Source of the DNA: Candidatus Binatia bacterium
GTDB taxonomy: Bacteria > Desulfobacterota > Binatia > UBA9968 > JAJDTQ01
Reading direction: 5' to 3'
Assembly: GCA_963666515.2 (NCBI GenBank)
Contig: OY762897.2
Span: 1,440,001 to 1,504,000, forward strand
Length of the DNA: 64,000 bases
In this document: positions 1-64,000 of the stretch, one piece after another
How the letters are laid out: the number at the start of each line of letters is the position of its first letter
How positions within the stretch are numbered: position 1 is the first letter of the stretch
Notes under the pieces: model-generated
What the model saw: only the letters and a program-made list of their open reading frames with translations
The model's database searches: none
What the model was told of the DNA's origin: nothing
Program-made: the position numbers and the translations under genes

Positions 1-1
1 G

Positions 2-841
2 GAACGCCTGGCCGCCATGGACACCCAGGAAATCCACACCGCGGTCATGTATCCCACCAGCGGGCTGGGCATCGGCCGCATCCGCGAGCCCGGCTACCAG
101 ACGCAGTTGTGCCGCGCCTACAACGAGTTCATCGCCGACTACTGCAAGGCGTCCCCCCGCCTCAAGGCGGTGGCGAACCTGCCGGTCAATGCCCCGGAGG
201 CCGCGGCCGAGGAGCTGCGTCACGCGGTCCAGGATCTGGGCCTCGTGGGCGGCATGCTGGCGGCCCAGGGCCACGGCAAGAACTTCGGCACGCCCGAGTA
301 CTATCCGCTGTACGAGGAGGCGCAGAAGCTCGACACGCCGCTCGCCATCCACGCCTTCGGCGGCGACGAGCCGGGCAGCGAGATCTTCGACCAGTTCATC
401 TCCATCCACACCACCGGCCACCCGTTCCCGGTGCTGCGGCAGCTCACCGGCATGATCTTCGGCGGCGTCCCCGAGATGTTTCCCGACCTGAAGCTGGGGT
501 TCCTCGAGATCGGCTGTGGCTGGATACCCTACTGGTCGGACCGGATGGACGAAGAGTGGGAGAAGCGCGGCGCGGTGGAAGCCCCCGAGTGCAAGCAGGA
601 GCCCAGCCACTACATCACCAGCAGGAACGTGTACTACGGCTGCGAGCCCGACGAGAAGACCATCGGCTACGTGGTGGGGGAGATCGGCTCCGAGACCATC
701 ATGTACGCCTCGGACTATCCTCATTGGGACATGAGCTGGCCGGAGTCCGGTTCCCTGATCTGGCAGCGGGACGACCTGTCACCGGAAGCGAAACAGAACA
801 TACTGGGCGACAACGCCCGGCGGTTCTACGGACTCGACTGA
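2..841 (+). CDS. Amidohydrolase family protein (amidohydro_2), 5'-partial
   Basis: Frame is open from window start (ERLAAMDTQEIHTAVMYPT); YNEFIADYC, LEIGCGW and YASDYPHWD motifs. Confidence 0.85.
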   Translation, partial: ERLAAMDTQEIHTAVMYPTSGLGIGRIREPGYQTQLCRAYNEFIADYCKASPRLKAVANLPVNAPEAAAEELRHAVQDLGLVGGMLAAQGHGKNFGTPEYYPLYEEAQKLDTPLAIHAFGGDEPGSEIFDQFISIHTTGHPFPVLRQLTGMIFGGVPEMFPDLKLGFLEIGCGWIPYWSDRMDEEWEKRGAVEAPECKQEPSHYITSRNVYYGCEPDEKTIGYVVGEIGSETIMYASDYPHWDMSWPESGSLIWQRDDLSPEAKQNILGDNARRFYGLD

Positions 842-845
842 GGGA

Positions 846-1604
846 GTGAATTCGATGGCATTGTCCGGCGAAGCCTTTGTACAGGAAATCCAGGAAGCGG
901 TCCGCGCCAAGCACTCCAAGGACAACCCCTTGATCGGGATGATCGAAAGGGGCGAGATCGATCGGGAGGCGCTCAAGGGGTTCGTGGGCCAGTTCTACCT
1001 CTTCTTCCCCAAGCCCTTTCCCAAGCCCATCGCGGCCATGCTCGGGCGCTGCCCCGACGACCCCGAGCTGGAAAGGATGTGGATCGAGAACGTGGTGGAG
1101 GAGGGCACCGGCGAAATCTCCGGGACCGACAGCCATCGGGGCCTCTTCATTCGTTTCGCCATGTCCTGCGGTTACGAGTCCAAGGCGGAGCTGGACTCGG
1201 TCCAGCCGCTGCCGGAGACTTCCGCGTTCCTCGACTGGCGAGAGCTGCTCATGTACCAGCGCTCGTGGCTGGAACTCTTCGCATGCCAGGGCTTCTGCCT
1301 GGAAGGGACCGCCAGCGAGCGCATGAGCCGCATCGTCACCGGCCTCACGACGCACTACGGCTTCGACCGCGAGAGCGAGGACATCCGCTACTGGACCCTC
1401 CACATGGGAGTGGACGAAGAACACATGAAGGTGGGTCCCGAGGCCGTGCGGAAGTACGCCGTCACCGATCAGCAACAGGAGACGGTGCGCCAGTCGATCC
1501 ACAAGACCCTGGACCAGTTCTGGCTGGCGTTCGACGGCATCAAGCGGGCCTTCGTGGACAAGGACCCGATCTACGCCGGCTGGCGTAACGGCAGTTCCGC
1601 CTGA
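846..1604 (+). CDS. Heme-oxygenase-like (TenA/PqqC/CADD-type) diiron redox protein
   Basis: ENVVEEG...H, CLEG and HMGVDEEH ligand pattern; GGAG RBS. Confidence 0.7.
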   Translation: MNSMALSGEAFVQEIQEAVRAKHSKDNPLIGMIERGEIDREALKGFVGQFYLFFPKPFPKPIAAMLGRCPDDPELERMWIENVVEEGTGEISGTDSHRGLFIRFAMSCGYESKAELDSVQPLPETSAFLDWRELLMYQRSWLELFACQGFCLEGTASERMSRIVTGLTTHYGFDRESEDIRYWTLHMGVDEEHMKVGPEAVRKYAVTDQQQETVRQSIHKTLDQFWLAFDGIKRAFVDKDPIYAGWRNGSSA

Positions 1605-1643
1605 TACCCGGTCGAACCCGTCAAGCCCTCAGGATACACGACC

Positions 1644-2294
1644 ATGTCCATGATCGATCTCTCGCGGATAATCTACGACGGCATGCCCAAGATTCCGGTG
1701 CTGCCGGACGTGCACGTGCAGCGGTTCTTCGACCTCGGCAAGGGCCATCCGCTGAACGTCACCGAGATTAACCTGCCGTGTCACGCCGGCACCCACGTGG
1801 ACGCCCCGGTCCACATCGTCCCGGACGGCAAGTCCATCGAGGAGCTGTCCCTGGACGCCTTCGTCGGCCCCGGCGCCGTCATCTCGGTGGAGAAGAGCGG
1901 GGGGGAGGAAGTCACCGCCGCGGACCTCGAAGCCTCGGGCGTCACGGTCGAGCGCGGCGACATCCTCATGCTGCACACCGGATGGGACGAGAAATTCGAA
2001 AGTGATGAGTACAATATGCACCCCTATCTGTCCGTCGACGCGGCGGAATGGATCGTCGAGCACGGGGTGAAGCTATTCGGCATCGACTGCATCACGGTGG
2101 ACCTGCCGACCCCGTTGCGGCCCAAGGGGTTCGACTTCCCGGTGCACCGGACGCTGCTGGGGAACGACGTCCTGATCGCCGAAAACGTGACCAATCTCGC
2201 GGCCATCGCGGGCCGGAAGAGCCGCATCATGGCGCTGCCGCTCAAGGTGCAGGGAAGCGACGCGGCCCATGCCCGGATCGTCGCTGAGGTCTAG
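1644..2294 (+). CDS. Cyclase / kynurenine formamidase-like protein
   Basis: HAGTHVDAPVH, LHTGW, GIDC and IAENV motifs. Confidence 0.9.
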   Translation: MSMIDLSRIIYDGMPKIPVLPDVHVQRFFDLGKGHPLNVTEINLPCHAGTHVDAPVHIVPDGKSIEELSLDAFVGPGAVISVEKSGGEEVTAADLEASGVTVERGDILMLHTGWDEKFESDEYNMHPYLSVDAAEWIVEHGVKLFGIDCITVDLPTPLRPKGFDFPVHRTLLGNDVLIAENVTNLAAIAGRKSRIMALPLKVQGSDAAHARIVAEV

Positions 2295-2331
2295 CGTCCC
2301 GTCCGCTTCGTTCCCATGACAAGGTGAAGGT

Positions 2332-3297
2332 ATGCTGGCAAGCCCCATCAGAGGAATCATCGGCGCGGCGCTGACCCCGTTCACGGACGACGGGAAGGTC
2401 GATTACGACGCCCTCGCGCGCGAGATCGAATTTCTCGTGGCCGACTGCGACGCCATCTCCGTGGTGGCCGTCGAAGCCTCGGAATACACGGTGCTGTCCC
2501 TCCAGGAGCGCAAGGAGGTCATGGGGCGCGCCACCGAGATCGTCAACAAGCGCGTGCCGGTCATCCTCGGGGCGTCGAGCCATTCCATCGAGACGGTTCT
2601 CGACCTGGCGGACCATGCCGCCGCGGTGGGCGGCGACCTCATCCAGGTGCTCATGCCCATCCGCCCGTGGGGAGGCCAGCCCACCATCGCGGACCTGGTG
2701 CAATTCTTCACCGAGGTGGCGTCGGTCAGCCCGCTGCCCATCGTCGCCTATCACAACCCCGGCCCGGGCGCCGATCCGCCGCTGGACGCCTTCGTGCGGC
2801 TGAGCGAGCTGGAGAAGGTGGACTACTTCAAGGAAAGCTCGCGCGACATCACCAAGATCACGCGACTCATCGAGCAGGTCCACTTGGCCGGCAAGGCCAA
2901 CTACTTCACCACCATGCAGCCGCTCTTGACGACGCTCATGATGGGCGGCGCCGGCGCCACCATGCCGCCGCCGGGCACGCGCATCGGCGCCAGGGTGGTG
3001 CGCGCCTTCCGGGAGGGCGACATCGACAAGGCGCGCTACTGGCAGCGCTGTTTCACGTTGTTCCCGGGAAAGTGGGGCGCCTACGGGCTGCCGCCGATCA
3101 TGAAGTCGGCGCTCAAGCACTTCGGCGTGGACATCGGCGATCCGGCCCGGCCGTACGCTCCGGTGAATCCTCGGGACCATGCCCAGATCGGTCAGTTCCT
3201 GGGCCAGATCGGCATCCTGGGGGACGCAGAGCCGGACGAAGCGGCCTTCGACCAGGCCGCGGACCAGCTTGCCCAGGAAGACACCTTCCTTCGTTAG
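2332..3297 (+). CDS. Dihydrodipicolinate synthase-family aldolase/lyase
   Basis: ALTPFTDDGKVD, YHNP and Schiff-base KESS motifs. Confidence 0.85.
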   Translation: MLASPIRGIIGAALTPFTDDGKVDYDALAREIEFLVADCDAISVVAVEASEYTVLSLQERKEVMGRATEIVNKRVPVILGASSHSIETVLDLADHAAAVGGDLIQVLMPIRPWGGQPTIADLVQFFTEVASVSPLPIVAYHNPGPGADPPLDAFVRLSELEKVDYFKESSRDITKITRLIEQVHLAGKANYFTTMQPLLTTLMMGGAGATMPPPGTRIGARVVRAFREGDIDKARYWQRCFTLFPGKWGAYGLPPIMKSALKHFGVDIGDPARPYAPVNPRDHAQIGQFLGQIGILGDAEPDEAAFDQAADQLAQEDTFLR

Positions 3298-3303
3298 GCG
3301 CCC

Positions 3304-3513
3304 ATGTCCGGCGGACTGTTCACGTGGATCGCGGAGCCGATCAAGGCATGCTCCGATTTTCTGGTGCTGCTCCTGATCCGCGGCACTTCGCGGTTCGAGT
3401 CCGAGCTGACCGAGGAAGGGCGGCAGGAACAGCGCATGTGGCGGGACCGCCGCATGCGCAGCCTCAAGGGCCTCGCGCTTCGCGCCAGGCGGCGACAGCA
3501 GAAGGCTTCCTGA
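3304..3513 (+). CDS. Small hypothetical protein
   Basis: Fills the operon gap with GC-typical codon use; no recognisable motif. Confidence 0.4.
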   Translation: MSGGLFTWIAEPIKACSDFLVLLLIRGTSRFESELTEEGRQEQRMWRDRRMRSLKGLALRARRRQQKAS

Positions 3514-3547
3514 CGGTCACGGGCTTCACGGCGCAACGGGATCAGGG

Positions 3548-4705
3548 ATGCACTACCACAACGGACGCAAACAGATCGTCGTGCTCGGCGGCGGCAGCGG
3601 CGGCGTCGTCGCCGCCACCAAGCTCGGCCGCGCCCTGGGAGCGGACCATGACGTGATCCTCATCGACCGCCGGGCCGATCACGTCTTCATGCCGGCGTTC
3701 CTGTTCCTGATGGTGGGGCAGCGGCGCCCCGAAGACATCACGCGGAAGCTCAAGCGCCTGGAGAAACGCAACATCCGGGTGCTCCAGGCCGAGATACTGG
3801 GGATCGATCCCGCCCGCAGGCAGGTCATCCTCGAAAGCACCGCGATCCCGTACGACTACCTGATCGTGTCCCTGGGCCTCGACGTCAGGCCCGACCTGCT
3901 TCCCGGCTTTGCCGAAGGCGCTGACCACCCCTGGGAGATGGACGCGGCCGTGCGTCTCAAGAGCACCCTCGACGGTTTCCGCGAGGGCCGCGTGCTGGTG
4001 GGCATTCCGCAGGGACCCTACCGCTGTCCGCCCGCTCCATACGAGGCCCAGTGGATGCTGGACAGCTACTTCAAGGAGCGGAACACCCGCGACCTGGTGG
4101 ACCTGCAGTACTTCACCCGGGAGCCCGAGCCCGCCGGCGAGGAGCACGTGCCCTCGGTATGGATGGACGCCCAAAGCAAGAAGCGCAACGTTACCATCCA
4201 CTACGACTTCGTCGCGCAGTCCATCGACGCGGAGAAAAAGACGGTCAAGGGCCTCTACGGCTACGAGCTGTCCTACGACCTGCTGATGATGGTGCCGCCG
4301 CACCGGCCTTCCAGGGTGCTCTACGACTGCGGGCTGGCGGAAAAGGAAACCGGCATCCAGGTGGACTACGACACCCTGGAGACCAAGTGGGAGGACGTCT
4401 ACGCCATCGGCGACTGCGCCGACATGCCGGCCTCCAAGGCCGGCGGCGTGGCGCACCAGGAGGCCGACGTGGTGGCGGAGAACCTGGTGGCGGAGATCAC
4501 CGGGGAAGGGGAGCTGTCCACCCTGCACCTGCACACCATATGACTGCTCTCCTGCGGCGCGGGACGCGCCGCCGCCAACCGCACGACGTACCCCCAGGGT
4601 TGGCCGCCCTTCGGCGCCACCAACTCGCGCTCCTGGGGTCCTTCGCGGATGATCTACTGGAGCAAGGTCCTGTTCGAGAAGTGGTGGCTATGGCGCTACT
4701 TCTGA
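3548..4705 (+). CDS. Sulfide:quinone oxidoreductase-like FAD protein, probable selenoprotein (TGA 4541-4543 read as Sec; 385 aa)
   Basis: GGGSGG FAD motif, YRCPPAPYE, YAIGDC; frame continues past the TGA to an SQR-like C-terminal helix (WSKVLFEKWWLWRYF). Confidence 0.8.
4554..4572 (+). promoter_or_regulatory. Putative bacterial SECIS hairpin
   Basis: GCGGCGCG-GGA-CGCGCCGC: perfect 8-bp stem, G-first loop, starting 11 nt after the UGA. Confidence 0.65.
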
Positions 4706-4723
4706 CCTGCTGACGGCACGGCC

Positions 4724-5761
4724 ATGATCGTTCGCGAGCTTAACGGCGAAAGCTGCAAGACCTACCTGGTCGCCGACGAGGACAGGGGACACGCGGTGCT
4801 GGTTGATCCCCTTTACGCCCACGTCGACCGCTATCTCGCGGTGCTCGCGTACCACCGGCTCCAGCTCGACCTGGTCATCGACACCCACACGCACGCCGAT
4901 CATCTCAGCGGGTGCCCGCAACTGCGTTTCCTGGTCGGGTCCCGGTTCGCCATGCAGAAATGGGCGCCGAGCCCGGCCGTAGACGTCCATCTGGAAGAGG
5001 GCGACGTGATCCCCGTCGGCGATCTCGTGGTGCGCGTTCTCCACACTCCCGGACACACGCCCGACGGCATGAGTCTGCTGGTGGAAGGGAACGTGCTCAC
5101 GGGCGACACGCTGTTCATCGGCGGTTCCGGACGCACCGACTTCGCCGGAGGCGACGCCGGCGCCCAGTTCGACGCCGTGACCCGCAAACTCTTCACGCTC
5201 CCGGACGACACCGTGGTCCGTCCGGGCCACGACTACCGCGGCAACACCTCGTCCACCATCGGCCGGGAGAAACAGACCAACCCGCGGCTCGCGAACCGCA
5301 CCCGCGAAGAATACATCGACCTCATGAACAACCTGGGGCTCTCGCCACCTCAGAACATCCAGGAGGTCCTGCAACCCAACCAGTCCGCCCTCGGTTGCGG
5401 AGAGATCAACTTTCCGGACTGGAGCGAGTTGAAGAAGGTCCGCGAAATCGACGTGACCGCGCTGCAAGGGATGATGGCCTCGGAAAACCGCCCGCTGCTG
5501 GTGGACGTCCGCGAGCCCGCCGAGTACTCCGGCGACCTCGGCCATCTGCCCGGCAGCGTGCTGATCCCGCTCCGGGAACTCATGATCCGCCTGGACGAAA
5601 TCGACGGGAACCGGGCCGGTCCCGTGGTTACCGTGTGCCGCGCCGGCATGCGTAGCGCCACCGCCGCGGCCATCCTCGGCAGGTCCGGCTTCACCGACGT
5701 CTCCAACTTGGCCGGCGGCGTCCTCGCCTGGAACGAGGCCGGCCTGCCGGTGGAACGGTAG
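4724..5761 (+). CDS. Persulfide dioxygenase (ETHE1-like MBL fold) - rhodanese fusion
   Basis: THTHADH, TPGHTP, TGDTLF, GRTDF and PGHDY motifs; C-terminal DVREPAE...CRAGMRS rhodanese. Confidence 0.9.
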   Translation: MIVRELNGESCKTYLVADEDRGHAVLVDPLYAHVDRYLAVLAYHRLQLDLVIDTHTHADHLSGCPQLRFLVGSRFAMQKWAPSPAVDVHLEEGDVIPVGDLVVRVLHTPGHTPDGMSLLVEGNVLTGDTLFIGGSGRTDFAGGDAGAQFDAVTRKLFTLPDDTVVRPGHDYRGNTSSTIGREKQTNPRLANRTREEYIDLMNNLGLSPPQNIQEVLQPNQSALGCGEINFPDWSELKKVREIDVTALQGMMASENRPLLVDVREPAEYSGDLGHLPGSVLIPLRELMIRLDEIDGNRAGPVVTVCRAGMRSATAAAILGRSGFTDVSNLAGGVLAWNEAGLPVER

Positions 5762-5825
5762 CCTCGCCGTCGTATGACCGAAAGCCGACCAAGTCAAGCC
5801 ATCCAGGAATACCCCCGTACCGGTC

Positions 5826-6164
5826 ATGCCGAGGAAACCGAAACGCCGACGCCGTTATCCCGACTGGGAGAACACCTGTAACTACTGCCTCCACCTTCAG
5901 TCCGTACCCGGCAGCGCAGGTTCCGGAAACTGCACCTTCCACCGCCAGTGGATCCACCGGTCCGCGTTCAGCACCTGCAGCGACATGAGCGCGCAGCCGC
6001 TGGAGAAGGGCATCTACACCCTGAGCACCAGCGCTTACGGCACATGGAACTACCACCGCCGCCGCGAGCGCGTCAGAGCCCGCCTGTTCCTTGTCCAGGG
6101 CGGAGCAGACGGCACCCGACCTCGGGACACCGAGAACCCCACACGCACCAAGAAACGCGGATAA
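5826..6164 (+). CDS. Hypothetical Cys/His-rich protein
   Basis: CNYCLH...CTFH...C possible metal-binding pattern. Confidence 0.5.
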   Translation: MPRKPKRRRRYPDWENTCNYCLHLQSVPGSAGSGNCTFHRQWIHRSAFSTCSDMSAQPLEKGIYTLSTSAYGTWNYHRRRERVRARLFLVQGGADGTRPRDTENPTRTKKRG

Positions 6165-6214
6165 CCGGATAGGGGAGAGTTCGCCGGATAAGGGCGGGTC
6201 CGCAGCGAGCATCC

Positions 6215-6274
6215 TATATTATGTCAGCTTCCGTATCGGCGCAGAGCCGCCGATACGGAAGTTGACATAATATA
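6215..6274. repeat. 26-bp inverted repeat duplicating the XerD arm of dif
   Basis: TATATTATGTCAGCTTCCGTATCGGC (6215-6240) pairs with 6249-6274, one mismatch. Confidence 0.85.
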
Positions 6275-6287
6275 CATTATCAGACAT
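6260..6287 (-). other. dif-like XerCD recombination site
   Basis: Minus strand ATGTCTGATAA-TGTATA-TTATGTCAACT versus E. coli dif GGTGCGCATAA-TGTATA-TTATGTTAAAT; genes converge on it. Confidence 0.8.
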
Positions 6288-6373
6288 TGTGTTTGTGTGC
6301 TCAGAGCAGGTGCACGGACCTCTGACAACGCGGGATAAGGGAGTGATGCCGTCGTGGAGAACGGCGACGGACG

Positions 6374-7072
6374 TTACGGCGTCGTGGCCTTTTCGGGGGG
6401 GTTACCGGCTCCGGCTTCCAGACGTTGGAGTTGCAACGCGATCTCTACGGTCTCGTCTTCGGGAAATTCCTTGAGGTATGCTTTGTAACCGGCTACTGCA
6501 TCTTGTGTTTTACCGAGCCGTGTATTGCAGCGCGCTTTGCCCAGCATGGCTTCCTGCCGCAACGGTCCCTGGTGATCCAGAGCCCGGCTCAGGGACTGAA
6601 CGGCGTCTTCGCAGGCGCCTTCCATTTCCTGGGCCAGACCGAGGGTGACCAGCCCCACTTGGGTCAGGAACCCGTCACCGCCTCCAGACACGTTGCCGCC
6701 AAGCGTTTCGACGGCCTTCCCGGGCTGATCCAGCGCGATGTAGCTGTTGGCGATGTAGAGGTTCGCGAGCGTGTCGTAGGGCGCTTGGCCTCGGTCCTTG
6801 AGGTTTCGGAACGAGTCGAGGGCCGCATCGTACCGCCCTGCCTGATAATTCCTGAGCCCCTGGTTGTACTCCTGGAACGCCAGGTCCCGCTGGTAACCGC
6901 GATAGTACTGCCAACCCACCACCACGACCGCAACCGCCACGACGGTCGCCGCCGCACCTATCAACTGCGTCCGGTAGGCCCGAAACAGGTCGAGAGCCCG
7001 GCCCATCAGCACCATGAAGCGGTCCGGTTGACGGATGTCCTTTCGCAGAATGCGTTTTCGCGGCGCGGCCAT
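6374..7072 (-). CDS. Membrane-anchored TPR protein (YfgM-like)
   Basis: N-terminal TM segment followed by TPR-like helices. Confidence 0.75.
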   Translation of the reverse strand: MAAPRKRILRKDIRQPDRFMVLMGRALDLFRAYRTQLIGAAATVVAVAVVVVGWQYYRGYQRDLAFQEYNQGLRNYQAGRYDAALDSFRNLKDRGQAPYDTLANLYIANSYIALDQPGKAVETLGGNVSGGGDGFLTQVGLVTLGLAQEMEGACEDAVQSLSRALDHQGPLRQEAMLGKARCNTRLGKTQDAVAGYKAYLKEFPEDETVEIALQLQRLEAGAGNPPEKATTP

Positions 7073-7096
7073 ACCTACAGATTCTCCAGTGCTTTC

Positions 7097-7612
7097 TTAC
7101 ATCTTGTACTTGAAGTCGTCGGGCGACATCTTGTCCAGGATCTCGCCCCACTTCTCCTTGGAGACGCTGGAGAAGTTCGGGTCCTTCCCCTCTTCCGTCT
7201 GCTGCAGCACGCTCGACTGCTCCAGCACTTCCTTCGCGACGTAGATGGGGGTCTTGCTCCGCAGCGCCATGGCAATGGCGTCGCTCGGGCGTGAGTCCAT
7301 CATCACCTCACGGCCCCCCACGAGCAGGGTTATGACCGCGTAGTACGTGTTCTCCTTCAACTCGGTGATGGCCACCCTCTTCACCTCCCCGCCCAGTTCG
7401 GCGAGCACGTTCTTGAACAGGTCATGCGTCATGGGGCGCGCCATCTTGATGCCTTCCAGTTCCGTGGCCATGGCGGTGGCCTCCAGCAGACCGATCCAGA
7501 TGGGTAGCTGCAGCTTGTTCTCGGAGTCCTTCAAGACCACGATGGGCGTCCGAGTGACCTGGTCGAGCGTCAGTCCCGCCACGGTCATCTCGATAGCGTC
7601 AGGACCCTTCAT
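7097..7612 (-). CDS. Bifunctional nuclease family protein (DUF151)
   Basis: LPIWIG, RPMTHDL and DSRPSDAIA motifs; ATG overlaps the miaB stop. Confidence 0.9.
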   Translation of the reverse strand: MKGPDAIEMTVAGLTLDQVTRTPIVVLKDSENKLQLPIWIGLLEATAMATELEGIKMARPMTHDLFKNVLAELGGEVKRVAITELKENTYYAVITLLVGGREVMMDSRPSDAIAMALRSKTPIYVAKEVLEQSSVLQQTEEGKDPNFSSVSKEKWGEILDKMSPDDFKYKM

Positions 7613-8946
7613 CACATGACCTCCCTTGCTTCGACGGCCTCGCCCACCAGTGAATTCGGCGTGGCATCGATAACCCGCACCCGCGCCATCTCGTCCGGCA
7701 CCGTGGCTTCGTCGGGCGTGAAATTGACGATCCGGTTGGTCCGGGTCCGGCCCATGAGCTGATCCCTGCCCAGCCGCGACGGTCCTTCCACGAGGACCTC
7801 CTGATCCGTGCCGATCAGGCTCCGGTTCTTCCGAAGGGAAATGCCCTTCTGCAACTCTTGCAGCCTCCGGCAACGTTCCCCCTTCACCTCGTCCGGGACG
7901 TCGTCGCGGTACACCTTGGCCGCCACCGTGCGGGGTCGCGGCGAATAGGTGAAGGTGAACATGTCGTCGTACTCGATTTCCCGAACGATGGACAAGGTCT
8001 CCTCGAACTCCACCTCGGTTTCACCCGGAAATCCTACGATCATGTCCGTGGTGACGGCAACCTCTGGCCGGCGCTGTCGCAGCGACCGGATCCGTTCCAT
8101 GTACTCGTCCAGCCGGTAGCCACGGCGCATGCGCCCCAGCACCGCATCGGAGCCGGACTGAAGCGGCAGATGAAGGTGCTCACAGAGGTTTTCCAGCCGG
8201 ACGAAGGCGTCCACCAGCTCCGGCGAGAGGTCCTGCGGGTGCGACGTCGTAAAGCGGATCCGCTGGATGCCGGGGATGTCGTTCACCCGCTCCAGCAACT
8301 CCGGGAACGATCTCTCCCCTTCCGCGGTCCGGCCGTAGGAGTTGACGTTCTGGCCCAGCAGCATCACTTCCTTGACGCCCTGCCGCACCAGCGCCTCCAC
8401 GTCCCGGACGATGTTCTCGCTGGGGCGGCTCACCTCTCGCCCGCGCACGCGCGGGACGATGCAGAAGCTGCAGACCTTGTTGCACCCCTGCATGATGGTG
8501 ACGTAGGCTTTGGCCCCGTCGGTCTCGGGCAGCCCAGACGGATTCTCCAGGTAGAACGGATCGCGGTAAAAGGCCGTTTCCACCGAGCGCCGGGCGGCCT
8601 CCCGCGCCTCCTCCACCATTTCCGGCAGCTTGTGCATGTTGTGGGTGCCGAACACGAGGTCCAGGTGCGGCGCCCGCCGCAGCAGCGTCTCCCCTTCCTG
8701 CTGGGCCACGCACCCGCCCACGCCCAGGATGACGCCCTTCTCTTCCTTGAGCCCGCGCCACCGTCCCAGTGCGCTATAGACCTTCTGCTCCGCCTTGTCC
8801 CGCACGCTGCAGGTATTCAGGATGATGAGATCCGCGTCGTCCGCGCTGTCGGTAGGCTCATAGTCCGCGGACTTCATGAGCTGCACGATCCGAGCCGAGT
8901 CGAGCTGGTTCATCTGGCAGCCCCAGGTTTGCACGTAGAGTTTCAT
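7612..8946 (-). CDS. miaB: tRNA-2-methylthio-N6-dimethylallyladenosine synthase
   Basis: TWGCQMN, NTCSVR, CNKVCSFC radical-SAM motif, C-terminal TRAM domain. Confidence 0.95.
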   Translation of the reverse strand: MKLYVQTWGCQMNQLDSARIVQLMKSADYEPTDSADDADLIILNTCSVRDKAEQKVYSALGRWRGLKEEKGVILGVGGCVAQQEGETLLRRAPHLDLVFGTHNMHKLPEMVEEAREAARRSVETAFYRDPFYLENPSGLPETDGAKAYVTIMQGCNKVCSFCIVPRVRGREVSRPSENIVRDVEALVRQGVKEVMLLGQNVNSYGRTAEGERSFPELLERVNDIPGIQRIRFTTSHPQDLSPELVDAFVRLENLCEHLHLPLQSGSDAVLGRMRRGYRLDEYMERIRSLRQRRPEVAVTTDMIVGFPGETEVEFEETLSIVREIEYDDMFTFTYSPRPRTVAAKVYRDDVPDEVKGERCRRLQELQKGISLRKNRSLIGTDQEVLVEGPSRLGRDQLMGRTRTNRIVNFTPDEATVPDEMARVRVIDATPNSLVGEAVEAREVM

Positions 8947-9141
8947 GGCTCGCTGGTTGCAGGAAACGATGAGATTTACCGCATGTTCGGTTCGCCGCAA
9001 CGTGGAGCCAGTATTTCACAGTTCGGAGGGTTTCGCCATCACCCGATGTTCGAGACCCCGTAGACACGCCACACCAGACAGGCGCCTTTCCGAGCATCCC
9101 GACACACAGGGCCGGCTCCTCGGTCGTGAATGGAGAAGGAC

Positions 9142-9174
9142 AAAAAGGGGCGGTAGGCTGGACCCCTACCCCCC
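9142..9174 (-). terminator. Possible intrinsic terminator
   Basis: GGGG-C-GGTAGG/CCTACC-CCCC stem with an adjacent A-tract (U-tract on minus), downstream of 9319..11352. Confidence 0.35.
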
Positions 9175-9318
9175 TGCGCAAATCGTGTCGAATCTTCCGC
9201 TTATCCCTTCATGGGACATTCAGGCCGAGCGGTTTCCTGGAGGGTGATGGATCAGATGGTTTCGGACCTCGCCGTCCTGCCACTCGGTCTCGCGTCGAGC
9301 CTTTGATGGTGATGCCAG

Positions 9319-11352
9319 TCACCTTAGTTTTTGGCGCTTCCCGCCAAAGGAGCCCTGCAAGTGATTTTCGTCTACAATCTGTTCGAAAATCCCCGCCACC
9401 TCCTCTGCATTTGGTCCGTAAAAGTCTCCGTCAATATACCCCACTCTCAAGTCCATATTCGGGTTTGGCTTGTGATTTCCTTGTAGGAAAAACGACCCGT
9501 CGCTGTTCTGCCTCAGATTCTCCCAACTAAGTACTCTCCTCCCCGTATACGGGGTGGTGATCCCTGGCAAACCTGGAAGATCGTCCGCGACGGTCAAGGT
9601 CACGTCCAATGTATCGTCAGCGAAGTGGTATTTCACTTCCGACGTGCCGCCCAAACTACCACTTTTGTCGTACTCACCAACACGGCTCCACCACCCGAAC
9701 ATCCCACCACGCCATGTGGCGACAGCTTCGTTGCCAAGAGGTCTCGGAAAGTCTTCATACAACTGGCCGAACGCAAAACTGTGTGTCGAGTGGCCACTGA
9801 GAAGAGTCTCGTCAGGAATCAACATCATACCCCAAGCGCCGTACTCTCCCCAGTTGCCTACAGCGTTGAAACCATTGAACAGATCTTGCTCATCCGGCGT
9901 CAGGGGTTGTCCGCTGGCGAGTTTGTCAAGGGCCGAGGTCATCTTCGGCAAATCTGGACCAAACACAAAGTATCCATTCGAATCCGGTTGGTCCGACTGC
10001 TTAACTATTTTACCTTCCAATTCTTCCAGAACATATCCTGCGCTTACGGTTTGACGGCTTCCACCTCGACGATTGTCAATTGTACAAAGCCTACCTCTAC
10101 TGCCCACGCCGGGACAAATCACCTCGTCGCGTAACAATTCTTGAGGGCGGTTTATGTAATAATAGGTTACGTCACTCAGTTCAAAATGGTCTGCACTGAA
10201 GTGGGGCAAGCCAGCAGGAAGATCAGGGTAAGACGTCGTTTGGACCCGTGGCGGCAACTTGACAACAGATCCGTTTATCGTTTCCGTAGGTGCAGCCCAG
10301 TACGTTAAATTGTACTCCGGATAAACCGTGTTATCAAGGAGAAATAGGCGGTTTACGGCACAGCCACCCGCGTCTGAACACGTATAGACGCGCCGCGTTC
10401 CATCTGCTGCCTGTACTACCTTCTCTTCTCCCATTCTCAAGAAAAAGCCGCTTTCGTCGTCGGTCACATGTATTCTATCATTCGAATACCATTCCCAGGA
10501 ATTCGGCCCCGTAGCTCGCAAATTTTCGAACTCACATTGGCTATCTTGGGCGCACGTAACGAATTGTTTACGGGAACTTCCAAGCAACATCACAGGGATT
10601 TGTTCCCACGGATCCAAGTGGCCAGTGAGGAGTCCGCTAGCGCCTTCCAGGTATAGCGGTCGGCCGCTATCTTGATCGAGCTCGATGCTGAACAGACCCG
10701 CTTGGTCCTTGGTGACGGATATTATACGACAACCTGGACCACCAGAGGGACACAGTAAAAAGGTACCTTGTGACAATCTTCCACCAGTACCGGCGTTCAG
10801 AGTAAAGGGGATACTCCCGCTCGTCTCTGCAGTAAGCATTCCCCCGGAATATCGGGCCTCCCCTCCAGCCCCATCTACCGTCACCACACATGCGGCCTCG
10901 CCCGCACATGTAAACCGAACGCCGTCACGCTCCAACGTCTCACCAGGCTCCACTTGAAAACTTTCACTGCCGGTAAAAGTGTGCCCCGCCGGTAAACTAA
11001 CGGGTGTCCCTTGCGAGGGCGGCGGAACAGCGGCCACGTTGAGCATTCCGCCTGTATATCGCGCCTCTCCTCCAGCCGCGTCTACCGCCACCACACATGC
11101 GACCTCGCCTGCACACGTAAACCGAACGCCGCCACGCTCCAACGTCTCACCAGGCTCCACTTGAAAACTTTCACCACCGATAAGAGTGTGCCCCGCCGGC
11201 AATGCAACGGTTGTCCCTTGCGACGACGGGGGAACTGTTGTTCGCTGCCCGGCGCTACTGCATGCCACACCGACAAGCGTCATCATCAACGCGATATACC
11301 GGATCGAACCCATGTGACCTAGAAACGGCCATCTTCTATGACCTCTACTCAT
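9319..11352 (-). CDS. Surface lipoprotein with TbpB-like C-terminal beta-barrel and an N-terminal tandem repeat
   Basis: Lipobox-like GVAC; ATWRGGM...GDFYGPNAEEVAGIF...GSFGGK; lower GC than flanks; start uncertain. Confidence 0.7.
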   Translation of the reverse strand: MSRGHRRWPFLGHMGSIRYIALMMTLVGVACSSAGQRTTVPPSSQGTTVALPAGHTLIGGESFQVEPGETLERGGVRFTCAGEVACVVAVDAAGGEARYTGGMLNVAAVPPPSQGTPVSLPAGHTFTGSESFQVEPGETLERDGVRFTCAGEAACVVTVDGAGGEARYSGGMLTAETSGSIPFTLNAGTGGRLSQGTFLLCPSGGPGCRIISVTKDQAGLFSIELDQDSGRPLYLEGASGLLTGHLDPWEQIPVMLLGSSRKQFVTCAQDSQCEFENLRATGPNSWEWYSNDRIHVTDDESGFFLRMGEEKVVQAADGTRRVYTCSDAGGCAVNRLFLLDNTVYPEYNLTYWAAPTETINGSVVKLPPRVQTTSYPDLPAGLPHFSADHFELSDVTYYYINRPQELLRDEVICPGVGSRGRLCTIDNRRGGSRQTVSAGYVLEELEGKIVKQSDQPDSNGYFVFGPDLPKMTSALDKLASGQPLTPDEQDLFNGFNAVGNWGEYGAWGMMLIPDETLLSGHSTHSFAFGQLYEDFPRPLGNEAVATWRGGMFGWWSRVGEYDKSGSLGGTSEVKYHFADDTLDVTLTVADDLPGLPGITTPYTGRRVLSWENLRQNSDGSFFLQGNHKPNPNMDLRVGYIDGDFYGPNAEEVAGIFEQIVDENHLQGSFGGKRQKLR
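10835..11236. repeat. Two-copy 207-bp (69 aa) tandem repeat inside the lipoprotein gene
   Basis: LPAGHT...ESFQVEPGETLER.GVRFTCAGE.ACVV...GGEARY.GGML occurs twice, offset 207 nt. Confidence 0.9.
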
Positions 11353-11460
11353 TTGAGCTCCCTTCTTTGCATTTGTGACTCCTGCATGGATTACGACGCA
11401 TGTACGCTAAGACGAAATTCTGACTGGAACTTCGGGCTAAGGCGAGAGTCTCCGTGGCAC

Positions 11461-11685
11461 TGGAGTTACCCCGTTTCAGTGGACAGTTGAGGGCGCTTGT
11501 CGCACCCAGTTCCGAATCGCTGAAGCCGAGCACTCAAACTCCCGAGCCGGCTCCGTTGGCCTGCGACCCCCGCGAACCAACTCAACCACCTGTTGCCGGT
11601 ATTCCGCCGCGAACGACGGACCTTTCCTCGACATACCGACACCTCCTGCGCACAGTTTAGTGTCCACCAAATCGGGTCAACTCCA
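11461..11685 (-). mobile_element. Internally deleted IS3-family element (225 bp, MITE-like)
   Basis: TG...CA IRs TGGAGTTACCCCGTTTCAGTGGACA / TGGAGTTGACCCGATTTGGTGGACA; retains the OrfA HTH start MSRKGPSFAAEYRQQVVELVR. Confidence 0.85.
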
Positions 11686-11700
11686 TGGTGCGATGTCGCG

Positions 11701-12732
11701 TTATTCGCGTTTAGCTCCGAATGAGCCGACGATCCTGACACCACGCTCGCCATGGCCGGCGGTGAAGGGGTCGGCGTCGAATTTGAAATAGGTGCCTGCC
11801 ACTTCCTGCCAGTCAGGGCCGTAGAAGCGTCCCTCGACGTTCCATCCGCCGATCTCAAAAACGTTGCCGAACATGCCGTGAGACTGAAGCTCTTGGACTT
11901 CTAAGCCGCGCCAGCGGACGCCAGTCGCGAGTTCCGGGATGGTTCCTTCGAAGTTTCTTAGAGCGATGTCTAGGGTCATGCTGCTGTCGAGGTCGTCCTC
12001 GTAGGTCGCGGTTATCATGGCGTCTCCCTGGGCAAATCCGGTTGCTCCTATGGCAAGGCGTCCAGGATCTTCGGTCCGGGCGACTTCTATGCGCCTTGCG
12101 GATGTAAAGCCCCTGTAAGTGGCTGTTCTGAATGGTGGATTGCCGACAGGCGGGATGCCGTGTACGTGCGCTTGAGCGTAACGGACGAAGTGATCACCCT
12201 CGACGAAGCCGTTGCTGAAAGTGGCAAAATAGTGCCAATCTCCCCAGGCGCCGTAGATGTGGCCGACGTGGATGTTGGCGTCGCTGAAGCCTCTGCCACT
12301 GAAATCTCCGGTCATTCCATTGCCCCCCGGGACTCGGAGGCTTGCTTGGGACACGTCGAAACTGGCGGGGCTTCCATAAAGACCAACAAGGGATTCGAAC
12401 CTCTGGGAGTCCTGTCTGCATGACTGGCTTCCTGCAGACTCGCAGGCTGCTTGTATATTAATTCGAGATCCGAAATCGTCTCCTTCTTCTGCTTTGGCGA
12501 TGATCGCTGCGATGGCTGTGTTCGCCTGTGATGAGCTTGTGACGTAGCCGGGCCCTCTCTGCGCCGTCGGCTCCTCCTGACCCGTGTTCTTGCCTGACTG
12601 CTGGTCTTCACCTGGCGTTGGCGGAAGAATCTCTTCTTGGAAGGAAGTGCCGCTGCAACCGGTAAGGACGAGCAAGGCAACAAGCGAAGAGGCTATTGAG
12701 GTCTTCTTCACAACATACATAGCGAGCTTCAT
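11701..12732 (-). CDS. Surface lipoprotein with TbpB-like C-terminal barrel
   Basis: LTGC lipobox; ATYRG...GRFYGPDWQEVAGTY...GSFGAK. Confidence 0.75.
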   Translation of the reverse strand: MKLAMYVVKKTSIASSLVALLVLTGCSGTSFQEEILPPTPGEDQQSGKNTGQEEPTAQRGPGYVTSSSQANTAIAAIIAKAEEGDDFGSRINIQAACESAGSQSCRQDSQRFESLVGLYGSPASFDVSQASLRVPGGNGMTGDFSGRGFSDANIHVGHIYGAWGDWHYFATFSNGFVEGDHFVRYAQAHVHGIPPVGNPPFRTATYRGFTSARRIEVARTEDPGRLAIGATGFAQGDAMITATYEDDLDSSMTLDIALRNFEGTIPELATGVRWRGLEVQELQSHGMFGNVFEIGGWNVEGRFYGPDWQEVAGTYFKFDADPFTAGHGERGVRIVGSFGAKRE

Positions 12733-12844
12733 AACAATCTCTCCTCTCAGGGTTGATTGGCTGTAGCGGGCAACGGTAAACCCTATAATTGCAAAACCCG
12801 CACCCTTAGTTGCTCCCGTCATTCGGTGAGAGTCCGTTGGTACG

Positions 12845-13333
12845 CTACTCCAGCACCTGCCACAACTTTCCGTCCTTCGACGCAACCTTCAGACACCTGA
12901 GCAAAATCAGCTTCGTTTCTGCCGCCGTCTTTTTCGCGCCTTCACTCATGGAACCGACCAATCCGGTGACGAGCCCCACGCCGGCGCCAATGCCGGCTGC
13001 TTCCCCGATCTTGACGCCGCCGACACCCGCCATGTCGAAGATCTGTGCCATCTCGGTGGCCATCGCGGCCCCTTGCACCGTGGATTGGGCCGTATCTGTA
13101 AGGGTCGCCAATTGTGCTTCCTGCGCGGCCGTCATTTGACGGTTGTTGGCGACGTTCCGACAAATCCCGAGCACCTGCTTGTATTTTTCCTCTTGTCCCG
13201 GCTCGACGTAGACCGACGGTATGTACTGTCCGGCTCCAAGCCCGCTGGAGTCGACGGCTCCCTTGTAGGCCGATCCACAACCAGCGAGAAAGAACAGCCA
13301 CAGAACCGCAGATACCTTGCCTATGTTTCGCAT
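12845..13333 (-). CDS. Glycine-zipper-like lipoprotein
   Basis: LAGC lipobox, paired Cys, Gly/Ala-rich segment; AGGAGG RBS. Confidence 0.7.
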   Translation of the reverse strand: MRNIGKVSAVLWLFFLAGCGSAYKGAVDSSGLGAGQYIPSVYVEPGQEEKYKQVLGICRNVANNRQMTAAQEAQLATLTDTAQSTVQGAAMATEMAQIFDMAGVGGVKIGEAAGIGAGVGLVTGLVGSMSEGAKKTAAETKLILLRCLKVASKDGKLWQVLE

Positions 13334-13625
13334 GTCGATTTCCTCCTCTAGTCCAAGCCGTCGTCTGACGGTCGCGTGAAAGCCGATCCGTACGTATAAG
13401 GGGCAGCGACAGGTTCTACGGGTTCCAAGCTACTGCACCTCTCGACGCTTTAAGGTCATGATCGACCTAAACGCACGATATTGGGTGTTGAGTGCACTAG
13501 CTAGACCACAACCTGACAATGATTGACATTTCAGGGCGCTAGCGATCAGGAGGATGCGCGAGGTGGAGGTGCAGGGCAGGGGTGCGAAGGTTGCAAATCT
13601 GTCCGGGGGGCTGACGGTGGATTTC

Positions 13626-14264
13626 TTACTTGGGCACCACGTAGTGCGGTAGTGACCGTTTTGCCTCGTCACAGGCGGCCTGTATGAAATTGACACCCGC
13701 CTCCACGGCGTTCGTTGAGCGACGGCTGAACGCGGTCCCGTACCGGATCAATAGCAGTGACAAGACGGACGTCGCTTCTTCGGCATCCCATTCACCCGCC
13801 CCGGACAACGTAGTCTGTATGGCGCCGTCAGCGGCCTTGAAGGCCGCCACAACCCGGTCTACGTCGCCCTTCTCTCCCAATGGCTTCCCGTCCAGTACGA
13901 GGCTTCTCGTGAGGAACAGGGACAACACGTACAGTGCTTCCCTGAAACCCCACTCGCTTGGGTTCAAGAGTTCCCGTTGAATGGTGTCTTCGGCAGCCGC
14001 CAAAACCGCCGTGAGGTCGAGGCGGTCACTCTGCGACTCGTTCCTGTTTTGTCCGTCACCGTCGCCCAATGCCGCCAAAGTGGCGAGCTCGATCTTCAAT
14101 GCCTGCGCGATGGCAATGGCCGACTTGAGCCGCGTAAGACTTCCGCCCTTCTCGATGCGCCGGATCGTTCGCCCATCCAGGACGGCCTCTTCGGCCAACC
14201 TTTCCGGGGTCCAACCAAGCTCCAGCCGCCTCCGCCGCATTAGTTCATGATTGACTCGGACCAT
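13626..14264 (-). CDS. XRE-family HTH protein
   Basis: RRRRLELGWTPERLAEEA...TIRRIEKG...IAQAL. Confidence 0.8.
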   Translation of the reverse strand: MVRVNHELMRRRRLELGWTPERLAEEAVLDGRTIRRIEKGGSLTRLKSAIAIAQALKIELATLAALGDGDGQNRNESQSDRLDLTAVLAAAEDTIQRELLNPSEWGFREALYVLSLFLTRSLVLDGKPLGEKGDVDRVVAAFKAADGAIQTTLSGAGEWDAEEATSVLSLLLIRYGTAFSRRSTNAVEAGVNFIQAACDEAKRSLPHYVVPK

Positions 14265-14521
14265 GGCAGGACCTCTCCGTTCTTGGCCCGCAAAAGCGAT
14301 TCGTCGAACTGAGAACCTGTTACCAGAGCTTCAACGGCACTAGCTATGCCATAACTCGGCAATGAGAGGCATTTAATGACACTCAAAGAGGAGAACTGTA
14401 TGAATGATGCGTTCGACGGGCACGACTGAACCTGCATGGCACCATTGATCCCCACTTCATCGACGCGCGGCTACCGGATGGTCCGCCAAACAGCGGCCCC
14501 GTCGGCGCTTGTGACGCTCGC

Positions 14522-14689
14522 TCATTCGGTATCGTCCTCGGAAGCTTCACTTGAGCGCTGGTTGAGCTGATCGAGTTCCGCCATCGACTCGAGAATTCGG
14601 AACGCGGCCTCTTCGAAAATGTCGCAATACCGGTTCTCTTTCCACTCTGGTCCATCGGGAGTGACATCCAAGAAGACGTTCCAACCCTT
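14522..14689 (-). pseudogene. 3' fragment of an HTH gene interrupted by the IS1595 element
   Basis: Removing the element restores the frame ...EWKGW-NVFLDVTPDG...DDTE*. Confidence 0.75.
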
Positions 14690-14738
14690 GGGAATTATAT
14701 ACTAGTTTACCCAAGGTGGTGGACTAGAGACGGGGGGT

Positions 14739-14990
14739 ATGCCGATGAGAATACGTTGGTGGCAAATGGGTTTGCATGTTGACGCAGAGTCCGAGGAGGA
14801 ACACGAGTCACTGGTACAGATATGGAGAGCCCTGAAAGGGTTGAACAACTTAGGATTCGTCGTTGATGATAAGGGTTGGTCTATCCGAACCGTACCAATC
14901 GGAGTTGTCGAGGCAGACGACAAGGAGGTCGTCGTTACTGTCGATGAAGCGGTTGAAGTGAAGGAAAAGCCTCTTGGCGGTGGTTCCTGA
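14739..14990 (+). CDS. Small hypothetical protein, paralog of 17635..17886
   Basis: MRIRWWQMGLHVDAESEEEHESL resembles MRVYWHYKYGLVLGPENEEEREHL. Confidence 0.5.
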   Translation: MPMRIRWWQMGLHVDAESEEEHESLVQIWRALKGLNNLGFVVDDKGWSIRTVPIGVVEADDKEVVVTVDEAVEVKEKPLGGGS

Positions 14991-15110
14991 TACGTTGATG
15001 AGCCATTGAGAATCCAGCACTTTCAGAGGGCGATAAACGGTTAGTGCCTTTCTTAGTTTAGGGTAGTCCTGTTCAGGATAGTTGAGGTCGTAGTTAATGA
15101 GGTATCTCAT
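14850..15110 (-). CDS. Small Cas2/VapD-like (ferredoxin-fold) protein
   Basis: MRYLINYDL N-terminal strand with Asp, LDSQW, IDSNDDLLV; 86 aa. Confidence 0.6.
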   Translation of the reverse strand: MRYLINYDLNYPEQDYPKLRKALTVYRPLKVLDSQWLINVSGTTAKRLFLHFNRFIDSNDDLLVVCLDNSDWYGSDRPTLIINDES

Positions 15111-15188
15111 GGTTGGCGTGTATTGCACGGGGTATGGCGTCTGTCAAGAGGGTTTTGGACGGGTCGGTTTTGCTGTGGAGAAAGGGGG

Positions 15189-15218
15189 TTGACAGGGTAG
15201 TTGGGGGTTTAGTAGGGT
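15189..15218 (+). promoter_or_regulatory. Possible sigma70 promoter upstream of structured RNA 1
   Basis: TTGACA-18-TAGGGT. Confidence 0.4.
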
Positions 15219-15224
15219 GCGAGG

Positions 15225-15358
15225 TTGCCAACGTCTTTCGGGAATCCGCTAAGTCGGGTTACCCGCTGAATAAAACAGCCTCTAGCCCGGCTCGGACTAG
15301 CTACCTGAGCCTAGGTAAATAGGTGGGGACTTCCCTCATTCCTGAGAGATGTTGGCAA
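15225..15358 (+). ncRNA. Predicted multi-branched structured RNA 1
   Basis: 21-bp closing stem whose three non-WC pairs are all G-U on the + strand; four internal hairpins. Confidence 0.55.
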
Positions 15359-15412
15359 TGGCCCGACACCAACGGGGTGTCGGCGAAATGCCTTATGAGG
15401 GAGGTACGGGGT

Positions 15413-15811
15413 ATGGCCAGATGGTTCAAGAAACTGAAGAAAGAATGGGAGACGGACTTTGAGAAGAACAATCCGCGTCAAGCCGCGACAGTGAGATGGT
15501 TGAACTCGGAACGGGCGCAAGCTGGGGTGCTTGGTTTTTTCCTTATGCCGTTGTTGTGCACTTTTTCTTGGGTGTGCTTGGTAGGTTTTCTCTGGCTGGT
15601 CGTGCTTTTGCTCAGAGGTGCGGCGAGTGGAGGAATGTCGATTCTTGAGGCGTACATATGGTATGAACTGATATTTGCTTCGATGGGCATTGCTGTTTTG
15701 GTGGGGTTGGTCCACGGATTAGCGAAATGGTTCAAGGCAACAAGGAGGCGAGCGGTTCGGGAAGAGGAGGAAATCCGTCTTGCCGTGCGACAACAGAGAA
15801 TGAATGAGTGA
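15413..15811 (+). CDS. Hypothetical membrane protein (IS passenger)
   Basis: GGGAGG RBS; two long hydrophobic segments. Confidence 0.6.
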   Translation: MARWFKKLKKEWETDFEKNNPRQAATVRWLNSERAQAGVLGFFLMPLLCTFSWVCLVGFLWLVVLLLRGAASGGMSILEAYIWYELIFASMGIAVLVGLVHGLAKWFKATRRRAVREEEEIRLAVRQQRMNE

Positions 15812-15895
15812 TTGGCCAAGTCTTGATGCGTATCATTGCTGAGGTCTGTACGGTTGTAGAGTGGCGGAACGGGGTTCCGTGTGGGAGTGAAGGCG

Positions 15896-16252
15896 ATGAA
15901 AACATACAAGATATTGGTAGGTTCGTCGGGTCGGGTTGAAGCGGTAAAACAGGGGTGGTCATGGCCAGCATTCTTCTTCAACATGTTTTGGTTGCCGGTC
16001 AAGAAGTTGTGGGGATGGAGGGCGGTTTTCTGGGGCGCTTGGGCTGCGATGGCGGTGACGACCACTTTTCTTGGCGTTCAGGGTGTTGAAGGGGCGGTGA
16101 ATATAGTGGTTGGCATTGTTCTTGGTCAGGTGGGAAATCAGATGAGGGAGAAGAACCTTGTATCGAGGGGGTTTGAGGTTCGTGATACGGTTCAGGCCGG
16201 GAATGTTGAAGCGGCTTTGGCTGCGTGGGAGAAGGGTGGTTCTGTTAGTTAG
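15896..16252 (+). CDS. DUF2628-like membrane protein
   Basis: EAVKQGWSWPAFFF...WLPVKKLW...GN..REKNLVSRGF. Confidence 0.75.
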   Translation: MKTYKILVGSSGRVEAVKQGWSWPAFFFNMFWLPVKKLWGWRAVFWGAWAAMAVTTTFLGVQGVEGAVNIVVGIVLGQVGNQMREKNLVSRGFEVRDTVQAGNVEAALAAWEKGGSVS

Positions 16253-16280
16253 GTTATATGTTGGGGGCTTGGAGTAGGGC

Positions 16281-16511
16281 GAGTTGTTTCAGTTTCGGGC
16301 ACCCTGTGCCGCTAGTCTATGCGGACGAGAAAGCAAAACGCCTTCTTTCCGTACCAACTAGCGAAAATCCTCGTCCCATTTTTCAATGTGATCGAGGATG
16401 TAAATTTCCACCGGTAGCCCGGTGGGGGTTCTGGGTAGGTCATGAGGCTACCCTCCTTTCTGGCGACGGTGCGCCCCTGAAAGGTGAGGGTGCCCGAAAC
16501 TGAAGCAATTC
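16281..16511 (+). ncRNA. Predicted multi-branched structured RNA 2
   Basis: 25-bp closing stem (two G-U pairs) enclosing four hairpins; non-coding interval. Confidence 0.65.
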
Positions 16512-16590
16512 ATACTTACTATGTAAGAGTCTGCATATGTCGGTCAGAATTTCAAGATGCCTTAATGGGCTATTTTCGTAATGGGTTCGT

Positions 16591-16619
16591 TTGACATTCA
16601 TCCAGCTTTGGGGTAAACT
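16591..16619 (+). promoter_or_regulatory. Transposase promoter overlapping an internal IR-like copy
   Basis: TTGACA-17-TAAACT; AGGAGG RBS at 16632-16637. Confidence 0.7.
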
Positions 16620-16646
16620 ACTTCCATAATTAGGAGGTAGGGAAAG

Positions 16647-17615
16647 ATGTCACAGAAGGCACCGGGCAAGGCATTTAGGCAGGGGCTGTCGATCAAGGCG
16701 TTGTTCAAGATGTTTCCTGATGACGAGACGGCGGAGAAGTGGTTTACTGAGGTCAGGTGGCCGGAAGGGGTTCGGTGTCCTAAGTGTGAGTCCGACAACA
16801 TCCAGGAGCGGGCTACGCGGAAGCCTCAGCCGTATCGTTGCCGGTCTTGCCGGAAGGACTTTTCAGTCAAAACGGATACCCTGATGCACAACTCGCCGTT
16901 GGGTTATCAGACGTGGGCGGTGGCGATTTATCTCATGACCACGGGATTGAAGGGGGTGTCGTCAATGAAGTTGCACCGGGATTTGGATGTGACGCAAAAG
17001 ACGGCGTGGCACTTGGCGATGAGAATCCGGGAGACCTTCGAGGACAAGGGGGTTGCGTTTGCTGGGCCGGTAGAGGTTGACGAGACGTATGTGGGTGGCA
17101 AGGAGAAGAACAAGCACGCGGACAAGAAGTTGAAGGCGGGGCGTGGGGCGGTGGGCAAGGCGGCGGTGGTGGGGATGAAGGACCGGGAGACTAACCGGGT
17201 GACGGCGGAGGCGGTTGAAAGCGTGGACGGGTTGACTTTGAAGGAATTCGTGCTGGACCAAGTGGTGGATGGTGCGAAGGTTTACACGGACGAGAACCGG
17301 GGGTATCAGGGGCTTCCGAACCACGAGACGGTGAATCACTCGGTCAAGGAGTACGTGGACGGGATGGCGCATACCAACGGGATTGAGTCCTTTTGGGCGG
17401 CATTGAAGCGGGGTTATCACGGTGTGTACCACAAGATGAGTGCGGAGCATCTGGACCGCTATGTTGGGGAGTTTGCGGGGCGACACAACATCAGGGACGA
17501 GGACACGGTAGTTCAGATGGCCGCTGTTGTACGAGGAATGGTCGGCAAGCGGTTGAGGTATAGGAATCTGGTTGCTTCACCGGAGAAGAAGATGCCGGGG
17601 AATGATGTCTTTTGA
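16647..17615 (+). CDS. IS1595-family (ISXO2-like) DDE transposase
   Basis: CPKC...CRSC zinc ribbon, VEVDETYVGG, VYTDE, HTNGIESFW. Confidence 0.95.
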   Translation: MSQKAPGKAFRQGLSIKALFKMFPDDETAEKWFTEVRWPEGVRCPKCESDNIQERATRKPQPYRCRSCRKDFSVKTDTLMHNSPLGYQTWAVAIYLMTTGLKGVSSMKLHRDLDVTQKTAWHLAMRIRETFEDKGVAFAGPVEVDETYVGGKEKNKHADKKLKAGRGAVGKAAVVGMKDRETNRVTAEAVESVDGLTLKEFVLDQVVDGAKVYTDENRGYQGLPNHETVNHSVKEYVDGMAHTNGIESFWAALKRGYHGVYHKMSAEHLDRYVGEFAGRHNIRDEDTVVQMAAVVRGMVGKRLRYRNLVASPEKKMPGNDVF

Positions 17616-17634
17616 GAAGGGGGGGGGTAGCCCT

Positions 17635-17886
17635 ATGCGTGTTTATTGGCATTATAAGTACGGCTTGGTATTGGGTCCAGAAAATGAAGAAGAGAGGGAG
17701 CATCTTAAAGTAGTGCAAAAGGTGTTTGAGATACCTAAAGAGGGTGAACCCGAATACGTGGGGGTAGAGAGGAGAGCGAGAGAGCACCGTTACGCGATGT
17801 ATCAGAAGCGTCAGAGGGATGAGTCAGCGGGGAAGGTCCCTGACATAGGGGGCGTCGCGGATGAGGGTGGGGGGGTGCATGACTGA
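17635..17886 (+). CDS. Small hypothetical protein, paralog of 14739..14990
   Basis: Similar N-terminus; G-rich RBS region; 83 aa. Confidence 0.5.
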   Translation: MRVYWHYKYGLVLGPENEEEREHLKVVQKVFEIPKEGEPEYVGVERRAREHRYAMYQKRQRDESAGKVPDIGGVADEGGGVHD

Positions 17887-18117
17887 TGCGTCGTCTATGG
17901 AGGTGATGATTAGTTCGATACACATTCCGTCGTCTAGGTCGAGTTTGGCAAGAATGGATCTAAGGATGGCCTTGGCTTCTTTGTCGCTTTTCACGGTCCT
18001 TTGAGACTGGAGTATGGCTTTGGCGTTGTAGTCGATCTCTACAACGGCTTTGTCGATACTGAGATAGATGGCGGTGTCGTCTATGTGAGCATCATAACTG
18101 ACAAGGTAGAGTTCCAT
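17824..18117 (-). CDS. Second small Cas2/VapD-like protein
   Basis: MELYLVSYDA, ILQSQ, LDDG..ELII; resembles 14850..15110 (both contain PTLI near the C-terminus). Confidence 0.55.
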   Translation of the reverse strand: MELYLVSYDAHIDDTAIYLSIDKAVVEIDYNAKAILQSQRTVKSDKEAKAILRSILAKLDLDDGMCIELIITSIDDASVMHPPTLIRDAPYVRDLPR

Positions 18118-18295
18118 GACATGTTCTCCCTTCAGTGCGGGGATGGGCGTTTCCGTAGCACGGGGATGGGATTAGGGTCAAGGACTGGGACTGTGCGGCG
18201 GTTGATGGGTTGGTAGCCGCTGAGGAGAAGCCTGTGGTACAGGCAGGAAGCGATGTGTTTTGATGGCAAAGGATGGACGGGTCACAGCTGGGTCT

Positions 18296-18469
18296 ATGGA
18301 TGGGAAAAGCGATGGTGTGAAGAAAAGCAAGCGGGGTCGTCCGGGGAGCCCGAAGTATCAGGAGTCCATCCGCATTGACGCCAATCCGGAAGCCGTTGCT
18401 AGGGCCATCATGAAGGGGCCACCAAAGCCGGATGGAGAGTGGCGCTATCTCAAGAACAAGGTTTGCTGA
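18296..18469 (+). CDS. Small basic protein at the right end of IS1595
   Basis: KRGRP...IDANPEAVARAIMKGPPK..EWRYL; 57 aa. Confidence 0.5.
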   Translation: MDGKSDGVKKSKRGRPGSPKYQESIRIDANPEAVARAIMKGPPKPDGEWRYLKNKVC

Positions 18470-18503
18470 TAGGCAAGGTTGGGTAAACTAGTATATAATT
18501 CCC

Positions 18504-18850
18504 CAACCCTTCCACTCCCCGCTCAAACGAAACATGAACTCCGGGTGTGCCGGTAACTTGCCATCTGCACCATCGTAGCCCTCTTTAAGCCATGTCTTGA
18601 TGATGGACTTGGCGTTTCCCAGGAAGTCCTCCAGCTCGCCTAGCATCGCCCTGATGTCGCTGCGCAGAACCAACTCCTCGAAGGGAATGTCGAGCACGGT
18701 TGCGATATTCCTGGCCGTCTTGACGAACACCGGGTGACCACTTTCCGCTCGCCTATAGGTGGCTTCCGAGATCTCCTCCAAGAAACCCTTTTCGGCGATG
18801 AGGTCCATTACTCCGTTTATACTCAACCCCCGATGTTCTCTTTCGCGGCG
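18504..18850 (-). pseudogene. Middle fragment of an XRE-HTH gene with an integrase-repeat-like motif
   Basis: RREREHRGLSI...ISEATYRRAESG...IATVLDIPFEEL; LPAHP....EWKGW. Confidence 0.7.
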
Positions 18851-20730
18851 CCGACCGGGGCAGGAGCTACTTCACCCACCGCCTGGTGCGCTCCGAGCGC
18901 AGCGGCGTGCGGGTGCGGCAGCGCACCCTGCTCAATCTCGGCAGTGACTTCGAGGTGGCCCCGGAACATTGGGCGGTGTTGTGCGCGCGCGTCGAACAAT
19001 TGATCGACCCGCAAGCGGTGCTGGTGGAGTTGGGGTGTTCGGAAGAGGTGGAACGGGAGGCCCAACGGATCGCCATGCAACTGGTGAGCCGGGCGCCTCG
19101 GGCGGAAGGCGGCGGAGGGGATGTGCAGGCCGTGGATGTGGACTCGTTGGAGTTGGTGCGCCCGCGCTCGGTGGGGGTGGAGCACGTCGGGCTTTGGGCC
19201 ATGGAGCAGGTGGGGCTGGACGAATGTTTGGAAGGCCTTGGGTTCAACGGTCGGCAAAGGGCGGCAGCCATGGCGTTGATCATCGGACGCATGGCACAGC
19301 CCGGATCGGAACGGGCCACTTGGCGGTGGTTGTGCGACCGCAGCGCTCTCGGCGAGTTGCTCGGCGTGGACTTCGAGAGCCTGAGCCTGATGCGGCTCTA
19401 CCGTGCCTCGGATGCGCTGATGGCCCATCGCAAGGCCGTCGAGAGCCACTTGTTCGAGCGGGTGACGGAGTTGTTTGGCCTGGGGCACACGGTGACGCTG
19501 TACGATCTCACCAACACCTTCTTCGAGGGCGAAGCTCAAGGCCAGCCCAAGGCCAGACGGGGGCACTCGAAAGAGAAGCGCAGCGACTGTCCGCTGCTCA
19601 CCCTGGGGCTGGTGCTCGACGGTTCCGGCTTCGTGCGCCGCTCCGAAGTGTTTGCCGGCAACGTCGATGAAGACAAGACCCTGGCGTCCATGCTTGAAGC
19701 CCTCAAGGCCCCCCGCCAGGCGCTGGTGGTGATGGATGCGGGCATTGCCACCGAGAACAACATCGCCTGGTTGCGCAGCCACGGCTACCGCTATCTGGTG
19801 GTCAGCCGCCAACGCACCCGGCTGTTCGATCCCGAACTGGCTACCGCCATCGAGACCCGTTCCCAACAAAAGGTTCACCTGCACCGGGTGGTCGATGAGG
19901 ACCACGACGAGGTGCGGCTTTACTGCTACTCCGAAGCTCGCGCCAAGAAAGAAGAAGGCATTTCCGAACGCTTTGCCGCACGCTTCGAGGGCGCCTTGCA
20001 AAAACTCCACGAGGGGCTCTCCCGCCCCCGCACCCGCAAGGCCCTCGACCATGTCTGGCAACGCATCGGGCGCATCCAGGAGCAAAGCCGGGGGGTCGCT
20101 CAGCATTACCAGGTCGAGGTCGTGGCCGACATCCAAGGCGACAAGGCCGTGGCCGTCACCTGGAAACGCCAGCCCCGCCCGGGCACCATGCTCACTCATC
20201 CCGGCGTCTATTGTCTGCGCACCAACCTCGACGACTGGGACCCGCAAGCCCTCTGGCGCACTTACACCATGCTCACCGACCTCGAAGCCGTATTCCGCTC
20301 CCTCAAGTCCGAACTCGGCCTGAGGCCCATCTTCCACCAAAAGCAGCACCGCTCCGACGGCCATTTGTTCATCACCGTCATCGCCTACCAACTCGTGCAG
20401 ATTGTCCGCCGCCGACTCGCCGCCTTGGGCGAGACCGCCAGTTGGACCACCTTGCGCCGCATACTCCAGGGCCAACACCGGGTCACCGCCACTTTCCGAC
20501 GCAAGGACGGCCGCACCCTGCATGTCCGCAAGGTCACCCAGGCCGAACCCCAGCAGCTTGAAATCTACAACGCTCTCCGCCTCGATTCCGCGCCTGGCGG
20601 TATCAAAAAGTTGATCGTCTGAACTCTCGGAATTCCCGTTGAATCACCAGAATGTAGTGCCAGAAGACCAAAATCGCCCCGCTAACACCCCGATTTATAA
20701 CGACTTTCAAATACCCTTGTTAAACCTGGG
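18850..20730 (+). mobile_element. IS1634-family element, left end missing
   Basis: Transposase starts abruptly at SYFTHRLVRSER; probable right end ...TTAAACCTGGG; no left IR seen. Confidence 0.7.
18886..20622 (+). CDS. IS1634-family transposase (N-terminus probably truncated)
   Basis: LYDLTNTFFEG, GHSKEKRSD, VMDAG, EAVFRSLKSELGLRPIFH. Confidence 0.9.
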   Translation: MRSERSGVRVRQRTLLNLGSDFEVAPEHWAVLCARVEQLIDPQAVLVELGCSEEVEREAQRIAMQLVSRAPRAEGGGGDVQAVDVDSLELVRPRSVGVEHVGLWAMEQVGLDECLEGLGFNGRQRAAAMALIIGRMAQPGSERATWRWLCDRSALGELLGVDFESLSLMRLYRASDALMAHRKAVESHLFERVTELFGLGHTVTLYDLTNTFFEGEAQGQPKARRGHSKEKRSDCPLLTLGLVLDGSGFVRRSEVFAGNVDEDKTLASMLEALKAPRQALVVMDAGIATENNIAWLRSHGYRYLVVSRQRTRLFDPELATAIETRSQQKVHLHRVVDEDHDEVRLYCYSEARAKKEEGISERFAARFEGALQKLHEGLSRPRTRKALDHVWQRIGRIQEQSRGVAQHYQVEVVADIQGDKAVAVTWKRQPRPGTMLTHPGVYCLRTNLDDWDPQALWRTYTMLTDLEAVFRSLKSELGLRPIFHQKQHRSDGHLFITVIAYQLVQIVRRRLAALGETASWTTLRRILQGQHRVTATFRRKDGRTLHVRKVTQAEPQQLEIYNALRLDSAPGGIKKLIV

Positions 20731-20985
20731 TTAGGCTTAGATTTTTCGAGACGGGTCTCCGTGGTTGATCTCCTGACCCGATTATACTTACGCGCGCGGA
20801 ATCAAGTCCAATCATCTCAGTGTTGAAATGAAAGTTCTTTCATCTCGTGTTGAATCGCAGGGGAAAACGAGCGGTACTACCAGGCAACACCTCCGGTTGG
20901 GCAGCCAACGAGGTGGAAGAATGGCGCGGAAAACCGCCGCACGTCAACGACAACGGCTCCGCGACGGGCTTCAAGTACACACGGT

Positions 20986-21654
20986 TCAACGAGCCGCGTA
21001 TTCGGCGAAGAGGGAGTCGAAAGAGGAGAAATCCGACAGCAATCGTAGTGTAGCGAAGGCAGGGAAATCGAGGGATGACCCACCCTGTTTTCGCCAGAAA
21101 AGCAGCGCTCTTTCAGGCCGGCGCCAGACGAATCCGTCCGCACGGATATTCTCCGAAACCCTTACGAGGAAGAACGCTTTGATCGTCCCGGGACGCGTGC
21201 CGGTCCACGTCGAGAAGAACAGCAAGCGGGTAAGGTCGACGTAAAGATCTTGCGCCTTGAGGTATGCCGCAAGTTCCCGAGCGCGCCGACCGGACGGCGG
21301 GTCGCCACGCAAAGGCAGGGTCCGCCGCACAGCTTCGCGAGACGTACCTCGGACAACGAAGAGAACCCCGGAGACATCGAGCAAGACCCTCATCCCCGCC
21401 ACCCAGTGACCCATAGCGCGCGCGGGTCTCATCCCATGGCCCAGAAATCCGCGGGCTTGCGTTCCCGTGAGTCCGTGACAGCGCTCCAACACACGTGGGG
21501 CGTAGTCGTCGGCTTCCACGTCGCCCTCTGGAAGCCACCCCAAGTGTCCTTCGGCGCCGGCCAACGCCACCTCGGATCGCAACAGCACCTGGAGCCCATA
21601 ACGCCGGCTGTCCCGCACGCACACCAGCGCCACCCGGTCAGCGCCGTCATCCAT
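20986..21654 (-). CDS. Hypothetical protein, possibly a degenerate Nudix fold
   Basis: Spacing resembles Nudix19-like proteins (QVLLR..LPEGDVEADD...SGVL) but the Nudix box is eroded. Confidence 0.45.
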   Translation of the reverse strand: MDDGADRVALVCVRDSRRYGLQVLLRSEVALAGAEGHLGWLPEGDVEADDYAPRVLERCHGLTGTQARGFLGHGMRPARAMGHWVAGMRVLLDVSGVLFVVRGTSREAVRRTLPLRGDPPSGRRARELAAYLKAQDLYVDLTRLLFFSTWTGTRPGTIKAFFLVRVSENIRADGFVWRRPERALLFWRKQGGSSLDFPAFATLRLLSDFSSFDSLFAEYAAR

Positions 21655-21703
21655 CAGACACCCGCTCTCCCATCACCTCCGCAACCGGGACACCTGCGCG
21701 CGG

Positions 21704-23080
21704 TCAGCCCTTCCACACGGGCAGCCACAAGGGTTCCGCCAGCACGTAGTCCTTTTGCGCGATACGATCCAGGGCTTGGCGCAACTGTCCCACGCTGGTC
21801 TCTTCCAGGGTGATCACGAACGGGAGGACCTCGCCGGGTGCGGCCCCGCCCGTCCCTGCCCCGACCAGGGATTCCAGTTCCTCCTCGCCGTGGTCGAGTT
21901 GCCAGATCTCCGAGACGTTGATCTGCTTGTCGCCGAAAATCTCACAAAGCTCGCCGACGATGCCGCTCTGGTCCCGCACCACGAAGCGCACGTAGAAGGA
22001 GGCCCTCAGATCGTCTTCCGGCCGCACCGAGTCTACCCCGGACCGGATACTTTCCACCGGCAGGAAGGGCGAATCGCCGGAACGTGTCACCAACTCATGG
22101 ACGTCGCCCAGGACGGCCACCGCGGTGGCCCCGCCCCCGGCCCCCGGACCCGCGAACACGTAGTCCCAGTCGCCGGCGTCGGGCGCGCCCCCGTCGCTCA
22201 CCTCACCCTTGAAGAACACCGCGTTGGTGACGCCGTCGATGCCCGCGATGGGATGGCTTTCGGGCACCACCATCGGCGTCACCATGGCCTCCAGCGCGCC
22301 CTCGACGTTGCGCGCGAGGGCCACCGACTTGATGGTGCTGCAGCCCTTCCGGGCGGCGTAGAGGAAATCGATGGCGTGGACGCGCTCGATGCCCTTGCGG
22401 TGGATGGCGCCCGGCGCAAGACGTGCACCGAAGGTGATGGACGCCAGCAGCAGCAGCTTGGCCTCGGCGTCGCGGCCGCTCACGTCGGCGTCCGGGTCGG
22501 CCTCGGCGTAGCCCAGGGCCTGGGCCGACGCCAGGGCGTCGTCATAGGACCGGCCCCGTTGAGCCATTTCCGTCAGGATGTAGTTGCAGGTGCCGTTGAC
22601 GAGGCCATACACGGCTGCGGGCCGTTCGGCGCTGAGGCTCTGGGTCAGCGGTCCGATGATGGGGATGCCGCCGCCGACGCACGCCTCGAAGCGCACCGCC
22701 CGGCCGCATTCCCGGGCGGTGGTCCAGATCTCGTCTCCGTGGGCTACCAGCAGCGCCTTGTTGGCGGTGGCCACGGACTTTCCGTGACGGAGCGCGTCCA
22801 CCACCCATTCCTTCTGAATCCGCAGGTCCCCGGCGCCGCCGGCGCCCAAAACCTCCACCACGATGTCCACGTCGGGGTGGCGGGTGACCTCCGTCGCCTC
22901 CCTGGTGAACAGTTCCGGCGAAGCCGCGTACTTGGCTTTGCTCCCGGGCGTGCGCGTAAACACCTTGACCACCTCGGCCTCCACGCCGAAGCGCGCCAAG
23001 TGGCCGGCAGAGACCAAGTCGTGGACCGCGCCGCCCACGGTGCCGGCGCCGAGGATGCCGATGTGGACCCGGGATGCCAT
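21704..23080 (-). CDS. hom: Homoserine dehydrogenase with ACT domain
   Basis: GAGTVG, TANKAL, FEACVGGGIP, NGTCNYIL, GYAEADP. Confidence 0.95.
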   Translation of the reverse strand: MASRVHIGILGAGTVGGAVHDLVSAGHLARFGVEAEVVKVFTRTPGSKAKYAASPELFTREATEVTRHPDVDIVVEVLGAGGAGDLRIQKEWVVDALRHGKSVATANKALLVAHGDEIWTTARECGRAVRFEACVGGGIPIIGPLTQSLSAERPAAVYGLVNGTCNYILTEMAQRGRSYDDALASAQALGYAEADPDADVSGRDAEAKLLLLASITFGARLAPGAIHRKGIERVHAIDFLYAARKGCSTIKSVALARNVEGALEAMVTPMVVPESHPIAGIDGVTNAVFFKGEVSDGGAPDAGDWDYVFAGPGAGGGATAVAVLGDVHELVTRSGDSPFLPVESIRSGVDSVRPEDDLRASFYVRFVVRDQSGIVGELCEIFGDKQINVSEIWQLDHGEEELESLVGAGTGGAAPGEVLPFVITLEETSVGQLRQALDRIAQKDYVLAEPLWLPVWKG

Positions 23081-23108
23081 GCTCCAACCCTGTCTTGCCG
23101 ATTCGACG

Positions 23109-24287
23109 CTATTCCGGGAGCACGCCCACGGCCTTGCGGATGGTGCGCACGGCCTGCCGGGTGCGGTGCTCGTTCTCGATCAGGGCGAAGCGCACGTGCT
23201 GGTCGCCGTACTGTCCGAAGCCGATGCCGGGCGACACCGCCACCTTGGCCTCGTTGAGCAGGAACTTCGAGAACTCCACCGACCCCATGGACCGGTACGG
23301 AGCCGGGATCTCGGCCCACACGAACATGGTGGCCCTGGGCTTGCGGATCATCCAGTTGACCCGCGCCAACCCGTCAACCAGCGCGTCCCGCCGGCTCCGG
23401 TAGGTCTCGGAGATCTCCCGCACGTCGTCGTCCTGGGAGTTGAGTGCGTGGATGGAGGCGATCTGAACCGGCTGGAAGATGCCGTAGTCCAGGTAGCTCT
23501 TGATCCGCGCCAGGGCGTGGATCATGGTAGCGTTGCCGACGGCGAAACCGACCCGCCAGCCGGGCATGTTGTAGCTCTTGGACATGGTGAAGAACTCGAC
23601 GCCCACGTCCTTCGCGCCCGGCGCCTGGAGGAAGCTCGGGGGCTCGTAGCCGTCGAAGGTCAGGTCGGCGTAGGCCAGGTCGTGGATCACCAGGATCTCG
23701 TTGTCCTTGGCGAACTTCACGATCCGCTCGAAGAAGTCGAGTTCCACCACCTCGGTGGTGGGGTTGTGGGGGAAGTTCAGGATCAGCAGCTTGGGGCGGG
23801 GCCAGGTCTGCTTGATGGCCTCCTCCAGGTGTTCCATGAACCCCTCGCTGGAAACCAGCGGGATGCTCCGCAGGTCGCCGCCGGCGATCACCACCGAATA
23901 CTGGTGGATGGGATAGGTGGGGCTCGGACACAGCACCACGTCCCCCGGATCGATCATCGCCAGCACCAGGTGGGCCAGCCCTTCCTTGGAGCCGATGGTG
24001 ACGATGGCCTCGTCGTCCGCGTCGATGGACACCCCATAACGCCGCTGATACCAGTCGGCGATGGCCACCCTGAGCTTGTAGATGCCCCGCGACACCGAGT
24101 AGCGGTGGTTCTGGGGCTTCTGCACCGCCTCCACGAGCTTGTCGACGATGGGCGCCGGCGTCGCCATGTCCGGATTGCCCATGCTGAAGTCGACGATGTC
24201 CTCTCCCCTCCTCCTGGCCTCCTGCTTGAGGTCGTTGATGGTGTTGAAGACGTACGGCGGCAGCCTCTTGATCCGGTTGAACTCCAC
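23109..24287 (-). CDS. alaC: Class I/II aminotransferase, AlaC-like
   Basis: [34 protein letters not shown]; upstream of hom. Confidence 0.85.
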
Positions 24288-24342
24288 GGTGAAGGTTTAT
24301 AAGTCATTGACTGCACAGGCGCAAATCATCGACGGGAGCCGG

Positions 24343-26601
24343 TCAATCCGCCCAGGCTCCCAACTGCATGCCGTCTCCCCAGCGGTGCTGCAGGACCGCC
24401 CCGATGCGCCGGGAGGCTTCGCTGCGGAGGCTCGGGTTCCGCGTGAGCCAGTCGCGGGCCTCCTGGCGCGCCGCATTCAGCACCTCGTGATCGTGCACCA
24501 GGTGCGCCACCCGAAATCCCTGGTAACCGGCTTGGCGCGTGCCCAGAATCTCTCCGGCGCCGCGGAACCTCAGGTCGGCCTCGGCCACCTCGAACCCGTC
24601 CGCGGTTCGTTCCAGGACCTCCAGGCGCCGGCGGGAATCGTCGTCCCGGGAGCCGTAGTGGACCAGGACACAGTAGGACTCGTCCCGGCCCCGCCCTACC
24701 CTGCCCCGGAGTTGGTGCAACTGCGCGAGGCCAAACCGCTCCGCGTGCTCCACCACCATCAGGGTGGCGCCGGGCACGTCGATGCCCACCTCGATGACGG
24801 TGGTGGCCACCAGCACTTGGATCTCCCCCTGCCGGAAGCGCCGCATCACCCGGTCCCGTTCCGTAGCGGGCATCTGGCCGTGGACCATGCCCAGGCGCAG
24901 CCCCTTCATGACGGTCCGGGAGAGTTCCCGCGCCATGCTCTCGGCGGCCGCCATCGGCATTTTCTCCGAGTCCTCCACCAGCGGGTAGACCAAGTACGCT
25001 TGGCGTCCATCCGCCACCGCGGCCCGGACCCGCTCGTAGACCTTCTGCCGCTGGGCAGCTTGAACCACCACCGTGCGCACTGGCGTCCGGCCCGGCGGCG
25101 CCTCGTCCAGCAGCGATACCTCCAGGTCGCCGGACAGGACCATTGCGAGGCTGCGGGGAATGGGCGTGGCGCTCATCAGGAGCAGGTCCGGCTCGGGCGC
25201 AGCCCGGTCCGCCACCAGCCGCAGGGAGAGCCGCGCGAAGGCGGTGCGCTGGCTCACTCCGAAACGGTGCTGCTCATCGATGATCCCCAGCCCCATGCGC
25301 GGCACAGACACGCCTTCCTGAATGAGCGCGTGCGTGCCGACCACGAAATCCACCTCGCCGTTGCCGATGCGCCCGGTGATCTCCTTCCGGGCGGCGGCCG
25401 GAAGAGAGCCGGAGAGCAGCGCCGCGCGCACACCCAACCGCTCGGCGTAGGGTTGGAGCCTTTCGTAGTGTTGCTCAGCCAGCAGTTCGGTGGGAGCCAG
25501 CAGCAGCGCCTGACGGCCATTCTCCATGGCCCGCAGGGCGCTGAGCCACGCGATGACGGTCTTCCCGGACCCCACGTCACCTTGCAGCAGACGGCGCATG
25601 GGGTTGGGCGATTCCATGTCCTGGTAGATCTCCTGCAGCACCCGTTCCTGACCGCGAGTAAGACGGTAAGGAAGCAACTCACGCATCAAGCGGGCAAGCC
25701 GATCCGACCGCGCCGGCGAGCGGATGCCCGGAGTATTCAAGTGCTGCTGTCGCCGCAGCGCCAGAGCCAGTTGGAAGTAGAAGAACTCGTCGAACGCCAG
25801 GGAGCGGCGAGCCGCGGCGCGGGTTCCCTCGACCGCGCCGCGGCCCCGTGCACTGTCTGCCCGAGGGTTCTCGTCCGCCGGCACGGGCGGGATGTCCTCG
25901 CTTCCGGGGGACGGGCGGTGGAGGAAATCCAGCGCCTGTTTCAAGTCCATGAGTCCCTGCCGCTCCGCCGTCTCCGGCGGCAGGAAACTGGGCAGGAACT
26001 TGCCGAACCGCTCCAGGGCCTGAGCGATCCAGCCGCGCAGGTTCGTTTGGGAGACGGCGCCGGGCTTTTCATAGACCGGGCGCACCTCGGGTTGCCGCTC
26101 CCTTCCCCCATCGAGCACGTCGAATTCCGGGTGGGACACGCTGAGCCGGGCGCCTCGCCCAGGCGCCACTCTCCCGTAGACGGAAAGGCGCTGACCCACG
26201 CGCAACACGTCCGCGACGTAACGGACGGGGTTGAACCAGACCAGTTCCAGAGTCCCGGTGTCGTCGGTCAACGTGCCCGTGAGGATACCGCGGCCCCGAC
26301 GAATCCGTCCGGCCCGCAGGCTGGTTAGGCGGCCGACAAAGATGCCGCTTTCGCCAGCCGCGGCTTTGGCGATGGCGGTGGCATCCCGGCGGTCCTCGTA
26401 GCGGAAAGGCAGGTGGTAAAGCAGATCCTCGACGGTTGCGAGGCCACGCCCGGCGAGTTGTGCGGCCCGGACTGGGCCTATGCCCTTCAGGGAATCGAGG
26501 CCGAGCCCTAGCCATTCAAAGCACTTGACGGGTTCAGTCGTCGTGACGTGATAAGGGTAAGACACGGAATCCGTGGCGAGGCGGAGAGGCGCTATGGCCA
26601 A
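24343..26601 (-). CDS. recG: ATP-dependent DNA helicase RecG (start uncertain)
   Basis: LLQGDVGSGKT, DEQHRFGV, SATPIPRS, QLRGRVGRG. Confidence 0.95.
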   Translation of the reverse strand: MAIAPLRLATDSVSYPYHVTTTEPVKCFEWLGLGLDSLKGIGPVRAAQLAGRGLATVEDLLYHLPFRYEDRRDATAIAKAAAGESGIFVGRLTSLRAGRIRRGRGILTGTLTDDTGTLELVWFNPVRYVADVLRVGQRLSVYGRVAPGRGARLSVSHPEFDVLDGGRERQPEVRPVYEKPGAVSQTNLRGWIAQALERFGKFLPSFLPPETAERQGLMDLKQALDFLHRPSPGSEDIPPVPADENPRADSARGRGAVEGTRAAARRSLAFDEFFYFQLALALRRQQHLNTPGIRSPARSDRLARLMRELLPYRLTRGQERVLQEIYQDMESPNPMRRLLQGDVGSGKTVIAWLSALRAMENGRQALLLAPTELLAEQHYERLQPYAERLGVRAALLSGSLPAAARKEITGRIGNGEVDFVVGTHALIQEGVSVPRMGLGIIDEQHRFGVSQRTAFARLSLRLVADRAAPEPDLLLMSATPIPRSLAMVLSGDLEVSLLDEAPPGRTPVRTVVVQAAQRQKVYERVRAAVADGRQAYLVYPLVEDSEKMPMAAAESMARELSRTVMKGLRLGMVHGQMPATERDRVMRRFRQGEIQVLVATTVIEVGIDVPGATLMVVEHAERFGLAQLHQLRGRVGRGRDESYCVLVHYGSRDDDSRRRLEVLERTADGFEVAEADLRFRGAGEILGTRQAGYQGFRVAHLVHDHEVLNAARQEARDWLTRNPSLRSEASRRIGAVLQHRWGDGMQLGAWAD

Positions 26602-26624
26602 TTCTCCTCTTCAGTCGTGATTCG

Positions 26625-26972
26625 TCAGTTCGGAGCGTTCCGTTCAGTACGTTCGATCAAGGCATGGAGCGCCGCCATGGCTTCAGCGTGCTGTCGTTCA
26701 CCGGCTTTCATGTTCTCGACGTGTCCGGCCATGAATTCAGCATGCTGCCGCTTGCCTGCCTCCATGTTCTCGGCGTGCTTGGCCATGGCTTCGGCATGCC
26801 TGTCGGCATGTCGCTGCTCGCGATTGCCGCTGTCCCTGACCATGGTACGGACAGCCCAAGCGATCACCCCGATTTCCCCGAGCCCTACCACCAAAGCGAC
26901 GCTGGCCTGCACCACGCCGACCCAAATGAGGGCGTTCTGTGCTGAGAGCGTGGCTGCTTCGAACTCCGTCAT
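26625..26972 (-). CDS. Small membrane-anchored protein with 18-aa His/Met repeats
   Basis: One TM segment followed by repeated HAEAMA.HAENMEAG.RQ. Confidence 0.6.
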   Translation of the reverse strand: MTEFEAATLSAQNALIWVGVVQASVALVVGLGEIGVIAWAVRTMVRDSGNREQRHADRHAEAMAKHAENMEAGKRQHAEFMAGHVENMKAGERQHAEAMAALHALIERTERNAPN

Positions 26973-27054
26973 GATGTGTTCGTTCCGGCGGCCCGGCCGT
27001 CCGACGCACGTTCGTTGCCTACACTATAGGTAATCGGCGAATGCAGCGAGAACT

Positions 27055-30315
<3,261 letters not shown>

Positions 30316-30316
30316 C

Positions 30317-31435
<1,119 letters not shown>

Positions 31436-31466
31436 AAGATCAACCGGCGCACTCGATGTCCCGATG

Positions 31467-32189
31467 TCAGTAGATGAGGCCGCCGATGCGCCACCAGCGC
31501 AGCCGGCTGTTCTCCGAGTCCCAGGACCAGTACTTGACGAAGGCCCGGCCGCGGACGTCCTTGATGGGCACGAAGCCCCAGAAGCGGCTGTCGAAGCTGC
31601 GGTCCCGGTTGTCGCCCATGACGAACACGTGCCCCTCGGGCACCGTTATCGGGCCGAGGTTGTCGCGGAGGTGTCCGGCGCCAAGGGTCATTCCCTGCTC
31701 CTCGAAATGGGCGTGGGCATCCTCTACCGCCTCGCCGTTGATGTAGAGCTTCTTGTCCCGGATGACCACCTCGTCGCCGGGCACCCCCACCACCCGCTTG
31801 ATGAAGTCCTTGCAGCGGTCCTGCGGATAGACGAACACGATCACGTCGCCCCGCTCCGGCATGTCCCATTCCATCACGTGGGAGCCCCGGGCCACGTCGA
31901 TGCAGCCGGCGAAGGGCACCCAGTTGACGTCCGGGAGCCGCACGCCGTAGGAGAGCTTGTTGACCAGGATGTGGTCACCGATGGCCAGGGTGGGGATCAT
32001 GGAGCCGGACGGGATCTTGAAGGCCTGCACCACGAACGCGCGCAGGAACAGCGCCGCCACCAGGGCGATGAGGATGGCTTCCGTGTACTCCCGGAAGACG
32101 GATTTTCTTGGCTTCCCGAATCTGGCCACGTACGGGGGTTCCTTGACGCTGTGATCTGTCGCGCGGGCGGGCTCGAAACCGCCCCTCAA
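31467..32189 (-). CDS. lepB: Signal peptidase I
   Basis: [29 protein letters not shown]. Confidence 0.95.
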
Positions 32190-32217
32190 TCTAGCACCTC
32201 GACCGGCAACTTTGAAA

Positions 32218-34011
32218 TCACACCCTCAGCGCCGCCAGGAACGCCTCCTGGGGTATCTCCACACGGCCCACCGACTTCATGCGCTTCTTGCCCTCCTTCT
32301 GCCGCTCCAGGAGCTTGCGCTTGCGTGTGATGTCGCCTCCGTAGCACTTGGCGGTGACGTTCTTCCGTAGCGCCTTGACCGACTCCCGGGCGATGACGCG
32401 GCTGCCGATGGCCGCCTGGATCACCACCTCGAAGAGCTGGCGCGGGATCAGCTCGCGCATGCGCTGCACCATGTCCCGCCCACGGATATATGCCTTGTCG
32501 CGGTGCACGATCAGCGACATGGCGTCCACCATGTCGCCGTTGATGCGGACGTCCAGCTTGACCAGCTTCGACGGCCGCATGCCGGCCATCTCGTAGTCCA
32601 TGGAGGCGTAGCCGCGGCTCAGGGACTTGAGCCGGTCGTAGAAATCGAAGACGATCTCGTTGAGCGGCAGCTCGTAGGTTACCATCGCCCGGTTGAGCCC
32701 CGCGTAGCGCAGTTCCCGCTGAATGCCGCGCTTTTCCTCGCACAGCTTGAGCACGCTGCCGAGGTAGTCCTGGGGAAGGTGGATGGTGGCCAGGATGAAC
32801 GGCTCCTCGATCATCTCGATGTCGGCCTCGTTGGGGAAGGCCACCGGGTTGTCGATGGACAGCACCTCGCCGGCGTGGGTGGTGACTTGGTAGACCACGG
32901 TGGGCGCGGTGGTGATGAGGGCCAGGTCGAACTCCCGCTCCAGCCGCTCGCGCACGATGTCCAGGTGGAGCAGGCCGAGGAACCCGCAACGGAAGCCGAA
33001 GCCCAGGGCCTGGGAGGTCTCCGCTTCGAAGGTGAAGGACGAGTCGTTGAGGCTCAGCTTTTCCAACGCCGTCCGGAGAGCCTGGTACTGTCCCGAGTCC
33101 GCGGGGTAGAGGCCGCTGAAGACCATGGGCTTGAGCGGCCGGAAACCGTCCAGCGGTTGGCTGGTGGGGCGCCGCTGTGTGGTGACGGTGTCGCCGATGC
33201 GGGCCTCGTGGATGTTCTTGATGGAGGCCATGAGGAAGCCTACCTCGCCCGGACCCAGGCTCTCCACCTCCACCGGACCGGGAGCGAACACGCCCAGCCG
33301 GTTGACCTCGAACACCCCGCCGGTGGACATGAGACGGATGGAGTCGCCGGTGCGGACACTGCCCTCGAAGATGCGCAGCAGGATCACCGCGCCGTGATAG
33401 GGATCGAACCAGCTATCGAAGATGAGGCCACGCAGGGGCGCATCCCGCCCGCCCCCCGGCGGCGGGAAGTTGGCGACGATGCCTTCCAGCACCGCCTCGA
33501 TGCCGATGCCGTTCTTGGCGCTGGCCAGGATGGCCTGGGAGCCGTCCAGGCCGATGACGTCCTCCAGCTCCCGCCGGACCCTTTCCGGATCGGCGCTCGG
33601 CAGGTCGATCTTGTTGATGACCGGAAAGACCTGGAGGTCGTGGTCCAGCGCCAGGTAGACGTTGGCCACGGTCTGCGCCTCCACCCCCTGGGCGGCGTCC
33701 ACCACCAGGATCGCCCCTTCGCAGGCAGCCAGGCTGCGGGAGACCTCGTAGGTGAAATCCACGTGTCCCGGCGTGTCGATGAGGTTCAGGACGTAGTCGC
33801 TGCCGGCGGCGGAGCGGTAGTCGAGCCGCACCGGGCTGGCCTTGATGGTGATGCCGCGCTCGCGCTCCAGCTCCATCTTGTCCAGGAACTGATCGGTCTT
33901 CTCACGCTCGCTGAGGGCGCCGGTGTGCTCCAGCAATCGATCCGCCAGCGTGGACTTGCCGTGGTCGATGTGGGCGATGATGCAGAAGTTCCGTATGCGG
34001 CTGCTATCCAC
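32218..34011 (-). CDS. lepA: Elongation factor 4
   Basis: [29 protein letters not shown]. Confidence 0.98.
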
Positions 34012-35308
34012 GGCCCCGCCCTATGGAATAGTAGATGAAACCGTGCCGTTGCATCACGGCCGGATCGTAGAGGTTACGGCCGTCGAAGAGCACCGGCCGG
34101 CGCAGCAGCTCCTTCAGCCGCCCGAAATCCGGGCTGCGGAACTCGTTCCACTCGGTCAGCACCAGCACCGCGTCGGCGCCGTCGGCAACTTCGTAGCTGT
34201 TGGAGCCGTATTCGATCCGGTCTCCATAGCGTTTCCGCGCTTCCTTCATGGCCTCGGGATCGAAGGCGCGCACGCGCGCGCCGGCCTCCAGCAGGCCGTC
34301 GATGACCCGGACGGCCGGAGCCTCGCGCATGTCCTCGGTGCGGGCCTTGAAGGCCAGGCCCCACACCGCCAGGGTGCAGCCCGCCAGGCCGCGGTCGAAA
34401 TGCGCCGCGACCTTCTCCAGCAACAGGCCCTTCTGGGCCTCGTTCACCCGGTCCACGGCCTGAAGCAACGGCATCTCCAGGTCATCCCCTCCCATGGCGA
34501 TCATCGCCCGTATGTCCTTAGGCAGGCAGGACCCGCCGAAGCCGATGCCGGGATAGATGAAGTGGGGGCCGATGCGGTGATCGAGCCCCATGATGCGCCG
34601 GACCTGCTCGATGTCCGCTCCTTCCTTCTCACAGAGCCGCGCGGTCTCGTTGATGAAGGAAATCTTGGTCGCGAGCATGCCGTTGGCCGCGTACTTGCTC
34701 ATCTCGGCGCTACGGGAGTCGGTGAGGATGATCGGGTTGCCCCTGCGCACGAAGGGGTCGTACAGGGCCCTGAGGCGTTCCATCGAAGCGGCGTCCTCGC
34801 CGCCCAGCACCACCCGGTCGGGCTTCATGAAATCCTCCACCGCGGTCCCCTCCTTCAGAAACTCCGGATTCGACACCACCGCCACCGGATGTCCGGCGCC
34901 GGCTTCGATGATCTCCTTGACCCGCGCCGCGGTGCCCACGGGGACCGTGCTCTTGGTCACCACGATCTTGGCGCCGTTCATGGCCCTGGCGATGTCCTCG
35001 GCGACCGCGAACACCTGGCTCAGATCGGCGCCGCCGGCCGACACCTGGGGCGTGCCCACGGCGATGAAGACGATTTCCGCGCCCTCCACGGCTTCAGCCA
35101 GATCGGTGGAGAACGACAGCCTCCCCTCCCGCGTGTTGCGTTGAATCAGCTCATCGAGCCCCAGTTCGTAGAAAGGCACGCGGCCCTGCCGGAGCTGCTC
35201 GATCTTGGCATCGTCCACGTCCACACAGACCACGTCGTTGCCCGTCTCGGCGAAGCAGCTCCCCGTCACCAGCCCCACGTAACCCGTGCCGAGCATTGCG
35301 ATGTTCAT
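34004..35308 (-). CDS. ugd: UDP-glucose 6-dehydrogenase
   Basis: [25 protein letters not shown]. Confidence 0.93.
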
Positions 35309-35367
35309 GCGATCAACCTGGTGTCCCGTCCGAGTCGTCGAATTCCAGGGGGCGACCCGCGGTCGCC

Positions 35368-36273
35368 CTAGTCGTGGAAACGGGTCAGGTCCACGAAACG
35401 CCGGTAGCGTTCATCGACTTCCGCGCGGTCCAGCCCGATCAGCCGTTGGGGGCCGAACTTCTCCACCGTGAAGGAGGCGGTGACGTTGCCGTAGACGATG
35501 GCGCGGCGAAGCGCGGCGTCGCCGGCGCCGCCCTCGGCGGCCAAGCATCCCATGAAGGCCCCGGCAAAGGAGTCGCCGGCGCCGGTGGGATCCAGCACTT
35601 CCTCCAGCGGATAGGCCGGCACCACGAACGCCGAGTCGCCCGAGAACTGGAACACGCCGTACTCGCCGCGCTTGATGAGCACCACCCGCGGCCCCATGCC
35701 GAGGATGGCGCGTGCGGCGCGGACGATGTTGTGATGGCCGCTCAGCATGCGCGCTTCCGAGTCGTTGATGACCACGGTCTCGACCCGCCCCAGGACCTTC
35801 CTCAACTCCCCGGGATTCTCGCCGATCCAGTGGTCCATGGTGTCGCAGGCCACCAGCCGCGGCTGCTTCAGGCGCGACACCACCTCCAACTGCGCCTCGG
35901 GGTGCATGTTGCCGAGGAAAGCGTACTCCGTGTCCTCGTAGCCGGCGGGCAGGCGCGGCACGAAGTCCTCCAGCACGTTGAGTTGGACCTCCAGGGTATC
36001 GCGGACGTTCAGGTCCTCGTGATACCGCCCGTGCCAGAAGAAGGTTTTGCCCCCGGCCCGCTGCAACCCCTCCAGGTCGGCGCCGCTGCGCGAGAGCGTG
36101 GTGACGTGCTCCTCCGGGAAGTCCTCGCCGACCACGCCGACGATCCGCACCGGCGCGAAGCACGCCGCCGCCAGGGCGAAATACGCCGCCGATCCGCCGA
36201 GCACCCGGTCGACCCGGCCGTGCGGGGTCTCGATGGAATCGAAGGCCATGGAACCCACCACCAGAACGCTCAT
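35368..36273 (-). CDS. PfkB-family sugar/nucleoside kinase
   Basis: LGGSAAY, DPTGAGDSFAG. Confidence 0.9.
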   Translation of the reverse strand: MSVLVVGSMAFDSIETPHGRVDRVLGGSAAYFALAAACFAPVRIVGVVGEDFPEEHVTTLSRSGADLEGLQRAGGKTFFWHGRYHEDLNVRDTLEVQLNVLEDFVPRLPAGYEDTEYAFLGNMHPEAQLEVVSRLKQPRLVACDTMDHWIGENPGELRKVLGRVETVVINDSEARMLSGHHNIVRAARAILGMGPRVVLIKRGEYGVFQFSGDSAFVVPAYPLEEVLDPTGAGDSFAGAFMGCLAAEGGAGDAALRRAIVYGNVTASFTVEKFGPQRLIGLDRAEVDERYRRFVDLTRFHD

Positions 36274-36304
36274 GTTCACGATCCTCCCCACTCAGACTGC
36301 GTGC

Positions 36305-37168
36305 TCAGAGATACTTGTCCACCAGCGGCGCCAGCTTCTCCCGGGTGGCCTCCGGAATCACCGAGCGGTCGGTGACGATGGCCATCGCCAGGGCCGTGGC
36401 GCAGGGGCACGGCCGTTCCGGCGACAACCGCTCCAGCGTGCCCCGGATGATGCGCTTGGCCACGTCCGCGTTCTTCTGCAGCACCGCGATGATCTCCTCG
36501 ATGTCCACGTCGCCGGCGGCTTCGTTCCAGCAGTCGTAGTCCGTCGACATGGCGATGGTGGCGAAGCAGATCTCGGCCTCCCGCGCCAGCTTGGCTTCCT
36601 GCAGGTTGGTCATGCCGATGACGTCCGCACCCCAGCTCCGGTGCAGCGCGGACTCCGCGCGGGTGGAGAACTGCGGCCCTTCCATGCAGACGTAGGTGCC
36701 GCGGCCGTGCACCTGGATGTCCTCGGTCGCGGCCGCCTCGGCCACGACGGCGCGCAGGTCGTTGCAGAACGGATCCGCGAACTGGACGTGGGCGACGATG
36801 CCGTCGCCGAAGAACGTGGGTGAACGCCTGTAGGTGCGGTCGATGAACTGGTCCGGCAGCACTACGTGGCCCGGCTCGATCTCCAGCTTGAGGCTGCCCA
36901 CCGCGCTCACCGACAGGAGCCGCCCGACGCCCAGTTTTTTCATGCCGAAGATGTTGGCGCGGTTGTTGACCTCGGTGGGCAGGAGCCGGTGTCCCTTGCC
37001 GTGACGCGGCAGAAAAGCCACGTCGGTCCCGCCCAGGGATCCCAGCACGAAGGCGCCCGAAGGTGCGCCGAAGGGAGTCTCCACCTCCACCTCGCGCACC
37101 TCGCTCAATCCCTCCATCTCGTAGAGGCCCGTACCGCCGATGACGCCCAGCATCGTCTTCTGTTCCAC
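36305..37168 (-). CDS. mtnP: S-methyl-5'-thioadenosine phosphorylase
   Basis: GVIGGTG, RHGKGH, EGPQFSTRAES, TDYDCW. Confidence 0.95.
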   Translation of the reverse strand: MEQKTMLGVIGGTGLYEMEGLSEVREVEVETPFGAPSGAFVLGSLGGTDVAFLPRHGKGHRLLPTEVNNRANIFGMKKLGVGRLLSVSAVGSLKLEIEPGHVVLPDQFIDRTYRRSPTFFGDGIVAHVQFADPFCNDLRAVVAEAAATEDIQVHGRGTYVCMEGPQFSTRAESALHRSWGADVIGMTNLQEAKLAREAEICFATIAMSTDYDCWNEAAGDVDIEEIIAVLQKNADVAKRIIRGTLERLSPERPCPCATALAMAIVTDRSVIPEATREKLAPLVDKYL

Positions 37169-37252
37169 CTTCCTTCATCCTTACGCCCTGACGGGGCTGT
37201 CACATGCCGGGTGGTGTCCCGGTGCGCGCCCTGCAAGGCAGTTGATGGCAGT

Positions 37253-40200
37253 TCATCCGTCTTTCGTGTCGAGCAGGTCGTCTGCACCCAGCCGTATCGC
37301 CGGCGGTTTGCGCATTTCCGCCGGAACGCGCGGCAACTCGGTGGCCAGGAACAGGTTGTTGGTGATGACGGCTTCAAACAATTGTGCCTGTCTGTGGTAT
37401 TCGGCGAGGGTTGCCTCCAAAACCCAAAGCAATTCAAGCAGTTCAGTAGTGAACGAACTGGTCCAGCGCGTGGGACGTATGTCGTCCAGCGGCGAGGACT
37501 TCCGGCCCGCGCCTTGTCTCATGCGGTACTTGAGCCACGATTGTACGACCTTGAGGCCCGACACGTTGAACTCGTACACATCAGGGGCGACGGGGGCGAA
37601 CTCACCTTGCCCGATGCGGAGTGTCTGCGTTGTATCGGTGTACGTGAACCGTTCTGGGTAATGAGCATCGTCGCTTGGCACTGCCTTTGTACACCGCGCC
37701 ACGCCGGGCGAGACTGTGCCGGGAGGCTTGCCTTGAGGTACGAATCGCTGGCCGTAGGTGTGTAGATGCAGCAGGCGGGCACCAATATCGCGGACTTGGG
37801 AGAACAGGGCGGCGTCCCTGGTGATAGGTACGCGCAGTTGGCGCGTTTCCAATGGCTTGGCGAACCGGGCGGAAAAGGAGGGGTGACCCAGAACGCCGTA
37901 GACGTAGGCGAGGAAATCTTCGGGACCGACTTCGCACTCGTAGGCTTCACTGAGGATTTCAAGCAGATCGGGGAGGATGTTCGGTTCCGAAACGTCAGCG
38001 GTGCGGTAGAGGGGGAAGACCGCCTTTGCCCCGTATGAGCCGCGGAAATGGTCAAGATCCGGGAGTTCCGCGGAGACTGTCAGCGGAGGTCCCTCTCCGA
38101 TCGGATGGCTCAACAGGCTGGTCAAGCATATCTGCCGCTCGCTGCGGGTGCGCCATAAGGTCGGCGCAGGTCTGTCCAGGAGCCGGGCGTCCGCAAGGAC
38201 GAATTGCCTGTCGAACGACCTGTATGCGTACCGGATGATGTCGGGCGCGGGACTGCCTTGTGCAAGGTCGGCAAGCGGTTTCAGCGTGGCGTCGGATGGG
38301 GACAACTGTCTTGCGGTCTCGTGTGCCTTGCGTCCGGTCGGAGAGTCTTTGAAAAGGTTCTTGCGGTTGTCCCTTTCAGCTTGAAGCAAGACCTTCCATC
38401 TTTCTTCAAGCAACTCTTTTTCGGGGGCAATCACCCAGGTGCGTCCGGCCTTGACGCCCGATTGCTGCCACGGCATCAGATCGGCAAGCAAGGGCCATGC
38501 AAAGTAATCTCCTTCGCCTGACGGACGGAAGGGAGACTGCCAATTGTCTGGGCACTCCTGCCATTCCACGTTTCCAGAGCCTTGGATGGCGTCGAGCGCG
38601 ACGAGTTTCTCTTCGCGTGTTCCGTCGATACGGGCGTAATGGACGACTGCAGGTTCGTCCTTTCTCTTGTTCTCCGAACGGAATGCGACGGCAATGGCCA
38701 CCGGCGTCTGGATGGCAAACACGTTGTCGCTCCGGCGCGTACCGCGCCCTTCCCCGCCAAGGTCGAGGATCCAGATATCGTCACAGAGGCGACGCATGTG
38801 TTCGCGCATTCCGGCAAATGCGTCGCCATCAAGGTAGCTCGATGCACTGATGAAGCTGACGATGCCTGGTCCTTTCGCCGCCTCCTGCTCGAAGACCTTC
38901 CACAAGGCCCAGCGCCAGAAATAGACGTAGAGATTGTAGAGGTTCTTGACGTGGATGCCGTACCCGGCGGCGATGGCGGGGGCGAGGAAGTCGCCGAGGA
39001 TTGCATCCGCGCCCTTGCCGTCGTCGCCCCAACGAACCCAGGAACCGGTCCGATGGCCATTGGTCGGTGTAGCGGCTTCATGGCGGTCATAAGGAGGATT
39101 GCCAAGGCAAACGAGGACCGGCACTTCGCTCTTGACCCGCAGTGCCCTTATCCGTTGTTCGGCGATGGGCTGTAGAAACAGCGGCAACTGTGGCGGGTCG
39201 GCGTTGGGGCCTTCAAGCGTATCCGTCAGATAGACGCGCGGGCCGTCCGCGGGCACAACTGCCCCGCGGTCTCTCAGTACCCGGCTGACCCGGAGTTCGC
39301 ACACCGCGTAGGGACCGACCAGCCGTTCAAAGCCGTACAGGCTTTCAGCGAGACCGCTAGCCTGGCCAGCCACAGCGCCCTCGCCCTGCTCGGCTTCGAC
39401 GCGCGCGAGGGCGTGTTCGACAACACCGAGCAGATAGGTTCCGGTTCCGACCGCTGGATCCAGGGTGACGACGTCGGGGTCGGCAAACCCCAGCGGCTTG
39501 CCGAGGCGATGAACGAGCAGCTCGTCGACAAGCCTCACTTGAGCGCGGACAACCTGGACCGGGGTGTAGTAGGCGCCGGCGTCTTTGCGCAACTTGGGAT
39601 CGTACACGGCGAGGAAATCTTCGTAGAAGTAGAGCCACGGGTCATCGGGACCGGCGAGGGTTGCCGGTGGGACAACGGCGATGACACGCAATAGCAAGTC
39701 GAGGGACGCAGCGATATCGGATCGAGCCTGGATGTCCGTCAGAATCTGCAAGGCCCGCGACAACAGATTGTGCTGTGCGTCGAGTACCTGCACTGCGCTT
39801 TCGAGCGTGAAGGCGTGAGCCGCTTCGCTACGACCCAGCAGCAGGGCAAAGGTGACCGTCTGAGAATAGGCGTCGGCGAATTGTGCGTCCGTGGCGTCCG
39901 GGAACAGGAGTTGTCGCCAGTCTTTTGCCAAACGTGCAAGGGGCGAATCCGGGCATTTGAGCGCATCGGTCACGTCGTCTCGGAGCAGCCGGCACAGTGG
40001 GGCCAACAGCAAGGCAAAGCCCTTGAGGTCGATCTTTCCCTTGGAATCAGTCGGGATGATGGGATTCCACGAAAGGAAGTCGCGCAGAAGGGACTCGACG
40101 GCTTCGGCGTCTTGCGGCTCCGGGGCTTCGCGGCCGTCGGTGGCCACATCACCCGCCAACCGGACCACCTTGTCCACCAATTCTCCGTCGCGGTACAGTG

Positions 40201-40570
40201 CCCATTCGTTGCCGTCGGTGTAAAGAATGTTGGGTGTCGCGGAGAAGCGCTCGAACTGAGCGCGATTACGCCCTTTGAATCGATTCGCCGTCGCGCCGGT
40301 GCCAGGGGCCTTCAGTTCGACGTACCCGGCTAACAACTGATTGAGATGAATGGCGTAATCCGGGCGACCGAGCCGGTCGGGCAGCGGCGTTTCGCCAGTG
40401 CAGACGACGTTCCAGCCGAGAACTCGGGCCACTTCGGTGATAAATATCTCAAACGGCCCGCGCACCTGGTCTTCCGGTTCACCCGGGGTGAGCTGGGTCA
40501 TCTTGGCCGTCACCGAAGCGGCGAAGTCTTGCAGGGCCGTGTGGATTGAGAGGCTTTGAATCATTAGCAT
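37253..40570 (-). CDS. Single-polypeptide restriction-modification enzyme (type IIG/ISP-like: nuclease + N6-adenine MTase + specificity domain)
   Basis: RPDY...YVELKAP PD-(D/E)xK; GAYYTP, DPAVGTGTY, GNPPY; no helicase motifs seen. Confidence 0.85.
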   Translation of the reverse strand: MLMIQSLSIHTALQDFAASVTAKMTQLTPGEPEDQVRGPFEIFITEVARVLGWNVVCTGETPLPDRLGRPDYAIHLNQLLAGYVELKAPGTGATANRFKGRNRAQFERFSATPNILYTDGNEWALYRDGELVDKVVRLAGDVATDGREAPEPQDAEAVESLLRDFLSWNPIIPTDSKGKIDLKGFALLLAPLCRLLRDDVTDALKCPDSPLARLAKDWRQLLFPDATDAQFADAYSQTVTFALLLGRSEAAHAFTLESAVQVLDAQHNLLSRALQILTDIQARSDIAASLDLLLRVIAVVPPATLAGPDDPWLYFYEDFLAVYDPKLRKDAGAYYTPVQVVRAQVRLVDELLVHRLGKPLGFADPDVVTLDPAVGTGTYLLGVVEHALARVEAEQGEGAVAGQASGLAESLYGFERLVGPYAVCELRVSRVLRDRGAVVPADGPRVYLTDTLEGPNADPPQLPLFLQPIAEQRIRALRVKSEVPVLVCLGNPPYDRHEAATPTNGHRTGSWVRWGDDGKGADAILGDFLAPAIAAGYGIHVKNLYNLYVYFWRWALWKVFEQEAAKGPGIVSFISASSYLDGDAFAGMREHMRRLCDDIWILDLGGEGRGTRRSDNVFAIQTPVAIAVAFRSENKRKDEPAVVHYARIDGTREEKLVALDAIQGSGNVEWQECPDNWQSPFRPSGEGDYFAWPLLADLMPWQQSGVKAGRTWVIAPEKELLEERWKVLLQAERDNRKNLFKDSPTGRKAHETARQLSPSDATLKPLADLAQGSPAPDIIRYAYRSFDRQFVLADARLLDRPAPTLWRTRSERQICLTSLLSHPIGEGPPLTVSAELPDLDHFRGSYGAKAVFPLYRTADVSEPNILPDLLEILSEAYECEVGPEDFLAYVYGVLGHPSFSARFAKPLETRQLRVPITRDAALFSQVRDIGARLLHLHTYGQRFVPQGKPPGTVSPGVARCTKAVPSDDAHYPERFTYTDTTQTLRIGQGEFAPVAPDVYEFNVSGLKVVQSWLKYRMRQGAGRKSSPLDDIRPTRWTSSFTTELLELLWVLEATLAEYHRQAQLFEAVITNNLFLATELPRVPAEMRKPPAIRLGADDLLDTKDG

Positions 40571-40635
40571 CCAACGCCGTTGCCGTTCCGATCTTTCATG
40601 ATTGGATAAAGCGAGTCGGTAGAGGAGGTGCGCGT

Positions 40636-41826
40636 TCAGGGTATGCGTTGTCTGTGGTTTTCCCCACTTACAGAAAAGCCGGAAGAGCCGACAAAAGCAA
40701 GCATGTTGGTATCCTTGTCGTTCTCCGCTCCGGCGACCGCGTGGTACAACTGTCCGCAGGCCGCCTGGATGTCCTCGCCCCGTGGCCGCCGCACATGGGC
40801 CTGGATGCCGCGGGCGCGCAGGGTCTCTCCGAAACGCTCGATGACAGGGTCCGGCGGCCGGCGGTAGCGGCTCCCTTCGTGGGGGTTGAAGGGTATCAGG
40901 TTCACCTTGCAACGGATGCCGCGAAGCTTGTTCGCCAGTTCCGCGGCGTCCGCGGCGAGGTCGTTCACGCCGTCGATGAGCAGGTACTCGAAGGTGATGC
41001 GCTTGCGCCGCGGCACCGGCAGCGAACGGCAGCATTCGAGCAGTTCCGAGACGGGATACTTCCGGTTGACCGGCATCAGCTCCGAACGGACCTCATCCCG
41101 CACCGAATGGAGCGAGATGGCCAGGTTGACCCGCGTCTCCTCCATGAGACGCCGCATCTGTGGCAAGAGGCCCACGGTGGAAACGGTGATCTTGCGGGGT
41201 GAAATACCCATGCCGCTGCGGGCGTCGGTAATGGTTTCCAGCGCCGCGCTCGTGGCGTCGTAATTGGCCAAAGGCTCGCCCATGCCCATGAAGACCAAGT
41301 TCGAGATTCGCCGGTCGTCCGGGCACCGGCGCTGCGCCTCCAGGACTTGGGCCACGATCTCCGCCGCTGTGAGGTTGCGCTTGAGCCCCATGCGCGCGGT
41401 GGCGCAAAAGACACAGCCCAGGCCGCACCCCGCCTGTGTCGACACGCACAGGGTCGCCCGGTCCGGCTCCGGGATGCAGACGGTCTCCACCACGTTGCCG
41501 TCACGCAAGCGCAGGAGGTACTTGACGGTGCCGTCCCGGGAACGGCTTTGTTGCTGCACCGTCAGGCTGCCGATGACGAACTCCCCGGCCAGTGCCTGCC
41601 GCAACCGTAGCGGGACATCGGTCATGGCGTCGAACGCGGTGGCATGCTTCCGGAACAGCCACGCCCTGATCTGATCGGCGCGATAGGCGGGGAGCCCGCG
41701 GGCGTCGAGCCATGCGCTCAACTCGGCATGGCTCAGGCCTTCAAGCGGGCGTCGGGTATCGGCTGAATCGCCGCCTGGAGATGACGCGGGCGGCCTTTGT
41801 CCTTCGGTTATGGAATCCAGCTCCAT
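40636..41826 (-). CDS. rlmN: 23S rRNA/tRNA m2A methyltransferase
   Basis: CVSTQAGCGLGCVFCAT, FMGMGEP, DIQAACGQL. Confidence 0.95.
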   Translation of the reverse strand: MELDSITEGQRPPASSPGGDSADTRRPLEGLSHAELSAWLDARGLPAYRADQIRAWLFRKHATAFDAMTDVPLRLRQALAGEFVIGSLTVQQQSRSRDGTVKYLLRLRDGNVVETVCIPEPDRATLCVSTQAGCGLGCVFCATARMGLKRNLTAAEIVAQVLEAQRRCPDDRRISNLVFMGMGEPLANYDATSAALETITDARSGMGISPRKITVSTVGLLPQMRRLMEETRVNLAISLHSVRDEVRSELMPVNRKYPVSELLECCRSLPVPRRKRITFEYLLIDGVNDLAADAAELANKLRGIRCKVNLIPFNPHEGSRYRRPPDPVIERFGETLRARGIQAHVRRPRGEDIQAACGQLYHAVAGAENDKDTNMLAFVGSSGFSVSGENHRQRIP

Positions 41827-41860
41827 GCGCGCTCACTCTGGCCGGGTCAGCCACATACGG

Positions 41861-41887
41861 TGGATTCCCGCTTGCGCGGGAATGGCG
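41861..41887. repeat. REP/dRS3-like palindrome
   Basis: TGGATTCCCGC-TTGC-GCGGGAATG. Confidence 0.7.
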
Positions 41888-41919
41888 TTTGCGGTTCGTG
41901 GCGCCGGCGCCCCAACGTC

Positions 41920-42345
41920 TCAAGCGCCGGACGACTGGATCTCGTCGGCTTTGAAGAAGAACGCGATCTCCGCGGCCGCGGTCTCGGGGGCGTCGGACCC
42001 GTGCACTGCGTTGGCTTCCACGTTGGTGCCCCAATCCTTGCGGATGGTTCCCGGATCGGCTTTGGCCGGGTCGGTGGCGCCCATGATCTCCCGGTTCTTC
42101 GCGATCGCTCCGTCGCCTTCGAGGACCGACACGAAGATGGGGCCCGTGGACATGTAGTCGGTCAGGCTGTTGAAGAACGGCCGCTCCCGGTGCACCTCGT
42201 AGAAGGACTCCGCCCGCTGTTTGTCCAGCCGGGTCAGTTTCGCCGCTACCACCTTGAGCCCCGCGTGCTCGAAACGGCTCAGAATGTCCCCGATGAGCCC
42301 GCGATCCACGGCCTCCGGCTTGATGATCGACAGTGTTCTCTCCAT
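41920..42345 (-). CDS. ndk: Nucleoside diphosphate kinase
   Basis: [17 protein letters not shown]. Confidence 0.98.
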
Positions 42346-42350
42346 AACCG

Positions 42351-43220
42351 CTATCCCAACGCTTTCCTCATGGTTTGACCGATCTCGGCGGGCGACGGCG
42401 CCATGTGCACGCCCGCGGCGCGCAGCGCCTCGACCTTCTCCGCCGCGGTGCCCTTGCCTCCGGATATGATGGCGCCGGCATGTCCCATGCGCTTCCCCGG
42501 TGGCGCGGTCTGGCCGACGATGAAGCCCACCACGGGCTTCTTCATGTGCGCCCGGATCCAGTCCGCGGCGTCCTGCTCGGCGCTGCCGCCGATCTCGCCG
42601 ATGAGCACCACCGCCTCGGTCTCCTCGTCCTCGTTGAACCGGGCGAGCACGTCGATGAAGTTGAGCCCGCGGATGGGGTCGCCGCCGATGCCCACGCAGG
42701 TGGACTGTCCCATGCCCAGGCGGGTGAGCTGGTCCACGGCTTCATAGGTGAGGGTGCCGCTGCGGGAGATCACGCCGATGCTGCCGCGCTTGTGGATGTG
42801 TCCGGGCATGATGCCGATCTTGCATTCGTCCGGCGTGATGACGCCGGGGCAGTTGGGGCCCACCAGCACGGTGCCGCGATCGTGGAGGTAGCGCTTCACC
42901 CGCATCATGTCCTGGACCGGCACGCCCTCGGTGATGCAGATGACCAGCGGCACGCCCGCATCCGAGGACTCCATGATGGCGTCCGCGGCGAACGGAGGCG
43001 GCACGTAGATGACGCTGGCGTTGGCCGCGGTCTCCCGCACGGCCTCTTCCACGCTGTCGAATATGGGGATGTCCTCGAAGGACGTCCCGCCTTTCCCCGG
43101 CGTGACCCCGGCCACCATTTGCGTGCCGTATTCCTTGCAGGTCCGGGTGTGGAACTGGCCCGTGGCGCCGGTGATCCCCTGGGTCAGCACCCGGGTCTCG
43201 GAATTCACCAGGATGCTCAT
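42351..43220 (-). CDS. sucD: Succinyl-CoA synthetase alpha subunit
   Basis: QGITG, GPNCPG, RMGHAGA. Confidence 0.98.
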
Positions 43221-44392
43221 GTCCGCCCCTCTTCCGCCTGTACGGCCTGCACGATCTTCTGCGCCGCGTCGGCGATGGTGTCCGCGGCGATGATGCTCAG
43301 GTCGGACCCGGACAGCAGCTCTCTCCCCTGCTCCACGTTGGTGCCCTGGAGCCGCACCACCAGCGGCACGCTGACGCCGATCTCCCTGGCGGCGTCGATG
43401 ATGCCGGCGGCGATGACGTCGCAGCGCATGATGCCGCCGAAGATGTTCACCAGCACGCCGCGCACCTTGTCGTCCGACAACAGCAGCCGGAAGGCCTGTC
43501 CCACCATCTCCTTGCTGGCGCCGCCGCCCACGTCGAGGAAGTTGGCCGGCATGCCGCCGTACTGCTGGATGATGTCCATGGTGCCCATGGCCAGGCCCGC
43601 GCCGTTGACCATGCAGCCGATGTTGCCGTCCAGGGCCACGTAGGAGATACCCAGGTCCGCGGCCGTGACCTCCTTGGGGTCCTCCTCGTTGACGTCCCGC
43701 AGCTCCGCCACCTCCTTCTGGCGGAAGAGCGCGTTGCCGTCGAAGTTCATTTTGGCGTCCAGCACGAGGAAACGGCCGTCGTCGAGCTGGGCCAGCGGGT
43801 TCACTTCGAGCTGCATGCAGTCGGAGTCCAGGAAAGCCCGGTACAGGGCCTTGAGCAGGGTTCCGAAGGCGCCCACCTCCTTGCCGGAAAGACCCAGGCG
43901 GCCCGCCACCCGGCGGATCTGGAACGGCGCCACCCCTACGAGCGGATCCACCAGTTCGATGATGATCGCGTCGGGGGTCTCCTTGGCCACCTCCTCGATC
44001 TCCATTCCTCCCTCACGGCAGGCGATGACGGCGGGCTGTCCGGCTGCGGCGTCCAGGACGATGCTGCAATAGAGTTCCCTGGCGATCCGCGACGCCTCCT
44101 CCACCCACACGCGCCGGACCACTCTTCCCTCCGGCCCGGTCTGGTGCGTGACCAGGGGCTTGCCCAGGAGACCCTCGGCAAAAGCTTCCGCCTCGTCGGC
44201 CGTGTGGACGACCTTGACTCCGCCGGCCTTGCCTCGCCCGCCGGCGTGGATCTGTGCCTTGACGACGCAGGGAAAGCCGATCTCCTCGGCCGCGGCCCGC
44301 GCCTCGCCGGCCGTGGCCGCCACCCGTCCCCCGGGCACGGCCACGCCGAACCGCGCAAGCCACTCTTTCGCCTGGTATTCGTGAATGTTCAT
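43217..44392 (-). CDS. sucC: Succinyl-CoA synthetase beta subunit
   Basis: [25 protein letters not shown]. Confidence 0.98.
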
Positions 44393-44422
44393 GGAACTGC
44401 TGAAATCACGCGCCGCACCGCT

Positions 44423-44524
44423 CCGTCATTCCGGCGAAAGCCGGAATCCAGGGGGTGGGGCCGGACGGGGCGCTACCGCCTCTCCCTCACCCGCCCTGGA
44501 TTCCGGCTTCCGCCGGAATGACGG
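44423..44524. repeat. Paired inverted REP/dRS3-like palindromes (about 100-bp unit)
   Basis: CCGTCATTCCGGCGAAAGCCGGAATCCAGGG ... CCCTGGATTCCGGCTTCCGCCGGAATGACGG. Confidence 0.85.
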
Positions 44525-44527
44525 GTT

Positions 44528-45484
<957 letters not shown>

Positions 45485-46747
45485 TTACATGTTGGAGACG
45501 ATGGCGTCGCCGAACTCCGAGCACTTGAGCAGCTTGGCGCCGGTCATGAGCCGCTCGAAATCGTAGGTCACGGTCTTCTGCGCGATGGTCTCCTCCAGGC
45601 CCTGGATCACCAGGTCCGCGGCTTCGTCCCAGCCCAGGTGACGCAGCATCATCTCGCCGGAAAGGATCACCGAGCCGGGGTTGACCTTGTCCTGGCCGGC
45701 GTACTTGGGCGCGGTGCCGTGGGTAGCCTCGAACAGGGCGTGGCCGCTGTCGTAGTTGATGTTGCCGCCCGGGGCGATGCCGATGCCGCCCACCTGGGCC
45801 GCCAGCGCGTCCGAGATGAGGTCGCCGGTGAGGTTCATGGTGGGGATCACGTCGAACTCGTCGGGACGGGTGAGGATCTGCTGCAGGAACGCGTCAGTGA
45901 TGGCGTCCTTGATGAGGATCTGGCCCTCGTCCGGCCGGCCGCCACAGTCCTCCCACGACACCACCTTGTCGCCGAACTCGCGCTTGGCGAGCGCGTAGCC
46001 CCAGCGCATGAAGGCGCCCTCGGTGTACTTCTGGATGTTGCCCTTGTGCACCAGCGTGACGTTGCGGCGGTTGTGGTCCACGGCGTAGCGGATGGCCGCG
46101 CGGATGAGCCGCTCCGAGCCCTCGATGGAGATGGGCTTGATGCCGATGCTGGCGGTGTCGGGAAAGCGGATGCTCTTGACCCCCATCTCTTCGCGCAGGA
46201 ACTTGACCACCTTCTCGGCCTCGGGGGTGCCGGTCTCCCACTCGATGCCGGCGTAGATGTCCTCGGTGTTCTCGCGGAAGATCACCATGTCCACCAGGTG
46301 AGGCCGCACCACCGGCGACGGCACGCCCTTGAAGTAGCGCACGGGCCGGAGGCAGACGTAGAGGTCCAGGACTTGGCGCAGGGTCACGTTGAGGCTGCGG
46401 AAGCCCTCGCCCACCGGGGTGGTCAGGGGACCCTTGATGGCCACGAGGTACTCGCGGATGACGTCCACGGTCTCCTGCGGCAGCAGGCTCGGCGGACAGT
46501 CGTCGCCGTAGACCGCCTCGGCCTTCTCGCCGGCGTAGACCTCCATCCAGGAGATCTTCTTCTTGCCGCCGTAGGCCTTCGCCACCGCGCCGTCCAGCAC
46601 CCGCACCGCGGCCGCCCAGATGTCGACACCGATGCCGTCGCCTTCGATGAACGGGATGATGGGATTGTCGGGGACCTGCAGCTTGCCGCCGGAAAGCGAG
46701 ACCTTCGCCCCTTCGGACGGCACATTGACGTGTAGATAGCTTGCCAT
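45485..46747 (-). CDS. icd: NADP-dependent isocitrate dehydrogenase
   Basis: [28 protein letters not shown]. Confidence 0.97.
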
Positions 46748-46981
46748 GATTCTCCTCTGATCTCTCCTGATCTTTGAGATGTCCCGAGGACCGATCCGGT
46801 CTCGGAGGTCCCGAAGCCGGGCATGAACTCGGCGAGATCAAGCATCCGGTCCGGGCTATGAGCGCGGTTTGACAGATCAGGCTTAACCAATCTCCGGCGG
46901 TGAGTCAAGCGAACGCTCCGCCGCGCGCGGCCCCGGGGCGCGCATGTCATTTCCGGACGAACCCGTTATATTGACCGACTG

Positions 46982-47761
46982 TTGACCGACTTGGATCGCG
47001 TGGAGGGGACTTGGCGCGGCGTTCCTGCCCGGAGGGTGGTCTTGAGCGTGCGGATGGACAGGGTGTCGAAGGTTTACGGGCTCCTGTGGGCCTTGAGAGA
47101 GGTGCGGCTGGAGCTTGAACCCGGTGAGTGGGTGGCGCTCCTGGGGCCCAACGGCGCCGGGAAGACCACGCTCCTGAGGCTTCTGGCCGCCTTGGCCTAC
47201 CCCACCGCCGGCGCCGTCGAGTTGTTCGGACAGCCGCTCCCCTACGGCAATTCCCCGTTGCGCGGAAAGATCGGGTTCCTTGCCTCGGGCGGACATCTGT
47301 ACGACAACCTGACCGTGAGCGAGAACTTGCGGTTCTTCGTCTCGCTGTATCGCGGGGACGCCACCGCGGAAGAGCGCCGGGCGGTGCTGGACGAGGTGGG
47401 GCTGCACGAGAAGACCGGCGAATACGTCTCCACGCTGTCCCTGGGCATGCGCTGCCGGCTGGCCGTCGCCAAGTGGCGGCTCGTGAAGCCCAGGCTGCTG
47501 CTGGTGGACGAGCCCTACGGCGCGCTGGACCCCTCCGGCGTGGACATGCTGAACCGCTTCCTGGAATCGCTGTGCGCCGCCGGCGGCATCGTGGTGCTGG
47601 CCACCCACGACGTGCCGCGGGTCCTCGAACGGTGTTCCAGGGCGGTGATCCTCAGCCGGGGACGGGTGGTCTTCGACGAGCCCCGGCAGGACCCCTGGGA
47701 CAGCTTCCACACGGCCTTCAACGGCGTCGTTTCTTCCCAGGACACGGGCGGCCCGCGTTGA
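46982..47761 (+). CDS. ccmA: Heme ABC exporter ATP-binding protein
   Basis: GPNGAGKT, LSLGM, VDEP; operon context; start uncertain. Confidence 0.9.
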   Translation: MTDLDRVEGTWRGVPARRVVLSVRMDRVSKVYGLLWALREVRLELEPGEWVALLGPNGAGKTTLLRLLAALAYPTAGAVELFGQPLPYGNSPLRGKIGFLASGGHLYDNLTVSENLRFFVSLYRGDATAEERRAVLDEVGLHEKTGEYVSTLSLGMRCRLAVAKWRLVKPRLLLVDEPYGALDPSGVDMLNRFLESLCAAGGIVVLATHDVPRVLERCSRAVILSRGRVVFDEPRQDPWDSFHTAFNGVVSSQDTGGPR

Positions 47762-48438
47762 CCGGCGTCCTGAGACAGGTCTACTGGCTCCTCTGGAAGG
47801 ACTTCCTGCTGGAGGTGCGCCGGCGCGACAACCTGCTGTCGATGTTCTTCTTCGGCCTGTCCCTGCTCTTCCTCTTCTCGTTCGCCTTCGAGATCACCCG
47901 CGACAACGTCTCGCGCATGGCGCCGGGACTGCTGTGGCTGGCCTTCATGTTCAGCGGCACCCTGGCCCTGGGGCAGCTTTTCCAGGGCGACCGCGAGAAC
48001 GACTGCCTCGACGCGCTGCTGCTGGCGCCCATGGACCGGGGCGCCTACTACCTGGCCAAGGTGCTGTTCAACTTTTCGCTCATGCTGCTGCTGGAAGTCT
48101 TCATCCTGCCGCTGTTCGGCATCCTGTTCCGCCTGGACTTCTGGCACCTGCTGCCCGACGTATTCCTCTACACGCTGCTCGGGACCCTGGGCTTCTGCGT
48201 GGTCGGCGTCCTGTTCGCCGCGGTGACGCTGCGCGCCCGTGCGCGGGCCCTGCTGCTGCCGGTGCTGCTCTTTCCCCTGATGATCCCGGTGATCCTGGGC
48301 ACCGTCCGCAGTCTTCAGATCATCCTGGGAGCAGGCGCCGCTCCTGATCTCGTTCCCTGGTTCCGCCTGCTGGTGGGCTTCGACCTGATCTTCATCACCG
48401 CCGGCTTCCTTTTGCTGGAGTGGGTGCTCGACGGCTGA
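47758..48438 (+). CDS. ccmB: Heme exporter protein B
   Basis: TTG start overlaps the ccmA stop; LLWKD..LE.R, multiple TM segments. Confidence 0.9.
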   Translation: MTGVLRQVYWLLWKDFLLEVRRRDNLLSMFFFGLSLLFLFSFAFEITRDNVSRMAPGLLWLAFMFSGTLALGQLFQGDRENDCLDALLLAPMDRGAYYLAKVLFNFSLMLLLEVFILPLFGILFRLDFWHLLPDVFLYTLLGTLGFCVVGVLFAAVTLRARARALLLPVLLFPLMIPVILGTVRSLQIILGAGAAPDLVPWFRLLVGFDLIFITAGFLLLEWVLDG

Positions 48439-48500
48439 TTCCATCCGCAATTGGGAACCGCGGCCCGCCGGTGCTATCATTACGCGGAGAGGGAACGAAC

Positions 48501-48530
48501 CCCTGGATTCCGGCTTTCGCCGGAATGACG
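48501..48530. repeat. REP/dRS3-like palindrome
   Basis: CCCTGGATTCCGGCTTTCGCCGGAATGACG. Confidence 0.8.
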
Positions 48531-48564
48531 ATTTCGGGGCCTCCTTTCCATTTCGTAACAGTCC

Positions 48565-49251
48565 ATGGCTAGACGAATTCTCGGTACGCTGGCGCTTCTT
48601 CTGATCGTCACTGGTCTCTATTGGGGGCTGGTGGAGGCGCCGCCGGACGCCCGGCAGGGTGAGACCCAGCGCATCATGTACCTCCACATCCCCAGCATCC
48701 TGGTGGCGTACCTGTCGTTCTTCATCGTGTTCGTGGCGAGCTGCCTCTACCTGTGGAAGGGCGAGCGCCGGGACGACATCCTCGCCCACTCGGCCGCAGA
48801 GATCGGCGTGCTGTTCACCGCCCTGACCATCGTGGAGGGCTCCATCTGGGGCAAGCCCACCTGGGGGGTGTGGTGGACCTGGGACGCCCGGCTGACCCTC
48901 ACCGCCATCCTGCTGCTGATCTTCTCCGGCTACCTGCTGCTCCGGTCGCTGATAGATGACCAGCGGCGCGCGGCCGTATCGGGAGCGATCCTCGGCATCA
49001 TCGGGTTCCTGGACATCCCGCTGATACACATGTCGGTGTACTGGTGGCGCACCCTGCACCAGCCCCCTTCCATCCTGCGCCCGGACAAGGCGCCGTGGGA
49101 CAACATCGATCCGTCCATGCTGTGGCCGCTGGGCATCAACTTTCTGGCGTTCATGGTGCTGTTCTTCTACCTGCTGTCGTTGCGCTTCCACCTGGGGGAG
49201 GTGGAGGACGAAGCGCGCCGAAACCGGCTCTACGACGCCTCGCCGGCTTGA
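48565..49251 (+). CDS. ccmC: Heme exporter protein C
   Basis: WGKPTWGVWWTWDARLT, WWRTLHQ. Confidence 0.95.
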   Translation: MARRILGTLALLLIVTGLYWGLVEAPPDARQGETQRIMYLHIPSILVAYLSFFIVFVASCLYLWKGERRDDILAHSAAEIGVLFTALTIVEGSIWGKPTWGVWWTWDARLTLTAILLLIFSGYLLLRSLIDDQRRAAVSGAILGIIGFLDIPLIHMSVYWWRTLHQPPSILRPDKAPWDNIDPSMLWPLGINFLAFMVLFFYLLSLRFHLGEVEDEARRNRLYDASPA

Positions 49252-49270
49252 CCCTGGGGAGCGTGGATCC

Positions 49271-49417
49271 ATGGGACACTGGGGTTTCGTTTTTCTCGCC
49301 TACGGCATAGTCTGGTGCAGCATCGCCGTCTATACCCTGCTCCTGAAACGGCGCATCCGGCGGGCCGCGGCGGCCGCGGAGACCCCCCGGAGCGACGACC
49401 GAGGCGAACGCACATGA
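49271..49417 (+). CDS. ccmD: Heme exporter protein D (48 aa, below the ORF-track cutoff)
   Basis: MGHWGFVFLAYGIVW...LLKRRIRR; stop overlaps the ccmE ATG. Confidence 0.8.
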   Translation: MGHWGFVFLAYGIVWCSIAVYTLLLKRRIRRAAAAAETPRSDDRGERT

Positions 49418-49851
49418 AGCCCAGGTATCTCATCGGCGGCCTGATCATCGTCGGCGGGCTGGCCTACCTCATCTACGGCGCCATGCAGGAAGCCGTGGTC
49501 TACTTCGTGACGCCTTCCGAGCTGCGGGCGGAGGTCCCGGACACGGACCAGTTCCTCCGCGTGGGCGGCATGGTCCTCCCCGGCTCCCTCCAGAAGGATC
49601 TCGACCGCCGCACCTTCCGCTTCCGCATCACGGACGGCCAGGAGTCCATCTCCGTGTACTTTCAGGGGGTGCCGCCGGACCTCTTCTCCGAGGGCAAGGG
49701 CGCCGTGGTGGAGGGGCGCCTCGGCGAGGACGGCGTCTTCACCGCCTCCACGGTCATGGCCAAGCACGCCGAGGAGTACAGCCCGCACCCGGAAGGCGAA
49801 GACCCCGCCAGGAAACGGAGCTTCGTGCCCGCGCGGCCCGCGGGCGGCTAG
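49414..49851 (+). CDS. ccmE: Heme chaperone
   Basis: YFVTPSE, RVGGMV, PDLFSEG, AKHAEEY. Confidence 0.95.
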   Translation: MKPRYLIGGLIIVGGLAYLIYGAMQEAVVYFVTPSELRAEVPDTDQFLRVGGMVLPGSLQKDLDRRTFRFRITDGQESISVYFQGVPPDLFSEGKGAVVEGRLGEDGVFTASTVMAKHAEEYSPHPEGEDPARKRSFVPARPAGG

Positions 49852-49872
49852 TGTCCCGTCCGGTCAATTCGC

Positions 49873-51837
49873 ATGACCGCCATCCTGGGACATAGCTGCG
49901 TCCTCCTGGCGCTGGCGCTGGCGCTGTGGGGCATCGCGGCCCCGGTCCTTCACGCGCGCACGGGCAACCGGCGCTTCCATGACTCCGCCCGCTACGCCAT
50001 CGCCGGCCAGTTCCTGCTCGTGACCGCGGCCTCCGCGGCGTTGATCTACGCCCTGGTGGCCACCGACTTCTCCATCCGCTACGTGGCCTTCAACACCACC
50101 CGGGCCACCCCCGTCTACTACCGAGTCACCGGGCTGTGGGGCGCTCTGGAAGGGTCGCTGCTCCTGTGGGAGTGGATACTGATCATCTTCTCGGCGCTGG
50201 TGGCGTGGAGCTACCGCAGGCGCATGCAGGAGTTCATGCCCTGGGTGCTGATGGTGTTCTCCATCGTGTCGGCGTTCTTCCTTGCGGTCATCGGTTTTGC
50301 CTCCAACCCCTTCGAGACCCACTTTCCCGTGCCCGTCGACGGCCGGGGGCTCAACCCGCTCCTGGAAGACGCCAACATGCTGAGCCACCCGCCGCTCCTC
50401 TACACCGGGTTCGTGGGGCTCACGGTGCCGTTCGCCTTCGCCATGGCCGCGCTCATCCGCGGCAAGCTGGACCACGGCTGGATCGTCGCCACCCGGCGCT
50501 GGACCATCACCGCCTGGTTCTTCCTCACCCTGGGCAACCTGGTGGGAGCATGGTGGTCCTACCACGTGCTCGGCTGGGGCGGTTACTGGGCCTGGGATCC
50601 GGTGGAGAACGCCGCCTTCATGCCCTGGCTTCCGGCCACTGCGTTCCTGCACTCGGTGCAGGTCCAGGAACGGCGCGGCATGCTCAAGACCTGGAACCTG
50701 CTGCTGATCATCATCGCCTTCAGCCTCACCATCTTCGGGACGTTTCTCACGCGCTCGGGTATCCTTTCCTCGATCCACGCCTTTTCCTCCGGCCCGGTGG
50801 GGATGTACTTCCTGGGGTTCCTCGCCTTCGTGCTGATCTCGTCCCTGGGACTGCTGGCTTGGCGCAGCGAACAGCTTCGCGGGCAGCCCGAGCTGGACTC
50901 CGTGGTGAGCCGGGAATCGGCCTTCGTGCTGAACAACGTGGTGTTCGTGTCCGCGCTGTTCACCATCTTCCTCGGCACGGTCTTTCCGCTGCTGTCCCAG
51001 GCCGTGGCCGGGGTCCAGGTGAGCGTCGGCGCGCCGTACTTCAACAGCGTGACGGCGCCCCTGTTCCTGCTGCTGGTCTTCCTCATGGGAGTGGGTCCGC
51101 TCATTGCCTGGCGGCGTGCTTCCTGGGACAACCTCAAGCGGAACTTCACCTGGCCGACGGCGGCGTCCCTGGCTGTGGCCGTGGGGTTGTTCGCCGGCGG
51201 CGTCCGCGGCTTCCTCTCGCTGCTGGGCTTCACCCTGTGCGCCTTCACGGTCTGGACCATGGTCTTCGACACCTTTCTCTCCCTGCGCGCACGCCGCCGG
51301 CAGGCCGGAGAGGGGCCGTTGCGCGGGCTCGCCACCCTGGTCCGGCGCAACCAGCGCCGCTACGGCGGCTTCGTGGTGCACCTGGGAGTGGTGCTGGTGG
51401 TGCTGGGCATCGCCGGTTCCATGACCTACAGCATCGAGCGCGAGGCCACCCTGAGCGTCGGAGAGACCCTCCAGGCAGGACCTTACCGGGTGGCCTTCGA
51501 GGGGCTGCGGGGCTCCCAGCAGCCCACCCACTACCGGGTGGAGGGCGCGTTCAGGGTGTCACAGAACGGCGATGACCTGGGGCGCCTGTCGCCGGCGTTG
51601 AAGTTCTTCCCCATACAGGACTCGCCCATCGGCCGGGCGGTCTTCAGGAGCACGCTCAAGGAAGACCTCTACCTGATCCTCTCGGGTTTCAGCGAGGTGG
51701 ACCAGAACCGGGCCACCCTCAAAGTGCTGATCCGTCCGCTGGTGCTGTGGATCTGGCTCGGCGGAGCCGTCATGACCCTCGGCACGCTCATGACCATCCT
51801 GCCCCTGGGCAGGGGTCGCGCGGAGGCTGAAGCGTGA
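49873..51837 (+). CDS. ccmF: Heme lyase
   Basis: HPPLLY, LGWGGYWAWDPVENA, SIHAF. Confidence 0.97.
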   Translation: MTAILGHSCVLLALALALWGIAAPVLHARTGNRRFHDSARYAIAGQFLLVTAASAALIYALVATDFSIRYVAFNTTRATPVYYRVTGLWGALEGSLLLWEWILIIFSALVAWSYRRRMQEFMPWVLMVFSIVSAFFLAVIGFASNPFETHFPVPVDGRGLNPLLEDANMLSHPPLLYTGFVGLTVPFAFAMAALIRGKLDHGWIVATRRWTITAWFFLTLGNLVGAWWSYHVLGWGGYWAWDPVENAAFMPWLPATAFLHSVQVQERRGMLKTWNLLLIIIAFSLTIFGTFLTRSGILSSIHAFSSGPVGMYFLGFLAFVLISSLGLLAWRSEQLRGQPELDSVVSRESAFVLNNVVFVSALFTIFLGTVFPLLSQAVAGVQVSVGAPYFNSVTAPLFLLLVFLMGVGPLIAWRRASWDNLKRNFTWPTAASLAVAVGLFAGGVRGFLSLLGFTLCAFTVWTMVFDTFLSLRARRRQAGEGPLRGLATLVRRNQRRYGGFVVHLGVVLVVLGIAGSMTYSIEREATLSVGETLQAGPYRVAFEGLRGSQQPTHYRVEGAFRVSQNGDDLGRLSPALKFFPIQDSPIGRAVFRSTLKEDLYLILSGFSEVDQNRATLKVLIRPLVLWIWLGGAVMTLGTLMTILPLGRGRAEAEA

Positions 51838-52403
51838 CCCCCGCGGCGCGAAGACTCCTGTTCACCCTCATGGGGGTGGGGCTCGTGGTGATCCTGCTGG
51901 GCTACGGCTTCTACCAGGACCCCCGTTACATCCCCTCGCCCCTGGTAGGCCGCACCGCTCCAGACTTTTCCCTGGAGCTGTTCAACGGCGAGACGGTGCG
52001 CCTGTCCGAGCTTCGCGGCAAGACGGTGATGCTCGATTTCTGGGCCTCGTGGTGCGTGCCGTGCCGCGAGGAGGCCCGGGACCTGGAGGCGGCCTGGAAG
52101 CGGCAGGGTCACGACATCGTATTTCTCGGTATCAACATCCAGGACAGTAAGCCGGACGCCCTCAAGTTCATCGAAGAGTTCGGCATCACCTTTCTCAACG
52201 GCCAGGACCCCGACGGCAAGGTCTCGGTGGACTACGGCGTCTGGGGCATCCCTGAAGCCTTCTTCATCAGCCCCGCCGGAAGGATCACCTACAAGCACAT
52301 CGGCGCGATTCCGCCGCCGGTGCTGGCGGCCAAGTTGCAGGAGGCCCGACGCGACCTCGTCAGCACCGGCAGCGGCCGCGGCGAACACCAGGCCATACGA
52401 TGA
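51834..52403 (+). CDS. ccmG: Thiol:disulfide interchange protein CcmG/DsbE
   Basis: FWASWCVPC, YGVWGIPE. Confidence 0.88.
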   Translation: MTPAARRLLFTLMGVGLVVILLGYGFYQDPRYIPSPLVGRTAPDFSLELFNGETVRLSELRGKTVMLDFWASWCVPCREEARDLEAAWKRQGHDIVFLGINIQDSKPDALKFIEEFGITFLNGQDPDGKVSVDYGVWGIPEAFFISPAGRITYKHIGAIPPPVLAAKLQEARRDLVSTGSGRGEHQAIR

Positions 52404-53974
52404 AAATGCGAGTCACTACGGCGATTTGGGCTCTCATTCTCACGCTGGGCTTGAACGTTCACGCGGACCAGATACTGGAGGATCAGGTACGCGCCATCGC
52501 CTCGGAGCTCCGTTGCGTGGTGTGCCAGAACCTGTCCGTCGCCGACTCCCCGGCCGAGATGGCGGTGCAGATGCGCGGCATCGTGCGGCAGCAACTCCAG
52601 GCCGGCAAGACCCCGGACGAGATCCGCAGCTACTTCGTCTCCAAGTACGGCGAATGGGTCCTGCTGGCGCCGCCGGCTCACGGCTTCAATCTCACCGTAT
52701 GGATCCTGCCCTTCGCCGTCCTGCTCGGCGGACTCGGCTTCGCGTTGTGGTACCTTCGCCGATGGAGCGGCCGCCGGAGGGACGATCCGGATGAGCCCCT
52801 GGACCCGGAGCTGCTGGAGCGGGTCCGCGCCGAGGCCGCCGAAGCCGGGGCGGAGCCGGGACAATCACCGCCGGACGAGGAACAGCTCCGGCTCTACCAG
52901 GACCTCCGTGAGCTTGACTTCGACCACGAGGCCGGCAAGCTTTCGGAAGCCGACTACGAGGCGCTCAGGCAGCGCTATGAACGCCAGGCCGTGCGCCGGC
53001 TCGCGGAGACCCGCGAAAGCACGGCCGCGGTCCCGGAGACCGAGATGACGCAGACGATCCGTGCCAAAGGCGGCAGACGAGGCTGGGCGCTGGCCGCATG
53101 GGCGGTGGTGCTGCTGGCGGGCGGCGTCACCTTGGGCGTCCTGCTGGGGCAGTCCCTGCGGCCCCGGACCTCTACCGAGGACAGCATCACCGGCGACTTT
53201 CTGACCGGAACCGGCCCCGGCGGCATCGCCCGCCCGGGAGCGTCGGAAACACCGGCGGCGGCCCTGCGCCGGGGACAGGAAGCCTTCCAGCGGAAAGATT
53301 TCAAGAGCGCCATCGACGCCTTCCGTGCCGTCCTGGACCAAGACCCCGACCATCCCCTGGCCAACGCCTACATGGGAATGATCCTGGCCCAGGCCGGTCA
53401 TACCGACGCCGCCCTGAAGGCCCTCGACCGGGCCCTGTCCCGTACTCCCAACCTGCCCCTGGCCTTGTGGGCCAAGGGCATGATCCTTTTCCAGGAGGGG
53501 CGCGACCCGGCGGGCGCCCGGGAACACCTCCAACGCCTGGAGCGGCTGCTTCCGGAGGGCGGGCAGCGGGACTCCGTCCGCGACATCATCGCGCGGATCG
53601 GTCGGCAGCAGAAGGAACCGCCCGCGGCGTCGGCGGGGCCGCGGATCGAGGGCACCGTCCGGCTGGACCCAGAGCGCCCGGCCAAGGCCAGCGGACGCGC
53701 CGTCCTCTACATCGTCGCCAGACCTGCCGGAGCACAAGGCGGCCCTCCCCTAGCGGTCAAGCGCATCGCCGCGCCCGCCTTCCCGGTGTCCTTCTCCTTG
53801 GGTGCCGGCGACGTCATGATGCCGGGGGCGTCCTTCGAGGGGCCGCTGAATCTAAACGCGCGGCTGGACCGGGACGGCGATCCCCTTACAAGGGAAGCCG
53901 GAGAGCTGGCTGGCGTGCATGACGGGAACCCAGTGGAGCCGGGCGCCCGGGACGTCGTCATCACGCTGAAGTAG
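52400..53974 (+). CDS. ccmH: CcmH-CcmI(TPR) fusion
   Basis: LRCVVCQN, YGEWVL; TPRs and C-terminal PLAVKR domain. Confidence 0.9.
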   Translation: MKMRVTTAIWALILTLGLNVHADQILEDQVRAIASELRCVVCQNLSVADSPAEMAVQMRGIVRQQLQAGKTPDEIRSYFVSKYGEWVLLAPPAHGFNLTVWILPFAVLLGGLGFALWYLRRWSGRRRDDPDEPLDPELLERVRAEAAEAGAEPGQSPPDEEQLRLYQDLRELDFDHEAGKLSEADYEALRQRYERQAVRRLAETRESTAAVPETEMTQTIRAKGGRRGWALAAWAVVLLAGGVTLGVLLGQSLRPRTSTEDSITGDFLTGTGPGGIARPGASETPAAALRRGQEAFQRKDFKSAIDAFRAVLDQDPDHPLANAYMGMILAQAGHTDAALKALDRALSRTPNLPLALWAKGMILFQEGRDPAGAREHLQRLERLLPEGGQRDSVRDIIARIGRQQKEPPAASAGPRIEGTVRLDPERPAKASGRAVLYIVARPAGAQGGPPLAVKRIAAPAFPVSFSLGAGDVMMPGASFEGPLNLNARLDRDGDPLTREAGELAGVHDGNPVEPGARDVVITLK

Positions 53975-54046
53975 TGATCTGCAACAACTGATCTTGTATC
54001 AAGTCAACGACTGGGGTCCGGTAATCCACCCCGCCTATCCCCACCG

Positions 54047-54075
54047 CTGGACCCCGGGTCAAGGCCGGGGTGACG
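54047..54075. repeat. REP-like palindrome variant
   Basis: CTGGACCCCGG-GTCAAGG-CCGGGGTGACG. Confidence 0.6.
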
Positions 54076-54103
54076 GGATGTGTTCGGCGGGTACGGAGGC
54101 GGA

Positions 54104-54580
54104 TCAGTCCGCTTCGGGAAGCCGCTGATACTTGCCTTTGAAGAAGAGCAGCGGGCGGTCGCCCGCGGCCTGGGCGTGGATCACCTCGCCGAGGTAGATG
54201 GTGTGGTCGCCGCCGTCGTAGCCCTGGGTGACCGTGCACTCGATGTGCCCGATGGTCTCGTCCAGCACCGGGATGCCGTTGTCGCTCATGTGCCAGGCGG
54301 CATCCTGGAACTTCTCGATGCCCTTGGTGGCGAAGCGGTTGGCCAAGTGCTCCTGGTGCTCACCCAACAGGTTGACGGCGAACACGCGGGAATCCTCGAA
54401 ACAGTCGTAGCAGTTGGCCTTCTTGTCGATGCACACCAGCACCAGCGGCGGGTTCAGGGAAAGGGACGAGAAGGCGTTGGCGGTGATGCCGGTGGGGACT
54501 CCGGCCTTGTCCTTGGTGGTGACGATGGTCACTCCGGTGGCGAAGTGCCCCATCACGTGCCGGATCTCGCGTGCGTCCAT
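54104..54580 (-). CDS. Flavin reductase family protein
   Basis: FATGVTIVT, SLSLNPPLV, GGDHTIYLG. Confidence 0.92.
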   Translation of the reverse strand: MDAREIRHVMGHFATGVTIVTTKDKAGVPTGITANAFSSLSLNPPLVLVCIDKKANCYDCFEDSRVFAVNLLGEHQEHLANRFATKGIEKFQDAAWHMSDNGIPVLDETIGHIECTVTQGYDGGDHTIYLGEVIHAQAAGDRPLLFFKGKYQRLPEAD

Positions 54581-54693
54581 GGGGCACGGGGTAACAGACC
54601 GGGCGCCGCATTGTCAATCACCGCCACGGGCGGGGGCAGGCACGGGAATCGTGGCTGGAGATGAGGCGTGATGAACGGACCGCCGGGCCGGCT

Positions 54694-55131
54694 TCAGCTA
54701 TCCAATTCCGGCTTCGGCAGCATCATGTAAGGGATGTTGTCGTCATCGAGGGACTCCCGCTCCTCCGGCGTGGCGGTGCCGTGGATGGGGCGCTCCTCGA
54801 CTTCGCCGTCCTGGATGCGGCGGGCTTCCTGGGCGAAACGCGGACCCACGTCCTCGAAATTGTTCTGGACGTAGTGATGGACCCGGATCAGCGCTTCCTT
54901 GAAATGCTCGGGCGTGGGCATGGCGGGCTTGGAACGCAGCTCGACGGGAGCCGGCGCCGCTTCCTTCTTCATGTGGACCGCGCAGGTATGGGGCAGCTTG
55001 GTGACGGCCGTGGAGCCGCAAACGGGGCAGGCGATCTGGTTTCGGGACAACTGCTTCTGGTAGTTCTCCGGCCCGGAGAACCACCCTTCGAAACCGTGGT
55101 CGTTGTCACATGTGAGATCGTAGATGACCAT
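54694..55131 (-). CDS. DUF1178 family protein
   Basis: YDLTCDNDHGFEGWF, CPVCGS, VGPRFAQEARRI. Confidence 0.88.
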   Translation of the reverse strand: MVIYDLTCDNDHGFEGWFSGPENYQKQLSRNQIACPVCGSTAVTKLPHTCAVHMKKEAAPAPVELRSKPAMPTPEHFKEALIRVHHYVQNNFEDVGPRFAQEARRIQDGEVEERPIHGTATPEERESLDDDNIPYMMLPKPELDS

Positions 55132-55172
55132 GCCATCACCTGTTGCGAAGGTAACGCCGGCTCCGGGGGATG

Positions 55173-55991
55173 TCAAGATAACAGGAAATCCGTCACCACC
55201 TGGACGAAAGTGTCCCGCTCCTCGATCTGCGGCTCATGGGCCGAGTCCCGGAACCGGTAGACGCTGGAGCCCGGCACGATGGCCTGCAGGCGTTCGTCCC
55301 AGTCGGACTGGTTCAGAGGGTCGTAGTCACAGGAAATGATGAGCAGCGGCACATCCACGTTGGAGAGTTGCTGTTTGAAAGCCTCCACGGTGGAGCCCCG
55401 TTCGAATCCCGGCCGCTTCAGGCGGGCTGCTGACAGCGCCTCCCAGGCTCCGGGTCGGATCGAGTCGGCGTAGCGCACTTCCACGCACTCCGGGGTGAGC
55501 CACTTCTCGTCGTGGAACAGCAGCTTGAGGAGCTTGCGCATGTTCTCCGGGCTGGGCGTGTAGTCCTCGATGTCGGCCTGGGACTCGCTCTTGAACACTC
55601 CGGCGTTGCCGCAGATGGTCACCATCTTCTTCATGTTCAGAGGCGAGGGGTTGCGCACGGCGCTCCGCAAGAGCGTGCCGCCGCCGGCCGAGTTACCCAC
55701 GTAAAACGCCTCGCCCACGCCCGCCACTTCCATGAGCTGCGCCAGATGCGTCATCCGGAACCCGGAAGGATCGGAAAAACTGTAGATCTTGGCGGTGGCG
55801 CCGTAGCCCAGCATGTCGGGGGCGATGATGTGAAAATTGTCGGCCAGCCGGCCGATGGCCGGACCCCAGGTGGCCTCCGCGGAGGCGCCGTACTCGCCGC
55901 CGTGGAGCAGCACCAGGTCGGGCCCTTCCCCCGCTTCCAGGTAATGGGTCTCGATGCCGCCGACCCGGAGCGTACGATGTTGATACGACAT
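55173..55991 (-). CDS. Alpha/beta hydrolase
   Basis: LLHGG, PDMLGYG, GNSAGG, AHEPQIE. Confidence 0.9.
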   Translation of the reverse strand: MSYQHRTLRVGGIETHYLEAGEGPDLVLLHGGEYGASAEATWGPAIGRLADNFHIIAPDMLGYGATAKIYSFSDPSGFRMTHLAQLMEVAGVGEAFYVGNSAGGGTLLRSAVRNPSPLNMKKMVTICGNAGVFKSESQADIEDYTPSPENMRKLLKLLFHDEKWLTPECVEVRYADSIRPGAWEALSAARLKRPGFERGSTVEAFKQQLSNVDVPLLIISCDYDPLNQSDWDERLQAIVPGSSVYRFRDSAHEPQIEERDTFVQVVTDFLLS

Positions 55992-56094
55992 GATCTCACC
56001 TCCTTGCTCTCGACCACGGCGCCGGAGCGCCTCACCGAACGCCTTCACCGTCTCGCGCTCCCGGGTCGCCATCACATAATAGCTGATGAATACC
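55983..56094 (-). repeat. About 110-bp copy of the internal Rpn segment (matches 58327-58445)
   Basis: Near-identical DNA encoding VMATxEREx VxAFGEALRRxGREQGGEIMSY. Confidence 0.9.
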
Positions 56095-56191
56095 TTGACA
56101 TGGTAGAGTGTTCGGGAACAGCGGCGCGGAATCCGAATCCGCGCCATGATGGGACCACGCGTCGATCTGCAACGAAGCGGGAGGAGACGAG

Positions 56192-57031
56192 ATGAAAAGG
56201 CTGATGGTCGCCGTGGCCGTGTTGTTCACGGCCGTCGATGCCGCCGCCAAGTGCGCTACCGAAGCAGAGGTCACCGCCTTCGTCGCCGACTACCTCTCGA
56301 ACAAGCCCACCGTGGCGCTGGCCAAGGGCGGCTCCATGGAGGACGCGCTCTGCACTCAAGCCAAGCTGACACGCGCCCTGACGCCCCACTTGGGGCCAGT
56401 GATCGGCTACAAAGTGGGTTTGACGAGCAGAGCGGTACAGGAGCGGTTCGGGGTGAACGAGCCTATGCGGGGAGTGCTCCTTCGGGACATGATACTGGAG
56501 TCCGGCGCCGTGGCGCCCGTGGACTGGGGCGCCCGGCCCGTATTCGAGGCGGATTTGGTGCTGGTGGTGGGGGATTCCGACATCAATCGCGCGGGGACGC
56601 CGGAGGAGGTAATGGCGCACGTCGCTTCGGTGCGTCCGTTCCTGGAATTGTCCGACCTCATACTGGCCGAAGGGGAGCCCTTCAACGCGGTGACGATCGT
56701 GGCGAACGCGATGGCGAAGCTGGGCGTTCTGGGCGCTGCGATTCCGGTGAAGGACAGCGTCCGAATGGCCAGGGCACTGGGAGCGATGGAGGTCGTGTTG
56801 CGCGCCGCGGACGGCGAAGTGCTGGTCAAGGCGCCGGGCAAGGCCGTGCTCGGGCATCCCGCCAATTCGCTTCTATGGCTCATGTCCAAGGGTGTGGAAG
56901 TGAAACCGGGAGATCTGGTCTCCGTCGGTTCCTTCGGCCCGCTCTTTCCGCCGGCAAAGGGAAAGGGCGGCGCCTCGGTGACTTACTCGGGGCTGCCCGG
57001 AGAGCCGACGGTGCACGTGACGTTCAAGTGA
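56192..57031 (+). CDS. 2-keto-4-pentenoate hydratase-like (FAH fold) protein with signal peptide
   Basis: GYKVGLTS, FEADL, LGHPANS, KPGDLVSVGS. Confidence 0.85.
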   Translation: MKRLMVAVAVLFTAVDAAAKCATEAEVTAFVADYLSNKPTVALAKGGSMEDALCTQAKLTRALTPHLGPVIGYKVGLTSRAVQERFGVNEPMRGVLLRDMILESGAVAPVDWGARPVFEADLVLVVGDSDINRAGTPEEVMAHVASVRPFLELSDLILAEGEPFNAVTIVANAMAKLGVLGAAIPVKDSVRMARALGAMEVVLRAADGEVLVKAPGKAVLGHPANSLLWLMSKGVEVKPGDLVSVGSFGPLFPPAKGKGGASVTYSGLPGEPTVHVTFK

Positions 57032-57056
57032 GGGTTCGCGTCCGGAGGAATATGAG

Positions 57057-57998
57057 ATGACTGGAACGCCCAACATCCCTTTGTCGCGAGAGAAGTCGGC
57101 CATGATCGGCGGAACGGGTTGTTCGTTGCTTGTGACGGCTGCCGTGCTCGCGATGATATTGTCCGGTTGTGCGGGCGGCGTGCGCTCGGTCACCCCCCCG
57201 ACACAGGCCCCGGATGCCATTGCGGACATTCTGAACAGCCGGCTGTGGGCGTCGACCTACCCGTTCGTAACAAGCTTCGGCGGCGCGGTTGCGACCTGTC
57301 AGGCGTTGGGCTGTCCGGTCCCCGACGCCATTCACATCGACCGGACTCCAACCGATGCCAGACTGCCCGACCTCGAAGGTTTCGAGCCGGTCGAATCACG
57401 GCGGGGCATCTCGCTGGCTCGGAAGGATATCACAACAGAGAAGGCCGGAGATCCAATCAGCCATCGGGCGCTGGGGGCCTGGATGGACCACGGTTTCTTT
57501 GTCATCGAAACCGTCACCGAGAGCGCGTACGACAGCTTCATCTACTACACCTTCTGGTCTGGAGACGCGACCCACACCGGTCCCGTGACCTCCACCGGCG
57601 CCTCCGCGACCTGGTCCGGGATCATGTCGGGCGTGGAGCCCTCGCCTGCCGGAGACGCCGGCGCCTTTGTCCACGGCGACGCCGCCGTGACGGTGAACGG
57701 TCTCAATGCCAATGCAAGCCCCCGGATCGATGTCGTGTTCAGCAAGATCGTGAACGAGGACACCGGGGCCAGCATCGCCGACATGGCTTGGCGCGGCCTG
57801 ACCCTTCAAGACAGAAGCTTCGGAACGGATGATGTCCGCTTCAACGACGGCACTGGATACTTCTGCAAAAAGGACTTCTGTCCACCATCGGACAGCAGTA
57901 TTTTCGGCCATTTCTATGGCCCCAACCACGAGGAAGTCGGCGGGATCTTCCATCGCGACGGCATTGCAGGCGCGTTTGCAGCCAAACGCGAAGATTGA
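57057..57998 (+). CDS. Lipoprotein with TbpB-like C-terminal barrel
   Basis: LSGC lipobox; ATWSGIM...GHFYGPNHEEVGGIF...GAFAAK. Confidence 0.75.
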   Translation: MTGTPNIPLSREKSAMIGGTGCSLLVTAAVLAMILSGCAGGVRSVTPPTQAPDAIADILNSRLWASTYPFVTSFGGAVATCQALGCPVPDAIHIDRTPTDARLPDLEGFEPVESRRGISLARKDITTEKAGDPISHRALGAWMDHGFFVIETVTESAYDSFIYYTFWSGDATHTGPVTSTGASATWSGIMSGVEPSPAGDAGAFVHGDAAVTVNGLNANASPRIDVVFSKIVNEDTGASIADMAWRGLTLQDRSFGTDDVRFNDGTGYFCKKDFCPPSDSSIFGHFYGPNHEEVGGIFHRDGIAGAFAAKRED

Positions 57999-58116
57999 GC
58001 TGCTACCAGCCCAGGGCGTAGCCGTCGCGGCGCGGGTCGGCGGCGGCCATGAGTGTCCGGTGACGGCCTTTTGAAGCGGAGGGGATCTGAAGGCCGCTCG
58101 CTGCCTCTTCCCATAT

Positions 58117-58335
58117 CTATTTGTCGGAGGCCGACAGACTCTTTTTGAGGGCTTGAAACCGGGATTCGTCGAGCCCTGTCGCCGTTTCGATCACATCCCA
58201 GGTCACCCCCGCCCTCAACATTCCTTCAACCGCCTTCAACGTGCCCTGCCGTTCTCCCTCTTCCCGACCTCCCCGCCAACCTTCCTGACGACCCTCCTGT
58301 CTGCCTTCTTGCAGGAGTTGTTGAGCATACGACAT
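58117..58335 (-). CDS. Internal small Rpn product (RpnS-like, 72 aa)
   Basis: GGAGGT RBS then MSYAQQLLQEGRQEGRQEG... Confidence 0.65.
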   Translation of the reverse strand: MSYAQQLLQEGRQEGRQEGWRGGREEGERQGTLKAVEGMLRAGVTWDVIETATGLDESRFQALKKSLSASDK

Positions 58336-59098
58336 GATCTCACCTCCTTGCTCTCGACCATGGCGCCGAAGCGCTTCACCGAACGCCTCCACCACCTCAC
58401 GCTCCTGGGTCGCCATCACATACCTGATGAAACCTGATGAACACCCGCACATAGTTCATCCCGCCTGCCACCGGCAACGACGAGGCCAGCCGCGCCGCCT
58501 GCTCCAGCGCCTCCCGCAAATGGCGGTCGAACGCCGCCATCATCAACAACTGCGCCACGCGACCCCCCTCCCCGCCTCCCACTCCCCCAGGCTCCAGCCC
58601 CGTCGCGTCCAGCAGCAGGTGCTCGAACCGCGGCACCCACGGCCACCGCTGCAACCCCGTCGGGAACAGGTCCGCAAACTCCCTCGAATGCCGCCACCCG
58701 TCTCGCCCTTGGTAGAATACCAACGGCACGATGGGACGCAACCCCGGCTCTCCCGTCGATGTCTCTCCCTCCCGGAGACTCGCGTCCCAGATCCGGCAGC
58801 AGTACTTCAGCAGCCGAAACCGCATCCACCCATCCGGCGTCGATTGATGCTCCAGCAGCACGTACAACCACACCTGCTCCCCACTGCCCGCGTGCTCCAC
58901 TTCGTACAACAGGTCCGATTCGCTTTCCCGCAACCTGTCGTCCAGGAACGTCCCCTCCAGCAGCGTCAGCGTCTCCCAGTCCAGTTCCTCCCGCAACGAC
59001 GGCGGCAGAGCCATCTGCATCAGACTCCCGGCCTCCGCGGCATCCGAGAATACCGCGCGAAATAACTTGTCGTGGGGATTGCGGACTTCGTCGGCCAT
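58117..59098 (-). pseudogene. Rpn/YhgA-like PD-(D/E)xK nuclease, frameshifted
   Basis: PHDKLFR, ESDLLY, LLEHQS, PLVFYQG; 10-bp duplication ACCTGATGAA at 58422-58441. Confidence 0.85.
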
Positions 59099-59229
59099 TG
59101 CCTGTCTCCAGCCGGGGGACCGCGCCGCCCCTGATGCCACCCTCATGCAGTTCGCTGAAACTCACTATAACGCAGACCCCCGCCGCTTCAAGCGTCTTCA
59201 CGGCAACGACAAAGGGATTGCCGTGAAAC

Positions 59230-59484
59230 AGTTCTGGCGACAAGGCGAGGGGGCACTTGTTGAGTCTTTGAGAGCGGAAGTGAACTCCAGACCGGTAAAC
59301 TGGCTACTTTGGTCTATGTTGAAGTTATCGGGGCGGCCGTAGCGCTGCAGGGCTTCTGAGAAGGCGTCCGTTCAGAAGCGAACGTCGAGGGTGTTAGGGG
59401 CCTCCGGGAGAGCGCCCGGTGGGTGACCTAGTCCATGACTGCCACCAAGTACAGGAAGCCCTTCTGAACGGGAAGTGGGTGTAG
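59230..59484 (-). pseudogene. Degraded IS3-family integrase core fragment
   Basis: FLYLVAVMD...NTLD...EALQRYGRPDNFNIDQSSQFT across frames. Confidence 0.7.
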
Positions 59485-59585
59485 GTAGGGGTCGGACCGG
59501 AGCGCTCTGTCGTCTTTCGAGCGATGGATTTCTCCGGCCCGTCCTCCGAACCGGACGTGCGACTCTCACCGCATCCGGCTCTCCA
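59485..59585 (-). mobile_element. Group II intron domains V-VI remnant
   Basis: GAGCCGGATGCGGTGAGAGTCGCACGTCCGGTTC (D5, AGC triad) followed by D6 ending CCCCTAC. Confidence 0.85.
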
Positions 59586-59672
59586 TGCGCTCATGCCGTC
59601 GGAGTGCCTGACGGTTCAGGTTCGTCTAGCTCTTATACGCTGCCGGCTCTCTCCAGCACTCGACCTCGCTGC

Positions 59673-61195
59673 CTAACCGAACGCTTTCAGTACTGTAGGA
59701 TGAATTTGCACCTGTCCCTGCATACGGAAGCTACGATTGCCCCGGTGGTAAGTCTGATAGATTGGCTCGGACTCACTGCCTTGTTCATGGCGCGTCCCAA
59801 AGAGCCCGAGAATGTACAGTAAATGTAAAAAATGTCGAAAATTATAAAAGTTGTGATTGTCCCCCTTGGCTCGTTCGTACACTGGCCTAATGATCTCTGC
59901 GAACTCATCGACTGTCGTCTTGTCATTTTCAAACCACATTGGCGTGTGGGTTCTCATGATATCCTCCAAGACCGCCAGTGCCTCTGGGTTTAAAAAGGGG
60001 CTAGCTGCTGATTTAAGCTCATTCCATGCCTCTTGTGAATACCGTCGCCATACCGTATTGGCCTGCGACTGGGACAGGGTGATCGATTTAGGAAAAAGTG
60101 TCTTTGCGCAGTTGAAATACCTAATAAAATCTCTCGGCTTATTCCACGTACGACTCAAAAACACGGTCGGATCAATATTGGCGAAGTAGACCTCCATTAA
60201 TCGGTGCCGATCCACAGTTCCCTGCATTCCCGCTGCGACCCTATTGAACAGCAAGGTGAATAACGGATGATCCTTATTCGCTCGGTACGTTGACCAGTTT
60301 ACGTTCACTCCTACTGATTCGACCGTATGATTGATATCTGCCGTGGCAATAATCGGGTGTTCAAGATATTCAGATCGTACCGCTGCGTAAACGTAACAGT
60401 GACTCCCCTCTTGCGCAAATCTGTCGTTCAATGACTGCACTGCCATAATGCAATCGCGAACTAAGATCGCGTCCTGTTGAAGGCTTTCTTCAGACCGATA
60501 AGCAAAATGTATTTCATCAATAATCAACCGCACAGGTCTTGAGGCTTCCCGTAGTACTTGGCATAACTTCTCAAGTAGGCTATCGTTGTTTCGCTTGATG
60601 GTTCGGCTTGCGTCAATCAAAACACGATTCCCGGTCGCCTTTGATACGTCAATATGCGCAGCCTCCAATAGGGAGGTCAAAGAGTCAAATGCCAGTTTGA
60701 TCACGTCACCGATTTTGGAGTTGCGTAGCCTATCGAATATCGTTTGTTGTTCCGCATCTAAACCGCTAGTATCGTAAGAATTCCGGTCGGATAAAACAAG
60801 AGAAATCAAAATGTAGATAAATACTCTTTTGAGGGCATACTGGTAGTGTTTGAATCTTTTTATATCTTCTTCGTCAACAACCAACGGAACACTGGAGATC
60901 TGTTGCAAATCTATTTCTTCGATGAATGCTTTCTTAAATATGAGAAACTGTACCGGCCCCGACTCCTTTACCTCGTTTTCCAAATACCTCAAGGTAGCGG
61001 TTTTTCCGGTCCCTTTTGACCGTATAACAGAAATTTCTCTCCGGAAAGCAACTCTTTTAATGGAAAATTCTCCGTCATCAGAAAACTATGGATGAACAAA
61101 GGTTCGCGGCGGCCACGCAGAGCCGCGAAATATTCGGCATTCGCATCGGCCTCGCCGAACTGAATTTCCCCAAGACGCAATAAATTACCTGTCAT
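59673..61195 (-). pseudogene. P-loop ATPase (FunZ/Sll1717-like), frameshifted in Walker A
   Basis: FGEADA...LLYGQKG/TGKTATL split by a 1-nt shift near 61011; LIIDE, AVRSE, KPRDFI; low GC. Confidence 0.75.
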
Positions 61196-61729
61196 CTCAC
61201 TACCCCTCTCCGAAACTCCCTTTACCCGGTATTGGGCGACTACAACTGATTTGATCACAAATCCGGCTATCCTCGGTCATACCCTCCGAACAGGCACAGG
61301 GTGTGGCAGTTCTGTTATGCTACGACCAAAGCAGCGTGCCGCGGCTTCTAAATAGGCAGAACCACGCGCGAAAGGGCGTGATATGGCCTAGCCTCTCGAG
61401 GTCCACGAGGGTTGTCCGCAGCTGCTTTAACCCGCGCGGGTCGCAACAGTTGGCACGCCAGTACTTGAAGCTCCAGCGGAACCGTGAGCCAACCGGCCCA
61501 AGGTTACGCAGTCCCCGCGGCATAAGACGATCACCCGTAATCGTCCCGGAACACGAGATCAGCACGCAAACGTCCTTCTAAATCCCGCAGCCGTCTGCTT
61601 GTCGAGACAGCAGCATCCGTCTCGTCGAACCCATCCTCATCCACTCCGCTGGCTCGATCCATACCATCGCATCTCAACTCCATTAACCCAACTCCTGCCC
61701 GATGCCCCAATTGATGCGACGTCGTTAAA

Positions 61730-63714
61730 CTGAAGTTCTGGGGCCGGATTCCGGCCTGACAGCCTCTAACTCATTGTATTGGATAGACATTTGGGGATTC
61801 AAGGGCAGATTTCAGGCGTAACATGTAGTCACTAAATAGGCTTGACTGATTCGGTGATTGTGCTACAATCCCATGTATGCCAAGACGCAAGGCCGCCGTA
61901 CACGTCGTTACTACCACGCGTCGATACAAAGACCGAGTCTACACCACCCACCTGCTCAGGCGCTCCTACCGCGAAAACGGCAAGGTCAAAAACGAAACCG
62001 TCGGCAACCTCTCCCACCTGCCCGATTCGGTGGTGGAACTGGTGCGCCTCGCACTCGGCGGCAAGACCCTGGTGCCGGCCGAGGAGGCATTGCAAGTGTT
62101 GCGCTCACGCCCCCATGGACACGTGGCTGCGGTGCTGGGCACGGTCAAGGCGCTGGGGCTGGAGCGGCTGCTGGACTCTCGGCACAGCGTCCAACGCGAC
62201 CGTAGTGTGGCCTTGATCGTGTCCCGGGTGCTGTGTCCGGACTCGAAGCTGGCCACGGCGCGGGCGTTGGATGCCGAGAGTGCGACGTCCACCCTGGGCG
62301 AGGAACTCGGCCTTGAGGCGGTGCAGGCCGAAGAGTTGTATGAGGCCATGGACTGGCTGGGGGAGCGTCAGGGGCGCATCGAACGCAGTCTGGCCAAGCG
62401 CCATCTCCACCACGGCACGCTGGTGCTCTACGACGTGACTTCGAGCTATCTCGAAGGGCGGCGCTGCCCGCTGGGGCGCATCGGCTACTCGCGGGACGGC
62501 AAGAAAGGCAAGCTGCAGATCGTCTACGGGTTACTGTGCAACGCCGACGGCTGTCCGGTGGCGGTGGAGGTCTACGAGGGCAACACCGCTGACCCGAGCA
62601 CTTTGGCGGACCAGATCCACAAGGTCCGCGAGCGCTTCGGGCTCGAGCGTGTGGTGTTCGTCGGCGATCGGGGAATGTTGACCAGTGCGCGCATCGACGA
62701 GGAACTGCGCCCGGTGGAGGGTCTGGACTGGATCAGTGCACTACGCAGCGATGCCGTCGCCAAGCTCGCCCAAGACCAAGGCCCCTTGCAGTCGTCCCTG
62801 TTCGACCACACCGACCTGGCTGAAATCGCTCATCCAGACTTCCCCGGCGAACGCCTCATCGCCTGCCTCAACCCCCTGCTGTGCCAGGAGCGTCGGCGCA
62901 AACGCCAAGCCCTGCTGGACGCCACCGAGCAGGAACTGGACAAGATCGTCCGGGCCACCCAACGCCCCAAACGACCGCTTCGCGGTGAGAGCGCCATCGC
63001 ACTGCGGGTGGGCCGGGTGTTGGGCCGCTTCAAGATGGCCAAGCACTTCGACATGACCGTCACCGAGTCCTCGTTCCGCTATCAGCGCAAATCCGACGCC
63101 ATCGCTCAAGAGGCCCGCCTCGACGGCCTCTACGTCATCCGCACCTCCGTCCCTGAGCCCCTCCTCGATGCCACTTCCACCGTCAGCGCCTATAAACGCC
63201 TCGCCGCAGTCGAGCGCGCCTTCCGATGCCTCAAGACCGTGGACCTCCACGTGCGCCCGATCCACCACCGCCTGTCCCAGCGCGTGCGCGCCCACGTCTT
63301 CCTGTGCATGCTCGCCTACTACGTCGAGTGGCACATGCGGCGAGCCTGGGCTCCACTCTTGTTCGCCGAAGACGACCCCCAGGACGCCGCTCGCCGCCGC
63401 CCCTCCCCCGTCAGCCCCAGCGTGCCCTCCCACAGCTCCGAGCGCAAAGCCGCCACCCGCCGAACCCCACAGGGGCAACCCGTGCACCACTTCCGCGGTC
63501 TGCTCCGCCACTTGGCCACCCTCACCCGCAATACCCTTCAACTCCAAGGCTCAAAGCTGACCTTCCAACAACTCACCCTCCCCACCGACCTCCAACGCCT
63601 CGCCTTGGAACTCCTCCACCTCAAACTCCCCGTGTAGTCAGAACCCGTACTGCCGTCTCAATCCTATTCCCCCTAAATTCAACCACTTACGCTGTCTTGG
63701 CCTCAGAACTTCAG
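61730..63714 (+). mobile_element. Complete IS1634-family element
   Basis: IR CTGAAGTTCTG(G/A)GGCC 15/16 match; 6-bp TSD GTTAAA at 61724-61729 and 63715-63720. Confidence 0.9.
61877..63637 (+). CDS. IS1634-family transposase
   Basis: LYDVTSSYLEG, GYSRDGK, VGDRGM, VERAFRCLK..RPIHH. Confidence 0.95.
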   Translation: MPRRKAAVHVVTTTRRYKDRVYTTHLLRRSYRENGKVKNETVGNLSHLPDSVVELVRLALGGKTLVPAEEALQVLRSRPHGHVAAVLGTVKALGLERLLDSRHSVQRDRSVALIVSRVLCPDSKLATARALDAESATSTLGEELGLEAVQAEELYEAMDWLGERQGRIERSLAKRHLHHGTLVLYDVTSSYLEGRRCPLGRIGYSRDGKKGKLQIVYGLLCNADGCPVAVEVYEGNTADPSTLADQIHKVRERFGLERVVFVGDRGMLTSARIDEELRPVEGLDWISALRSDAVAKLAQDQGPLQSSLFDHTDLAEIAHPDFPGERLIACLNPLLCQERRRKRQALLDATEQELDKIVRATQRPKRPLRGESAIALRVGRVLGRFKMAKHFDMTVTESSFRYQRKSDAIAQEARLDGLYVIRTSVPEPLLDATSTVSAYKRLAAVERAFRCLKTVDLHVRPIHHRLSQRVRAHVFLCMLAYYVEWHMRRAWAPLLFAEDDPQDAARRRPSPVSPSVPSHSSERKAATRRTPQGQPVHHFRGLLRHLATLTRNTLQLQGSKLTFQQLTLPTDLQRLALELLHLKLPV

Positions 63715-64000
63715 GTTAAAACTACGAACGGATCACCATCCACACTAGTGTGGCCCTGACCTCCGACCAGTGCAGCGTGTCGTGCTGCTTCGGCCCGGCC
63801 GGTCATGCATGGTAATCCTTTTGGATCGACTGACGCACACCCATAGTCGGGGCTTGGAATATGAGACTATGCGTTTCAACGTAGCTGTCGGGACTCGCGG
63901 TTCGAACCATGGCGGCACTGGAGTGCGTTACAACACTGTCGGGGCATGGGAATCTCACCGAAAACTCTGGGGAAGCCTACAAGATAAGCAGGAAGAACAC

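Follow-up and report, generated by a model that had tools for sequence, protein, structure and literature searches.

Selenium forms of the sulfide:quinone oxidoreductase (SQR) type of enzyme have a precedent in computational prediction. A selenocysteine (Sec)-containing subtype of type III SQR is already held in NCBIfam as NF049943, the selenium form of this enzyme type having been predicted in another branch in 2025. The subtype was first predicted by deep-Sep as an NAD(P)/FAD-dependent oxidoreductase selenoprotein of Desulfosediminicola (PMC12013277), and a table of PMC13188914 gives it with the motif HxxU. No biochemically characterised Sec-containing SQR was found in the literature searched. 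Nothing was returned for selenocysteine in Binatia, for selenoproteins in Binatota or for a UGA-encoded selenocysteine in SQR; Table S2 of PMC12013277 may list TGA-containing homologs of the clade described here. An earlier note on this DNA had doubted that SQR is a well-described selenoprotein family. That doubt is answered: these published predictions and NF049943 itself provide a precedent. The gene analysed here falls outside the NF049943 cut-off. A Sec form of an SQR-like enzyme is not unprecedented; judged by sequence comparison, the gene belongs to a separate, mostly Binatia-labelled clade that the NF049943 model misses.

The best match of solved structure is human mitochondrial SQOR, a type II SQR whose Cys201 and Cys379 form a trisulfide (PDB 6oi5 and others). 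It matches the protein described here at 2e-30 in sequence, with 21-22% identity, and at TM 0.84 in fold. The human enzyme has Cys where the bacterial enzyme has its proposed Sec, and the bacterial protein is shorter with a different C-terminus. Type III SQRs, of which those of Caldivirga maquilingensis and of the SolV operon of Methylacidiphilum fumariolicum are characterised, are the nearest type by NCBIfam naming. The neighbours TusA and DsrE2 of the SolV operon differ from those found here.

Gene structure, fold and catalytic residues

In the window (the whole 64,000-nucleotide stretch that was analysed), the gene occupies 3548..4705 of the forward strand and comprises 385 residues and a terminal TGA, with one internal UGA at 4541..4543. 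The open reading frame as called (3548-4543) ends at that TGA after 331 aa (...HLHTI). Beyond it, 53 open codons (4544..4702, forward strand; LLSCGAGRAA...FEKWWLWRYF) continue to the TGA at 4703-4705, which 18 nt separate from the next gene's ATG at 4724. The coordinates that the earlier note had given for the stop, the open codons and the gap proved exact to the base. We hold with high confidence that the gene 3548-4705 encodes a selenoprotein with Sec (U332) at this UGA; selenium insertion itself we infer from the sequence evidence set out below.

The read-through product is homologous to SQRs and FCSD. It matches Pyr_redox_2 (8.4e-21) and FCSD_central (4.6e-09) in Pfam, and carries an N-terminal dinucleotide-binding glycine motif, LGGGSGG, at residues 13-19 (3584..3604, forward strand), in which G14, G16 and G19 are nearly invariant (alignment A4). 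An AF2 model built on a 128-row alignment reached a pLDDT of 95.6; an earlier AlphaFold run on a shallow 15-row alignment (A2) gave 52.8 and was discarded. Foldseek returned SQRs and FCSD as best matches, at TM 0.84-0.85 (human, Aquifex and A. ferrooxidans SQR; FCSD). Pfam, sequence and Foldseek all point to the SQR/FCSD fold, with two dinucleotide-binding domains and an N-terminal GxGxxG. In the model, the tail 3' of the UGA forms three strands and closes with a helix (residues 367-384; about 4646-4699) that contains many Trp, Phe and Lys residues.

Both positions of the redox-active Cys pair of SQR and FCSD are retained in the alignments, with Sec in place of the second Cys. The first is Cys160, encoded by TGT at 4025..4027 (forward strand) within CPPAPYE, the form taken here by the CPxAPYE motif that had been reported from this gene. 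Of the 128 aligned rows, 117 have Cys at this position. At U332 the number is 110, counting six read-through rows of this clade whose TGA was entered as Cys. In the alignment to human SQOR, C160 and U332 stand opposite chain positions 161 and 339, which with an offset of 40 are Cys201 and Cys379. The UGA also faces Cys in the full-length homolog P0006 (70% identity) and in archaeal-labelled loci. The expectation that the TGA would align to the conserved second Cys of SQR-type enzymes was borne out. The usual Glu three residues past the Cys, present in 81 of the 128 homolog rows, is Ser or Ala in this clade.

Relation to NF049943

The alignment to NF049943 runs end to end, with residues 8-377 of the protein covering positions 1-381 of the 406 in the profile, and the protein's HTIU, an instance of HxxU, falls in the same column as GH[SA]NC of the members that pass the model. 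Its score is 254.5-254.6 bits, whereas the curated cut-off is 525 bits; five Cys-containing representatives pass at 533.8-627 bits. Identity to proteins above the cut-off is about 30% (30% for P0192). The score of 254.5 against 525, together with this low identity, therefore marks a separate clade that the model misses. Consistent with this, FastTree places the clade (support 100), on a long stem (0.76), outside a 39-row clade (support 100) that contains the NF049943-passing rows.

The two groups are alike in fold, family and Sec position, and H-x-x-C is seen in the Cys members P0148, P0180, P0192, P0203 and P0259. In both, the selenoproteins are computational predictions only. They differ in organisms, as far as record titles indicate, in the DHDPS-family gene and small open reading frame that are conserved neighbours in the present clade, and in that this clade's public records are called as 329-331 aa.

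Proposed catalysis and genomic neighbourhood

Sulfide:quinone activity of the 3548-4705 product appears reasonably probable, and we infer sulfide and quinone as its substrates and a catalytic benefit from Sec. The human SQOR mechanism, as described in PMC11039317, serves as the model for the proposed steps. Sec332 would replace the solvent-exposed catalytic Cys (human Cys379) and pair with Cys160 (human Cys201) near the flavin. By analogy, sulfide would open a Se-S(-S) bridge, the Cys160 persulfide would pass electrons to FAD and then to quinone, and Sec332 would deliver the sulfane sulfur to an acceptor before resolving the flavin adduct. In these steps, a selenolate would serve better than a thiolate, both as nucleophile and as leaving group. 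The W-rich C-terminal helix of the structural model may hold the enzyme on the membrane.

The conserved neighbours of the clade are not sulfur-oxidation genes. Upstream on the same strand lie a DHDPS-family (class I aldolase-like) gene (2332..3297; PF00701, 3.1e-32) and, directly before the enzyme gene, a 69-aa open reading frame (3304..3513; alignment A5). In a survey of 104 loci, the DHDPS-family gene is adjacent in 89 and the small frame is matched by tblastn in 85, including loci labelled Acidobacteriota and Chloroflexota. The small frame had no Pfam or NCBIfam match and no usable ESM Atlas match. Further upstream, a Haem_oxygenas_2 family gene (846..1604) and a putative cyclase (PF04199; 1644..2294), both on the forward strand, are conserved in the Binatia-labelled loci, being present in 48 and 52 of 73 loci, respectively. 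On the downstream side, 18 nt away, a fusion of a metallo-beta-lactamase fold and a rhodanese (4724..5761, forward strand) resembles a persulfide dioxygenase. It is adjacent in 27 of the 104 loci only, namely in the window's own genus and, in convergent arrangement, in another family (L036, L038 and L046).

This pattern lends some weight to a different reading, in which the selenoprotein has an SQR fold but is not an SQR in vivo. Its partners would be the DHDPS-family enzyme and the small protein, and it would use a different sulfur or selenium substrate, or a different electron acceptor. The adjacency persists even in L101 and L103, where the DHDPS-family gene is found downstream of the enzyme gene instead, and in four Acidobacteriota-labelled loci (L096, L108, L109 and L119) the small frame is fused in frame to the enzyme. 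Shared descent or cassette transfer could nevertheless give such synteny without a common function. The eight archaeal Cys-form loci of the survey have no match to the DHDPS-family gene or the small frame, and the long stem of the clade and its missing Glu fit a departure from SQR function; the protein itself, however, retains both catalytic positions, FCSD_central and, in the model, a C-terminal helix as in SQRs, and its best structural matches are SQRs and FCSD. The persulfide-dioxygenase-like and rhodanese gene, moreover, stands beside the enzyme in two lineages in different orientations. We regard the departure from SQR function as unlikely and retain the SQR assignment. A bolder proposal, to which we give little credence, would make the clade a second Sec lineage of SQR-like enzymes, its Sec probably separately acquired. 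The enzyme would then be the catalytic component of a conserved three-gene module, widespread among uncultured soil bacteria, whose other members are the DHDPS-family protein and a small helical one. Instead of simple sulfide detoxification, it would serve an undescribed pathway in which persulfide or selenium chemistry is coupled to a reaction of aldolase type.

Conservation of the UGA and of the tail

The UGA is conserved well beyond this genome, with well over 100 related genes of soil bacteria in which it almost certainly encodes Sec as well. Among 40 genomes of relatives, 35 (10 genera, 3 families) have an ortholog with exactly one TGA, at 67-94% identity; these orthologs align through residue 385, and all but one begin at residue 1-6. 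The site is TGA in 70 of 80 genome-contig loci, the others being eight archaeal-labelled loci with Cys and two cut short, and in 79 of 80 metagenome loci. Relatives thus keep TGA rather than TGC or TGT, as the selenoprotein reading had anticipated. The clade, mostly labelled Candidatus Binatia and 'Deltaproteobacteria' MAGs, would be nearly fixed for Sec, with only one Cys form and one Asn form seen. When metagenomes were scanned with P0006, the Cys form's own contig was not recovered, the best match being 76% identical. A phylum-wide draw of 200 other genomes yielded no ortholog at a threshold of E <= 1e-80, and within that sample the clade is confined to the window's own order.

In 94 loci the open frame past the TGA is exactly 53 codons long. 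Mean pairwise differences at the three codon positions are 0.137/0.108/0.477 in the tail and 0.235/0.150/0.550 in the 30 codons upstream of the TGA. By this sequence measure, the tail is coding and under purifying selection stronger than that on the preceding 30 codons.

Public gene calls end at the UGA: among the best 120 database matches, 117 are 328-359 aa long and cover 84-86% of the read-through query. Since gene callers and the NCBI selenoprotein model both miss the clade, more than 100 database clusters are listed as shortened proteins of 329-331 residues, missing one catalytic residue and the putative membrane helix. With correction, the predicted selenoproteome of Binatia-labelled and related uncultured bacteria, which turn up repeatedly in metagenome records, gains a common selenoprotein. 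The natural Sec/Cys pair offered by P0006, together with a second, independent-looking lineage, also makes it possible to gauge the contribution of selenium at the persulfide-carrying position of SQR.

The hairpin downstream of the UGA

A SECIS-like hairpin lies at 4554..4572 on the forward strand. Folding confirmed the eight perfect pairs, GGA loop and 11-nt spacing that had been described for it: the 5' arm spans 4554-4561, the loop 4562-4564 and the 3' arm 4565-4572, and the hairpin opens on the 11th nt after the TGA. Clade-wide, the core is 6 bp (4555-4560 with 4566-4571) around a 5-nt loop, NGGNC, at 4561-4565. Core pairs are formed in 81-82 of 82 sequences, all 14 one-sided changes retaining G.U, and the core is present in 79 of 79 TGA-bearing metagenome loci. 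Frame, tail and stem are retained in 87 distinct TGA-containing sequences.

The third positions within the stem are frozen: Gly+5 is GGC in 86 of 87 sequences, Arg+8 is CGC in 82 of 83 and Ala+9 is GCC in 81 of 87 (GCT in five). Other Gly, Arg and Ala codons of the same stretch show an entropy of 1.39-2.35 bits. Folding energy, by comparison, does not exceed chance (z = -0.12; 87 of 200 shuffles fold equally well or better), and stability was rejected as evidence. Covariation was rejected likewise: the aligned sequences show no compensatory double changes in the six core pairs, since every third position that is free to vary has as its partner a base constrained by the protein sequence, and shuffle controls were not exceeded. 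An Rfam scan of 4450-4760 gave chance-level matches only (E >= 3) and no family. On the sequence evidence, it is by conservation, not by folding energy, that the hairpin is more than chance.

In the E. coli fdhF-type SECIS, a stem-loop with a G in its apical loop follows the UGA at a short, fixed interval, and the minimal E. coli element is functional at a spacing of 11 nt from the UGA. The hairpin described here is alike in its 3' stem-loop, loop G and 11-nt spacing, but it has a plain G+C stem of 6-8 bp with an NGGNC or GGA loop and no evident bulged U. The element of the genome's own selD gene, which resembles that of fdhF, differs too: it has a 9-bp stem and a GUC loop (GGUGCAG-GUC-CUGCACC) 33 nt after the UGA, whereas the present gene has its apical loop beginning 18 nt past the UGA. 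The conserved core, NGGNC loop and frozen synonymous sites just 3' of the UGA agree with a SECIS stem-loop, and the short G+C-rich hairpin, starting 11 nt downstream, would direct decoding as Sec. Such an element would be a compact natural SECIS inside a coding stretch, and it appears to dictate the amino acids GAGR, which at the protein level correspond to EPGK in P0006 and GPGH in P0009.

Decoding of the UGA

The genome has a complete Sec system. Searches found selA (586.9 bits), selB (370.9 bits) and selD (381.4 bits), and a tRNA-Sec (selC) with anticodon TCA scored 73.1 bits. The selD gene itself has one in-frame TGA, so that the genome holds at least one further selenoprotein gene. The proposal that the second catalytic Cys is Sec gains support from this machinery, from the Cys alignment and from the TGA conserved in relatives. 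We consider it likely that the gene yields one 385-residue monotopic flavoprotein of SQR/FCSD fold with Sec332, its UGA decoded by SelA, SelB, SelD and tRNA-Sec under direction of the hairpin.

The base after the UGA is C in 80 of 82 sequences, a leaky stop context, which would suit read-through without selenium by a near-cognate Trp or Cys tRNA. The site nevertheless lies opposite a catalytic Cys, the conserved hairpin sits at the spacing of SelB-dependent decoding, and the Sec system is complete with selD as another selenoprotein gene. A related variant, a protein made in two pieces, meets a tail that has neither start codon nor ribosome-binding site directly past the TGA and whose first Met is residue 368. 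Either form of this explanation is highly improbable. Still harder to credit is a real stop that would leave a 331-residue truncated protein and 159 nt untranslated: public gene callers do stop there and TGA is the normal stop of neighbouring genes, but the tail shows clear third-position periodicity under stronger purifying selection, its length is constant across 94 loci, truncation would cost the protein one catalytic residue and the putative membrane helix, and P0006 is a full-length Cys homolog.

Three further explanations were rejected: an error in sequencing, or a nonsense mutation peculiar to one strain, by the 87 distinct TGA-bearing sequences and the 79 of 80 metagenome loci; genome-wide TGA reassignment because TGA serves as a normal stop within this operon, ending the Haem_oxygenas_2 gene, the small frame and the enzyme gene itself; and a frameshift, as the database protein P0007 (398 aa) reads another frame into a low-complexity Arg/Pro-rich tail while the in-frame tail is conserved.

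Reading frame across the in-frame TGA

The enzyme gene (3548-4705, + strand) was called as an ORF of 331 codons (3548-4543), which ends in ...HLHTI followed by TGA 4541-4543. In the window sequence, the frame stays open past this codon for another 53 codons up to TGA 4703-4705, and the next ATG follows at 4724 after a gap of 18 nt. The earlier note, which proposed selenocysteine (Sec) at the first TGA, had placed the ORF, the TGA, the open codons, the gap and a downstream hairpin correctly. TGA also serves as the ordinary stop codon of neighbouring genes and of the enzyme gene's own end.

Comparison of 87 distinct sequences gives mean pairwise differences of 0.137, 0.108 and 0.477 at codon positions 1, 2 and 3 of the 53-codon tail, a pattern that argues for its translation. 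The 30 codons ahead of the TGA display values of 0.235, 0.150 and 0.550 in the same sequences. An AUA-UGA-C context (4538-4544) is conserved in the clade of TGA-bearing genes to which this one belongs. The Ile codon ahead of the UGA is ATA in all 79 sequences with Ile there, other Ile positions being mostly ATC, and C follows the UGA in 80 of 82 sequences.

Catalytic position and fold

Pfam assigns to the read-through protein of 385 residues Pyr_redox_2 and the flavocytochrome c sulfide dehydrogenase (FCSD) central domain. By sequence, the closest solved structure is human sulfide:quinone oxidoreductase (SQOR; 2e-30), with FCSDs and archaeal and bacterial SQRs also among the best matches. Cys160, within CPPAPYE, aligns with a Cys of human SQOR at chain position 161, and residue 332, the UGA position, with another at 339. 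Adding the offset of 40 gives Cys201 and Cys379, the residues that carry the catalytic trisulfide (PMC11039317). This clade was also aligned with 120 representatives (identity 50% or lower), 128 rows in all. Cys occupies the UGA column in 110 rows, including 6 read-through rows, and the Cys160 column in 117. The TGA thus falls on the second catalytic Cys of SQRs, as the earlier note had anticipated.

An AlphaFold model built from 15 close relatives was poor (pLDDT 52.8), and the 128-row alignment yielded a model of the read-through protein with a pLDDT of 95.6. In that model, the tail of 53 residues folds into three strands followed by a closing helix (367-384). The top Foldseek ranks are occupied by human, Aquifex and Acidithiobacillus SQRs and by FCSD, at TM scores of 0.84-0.85. 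The interpretation as an SQR-fold enzyme with Sec at the persulfide-carrying catalytic position is supported.

Sulfide opens the Cys379-S-S-S-Cys201 bridge of human SQOR, and the Cys201 persulfide then engages FAD. An acceptor removes the sulfane sulfur from Cys379, whose thiolate resolves the flavin adduct, and quinone is reduced by FADH2 (PMC11039317). Because Sec332 occupies the Cys379 position, it would by analogy act as both sulfane carrier and resolving nucleophile. By established selenium chemistry, a selenolate should suit both roles, a benefit that is inferred for this enzyme.

Selenocysteine machinery and conservation of the TGA

The genome holds the Sec genes whose presence the earlier note had proposed to verify. 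These include a tRNA-Sec scoring 73.1 bits (cut-off 47; anticodon TCA by ARAGORN), selA (586.9 bits), selB (370.9 bits) and selD (381.4 bits), the three protein genes lying in one cluster (G000:C1:4043412-4047708; loci L009, L010 and L018). The selD gene itself contains one in-frame TGA, in the context ...AAG-U-AAK.... A 9-bp hairpin with a GUC loop follows, its apical loop beginning 33 nt past the UGA; it differs from the enzyme gene's hairpin.

Conservation of the TGA extends well beyond this genome. An ortholog with exactly one TGA, aligned up to residue 385, occurs in 35 of 40 relatives' genomes at 67-94% identity (22 of 24 from the genus, 13 of 16 from the order), and its alignment begins at residue 1-6 in all except one. 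Scanning one genome for each species yielded 80 loci, of which 70 carry TGA at this position; 8 are distant forms with Cys there (30-37% identity, archaeal labels), and 2 are cut off ahead of it. In a metagenome scan, 79 of 80 loci carry the TGA; the remaining one falls outside the search pattern because its match stops at the contig end. Public annotation has missed the extension: among the best 120 protein-database matches, 117 measure 328-359 aa and cover 84-86% of the read-through query, which indicates that they end at the TGA. Together, the Cys-column match, the Sec machinery and the conserved TGA uphold the Sec reading, and the gene is very probably a selenoprotein gene.

Record titles of relatives mostly denote Candidatus Binatia, Deltaproteobacteria or Thermodesulfobacteriota MAGs; a few others bear the labels Acidobacteriota, Chloroflexota or Verrucomicrobiia. 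When 200 other genomes were drawn evenly from the phylum, none contained an ortholog at E <= 1e-80.

The other three of the 120 best protein-database matches deviate. The database protein P0006 is a full-length match (70% identity) with Cys at the Sec site, within ...HTICLLAFEPGK.... P0009 (383 aa), a full-length clade member with Asn there, may be a non-catalytic or repurposed form. It also has CPPALYE in place of CPPAPYE and GPGH in place of GAGR, and it is the first branch of the clade in a quick tree. P0007 (398 aa) is a frameshift chimera whose frame switches about 23 residues ahead of the UGA site into an Arg/Pro-rich tail; this public gene call looks like an assembly or calling artefact.

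The hairpin downstream of the TGA

RNAfold predicts a perfect 8-bp stem (4554-4561 with 4565-4572) closed by a GGA loop, its first base being the 11th nt past the TGA. The 76-nt stretch folds no better than its shuffles (z = -0.12; 87 of 200 fold equally well or better), and in DNA of 63% G+C the hairpin alone is unremarkable. Rfam contains no family matching it. Across the clade, the shared element is a 6-bp stem (4555-4560 paired to 4566-4571) that has NGGNC as its 5-nt loop; two further pairs in the window's genus bring it to 8 bp.

Third codon positions within the stem are frozen. GGC encodes Gly+5 in 86 of 87 sequences, CGC encodes Arg+8 in 82 of 83, GCC encodes Ala+9 in 81 of 87 (GCT in 5) and TTC encodes Phe+4 in 34 of 37. 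Elsewhere in the stretch, codons for Gly, Arg and Ala have entropies of 1.39-2.35 bits. The two third positions located in the loop are free (1.8 and 1.6 bits). Each of the six core pairs is present in 81-82 of 82 sequences, and the 14 one-sided changes are all C-to-U, which retains a G.U pair. Compensatory double changes in the core are absent among the 82 sequences, and shuffle controls were not exceeded; covariation cannot appear here, since each free third position pairs with a protein-fixed base. This codon evidence indicates that the hairpin is selected as RNA. Where Arg+8 becomes Ser (AGC) or Ala+6 becomes Val (GTG), the stem bases are retained or G.U paired, and the stem-encoding peptide GAGR is replaced by EPGK in the Cys form and GPGH in the Asn form. 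These substitutions fit an RNA constraint on the peptide.

Relation to the known, predicted Sec-containing SQR family

The top NCBIfam match of the enzyme is NF049943, the selenoprotein subtype of type III SQR, at 254.5 bits against a cut-off of 525. In a 2026 review, this family is tabulated with one Sec and the motif HxxU (PMC13188914). Among the review's references is the deep-Sep paper, which reported an NAD(P)/FAD-dependent oxidoreductase of Desulfosediminicola as a new selenoprotein, with homologs containing TGA or Cys (PMC12013277). The earlier note's view that SQR is not a well-described selenoprotein family was thus nearly right, the exceptions being the NF049943 model and these two papers. 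Literature searches returned nothing on selenocysteine or selenoproteins in Binatia or Binatota, nor on UGA-encoded selenocysteine in SQR; on sulfide quinone reductase as a selenoprotein, the review was the only relevant match.

Five Cys-containing representatives in the 128-row alignment pass NF049943 (533.8-627 bits). They are about 30% identical to the window's enzyme and, in the columns where that enzyme has HTIU, carry GH[SA]NC. P0158, a 330-aa database protein 51% identical to P0192, ends ...FDGHAT, one residue short of the Cys in P0192's GHSNC, and is therefore probably the known Sec form, called too short. In the FastTree phylogeny, the clade of the window's enzyme comprises 8 rows (support 100, stem 0.76) and lies among Cys-containing lineages, outside a 39-row clade (support 100) that holds the NF049943-passing rows; P0006, the Cys form, is nested within the 8-row clade. 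The enzyme is of a kind predicted computationally in 2025, and its clade is large, stands apart and has been mis-called systematically. From these tree placements, Sec may have been gained twice at this position and have reverted once, a history proposed tentatively because the tree was built quickly and is unrooted, its rows exclude truncated Sec forms by length, and the known family entered as protein rows rather than DNA.

Gene neighbourhood and function

A metallo-beta-lactamase-fold and rhodanese fusion is the usual partner that consumes the persulfide product. Such a gene (4724-5761, +) begins 18 nt downstream of the enzyme gene. It adjoins the enzyme gene in only 27 of 104 loci, from the window's genus and another family of the order. 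In the genus it lies 3' on the same strand, and in the other family (L036, L038 and L046) it is convergent, which makes two different arrangements of the neighbouring pair. This sulfur-oxidation neighbour is much less conserved than a DHDPS-family gene (2332-3297, +; 89 of 104 loci) and a small ORF of 69 aa (3304-3513, +; 85 of 104 loci), which lie immediately upstream of the enzyme gene and are also kept in loci labelled as other phyla.

Such clade-wide neighbours leave real room for a function other than plain sulfide:quinone oxidation, an alternative that we regard as rather unlikely. In four Acidobacteriota-labelled loci (L096, L108, L109 and L119; small ORF region at about 1975-2970 of the locus), the small ORF runs stop-free and in frame into the enzyme's GGGSGG start, as if the two proteins were naturally fused. 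Two Chloroflexota-labelled loci have the DHDPS gene on the opposite side of the enzyme gene. The small ORF matched no family in family database searches, yet its conservation is clear: D18, F31, E34, G39, Q43 and W46 are invariant in 27 sequences. Together with its fusions, the conserved module formed by the DHDPS-family gene, the small ORF and the enzyme is, in our view, the loose end of greatest interest.

Further upstream (846-2294, +) lie a Haem_oxygenas_2-family 'iron-containing redox enzyme' gene and a putative cyclase gene (PF04199), present in 48 and 52 of 73 related, Binatia-labelled loci, respectively. Their identity across loci is 76-97%, apart from two outliers at 53-59%. At most loci beyond the window's genus, it exceeds that of the enzyme itself (about 70%).

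Follow-up and report, generated by a model that had tools for sequence, protein, structure and literature searches.

sRNA-Xcc1 (RF02221) was first seen in Xanthomonas campestris pv. campestris and has been in Rfam since release 11. The title of the 2011 paper by Chen et al. reportedly calls it trans-acting and names integron cassettes, transposons and plasmids. Phage antirepressor operons contain leader-encoded RNA regulators, the C4 RNA of phages P1 and P7 and the sar RNA of P22. In X. campestris, sRNA-Xcc1 appears at ~100 nt on Northern blots and its mapped ends are 88 nt apart (available text of PMC2996969). Xylella cells and vesicles yielded transcripts of homologues, and a Xylella table lists RF01695 (C4) next to an sRNA-Xcc1 copy (available text of PMC12189769). 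The targets given in the accessible portions of these two papers are computational predictions only. In integron cassettes, sRNA-Xcc1 lies upstream of symE, according to the part available of a preprint (10.1101/2025.06.18.660453). Among ten canonical copies that we examined, nine are followed after 33-41 nt by antirepressor-type genes, which belong to four different Pfam families (AntA, KilA-N, Rha and P22_AR_N). The logic would be that of C4 and sar, in which an RNA sits in or beside the leader of a tightly-off gene. However, C4 differs in having no sequence or structure similarity, and Rfam gave no C4 match in the window, the whole 64,000-nt stretch of DNA that was analysed. Nor were sites complementary to the RNA identified downstream of it.

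The window carries an extended variant of the sRNA-Xcc1 family. Its parts and neighbours are as follows.

15189..15218, + strand: sigma-70-like promoter; -35 TTGACA at 15189-15194, 18-nt spacer, -10 TAGGGT at 15213-15218
15225..15245, + strand: 5' arm of P1, 21 bp with 15338-15358; an extension missing from canonical sRNA-Xcc1
15246..15252, + strand: linker J1, CCGCTAA; the family consensus at J1 is CCCGY-NNN
15253..15261, + strand: 5' strand of helix H, GTCGGGTTA; 9 bp with 15359-15367 (7 Watson-Crick and 2 G-U); the RF02221 outer helix
15262..15327, + strand: hairpin 1, closed by P2 (15262-15267/15322-15327)
15268-15277 and 15317-15321, + strand: internal loop of hairpin 1, GAATAAAACA against AAATA
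15278-15281/15313-15316, + strand: P3 (GCCT/AGGT), within hairpin 1
15289-15295/15304-15311, + strand: P4 (GGCTCGG/CCTGAGCC) with loop ACTAGCTA, within hairpin 1
15328..15349, + strand: J2/1 and a small local hairpin, HP2 (15332-15338 with 15343-15349)
15338..15358, + strand: 3' arm of P1, pairing with 15225-15245
15359..15367, + strand: 3' strand of helix H, TGGCCCGAC, doubling as the 5' strand of hairpin P5
15363..15383, + strand: hairpin P5, CCGACACC-AACGG-GGTGTCGG, 8 bp, with no U-tract 3' of it
15395..15415, + strand: Shine-Dalgarno (SD) region; GAGGGAGG at 15398-15405, ATG at 15413-15415
15413..15811, + strand: downstream ORF, 132 aa, with hydrophobic segments and no Pfam family
15881..16252, + strand: second ORF of the putative operon, DUF2628 (PF10947, 7.2e-10), a membrane protein of unknown function

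The sequence-only reading had proposed a long closing stem. By base-by-base check, 15225-15245 and 15338-15358 pair through 18 Watson-Crick and 3 G-U pairs with no mismatch, and the G-U pairs become A-C if the stem is read on the other strand. The 3' hairpin that it proposed is likewise present, CCGACACC (15363-15370) forming 8 bp with GGTGTCGG (15376-15383). Its inner hairpins held only in part: CCGC/GTGG is P2 and is kept in relatives, whereas CGGG/CCCG, CTG/CAG, CTAG/CTAG and TACCT/AGGTA are not conserved pairings. The inner pairings conserved beside P2 are P3 and P4. The + strand of 15220-15420 folded at -95 kcal/mol compared with -69.5 ± 5.0 in 200 shuffles, none of which was as good (z -5.13); the z-score of the - strand was -2.24. 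The window element is a strongly folded RNA on the + strand, beyond what chance would give. The segment 15328-15349 is pyrimidine-rich and overlaps nucleotides of the P1 3' arm. HP2, the counterpart of RF02221 hairpin 2, has a local folding energy of -3.7 kcal/mol in the window copy. A tertiary pair between UAGC of the P4 loop and GCUA of J1 was set aside, since visual inspection showed no J1 change to match the loop variants GUAAUU and GUCGCU; kissing through the AGCU palindrome of the P4 loop was set aside on the same variants. ARAGORN found no tRNA or tmRNA.

A covariance model (R1) was built from six relatives, all of the window's genus. It detected 73 copies in the genus, spread over 22 of 28 genomes and including six in the window's own genome; a BLAST-type search of that genome returned a single copy, and the other five were seen only with the model. 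Across the order, the element was present in 21 of 27, 3 of 5 and 0 of 90 genomes of three families (f1, f2 and f3, respectively). A motif scan added more than 116 further copies under record labels spanning at least nine phyla; 115 of 116 pattern-scan loci were full-length matches to the covariance model, and five records of other phyla held 2-6 copies apiece. Relatives lie on plasmids of Phenylobacterium and Sphingomonas. Cultured carriers include Nitrospirillum amazonense BR 11880 (L204), Phenylobacterium zucineum HLK1 (plasmid NC_011143.1, L330) and Sphingomonas insulae KCTC 12872 (on a plasmid, L331). Similarity searches gave no match in phage records and, with the Phenylobacterium copy as query, none in E. 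coli genomes. Many record titles bear isolate codes that may be those of marine-sponge microbiome bins. The names of the metagenome contigs carrying copies contain no habitat words, and a text search of the available papers found no co-mention of sRNA-Xcc1 and sponge; a wider one brought up nothing of relevance. Among sequencing runs, none of RNA was listed for the region, and two labelled sponge metagenome gave only small shares (0.11 and 0.08), which are uninformative about habitat.

The sequence-only reading had named a lack of covariation among homologues as grounds for refutation, and the helices clearly do covary. P1 arms had a median energy of -30.6 kcal/mol in cognate pairs and -13.6 in non-cognate pairs, with values of -25 or lower in 164/188 and 28/1880, respectively; in 130 of 188 copies, P1 had its greater stability as RNA of the + strand. 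In the core, 95.7% of pairs were paired, compared with 87.0 ± 0.4% after shuffling (0/500 as high) and 25.8-50.1% when slid; the copies are related, so that this and the other shuffle statistics overstate independence. Double changes were found at 15 of 25 core pairs. In alignment A4 (100 distinct rows), both sides had changed at 6/6 pairs of P2, 3/4 of P3 and 4/6 of P4. Alignment-free counts for helix H gave pairing at position 8 in 163/164 copies (141 ± 1.7 shuffled) and at position 9 in 135/164 (74 ± 4.9 shuffled), neither reached in 1000 shuffles. For hairpin 2, the cognate energy across the family was -4.09 against -2.94 ± 0.12 for chimeras (0/300 permutations as low). The P5 motif CCCGR paired downstream in 149 of 169 local folds, its R being matched as G-C (118), A-U (19) or G-U (18) and never as A-C. 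CCCG was found within 12 nt upstream of GTCGGG in 106/175 copies, and the centre of the element is highly conserved. All helices covary, and the element is a conserved structured RNA family.

At the Rfam gathering threshold, the only match in the whole window was a group II intron located elsewhere. RF02221, whose gathering cut-off is 53 bits, did not match the window at gathering or at E <= 10, nor its own genome at E <= 1; around the element, E <= 10 returned chance matches only (rpfG, 15.4 bits; mir-3927, 16.4 bits). RF02221 did align over its full length to Alphaproteobacterial members at 39.8, 34.5 and 26.4 bits, all below the cut-off, and to one of 20 extended copies at a sub-threshold 28.2 bits. 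The relation was seen from both sides. Of 20 viral loci tested, 14 reached the RF02221 cut-off (54-78 bits), and R1, trained on the window's genus only, detected loci of this kind in turn, 19 of 40 at E <= 1 and 12 at E < 1e-4 (best 5e-7). R1 aligned to these RF02221-type loci over the full model with P4 deleted. Given this reciprocal detection, the window element is homologous to sRNA-Xcc1 and represents an extended variant of that family. Aligned to RF02221, a family member shows counterparts of H, P2, the internal loop, P3 and hairpin 2, in the same fold.

Both forms have a 9-bp outer helix (GNCNGGNNG:CNNCCNGNC), a small second hairpin, and a hairpin 1 with an AAUACAA/GAAUA internal loop and a CCC/GGG stem; in the window, the internal loop reads GAAUAAAACA/AAAUA and P3 reads GCCU/AGGU. 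Both are multi-copy and precede an ORF by a few tens of nucleotides, in DNA that is mobile or acquired, if only probably so for the extended form. Unlike canonical sRNA-Xcc1, the extended variant has an insertion of 27-31 nt, P4, whose loop is of the GUAGCU type; a ~20-nt 5' arm that makes P1; and a P5 sharing one of its strands with H. Its promoter is ~30 nt further upstream, lying ~30 nt before the outer helix. Therefore, the primary transcript of the extended form should be longer than 88-100 nt. The two forms also differ in their genes, as the extended variant precedes exported-protein genes whereas canonical sRNA-Xcc1 precedes antirepressor genes or symE. The extended motif had no match in 2.9 million viral contigs, whereas the canonical motif was found at more than 103 loci in viral contigs.

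P1 and hairpin 2 draw on the same nucleotides, the 3' strand of H is common to P5, and P1 and H are not nested. Therefore, two alternative folds are available, P1 with P5 or H with hairpin 2. In the window, the P1 fold was calculated at -89.8 kcal/mol compared with -59.8 kcal/mol when H was enforced; across the family, P1 was favoured by 17.4 ± 5.4 kcal/mol and was part of the minimum-free-energy structure of 156 of 162 copies. By these nearest-neighbour estimates, the gap favouring P1 exceeds what a typical ligand could overturn. The linkers of ~7-10 nt barely span a pseudoknot of P1 and H (median reach/length ratio 1.22, below 1 in 52/175). Absolute steric exclusion of P1 and H was withdrawn as an explanation, since these lengths leave room for a strained pseudoknot. 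Given that P1 is energetically dominant and the linkers are just long enough, H may coexist with P1 as a strained pseudoknot; alternatively, H may form only once the 5' arm is held or removed.

The TTGACA-18-TAGGGT promoter of the sequence-only reading is present, with 6 nt between TAGGGT and the stem. It is absent from the list of a generic promoter scan because its TAGGGT -10 falls below the scan threshold. In 85 of 174 family copies, GTCGGG is preceded by a TTGAC box at a distance of 60-69 nt, and we infer that transcription starts from the TTGACA promoter. A terminator scan of the window did not call P5 as a terminator and found no terminator-like site between the element and the ORF. In family copies, the distance from the end of the model to the start codon had a median of 45.5 nt (IQR 38-77), and the ORF was preceded by an SD and had the same orientation. 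A DUF2628 gene is also found behind another copy of the RNA (locus L050). Signal-peptide-like sequences were called in 111 of 148 non-redundant downstream ORFs and 322 of 2764 background ORFs of the window's own genome (75% vs 12%), and lipoprotein-like sequences in 55/148 and 32/2764, all by one crude rule applied alike to both sets. The Pfam families of the downstream proteins were mixed (CsgG, TbpB_B_D, SNase, Peptidase_S8, DUF2628 and others), most having none. No coherent regulated pathway was found among these heterogeneous families, whose common feature is export. Because the downstream genes have export in common but no pathway, no ligand is suggested.

Five of the six copies in the window's own genome lie within DNA whose GC content ranks no higher than the 11th percentile, and the window copy is inside an island of 53-61% GC beside an IS1595 transposase gene 1.2 kb downstream. 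The island ORFs scanned include no integrase. Given the low-GC location of five copies and the IS1595-linked island, the promoter, leader and SD most likely form a portable module that has spread horizontally.

The sequence-only reading had offered an ncRNA or a cis-regulatory leader that might sequester the RBS of the next gene. A conserved, covarying, promoter-linked RNA does stand ahead of ORFs in over 180 copies, and the sequestration part is only partly supported. In the window, the 10-bp complementarity between CTTCCCTCAT (15330-15339), within the pyrimidine-rich segment, and ATGAGGGAGG (15395-15404) is real, with one G-U pair; for the family, sequestration is not established. Pairing of the pyrimidine-rich stretch with the SD region across the family was calculated at -12.4 kcal/mol compared with -10.1 kcal/mol for shuffled sequences (n=146), the window copy ranking 34th, which suggests a modest enrichment of anti-SD complementarity. 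SD accessibility in ensemble folding showed no state-dependent change (0.46 vs 0.39, n=131).

We propose, with a probability of roughly 0.55, that the element is a cis-acting, horizontally spread, extended sRNA-Xcc1 leader that toggles between two folds. As the 5' leader next to the promoter, it would head the mRNA of the ORF at 15413-15811 and probably also of the DUF2628 gene. The core would adopt the sRNA-Xcc1 three-way fold, comprising outer helix H (GUCGGGUUA:UGGCCCGAC), hairpin 1 with its AAUA..A/AAUA loop, and hairpin 2. To this the variant would add the P4 arm on hairpin 1, and a ~20-nt 5' arm; P1 would arise when this arm pairs with hairpin 2 (its loop and 3' half) and with the tail that runs to H. 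The RNA would alternate between P1 with P5 and H with hairpin 2, and whichever fold forms would set, in cis, how the downstream gene is expressed, by acting on translation initiation, on elongation or on stability. The fold would be decided by a factor that recognises the invariant core, and the portable module would stand mostly ahead of genes for exported proteins and lipoproteins. We infer the cis role because a constant leader stands ahead of changing genes, in canonical relatives too; the switching and its trigger are proposed on the same footing as transcription from the TTGACA promoter.

The same RNA could be a stand-alone trans-acting sRNA, released by termination or processing near P5, with the ORF merely adjacent or read through. 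The ~100-nt RNA of X. campestris (PMC2996969) and the Xylella transcripts (PMC12189769), as given in the available text of each, would fit this explanation; so would the multi-copy habit of the family, which resembles that of some sRNA families, and P5 could act as a 3' end. However, P5 has no U-tract behind it, and the ORF, which begins 45 nt downstream at the median, has no evident promoter other than that of the RNA. The P1 arms vary most and pair together; what is invariant is in structured loops. An exposed common seed is not obvious. A trans-acting RNA, for which the accessible portions of both papers give predicted targets only, would leave the link to one downstream gene class unexplained (75% vs 12% signal-peptide-like), and we consider this explanation unlikely. 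Slightly less probable still is a portable promoter-plus-stabiliser with no switching, in which P1 would shield the mRNA from 5'-end-dependent decay and the core would fold well or bind a housekeeping factor. Such a device needs neither the invariant internal loops nor the P4 loop; nor does it need H, hairpin 2 and P5, which all covary yet compete with P1 or with each other. Canonical relatives, which have no P1, keep the core before genes needing tight control. Nevertheless, P1 begins a few nucleotides past the predicted transcription start and is the most stable fold by far, promoter and module move together and are located in low-GC DNA that was probably acquired, and the modelled SD accessibility has no state-dependent change, all of which a stabiliser would account for.

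We regard a DNA-level element, be it an integron attC-like site, a MITE or another repeat with helices that are inverted repeats as DNA, as very improbable. The arms differ among copies yet stay complementary, unlike transposase-recognised termini, and the G-U pairs favour one strand. The element would be misplaced as a cassette 3' end, lying 5' of ORFs with a promoter and having no integrase among the scanned island ORFs. Its multi-copy, cross-phylum distribution and the IS1595 transposase gene 1.2 kb downstream speak for a DNA element, as does the link of sRNA-Xcc1 to integron cassettes, transposons and plasmids that the title of Chen 2011 reportedly makes. A long variable closing stem round a structured centre and an association with mobile DNA are indeed shared with attC sites and retron msr-msd. 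An attC site was rejected, as it would be a cassette 3' end next to intI, with R and L boxes and little core conservation, whereas the element has a conserved centre, a promoter and a position 5' of ORFs, with no integrase seen. A retron msr-msd, which requires a downstream RT gene, was rejected as well; the 132-aa membrane protein and DUF2628 follow here, and none of 51 downstream proteins scanned has an RT domain.

The proposed toggling leader resembles riboswitches and attenuators in its conserved structured core, whose loops contain invariant nucleotides, and in its covarying helices, all within a 5' UTR assigned by position only. It also resembles them in its strand-sharing, exclusive helices (P1 vs hairpin 2 and H vs P5), which follow a 1:2/3:4 vs 2:3 logic. 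In contrast to them, it has no terminator, no demonstrable SD occlusion and no inferable ligand, and its competitor arm is atypical in lying upstream of the core and being ~17 kcal/mol more stable. It is doubtful that the extended RNA is a true sensor, riboswitch-like or protein-gated, built on the sRNA-Xcc1 fold and reading a common signal for horizontally shared surface and secreted proteins in many co-living phyla. If it were, the sensor together with a sponge habitat would amount to a regulatory RNA of the exported proteome that is shared across a community and linked to its habitat, and the Rfam 'sRNA' family would really be a family of cis-acting leaders.

The sRNA-Xcc1 family has a long form, missed by the Rfam model, that carries built-in competing helices. 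Both forms appear as constant leaders before genes that change: those in viral contigs encode antirepressors, and those behind the long form encode exported proteins and lipoproteins. An orphan sRNA thereby becomes a testable cis-regulatory module, for which cultured carriers exist, and the family would provide a concrete case of a regulatory RNA and its promoter spread over at least nine phylum-level groups.

The sequence-only reading had proposed a structured RNA closed by a long stem, and a base-by-base check of the sequence found all of its listed pairings in place.

Features of the RNA copy in the window
15189-15218, + strand: predicted promoter, with the -35 box TTGACA at 15189-15194, an 18-nt spacer and TAGGGT at 15213-15218; ends 6 nt before P1
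15225-15245 with 15338-15358, + strand: P1, the closing stem, 21 bp (18 Watson-Crick pairs, three G-U pairs, no mismatch)
15363-15370 (CCGACACC) with 15376-15383 (GGTGTCGG), + strand: P5 hairpin, pairing verified in the sequence
15330-15339 (CTTCCCTCAT) with 15395-15404 (ATGAGGGAGG), + strand: anti-Shine-Dalgarno (anti-SD) complementarity, 10 bp, one of them G-U

Folding agreed with this structure. The + strand RNA of 15220-15420 reached -95 kcal/mol, compared with -69.5 +/- 5.0 kcal/mol for 200 dinucleotide shuffles (z -5.13); the opposite (-) strand gave z -2.24. ARAGORN found no tRNA- or tmRNA-type gene in the RNA stretch, and no Rfam family matched it at the gathering score or at E <= 10.

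By BLAST-type search, the window's own genome yielded one copy, and five other genomes of its genus yielded partial matches. The six aligned sequences (alignments A1 and A2) shared the -35 box, a nearly invariant core and a downstream hairpin followed by the SD and an ORF, and they kept the closing-stem pairing while the stem sequence differed. A covariance model trained on these six sequences, all from the window's genus (R1), gave 73 matches spread over 22 of the 28 genomes of the genus, six of them in the window's own genome and as many as 19 in one genome. Within the order, the RNA was present in 21/27 genomes of one family (f1) and 3/5 of another (f2), and in none of the 90 genomes of a third (f3).

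The core-derived motif was then scanned against bacterial and archaeal genomes, one for each species, and at least 116 loci were found. R1 matched 115 of the 116 listed motif loci over its full length (99/100 + 16/17), the sole exception being a locus labelled Pseudomonas. The labels of the 115 comprised Alphaproteobacteria (at least 39), Binatia (at least 14, plus at least two labelled Deltaproteobacteria/Syntrophobacterales), Gemmatimonadota including Longimicrobiales (at least 14), Latescibacterota (at least 12), Gammaproteobacteria/Pseudomonadales (at least 11), Acidobacteriota (at least 10), Nitrospirota (at least five), Spirochaetia (at least two), Rhodothermales and Entotheonella (at least one each) and others (at least four). 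Nearly all listed loci came from MAGs; one, L204, came from the cultured Nitrospirillum amazonense BR 11880, and BLAST with this copy turned up related sequences on plasmids from Phenylobacterium zucineum and from two species of Sphingomonas. In each of five records of other phyla, 2-6 copies were present. The same motif was present at 124 or more loci in metagenome contigs and had no match in 2.9 million viral contigs.

Covariation among homologs, which the sequence-only reading had named as a check, was evident as a compensatory pairing signal. In the cross-phylum alignment A4 (101 rows), 95.7% of cells were paired vs 87.0 +/- 0.4% after shuffling (0/500 shuffles reached the observed value), and pairing dropped to 25.8-50.1% when the partners were slid. 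Changes on both sides occurred in 15 of 25 pairs, including all six of P2 in hairpin 1, one of which was C-G in 46 rows and U-A in 43. Since A4 was fitted to the model, we added alignment-free tests. The P1 duplex of 5' flank and 3' arm had a median of -30.6 kcal/mol within the same copy vs -13.6 between different copies, and -25 was reached by 164/188 cognate and 28/1880 non-cognate arm pairs (two of 190 copies, with short arms, were left out). Across the copies, P1 was 14-25 bp long, the median being 19 bp. Helix H pairs GUCGGGYNN with NNRCCCGRC, the second strand directly following the P1 3' arm. Among the 164/190 copies having both anchors, position 8 was paired in 163 vs 141.0 +/- 1.7 shuffled and position 9 in 135 vs 74.0 +/- 4.9, neither value being reached in 1000 shuffles; position 7 was uninformative (159 vs 158.3), and position 10 showed no pairing (48). 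Local folds paired the CCCGR of P5 with a downstream YCGGG in 149/169 copies, the partner of R being always U for A (19 copies) and C (118) or U (18) for G. Hairpin 2, located within the first 24 nt 3' of hairpin 1, had a cognate energy of -4.09 kcal/mol vs -2.94 +/- 0.12 when the first 10 nt were exchanged among copies (186 copies, four dropped; 0/300 permutations as low), a statistic that, like all those before it, overstates independence because the copies are related.

The RNA family itself is already known, as RF02221 (sRNA-Xcc1), which entered Rfam by release 11. The lead to this homology came from alphaproteobacterial members. RF02221 gave full-length scores of 39.8 bits for L204, 34.5 for L330 and 26.4 for L331, and one match (28.2 bits) on 20 other extended, long-form members, with a cut-off of 53 bits; it gave no match around the window element at the gathering score or at E <= 10, so by Rfam's own criterion the window copy is not a member. 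In the reverse test, a short motif from the RF02221 consensus was found in at least 103 viral contigs. From the matches listed, 14/20 viral loci tested reached the RF02221 cut-off (54-78 bits), and R1 detected 19/40 at E <= 1 and 12/40 at E < 1e-4, its alignments covering the full model with 28-31 nt of P4 deleted. Because the two models detect each other's members, the window RNA is homologous to sRNA-Xcc1 yet a distinct long form. The Rfam outer helix aligns on helix H, the first hairpin (AAUACAA/GAAUA loop, CCC/GGG stem) on P2, the loop and P3, and the second hairpin where, in the extended form, the P1 3' arm and hairpin 2 lie. The extended form differs in its added P4 arm and the added 5' arm that makes P1; its P5 hairpin and H have a strand in common, its promoter lies about 30 nt farther upstream, and canonical copies lack a complementary 5' flank. 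The literature searched, with Chen et al. 2011 (which may describe homologue contexts) outside it, yielded no description of the long form, its cross-phylum spread with its promoter, its association with genes for exported proteins, the competing-helix architecture or the placing of canonical copies before antirepressors; sRNA-Xcc1 together with sponge was likewise not found in the searched literature.

Downstream of the extended-family RNAs, at a median distance of 45.5 nt (IQR 38-77), lay an SD-preceded ORF in the same orientation. With duplicates removed and 31 elements having no ORF by the rule used, 111 of the 148 non-redundant downstream ORFs (75%) began with a sequence resembling a signal peptide, and 55 (37%) carried a lipobox, frequently with a glycine run after it; the same crude rule gave 322 (12%) and 32 (1.2%) of the 2764 background ORFs of this genome. 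Among 51 downstream proteins of the genus, Pfam recognized CsgG, TbpB_B_D (2), SNase (4), Peptidase_S8 (2), DUF2628, DUF4875, DUF7424, fn3/LapA, GT87 and TctC, and 34 had no Pfam family. The window RNA is followed by a gene for a 132-aa membrane-type protein and then by the DUF2628 gene. Canonical copies in viral contigs lay 33-41 nt upstream of antirepressor-type genes (among ten copies: AntA 3, Phage_pRha 3, KilA-N 2, P22_AR_N 1, none 1). A 2025 preprint (10.1101/2025.06.18.660453) places sRNA-Xcc1 upstream of symE within the Xanthomonas integron cassette that is most widespread, and an APSE-phage preprint places it upstream of an ORF6N protein. The viral canonical copies L332-L351 have a terminator-like hairpin with a T-run just upstream, and by eye GGGAGG in one strand of their outer helix looks like a mimic of the SD and CCUCCC in the other like an anti-SD.

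Judged by position, the RNA is most likely a 5' leader on the mRNA of the downstream gene: a TTGAC box is conserved 60-69 nt upstream of GTCGGG in 85/174 copies, and no terminator-like site was found between the window RNA and the ORF. We consider it rather unlikely that the RNA acts in trans as an sRNA, the role under which sRNA-Xcc1 appears in the literature; PMC2996969 reports a species of ~100 nt whose mapped ends lie 88 nt from each other, and the targets given there and in PMC12189769 are predictions. A module of promoter plus stabiliser that does not switch seems doubtful to a slightly greater degree; the helices that covary include mutually incompatible ones. It is highly improbable that the element is a DNA-level repeat or recombination site; its multicopy state speaks for that reading, and the greater stability of P1 as + strand RNA in 130/188 copies speaks against it.

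The window RNA and the DUF2628 gene both lie within an island of about 9.3-21.7 kb with 53-61% GC, compared with 65-68% in the flanks. Local GC was at or below the 11th percentile for 5/6 own-genome copies.

Genes of the island and its boundaries
7612-9000, - strand: MiaB-like radical-SAM gene, one island boundary
9319-11352 and 11701-12885, - strand: two TbpB_B_D-type lipoprotein genes
13626-14264, - strand: HTH_3 gene
16647-17615, + strand: IS1595 transposase, 1.2 kb downstream of the RNA
21704-23080, - strand: homoserine dehydrogenase, other island boundary

Two further ORFs were seen: 14850-15128 (-), 92 aa, divergent from the RNA promoter, with CRISPR_Cas2 at 19.3 bits (below the 23.8 threshold), and 17824-18117 (-), 97 aa, without a family. 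A second mobile-DNA patch of the window holds a group II intron domain (RF00029, 54.5 bits, 59485-59583, -), an adjoining ORF of 439 aa that matched no Pfam family at 1e-3 (59673-60992, -), a 49% GC stretch at 60-62 kb and then a DDE_Tnp_1 transposase (61877-63637, +).

In genome G020, identical RNAs precede identical lipoprotein genes (L066-L068; also a second copy of L066 with L070), of 422 and 454 aa, in two or three places; given this identity, the module lies inside larger repeats in that genome. In the window's genus, L027, L028, L029, L032, L034 and L035 are one orthologous locus at which several species have kept the RNA, a variant carrying GGACCCGACU and a GUAAUU-type P4 loop before a gene for a secreted staphylococcal-nuclease-like protein. 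Vertical inheritance occurs at this locus besides horizontal spread of the RNA. Genome G032 (L007, L010-L020) has twelve 20-23-nt matches (96-100% identity) to window 15239-15261, covering the upper P1 5' arm, the J1 linker and the GUCGGGUUA segment; they lie outside its five full-length copies and may be another repeat family sharing that segment.

The sequence-only reading had also suggested RBS sequestration. The 10-bp anti-SD complementarity of the window copy stood, the stretch being part of hairpin 2 on its 5' side; predicted SD accessibility did not differ between the two states proposed below (0.46 vs 0.39, n=131). Family-wide there was a hint of such pairing: the stretch was 73% pyrimidine, its pairing energy with the SD region was -12.4 kcal/mol vs -10.1 for shuffled arms, and 72/146 copies were >2 kcal/mol better than their own shuffles, the window copy ranking 34th of the 146.

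P1 takes up the loop of hairpin 2 along with its 3' half, stands in a pseudoknot relation to H with a joint of 0-3 nt, and H and P5 have one strand in common. Since P1, H, hairpin 2 and P5 are incompatible together yet all covary, we infer a two-state leader. A simple switch is at odds with several results: P1 was favoured by 17.4 +/- 5.4 kcal/mol in the family and by 30 in the window, the minimum-energy fold contained P1 in 156/162 copies, and the linkers (J1 median 7 nt; J2/1 7 plus 3 nt) can only just span a P1+H pseudoknot, and a strained one (reach/length ratio median 1.22, <1 in 52/175 copies). The two-state leader would adopt either P1 with P5 or the sRNA-Xcc1-type fold of H with hairpin 2. 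Forming P1 would free the 5' strand of hairpin 2, including the anti-SD stretch, and the sRNA-Xcc1-type state would leave the 5' arm and the P5 3' half free. The invariant core may be the part recognized by whatever picks the state.

Follow-up and report, generated by a model that had tools for sequence, protein, structure and literature searches.

A strongly folding 231-bp element in an IS1595-family transposon of Candidatus Binatia probably represents a small minus-strand gene with a fold-back mRNA

The window analysed here, a stretch of 64,000 nucleotides from an uncultured Candidatus Binatia bacterium, contains a 3,814-bp transposon of the IS1595 family (14690-18503) with perfect 25-bp ends and an 8-bp target duplication, CAACCCTT. 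The left terminal inverted repeat (14690-14714, plus strand) is preceded by one copy of the duplication (14682-14689) and the right one (18479-18503, minus strand) is followed by the other (18504-18511). The transposase, a protein of 322 aa encoded on the plus strand (16647-17615), matches both DDE_Tnp_IS1595 (2e-40) and Zn_ribbon_IS1595 (2.3e-09), and its promoter, TTGACA-17-TAAACT (16591-16619, plus strand), is conserved in the related genome G004. A contig of a further relative, X5, shares about 98% identity with the flanking sequence and passes from 14680 straight to 18503, and this empty site indicates that the 3.8-kb unit is a recently inserted transposon. The folded element that concerns us (16281-16511) lies inside this unit, about 80 nt from the transposase promoter; the terminal repeats, the target duplication and the empty site thus bear out the initial annotation, which had placed it within a DDE element of the IS1595 type and just upstream of the promoter of its transposase.

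Other parts of the transposon also carry small genes. Two minus-strand ORFs (14850-15128 and 17824-18117) flank the cargo region and are 26% identical to each other (E 0.033); the first resembles Cas2 weakly, with matches that fall below the cut-off in Pfam (E 0.0013) and reach E 1.8e-4 in PADLOC, and no CRISPR context was seen around either of them. Several genomes have sister IS1595 copies in which a plus-strand ORF of the right end (18260-18469; product ending in ...EWRYLKNKVC) is conserved; it gave no Pfam match and may be a backbone gene of this IS group. Elsewhere in the window, a group II intron catalytic domain (RF00029, 54.5 bits) was found on the minus strand at 59485-59583.

The element measures 231 bp and consists of a 181-bp segment between two 25-nt arms (16281-16305 and 16487-16511) that are 92% complementary, both mismatches being G-U pairs on the plus strand. 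Inspection of the sequence recovered every stem that had been proposed for it, and the minimum-energy fold of the plus strand contains the four hairpins GCTAGT/ACTAGC (16311-16362), ATCCTCG/CGAGGAT (16367-16399), CCACCGG/CCGGTGG (16408-16425) and GGGTAG/CTACCC (16433-16453), together with a CCTTTC/GAAAGG pairing that had been described as a small CCT-GAA-AGG loop. The energy of this fold was -130.7 kcal/mol, compared with -86.2±5.4 kcal/mol for shuffled sequences (z -8.3; none of 200 shuffles as good), and the minus-strand fold was equally exceptional against shuffles (z -8.4). The folded stretch is real, and it is present as a single copy in its own 4.67-Mb genome and is thus not a multi-copy MITE. 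It had not been recognised as a tRNA, tmRNA, SRP, RNase P or known riboswitch, and Rfam 15 gave indeed no match for 16281-16511 (cmscan, both at the gathering score and at E<=10); at E<=10, the window's copy of the element and those of G004 and G003 gave nothing relevant.

Four full members of the element were found, in G000, G003, G004 and G020, all of them from one Candidatus Binatia genus, and X5 holds a fifth copy. Among 123 genomes of the order, a set that includes the unpublished genome G106 (no member there), the element was present in four, as a single copy in each. When the whole transposon was compared with 61 relatives by BLAST, the transposase was matched widely (in 22 genomes) and the element was not; BLAST of the element against the 123 order genomes returned the arms only, twice each, in G003 and G004, both of which hold full homologues. 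In the same 123 genomes, a pattern made from the 3' arm (up to 2 mismatches) gave two-arm matches in G000, G003 and G004 only; single-arm 'GAAGCCA' matches were about as frequent as with the reversed pattern used as control, proved to be coding sequence in the cases checked and were rejected. The fourth member, G020, was added at 84 bits by a covariance model (R1) of the 5' 152 positions of the element. Two weak R1 matches in the order lie in coding sequence and were discarded, and across a sample of 151 genomes of the phylum the model found the window's own genome only. On a wider scale, the two-arm pattern gave two loci of uncultured Candidatus Binatia bacterium and one chance coding match in 185,579 species genomes, a pattern of the interior gave three chance coding matches only in the JGI metagenomes, and BLAST of the element against plasmids gave nothing.

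Comparison of the members showed that the structure is conserved with compensatory changes within the four members of this one genus. In the closing stem, three positions have changed in both arms. For the 41 internal pairs, as counted on an alignment fitted to the model and made of only four full sequences of one genus, 87% of the cells were paired and both sides had changed in 9 pairs, compared with 4.2±1.4 in shuffles (1 of 500 reached 9) and 1-3 in slid controls. Furthermore, the paired substitutions in the CCACCGG hairpin change amino acids of a minus-strand ORF (P to R, W to L), which argues that the RNA fold is maintained in addition to coding. Judging from these alignments, the helices of the element appear to be under selection. 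Folding itself leaves the strand undecided: the minus-strand energy was lower than that of the plus strand in three of the four members and the consensus fold was -72.3 kcal/mol with 59 pairs for the minus strand and -61.7 kcal/mol with 52 pairs for the plus strand, G-U versus A-C in the internal pairs of the four members was 12 versus 10, and the two G-U pairs of the window's closing stem become A-C mismatches on the minus strand, which counts against a minus-strand reading. An overall strand asymmetry is absent.

The minus strand carries a small gene. Its ORF (16312-16443), of 43 aa plus stop (MTYPEPPPGYRWKFTSSITLKNGTRIFASWYGKKAFCFLVRID), is supported by orthologues, codon pattern, a protein family and a structural model, and a Shine-Dalgarno sequence, GAAAGGAGG (16452-16460, minus strand), stands 8 nt 5' of its ATG, with a mean unpaired probability of 0.11 in the predicted minus-strand fold. 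Further upstream, CCUUUC (16479-16484, minus strand) is predicted to pair with the ribosome-binding site in an anti-Shine-Dalgarno hairpin that appears in the minus folds of all four members. The arms of the inverted repeat stand at the two ends, one at 16487-16511, which would be the 5' end of a minus-strand mini-mRNA unit and contains the three compensatory positions, and the other, the 3' arm, at 16281-16305, starting 6 nt past the stop codon; a covarying repeat of 25-30 bp therefore encloses the cistron, as it begins 26 nt before the Shine-Dalgarno sequence and ends 6 nt after the stop. A promoter-like site, GTGACA-16-AATTAT (16626-16653, minus strand), recognised by its match to the consensus, faces the small gene in the window, and no convincing minus-strand promoter was seen in G020. 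In two members another gene on this strand lies directly upstream, and the cassette begins 3 nt (G003) or 24 nt (G004) past its stop codon.

This gene is maintained throughout the members. An intact, ATG-started minus-strand ORF of 40-43 codons is present in all four, each with a Shine-Dalgarno sequence 6-9 nt 5' of the ATG (GAAAGGAGG, or GAAAGGAAG in G003) that is mostly paired in the corresponding minus fold (unpaired probability 0.11-0.22). The alignment of the four proteins (A9) has 15 invariant columns, and every indel consists of whole codons despite the diverged DNA. Differences at codon positions 1, 2 and 3, summed over the six pairs, were 79, 71 and 117, an excess at the third position, and synonymous codons are used at invariant Gly, Thr, Arg, Ser, Ala, Phe, Val and Lys residues. 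The ORF with its Shine-Dalgarno sequence, the in-frame indels, the codon pattern and the 604 relatives of the protein described below indicate that the minus-strand ORF cannot be incidental. In addition, the plus-strand tract CCTCCTTTC, which looks like the 3' tail of 16S rRNA, is the reverse complement of the Shine-Dalgarno sequence GAAAGGAGG. The idea that CCTCCTTTCT, which equals that tail, is an rRNA fragment was rejected on these grounds, as no other rRNA similarity was found and the tract is the Shine-Dalgarno complement; recurrent 19-nt matches in the genus, also considered as rRNA fragments, turned out not to be rRNA.

A profile of the four proteins matched 604 sequences at E<=0.001, 27 of them at E<=1e-10, among 1.84 billion representatives, and the identical 43-aa protein is present in this library. 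Most of the proteins among the 150 matches listed have 37-60 aa, and 40 aligned family members give the consensus PPGYxxIFRPWITLKxGxRIYASQxGKKAF. The four members of the element encode proteins with a pI of 9.9-12.0 and a GRAVY of -0.35 to 0.01; over the 43 family members examined, the longest hydrophobic run is 6. The proteins are thus basic, with a median pI of 10.3, and hydrophilic. The AlphaFold model of the 43-aa protein (pLDDT 91.3) shows a small beta sheet and one short helix. The small protein had no match in Pfam, NCBIfam or PADLOC or in a word-index protein search, a single marginal match in PHROGs (E 0.005, 18 residues covered) and nothing credible in the PDB by sequence (best E 0.05), while its model gave no better than E 3.7 in Foldseek and Z 2.5 in VIA-align when compared with PDB folds; in the ESM Atlas it matched 'hypothetical protein' clusters only (0.88). 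All these data show that the protein, of 40-43 residues, strongly basic and beta-rich, belongs to a widespread and uncharacterised family of small proteins. Homologues are annotated as CDS for hypothetical proteins in two phage genomes, and a scan of viral contigs with the profile found none. No long inverted repeat flanks the two phage homologues inspected, suggesting that the helix may be a local invention, that is, a lineage-specific addition rather than a trait of the family.

The copies of the element lie in different surroundings. In G004, it is part of a sister transposon, about 75 nt in from the left end, and the cargo of that transposon is different, comprising a HARE-HTH protein and a methyltransferase-HNH fusion; in G003, its neighbours are a tRNA gene on one side and a truncated transposase on the other; and in G020 it is beside an HTH-HipA pair, with no transposase within ±8 kb. 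The fifth copy, in X5, matches 16243-16574 with 26 differences and one gap in another arrangement, in which the element stands behind RNA 1 (see below) and a shorter gene and is followed by unrelated sequence. These contexts indicate that the element is cargo and not part of the IS backbone, a conclusion to which the lack of the cassette in most sister IS1595 copies also points; none of the other IS1595 copies has another long-stem element. As side observations, the G004 fusion protein (L073, 2432-3850) has 472 aa and joins an N6/N4 DNA methyltransferase to a C-terminal HNH nuclease, and X5 has, beside the contig with the empty site, a second one on which the Cas2-like gene, RNA 1 and the cassette of the small gene are arranged in another order.

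The initial annotation had taken the element, as RNA 2, for a diverged member of the same family as a second structured RNA of the transposon, RNA 1 (15218-15366, plus strand). Both have a long closing stem around several hairpins and occur in IS1595-type transposons of one genus, and they are adjacent in the window and in the X5 contig. Nevertheless, they are not one family: the covariance models do not cross-match, R1 was run on 17 sources and R2, the model of RNA 1, on 8, and at E<=10 neither did the former match RNA 1 nor the latter any of the four RNA 2 members. The motif said to be common to the two does exist; their gapped local alignment scores 29, a value that 4 of 2000 shuffles attain, and no other non-self match in the window is better. 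The motif, GTTGGGGGCTTGGAGTAGGGCGAGTTG (16260-16286, plus strand), recurs in the promoter/-10 region of RNA 1 (15199-15226), where its 28 nt correspond to the spacer/-10 region of that promoter, and RNA 1 and RNA 2 share it only in this window; it is retained in X5, where homology starts from 16243, and is absent upstream of the G003, G004 and G020 members. RNA 1 is a separate multi-copy 5' leader family, with R2 matches in 24 of the 123 order genomes, among them 20 of the 27 genomes of the genus. G020 has the highest copy number, 19, and the window's own genome has 6; further copies are located at 2987937, 2853150, 1233256, 4465350 and 4325979 of G000:C1. Thirty loci were examined and 26 of them aligned on the core motif; most of the copies inspected have a TTGACA-type -35 and, about 17 nt on, a -10-like hexamer just before the stem. 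Four aligned copies are followed 3' by a hairpin and then a Shine-Dalgarno sequence and an ORF, the ORFs read after four copies encode secreted or membrane proteins, and IS1595 transposase sequence is found within 1.5 kb at 7 of the 30 loci. This family has no Rfam match and is a riboswitch-like candidate. The two RNAs thus differ in that RNA 1 combines a variable stem with the conserved core GUCGGGUUACCYGCUGAAUA, occurs in many copies with its own TTGACA promoter and has a Shine-Dalgarno sequence and ORF downstream, whereas in RNA 2 it is the stem that is conserved, the copy is single and the protein is encoded on the other strand.

The explanation that we favour, with a probability of about 0.72, is that the 231 bp make up a compact cassette for one small gene, which is read on the minus strand, has a fold-back mRNA and travels as transposon cargo. 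In such a message the two arms would pair, joining the 5' end to the 3' end in a single long helix that encloses the cistron, and the upstream CCUUUC would pair with the Shine-Dalgarno sequence and mask the ribosome site. The arm helix and the masking together could produce a stable but poorly translated message, a state that would last until the helix opens or is cleaved; cleavage could come, for instance, from RNase III acting on a transcript in which the cassette follows another gene. The position of the cassette 3 or 24 nt behind another gene in G003 and G004 suggests that the helix could be a processing site that releases the mini-mRNA. The plus-strand fold would then be the mirror image of the minus-strand structure, and a plus transcript, if made, would be a full-length antisense RNA, arising by read-through from the upstream operon in the window or from promoter-like sites in two of the relatives.

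The initial annotation had instead read the element as a non-coding RNA of the plus strand. In its full form this reading would make it a stand-alone structured RNA that acts in trans or on the transposase, with the minus-strand ORF as an incidental feature, and we regard it as unlikely. Part of the evidence is certainly compatible with it: promoter-like sites lie just upstream of the plus-strand 5' arm in G004 (TTGACT-17-ATAACA) and G020 (TTGCAG-17-CTATAT), the mismatches of the window's stem are G-U on the plus strand, the element is upstream of the transposase and on the same strand in both intact transposons, and an invariant tract, CCUCCUUUC, is identical to the 3' tail of the 16S rRNA of the organism itself. 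This 16S-like tract is, however, simply the complement of the Shine-Dalgarno sequence, no terminator follows the element, and a role in relation to the transposase fits poorly with the G020 member, with none within ±8 kb, and with the X5 copy, which is not followed by one. What speaks against a plus-strand non-coding RNA is the absence of an overall strand asymmetry and the presence on the minus strand of a conserved small ORF and Shine-Dalgarno sequence, whose in-frame indels, codon-position pattern and 604 relatives in a large protein family are not incidental. A milder form, in which the plus transcript is an antisense regulator of the small gene, is compatible with the fold-back cassette.

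Two other alternatives take the arms as DNA sites. A small mobile cassette of the fold-back (MITE-like) kind, with the small ORF inside and the 25-bp arms as its terminal inverted repeats, could have nested in the transposon, since homology between G000, G003, G004 and G020 starts and stops at the arms, with unrelated flanks, and the contexts are four different ones. We consider this quite unlikely, because no target duplication is seen (the flanks AGTAGGGC and ATACTTAC differ), each of the four genomes has one copy, no cognate transposase is known and homology to X5 extends 38 and 63 nt past the arms; moreover, substitutions in one arm are matched by substitutions at the partner positions of the other in different species, a pattern that suggests base pairing and not a common binding site. 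Inverted repeats of 25 bp on either side of a short segment with a Shine-Dalgarno sequence and an ORF could also form an invertible switch, in which a recombinase flips the 181-bp segment and directs the ORF towards or away from the upstream operon, and in the window the ORF faces indeed against that operon. Such a switch seems highly improbable: no invertase or recombinase gene was found by Pfam in the ORFs scanned around three members, all five copies have one internal orientation relative to the flanks of the arms, no strand-changing joint was present at the element in the contigs of 4 runs, which drop rare variants, and the covariation inside the hairpins would be left without explanation.

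If the minus-strand fold-back cassette is the correct reading, this locus illustrates that a strongly folding, covarying palindrome can pass for a non-coding RNA while being the structured message of a small gene on the opposite strand. Control of translation by the helix and the masked Shine-Dalgarno sequence would extend the logic of type I toxin mRNAs to a soluble basic mini-protein and would offer a first way into experiments on a widespread family of small proteins (604 clusters) that has no relative in Pfam, NCBIfam or among solved structures. Going further, the cassette could be an RNA-controlled addiction or defence module on IS1595 transposons, in which a basic, nucleic-acid-binding mini-protein of this 600-cluster family is silenced by the fold-back mRNA and by a full-length plus-strand antisense RNA and is released when the balance of transcription changes or RNase III processes the message; we put this forward as a rather unlikely extension. 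In any case, an active IS1595-type transposon with varied cargo is documented here in Candidatus Binatia, an uncultured lineage.

In relation to known systems, the ends of the transposon (GGGAATTAT...) resemble those of the ISNwi1 group of the IS1595 family, whose members have passenger genes according to the ISfinder classification. The end consensus of this ISNwi1-like group is ggnnatTAT (ISfinder). Judging by titles from the literature on IS1595 and non-coding RNA, the family is not known to include an RNA or small-protein component, and in this the transposon of the window differs from it; features in common are a DDE_Tnp_IS1595 transposase with an N-terminal zinc ribbon, ends starting with GGGAATTAT and the 8-bp duplication, as well as passenger genes on either side of the transposase.

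The arms of the cassette also resemble RNase III processing stems. Such stems flank cistrons in the early mRNAs of phage T7 and in rRNA precursors. As in those cases, a long, near-perfect duplex is formed from the two sides of a unit within a longer transcript, and in G003 and G004 the cassette lies directly behind another gene. The difference is that the stem here encloses a protein-coding mini-cistron with its own hairpin masking the Shine-Dalgarno sequence.

Lastly, the closest parallel in regulation is with type I toxin mRNAs. The hok gene of plasmid R1 is expressed from a type I toxin mRNA with fold-back inhibition. The same is described for aapA1/IsoA1 of Helicobacter pylori (PMC5416894, PMC6733600). 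In type I toxin mRNAs of this kind, a long-distance helix between the 5' and 3' ends of the mRNA surrounds the cistron and an upstream complementary tract masks the ribosome site, as would be the case here; both the 5'-3' pairing and the sequestration of the Shine-Dalgarno sequence were found in silico in our element. Further similarities are the very small ORF (40-43 aa here) and the location of the gene on mobile DNA. An antisense transcript is a possibility in this case, promoter-like sites on the plus strand being present in two of the four members, G004 and G020. In contrast, classical type I toxins are small, hydrophobic and membrane-active, whereas the product here is basic and hydrophilic, has no membrane helix, has a longest hydrophobic run of 6 and is modelled as a small beta sheet. 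In addition, the 25-30 bp of the terminal helix are nearly perfect and make it much longer than that of type I toxin mRNAs, and family relatives in two phages are without it. Membership of the cassette in the type I toxin-antitoxin systems therefore fails on the nature of the protein, and the parallel lies in the fold-back logic, which by analogy could control the translation of a soluble basic mini-protein in much the same way.
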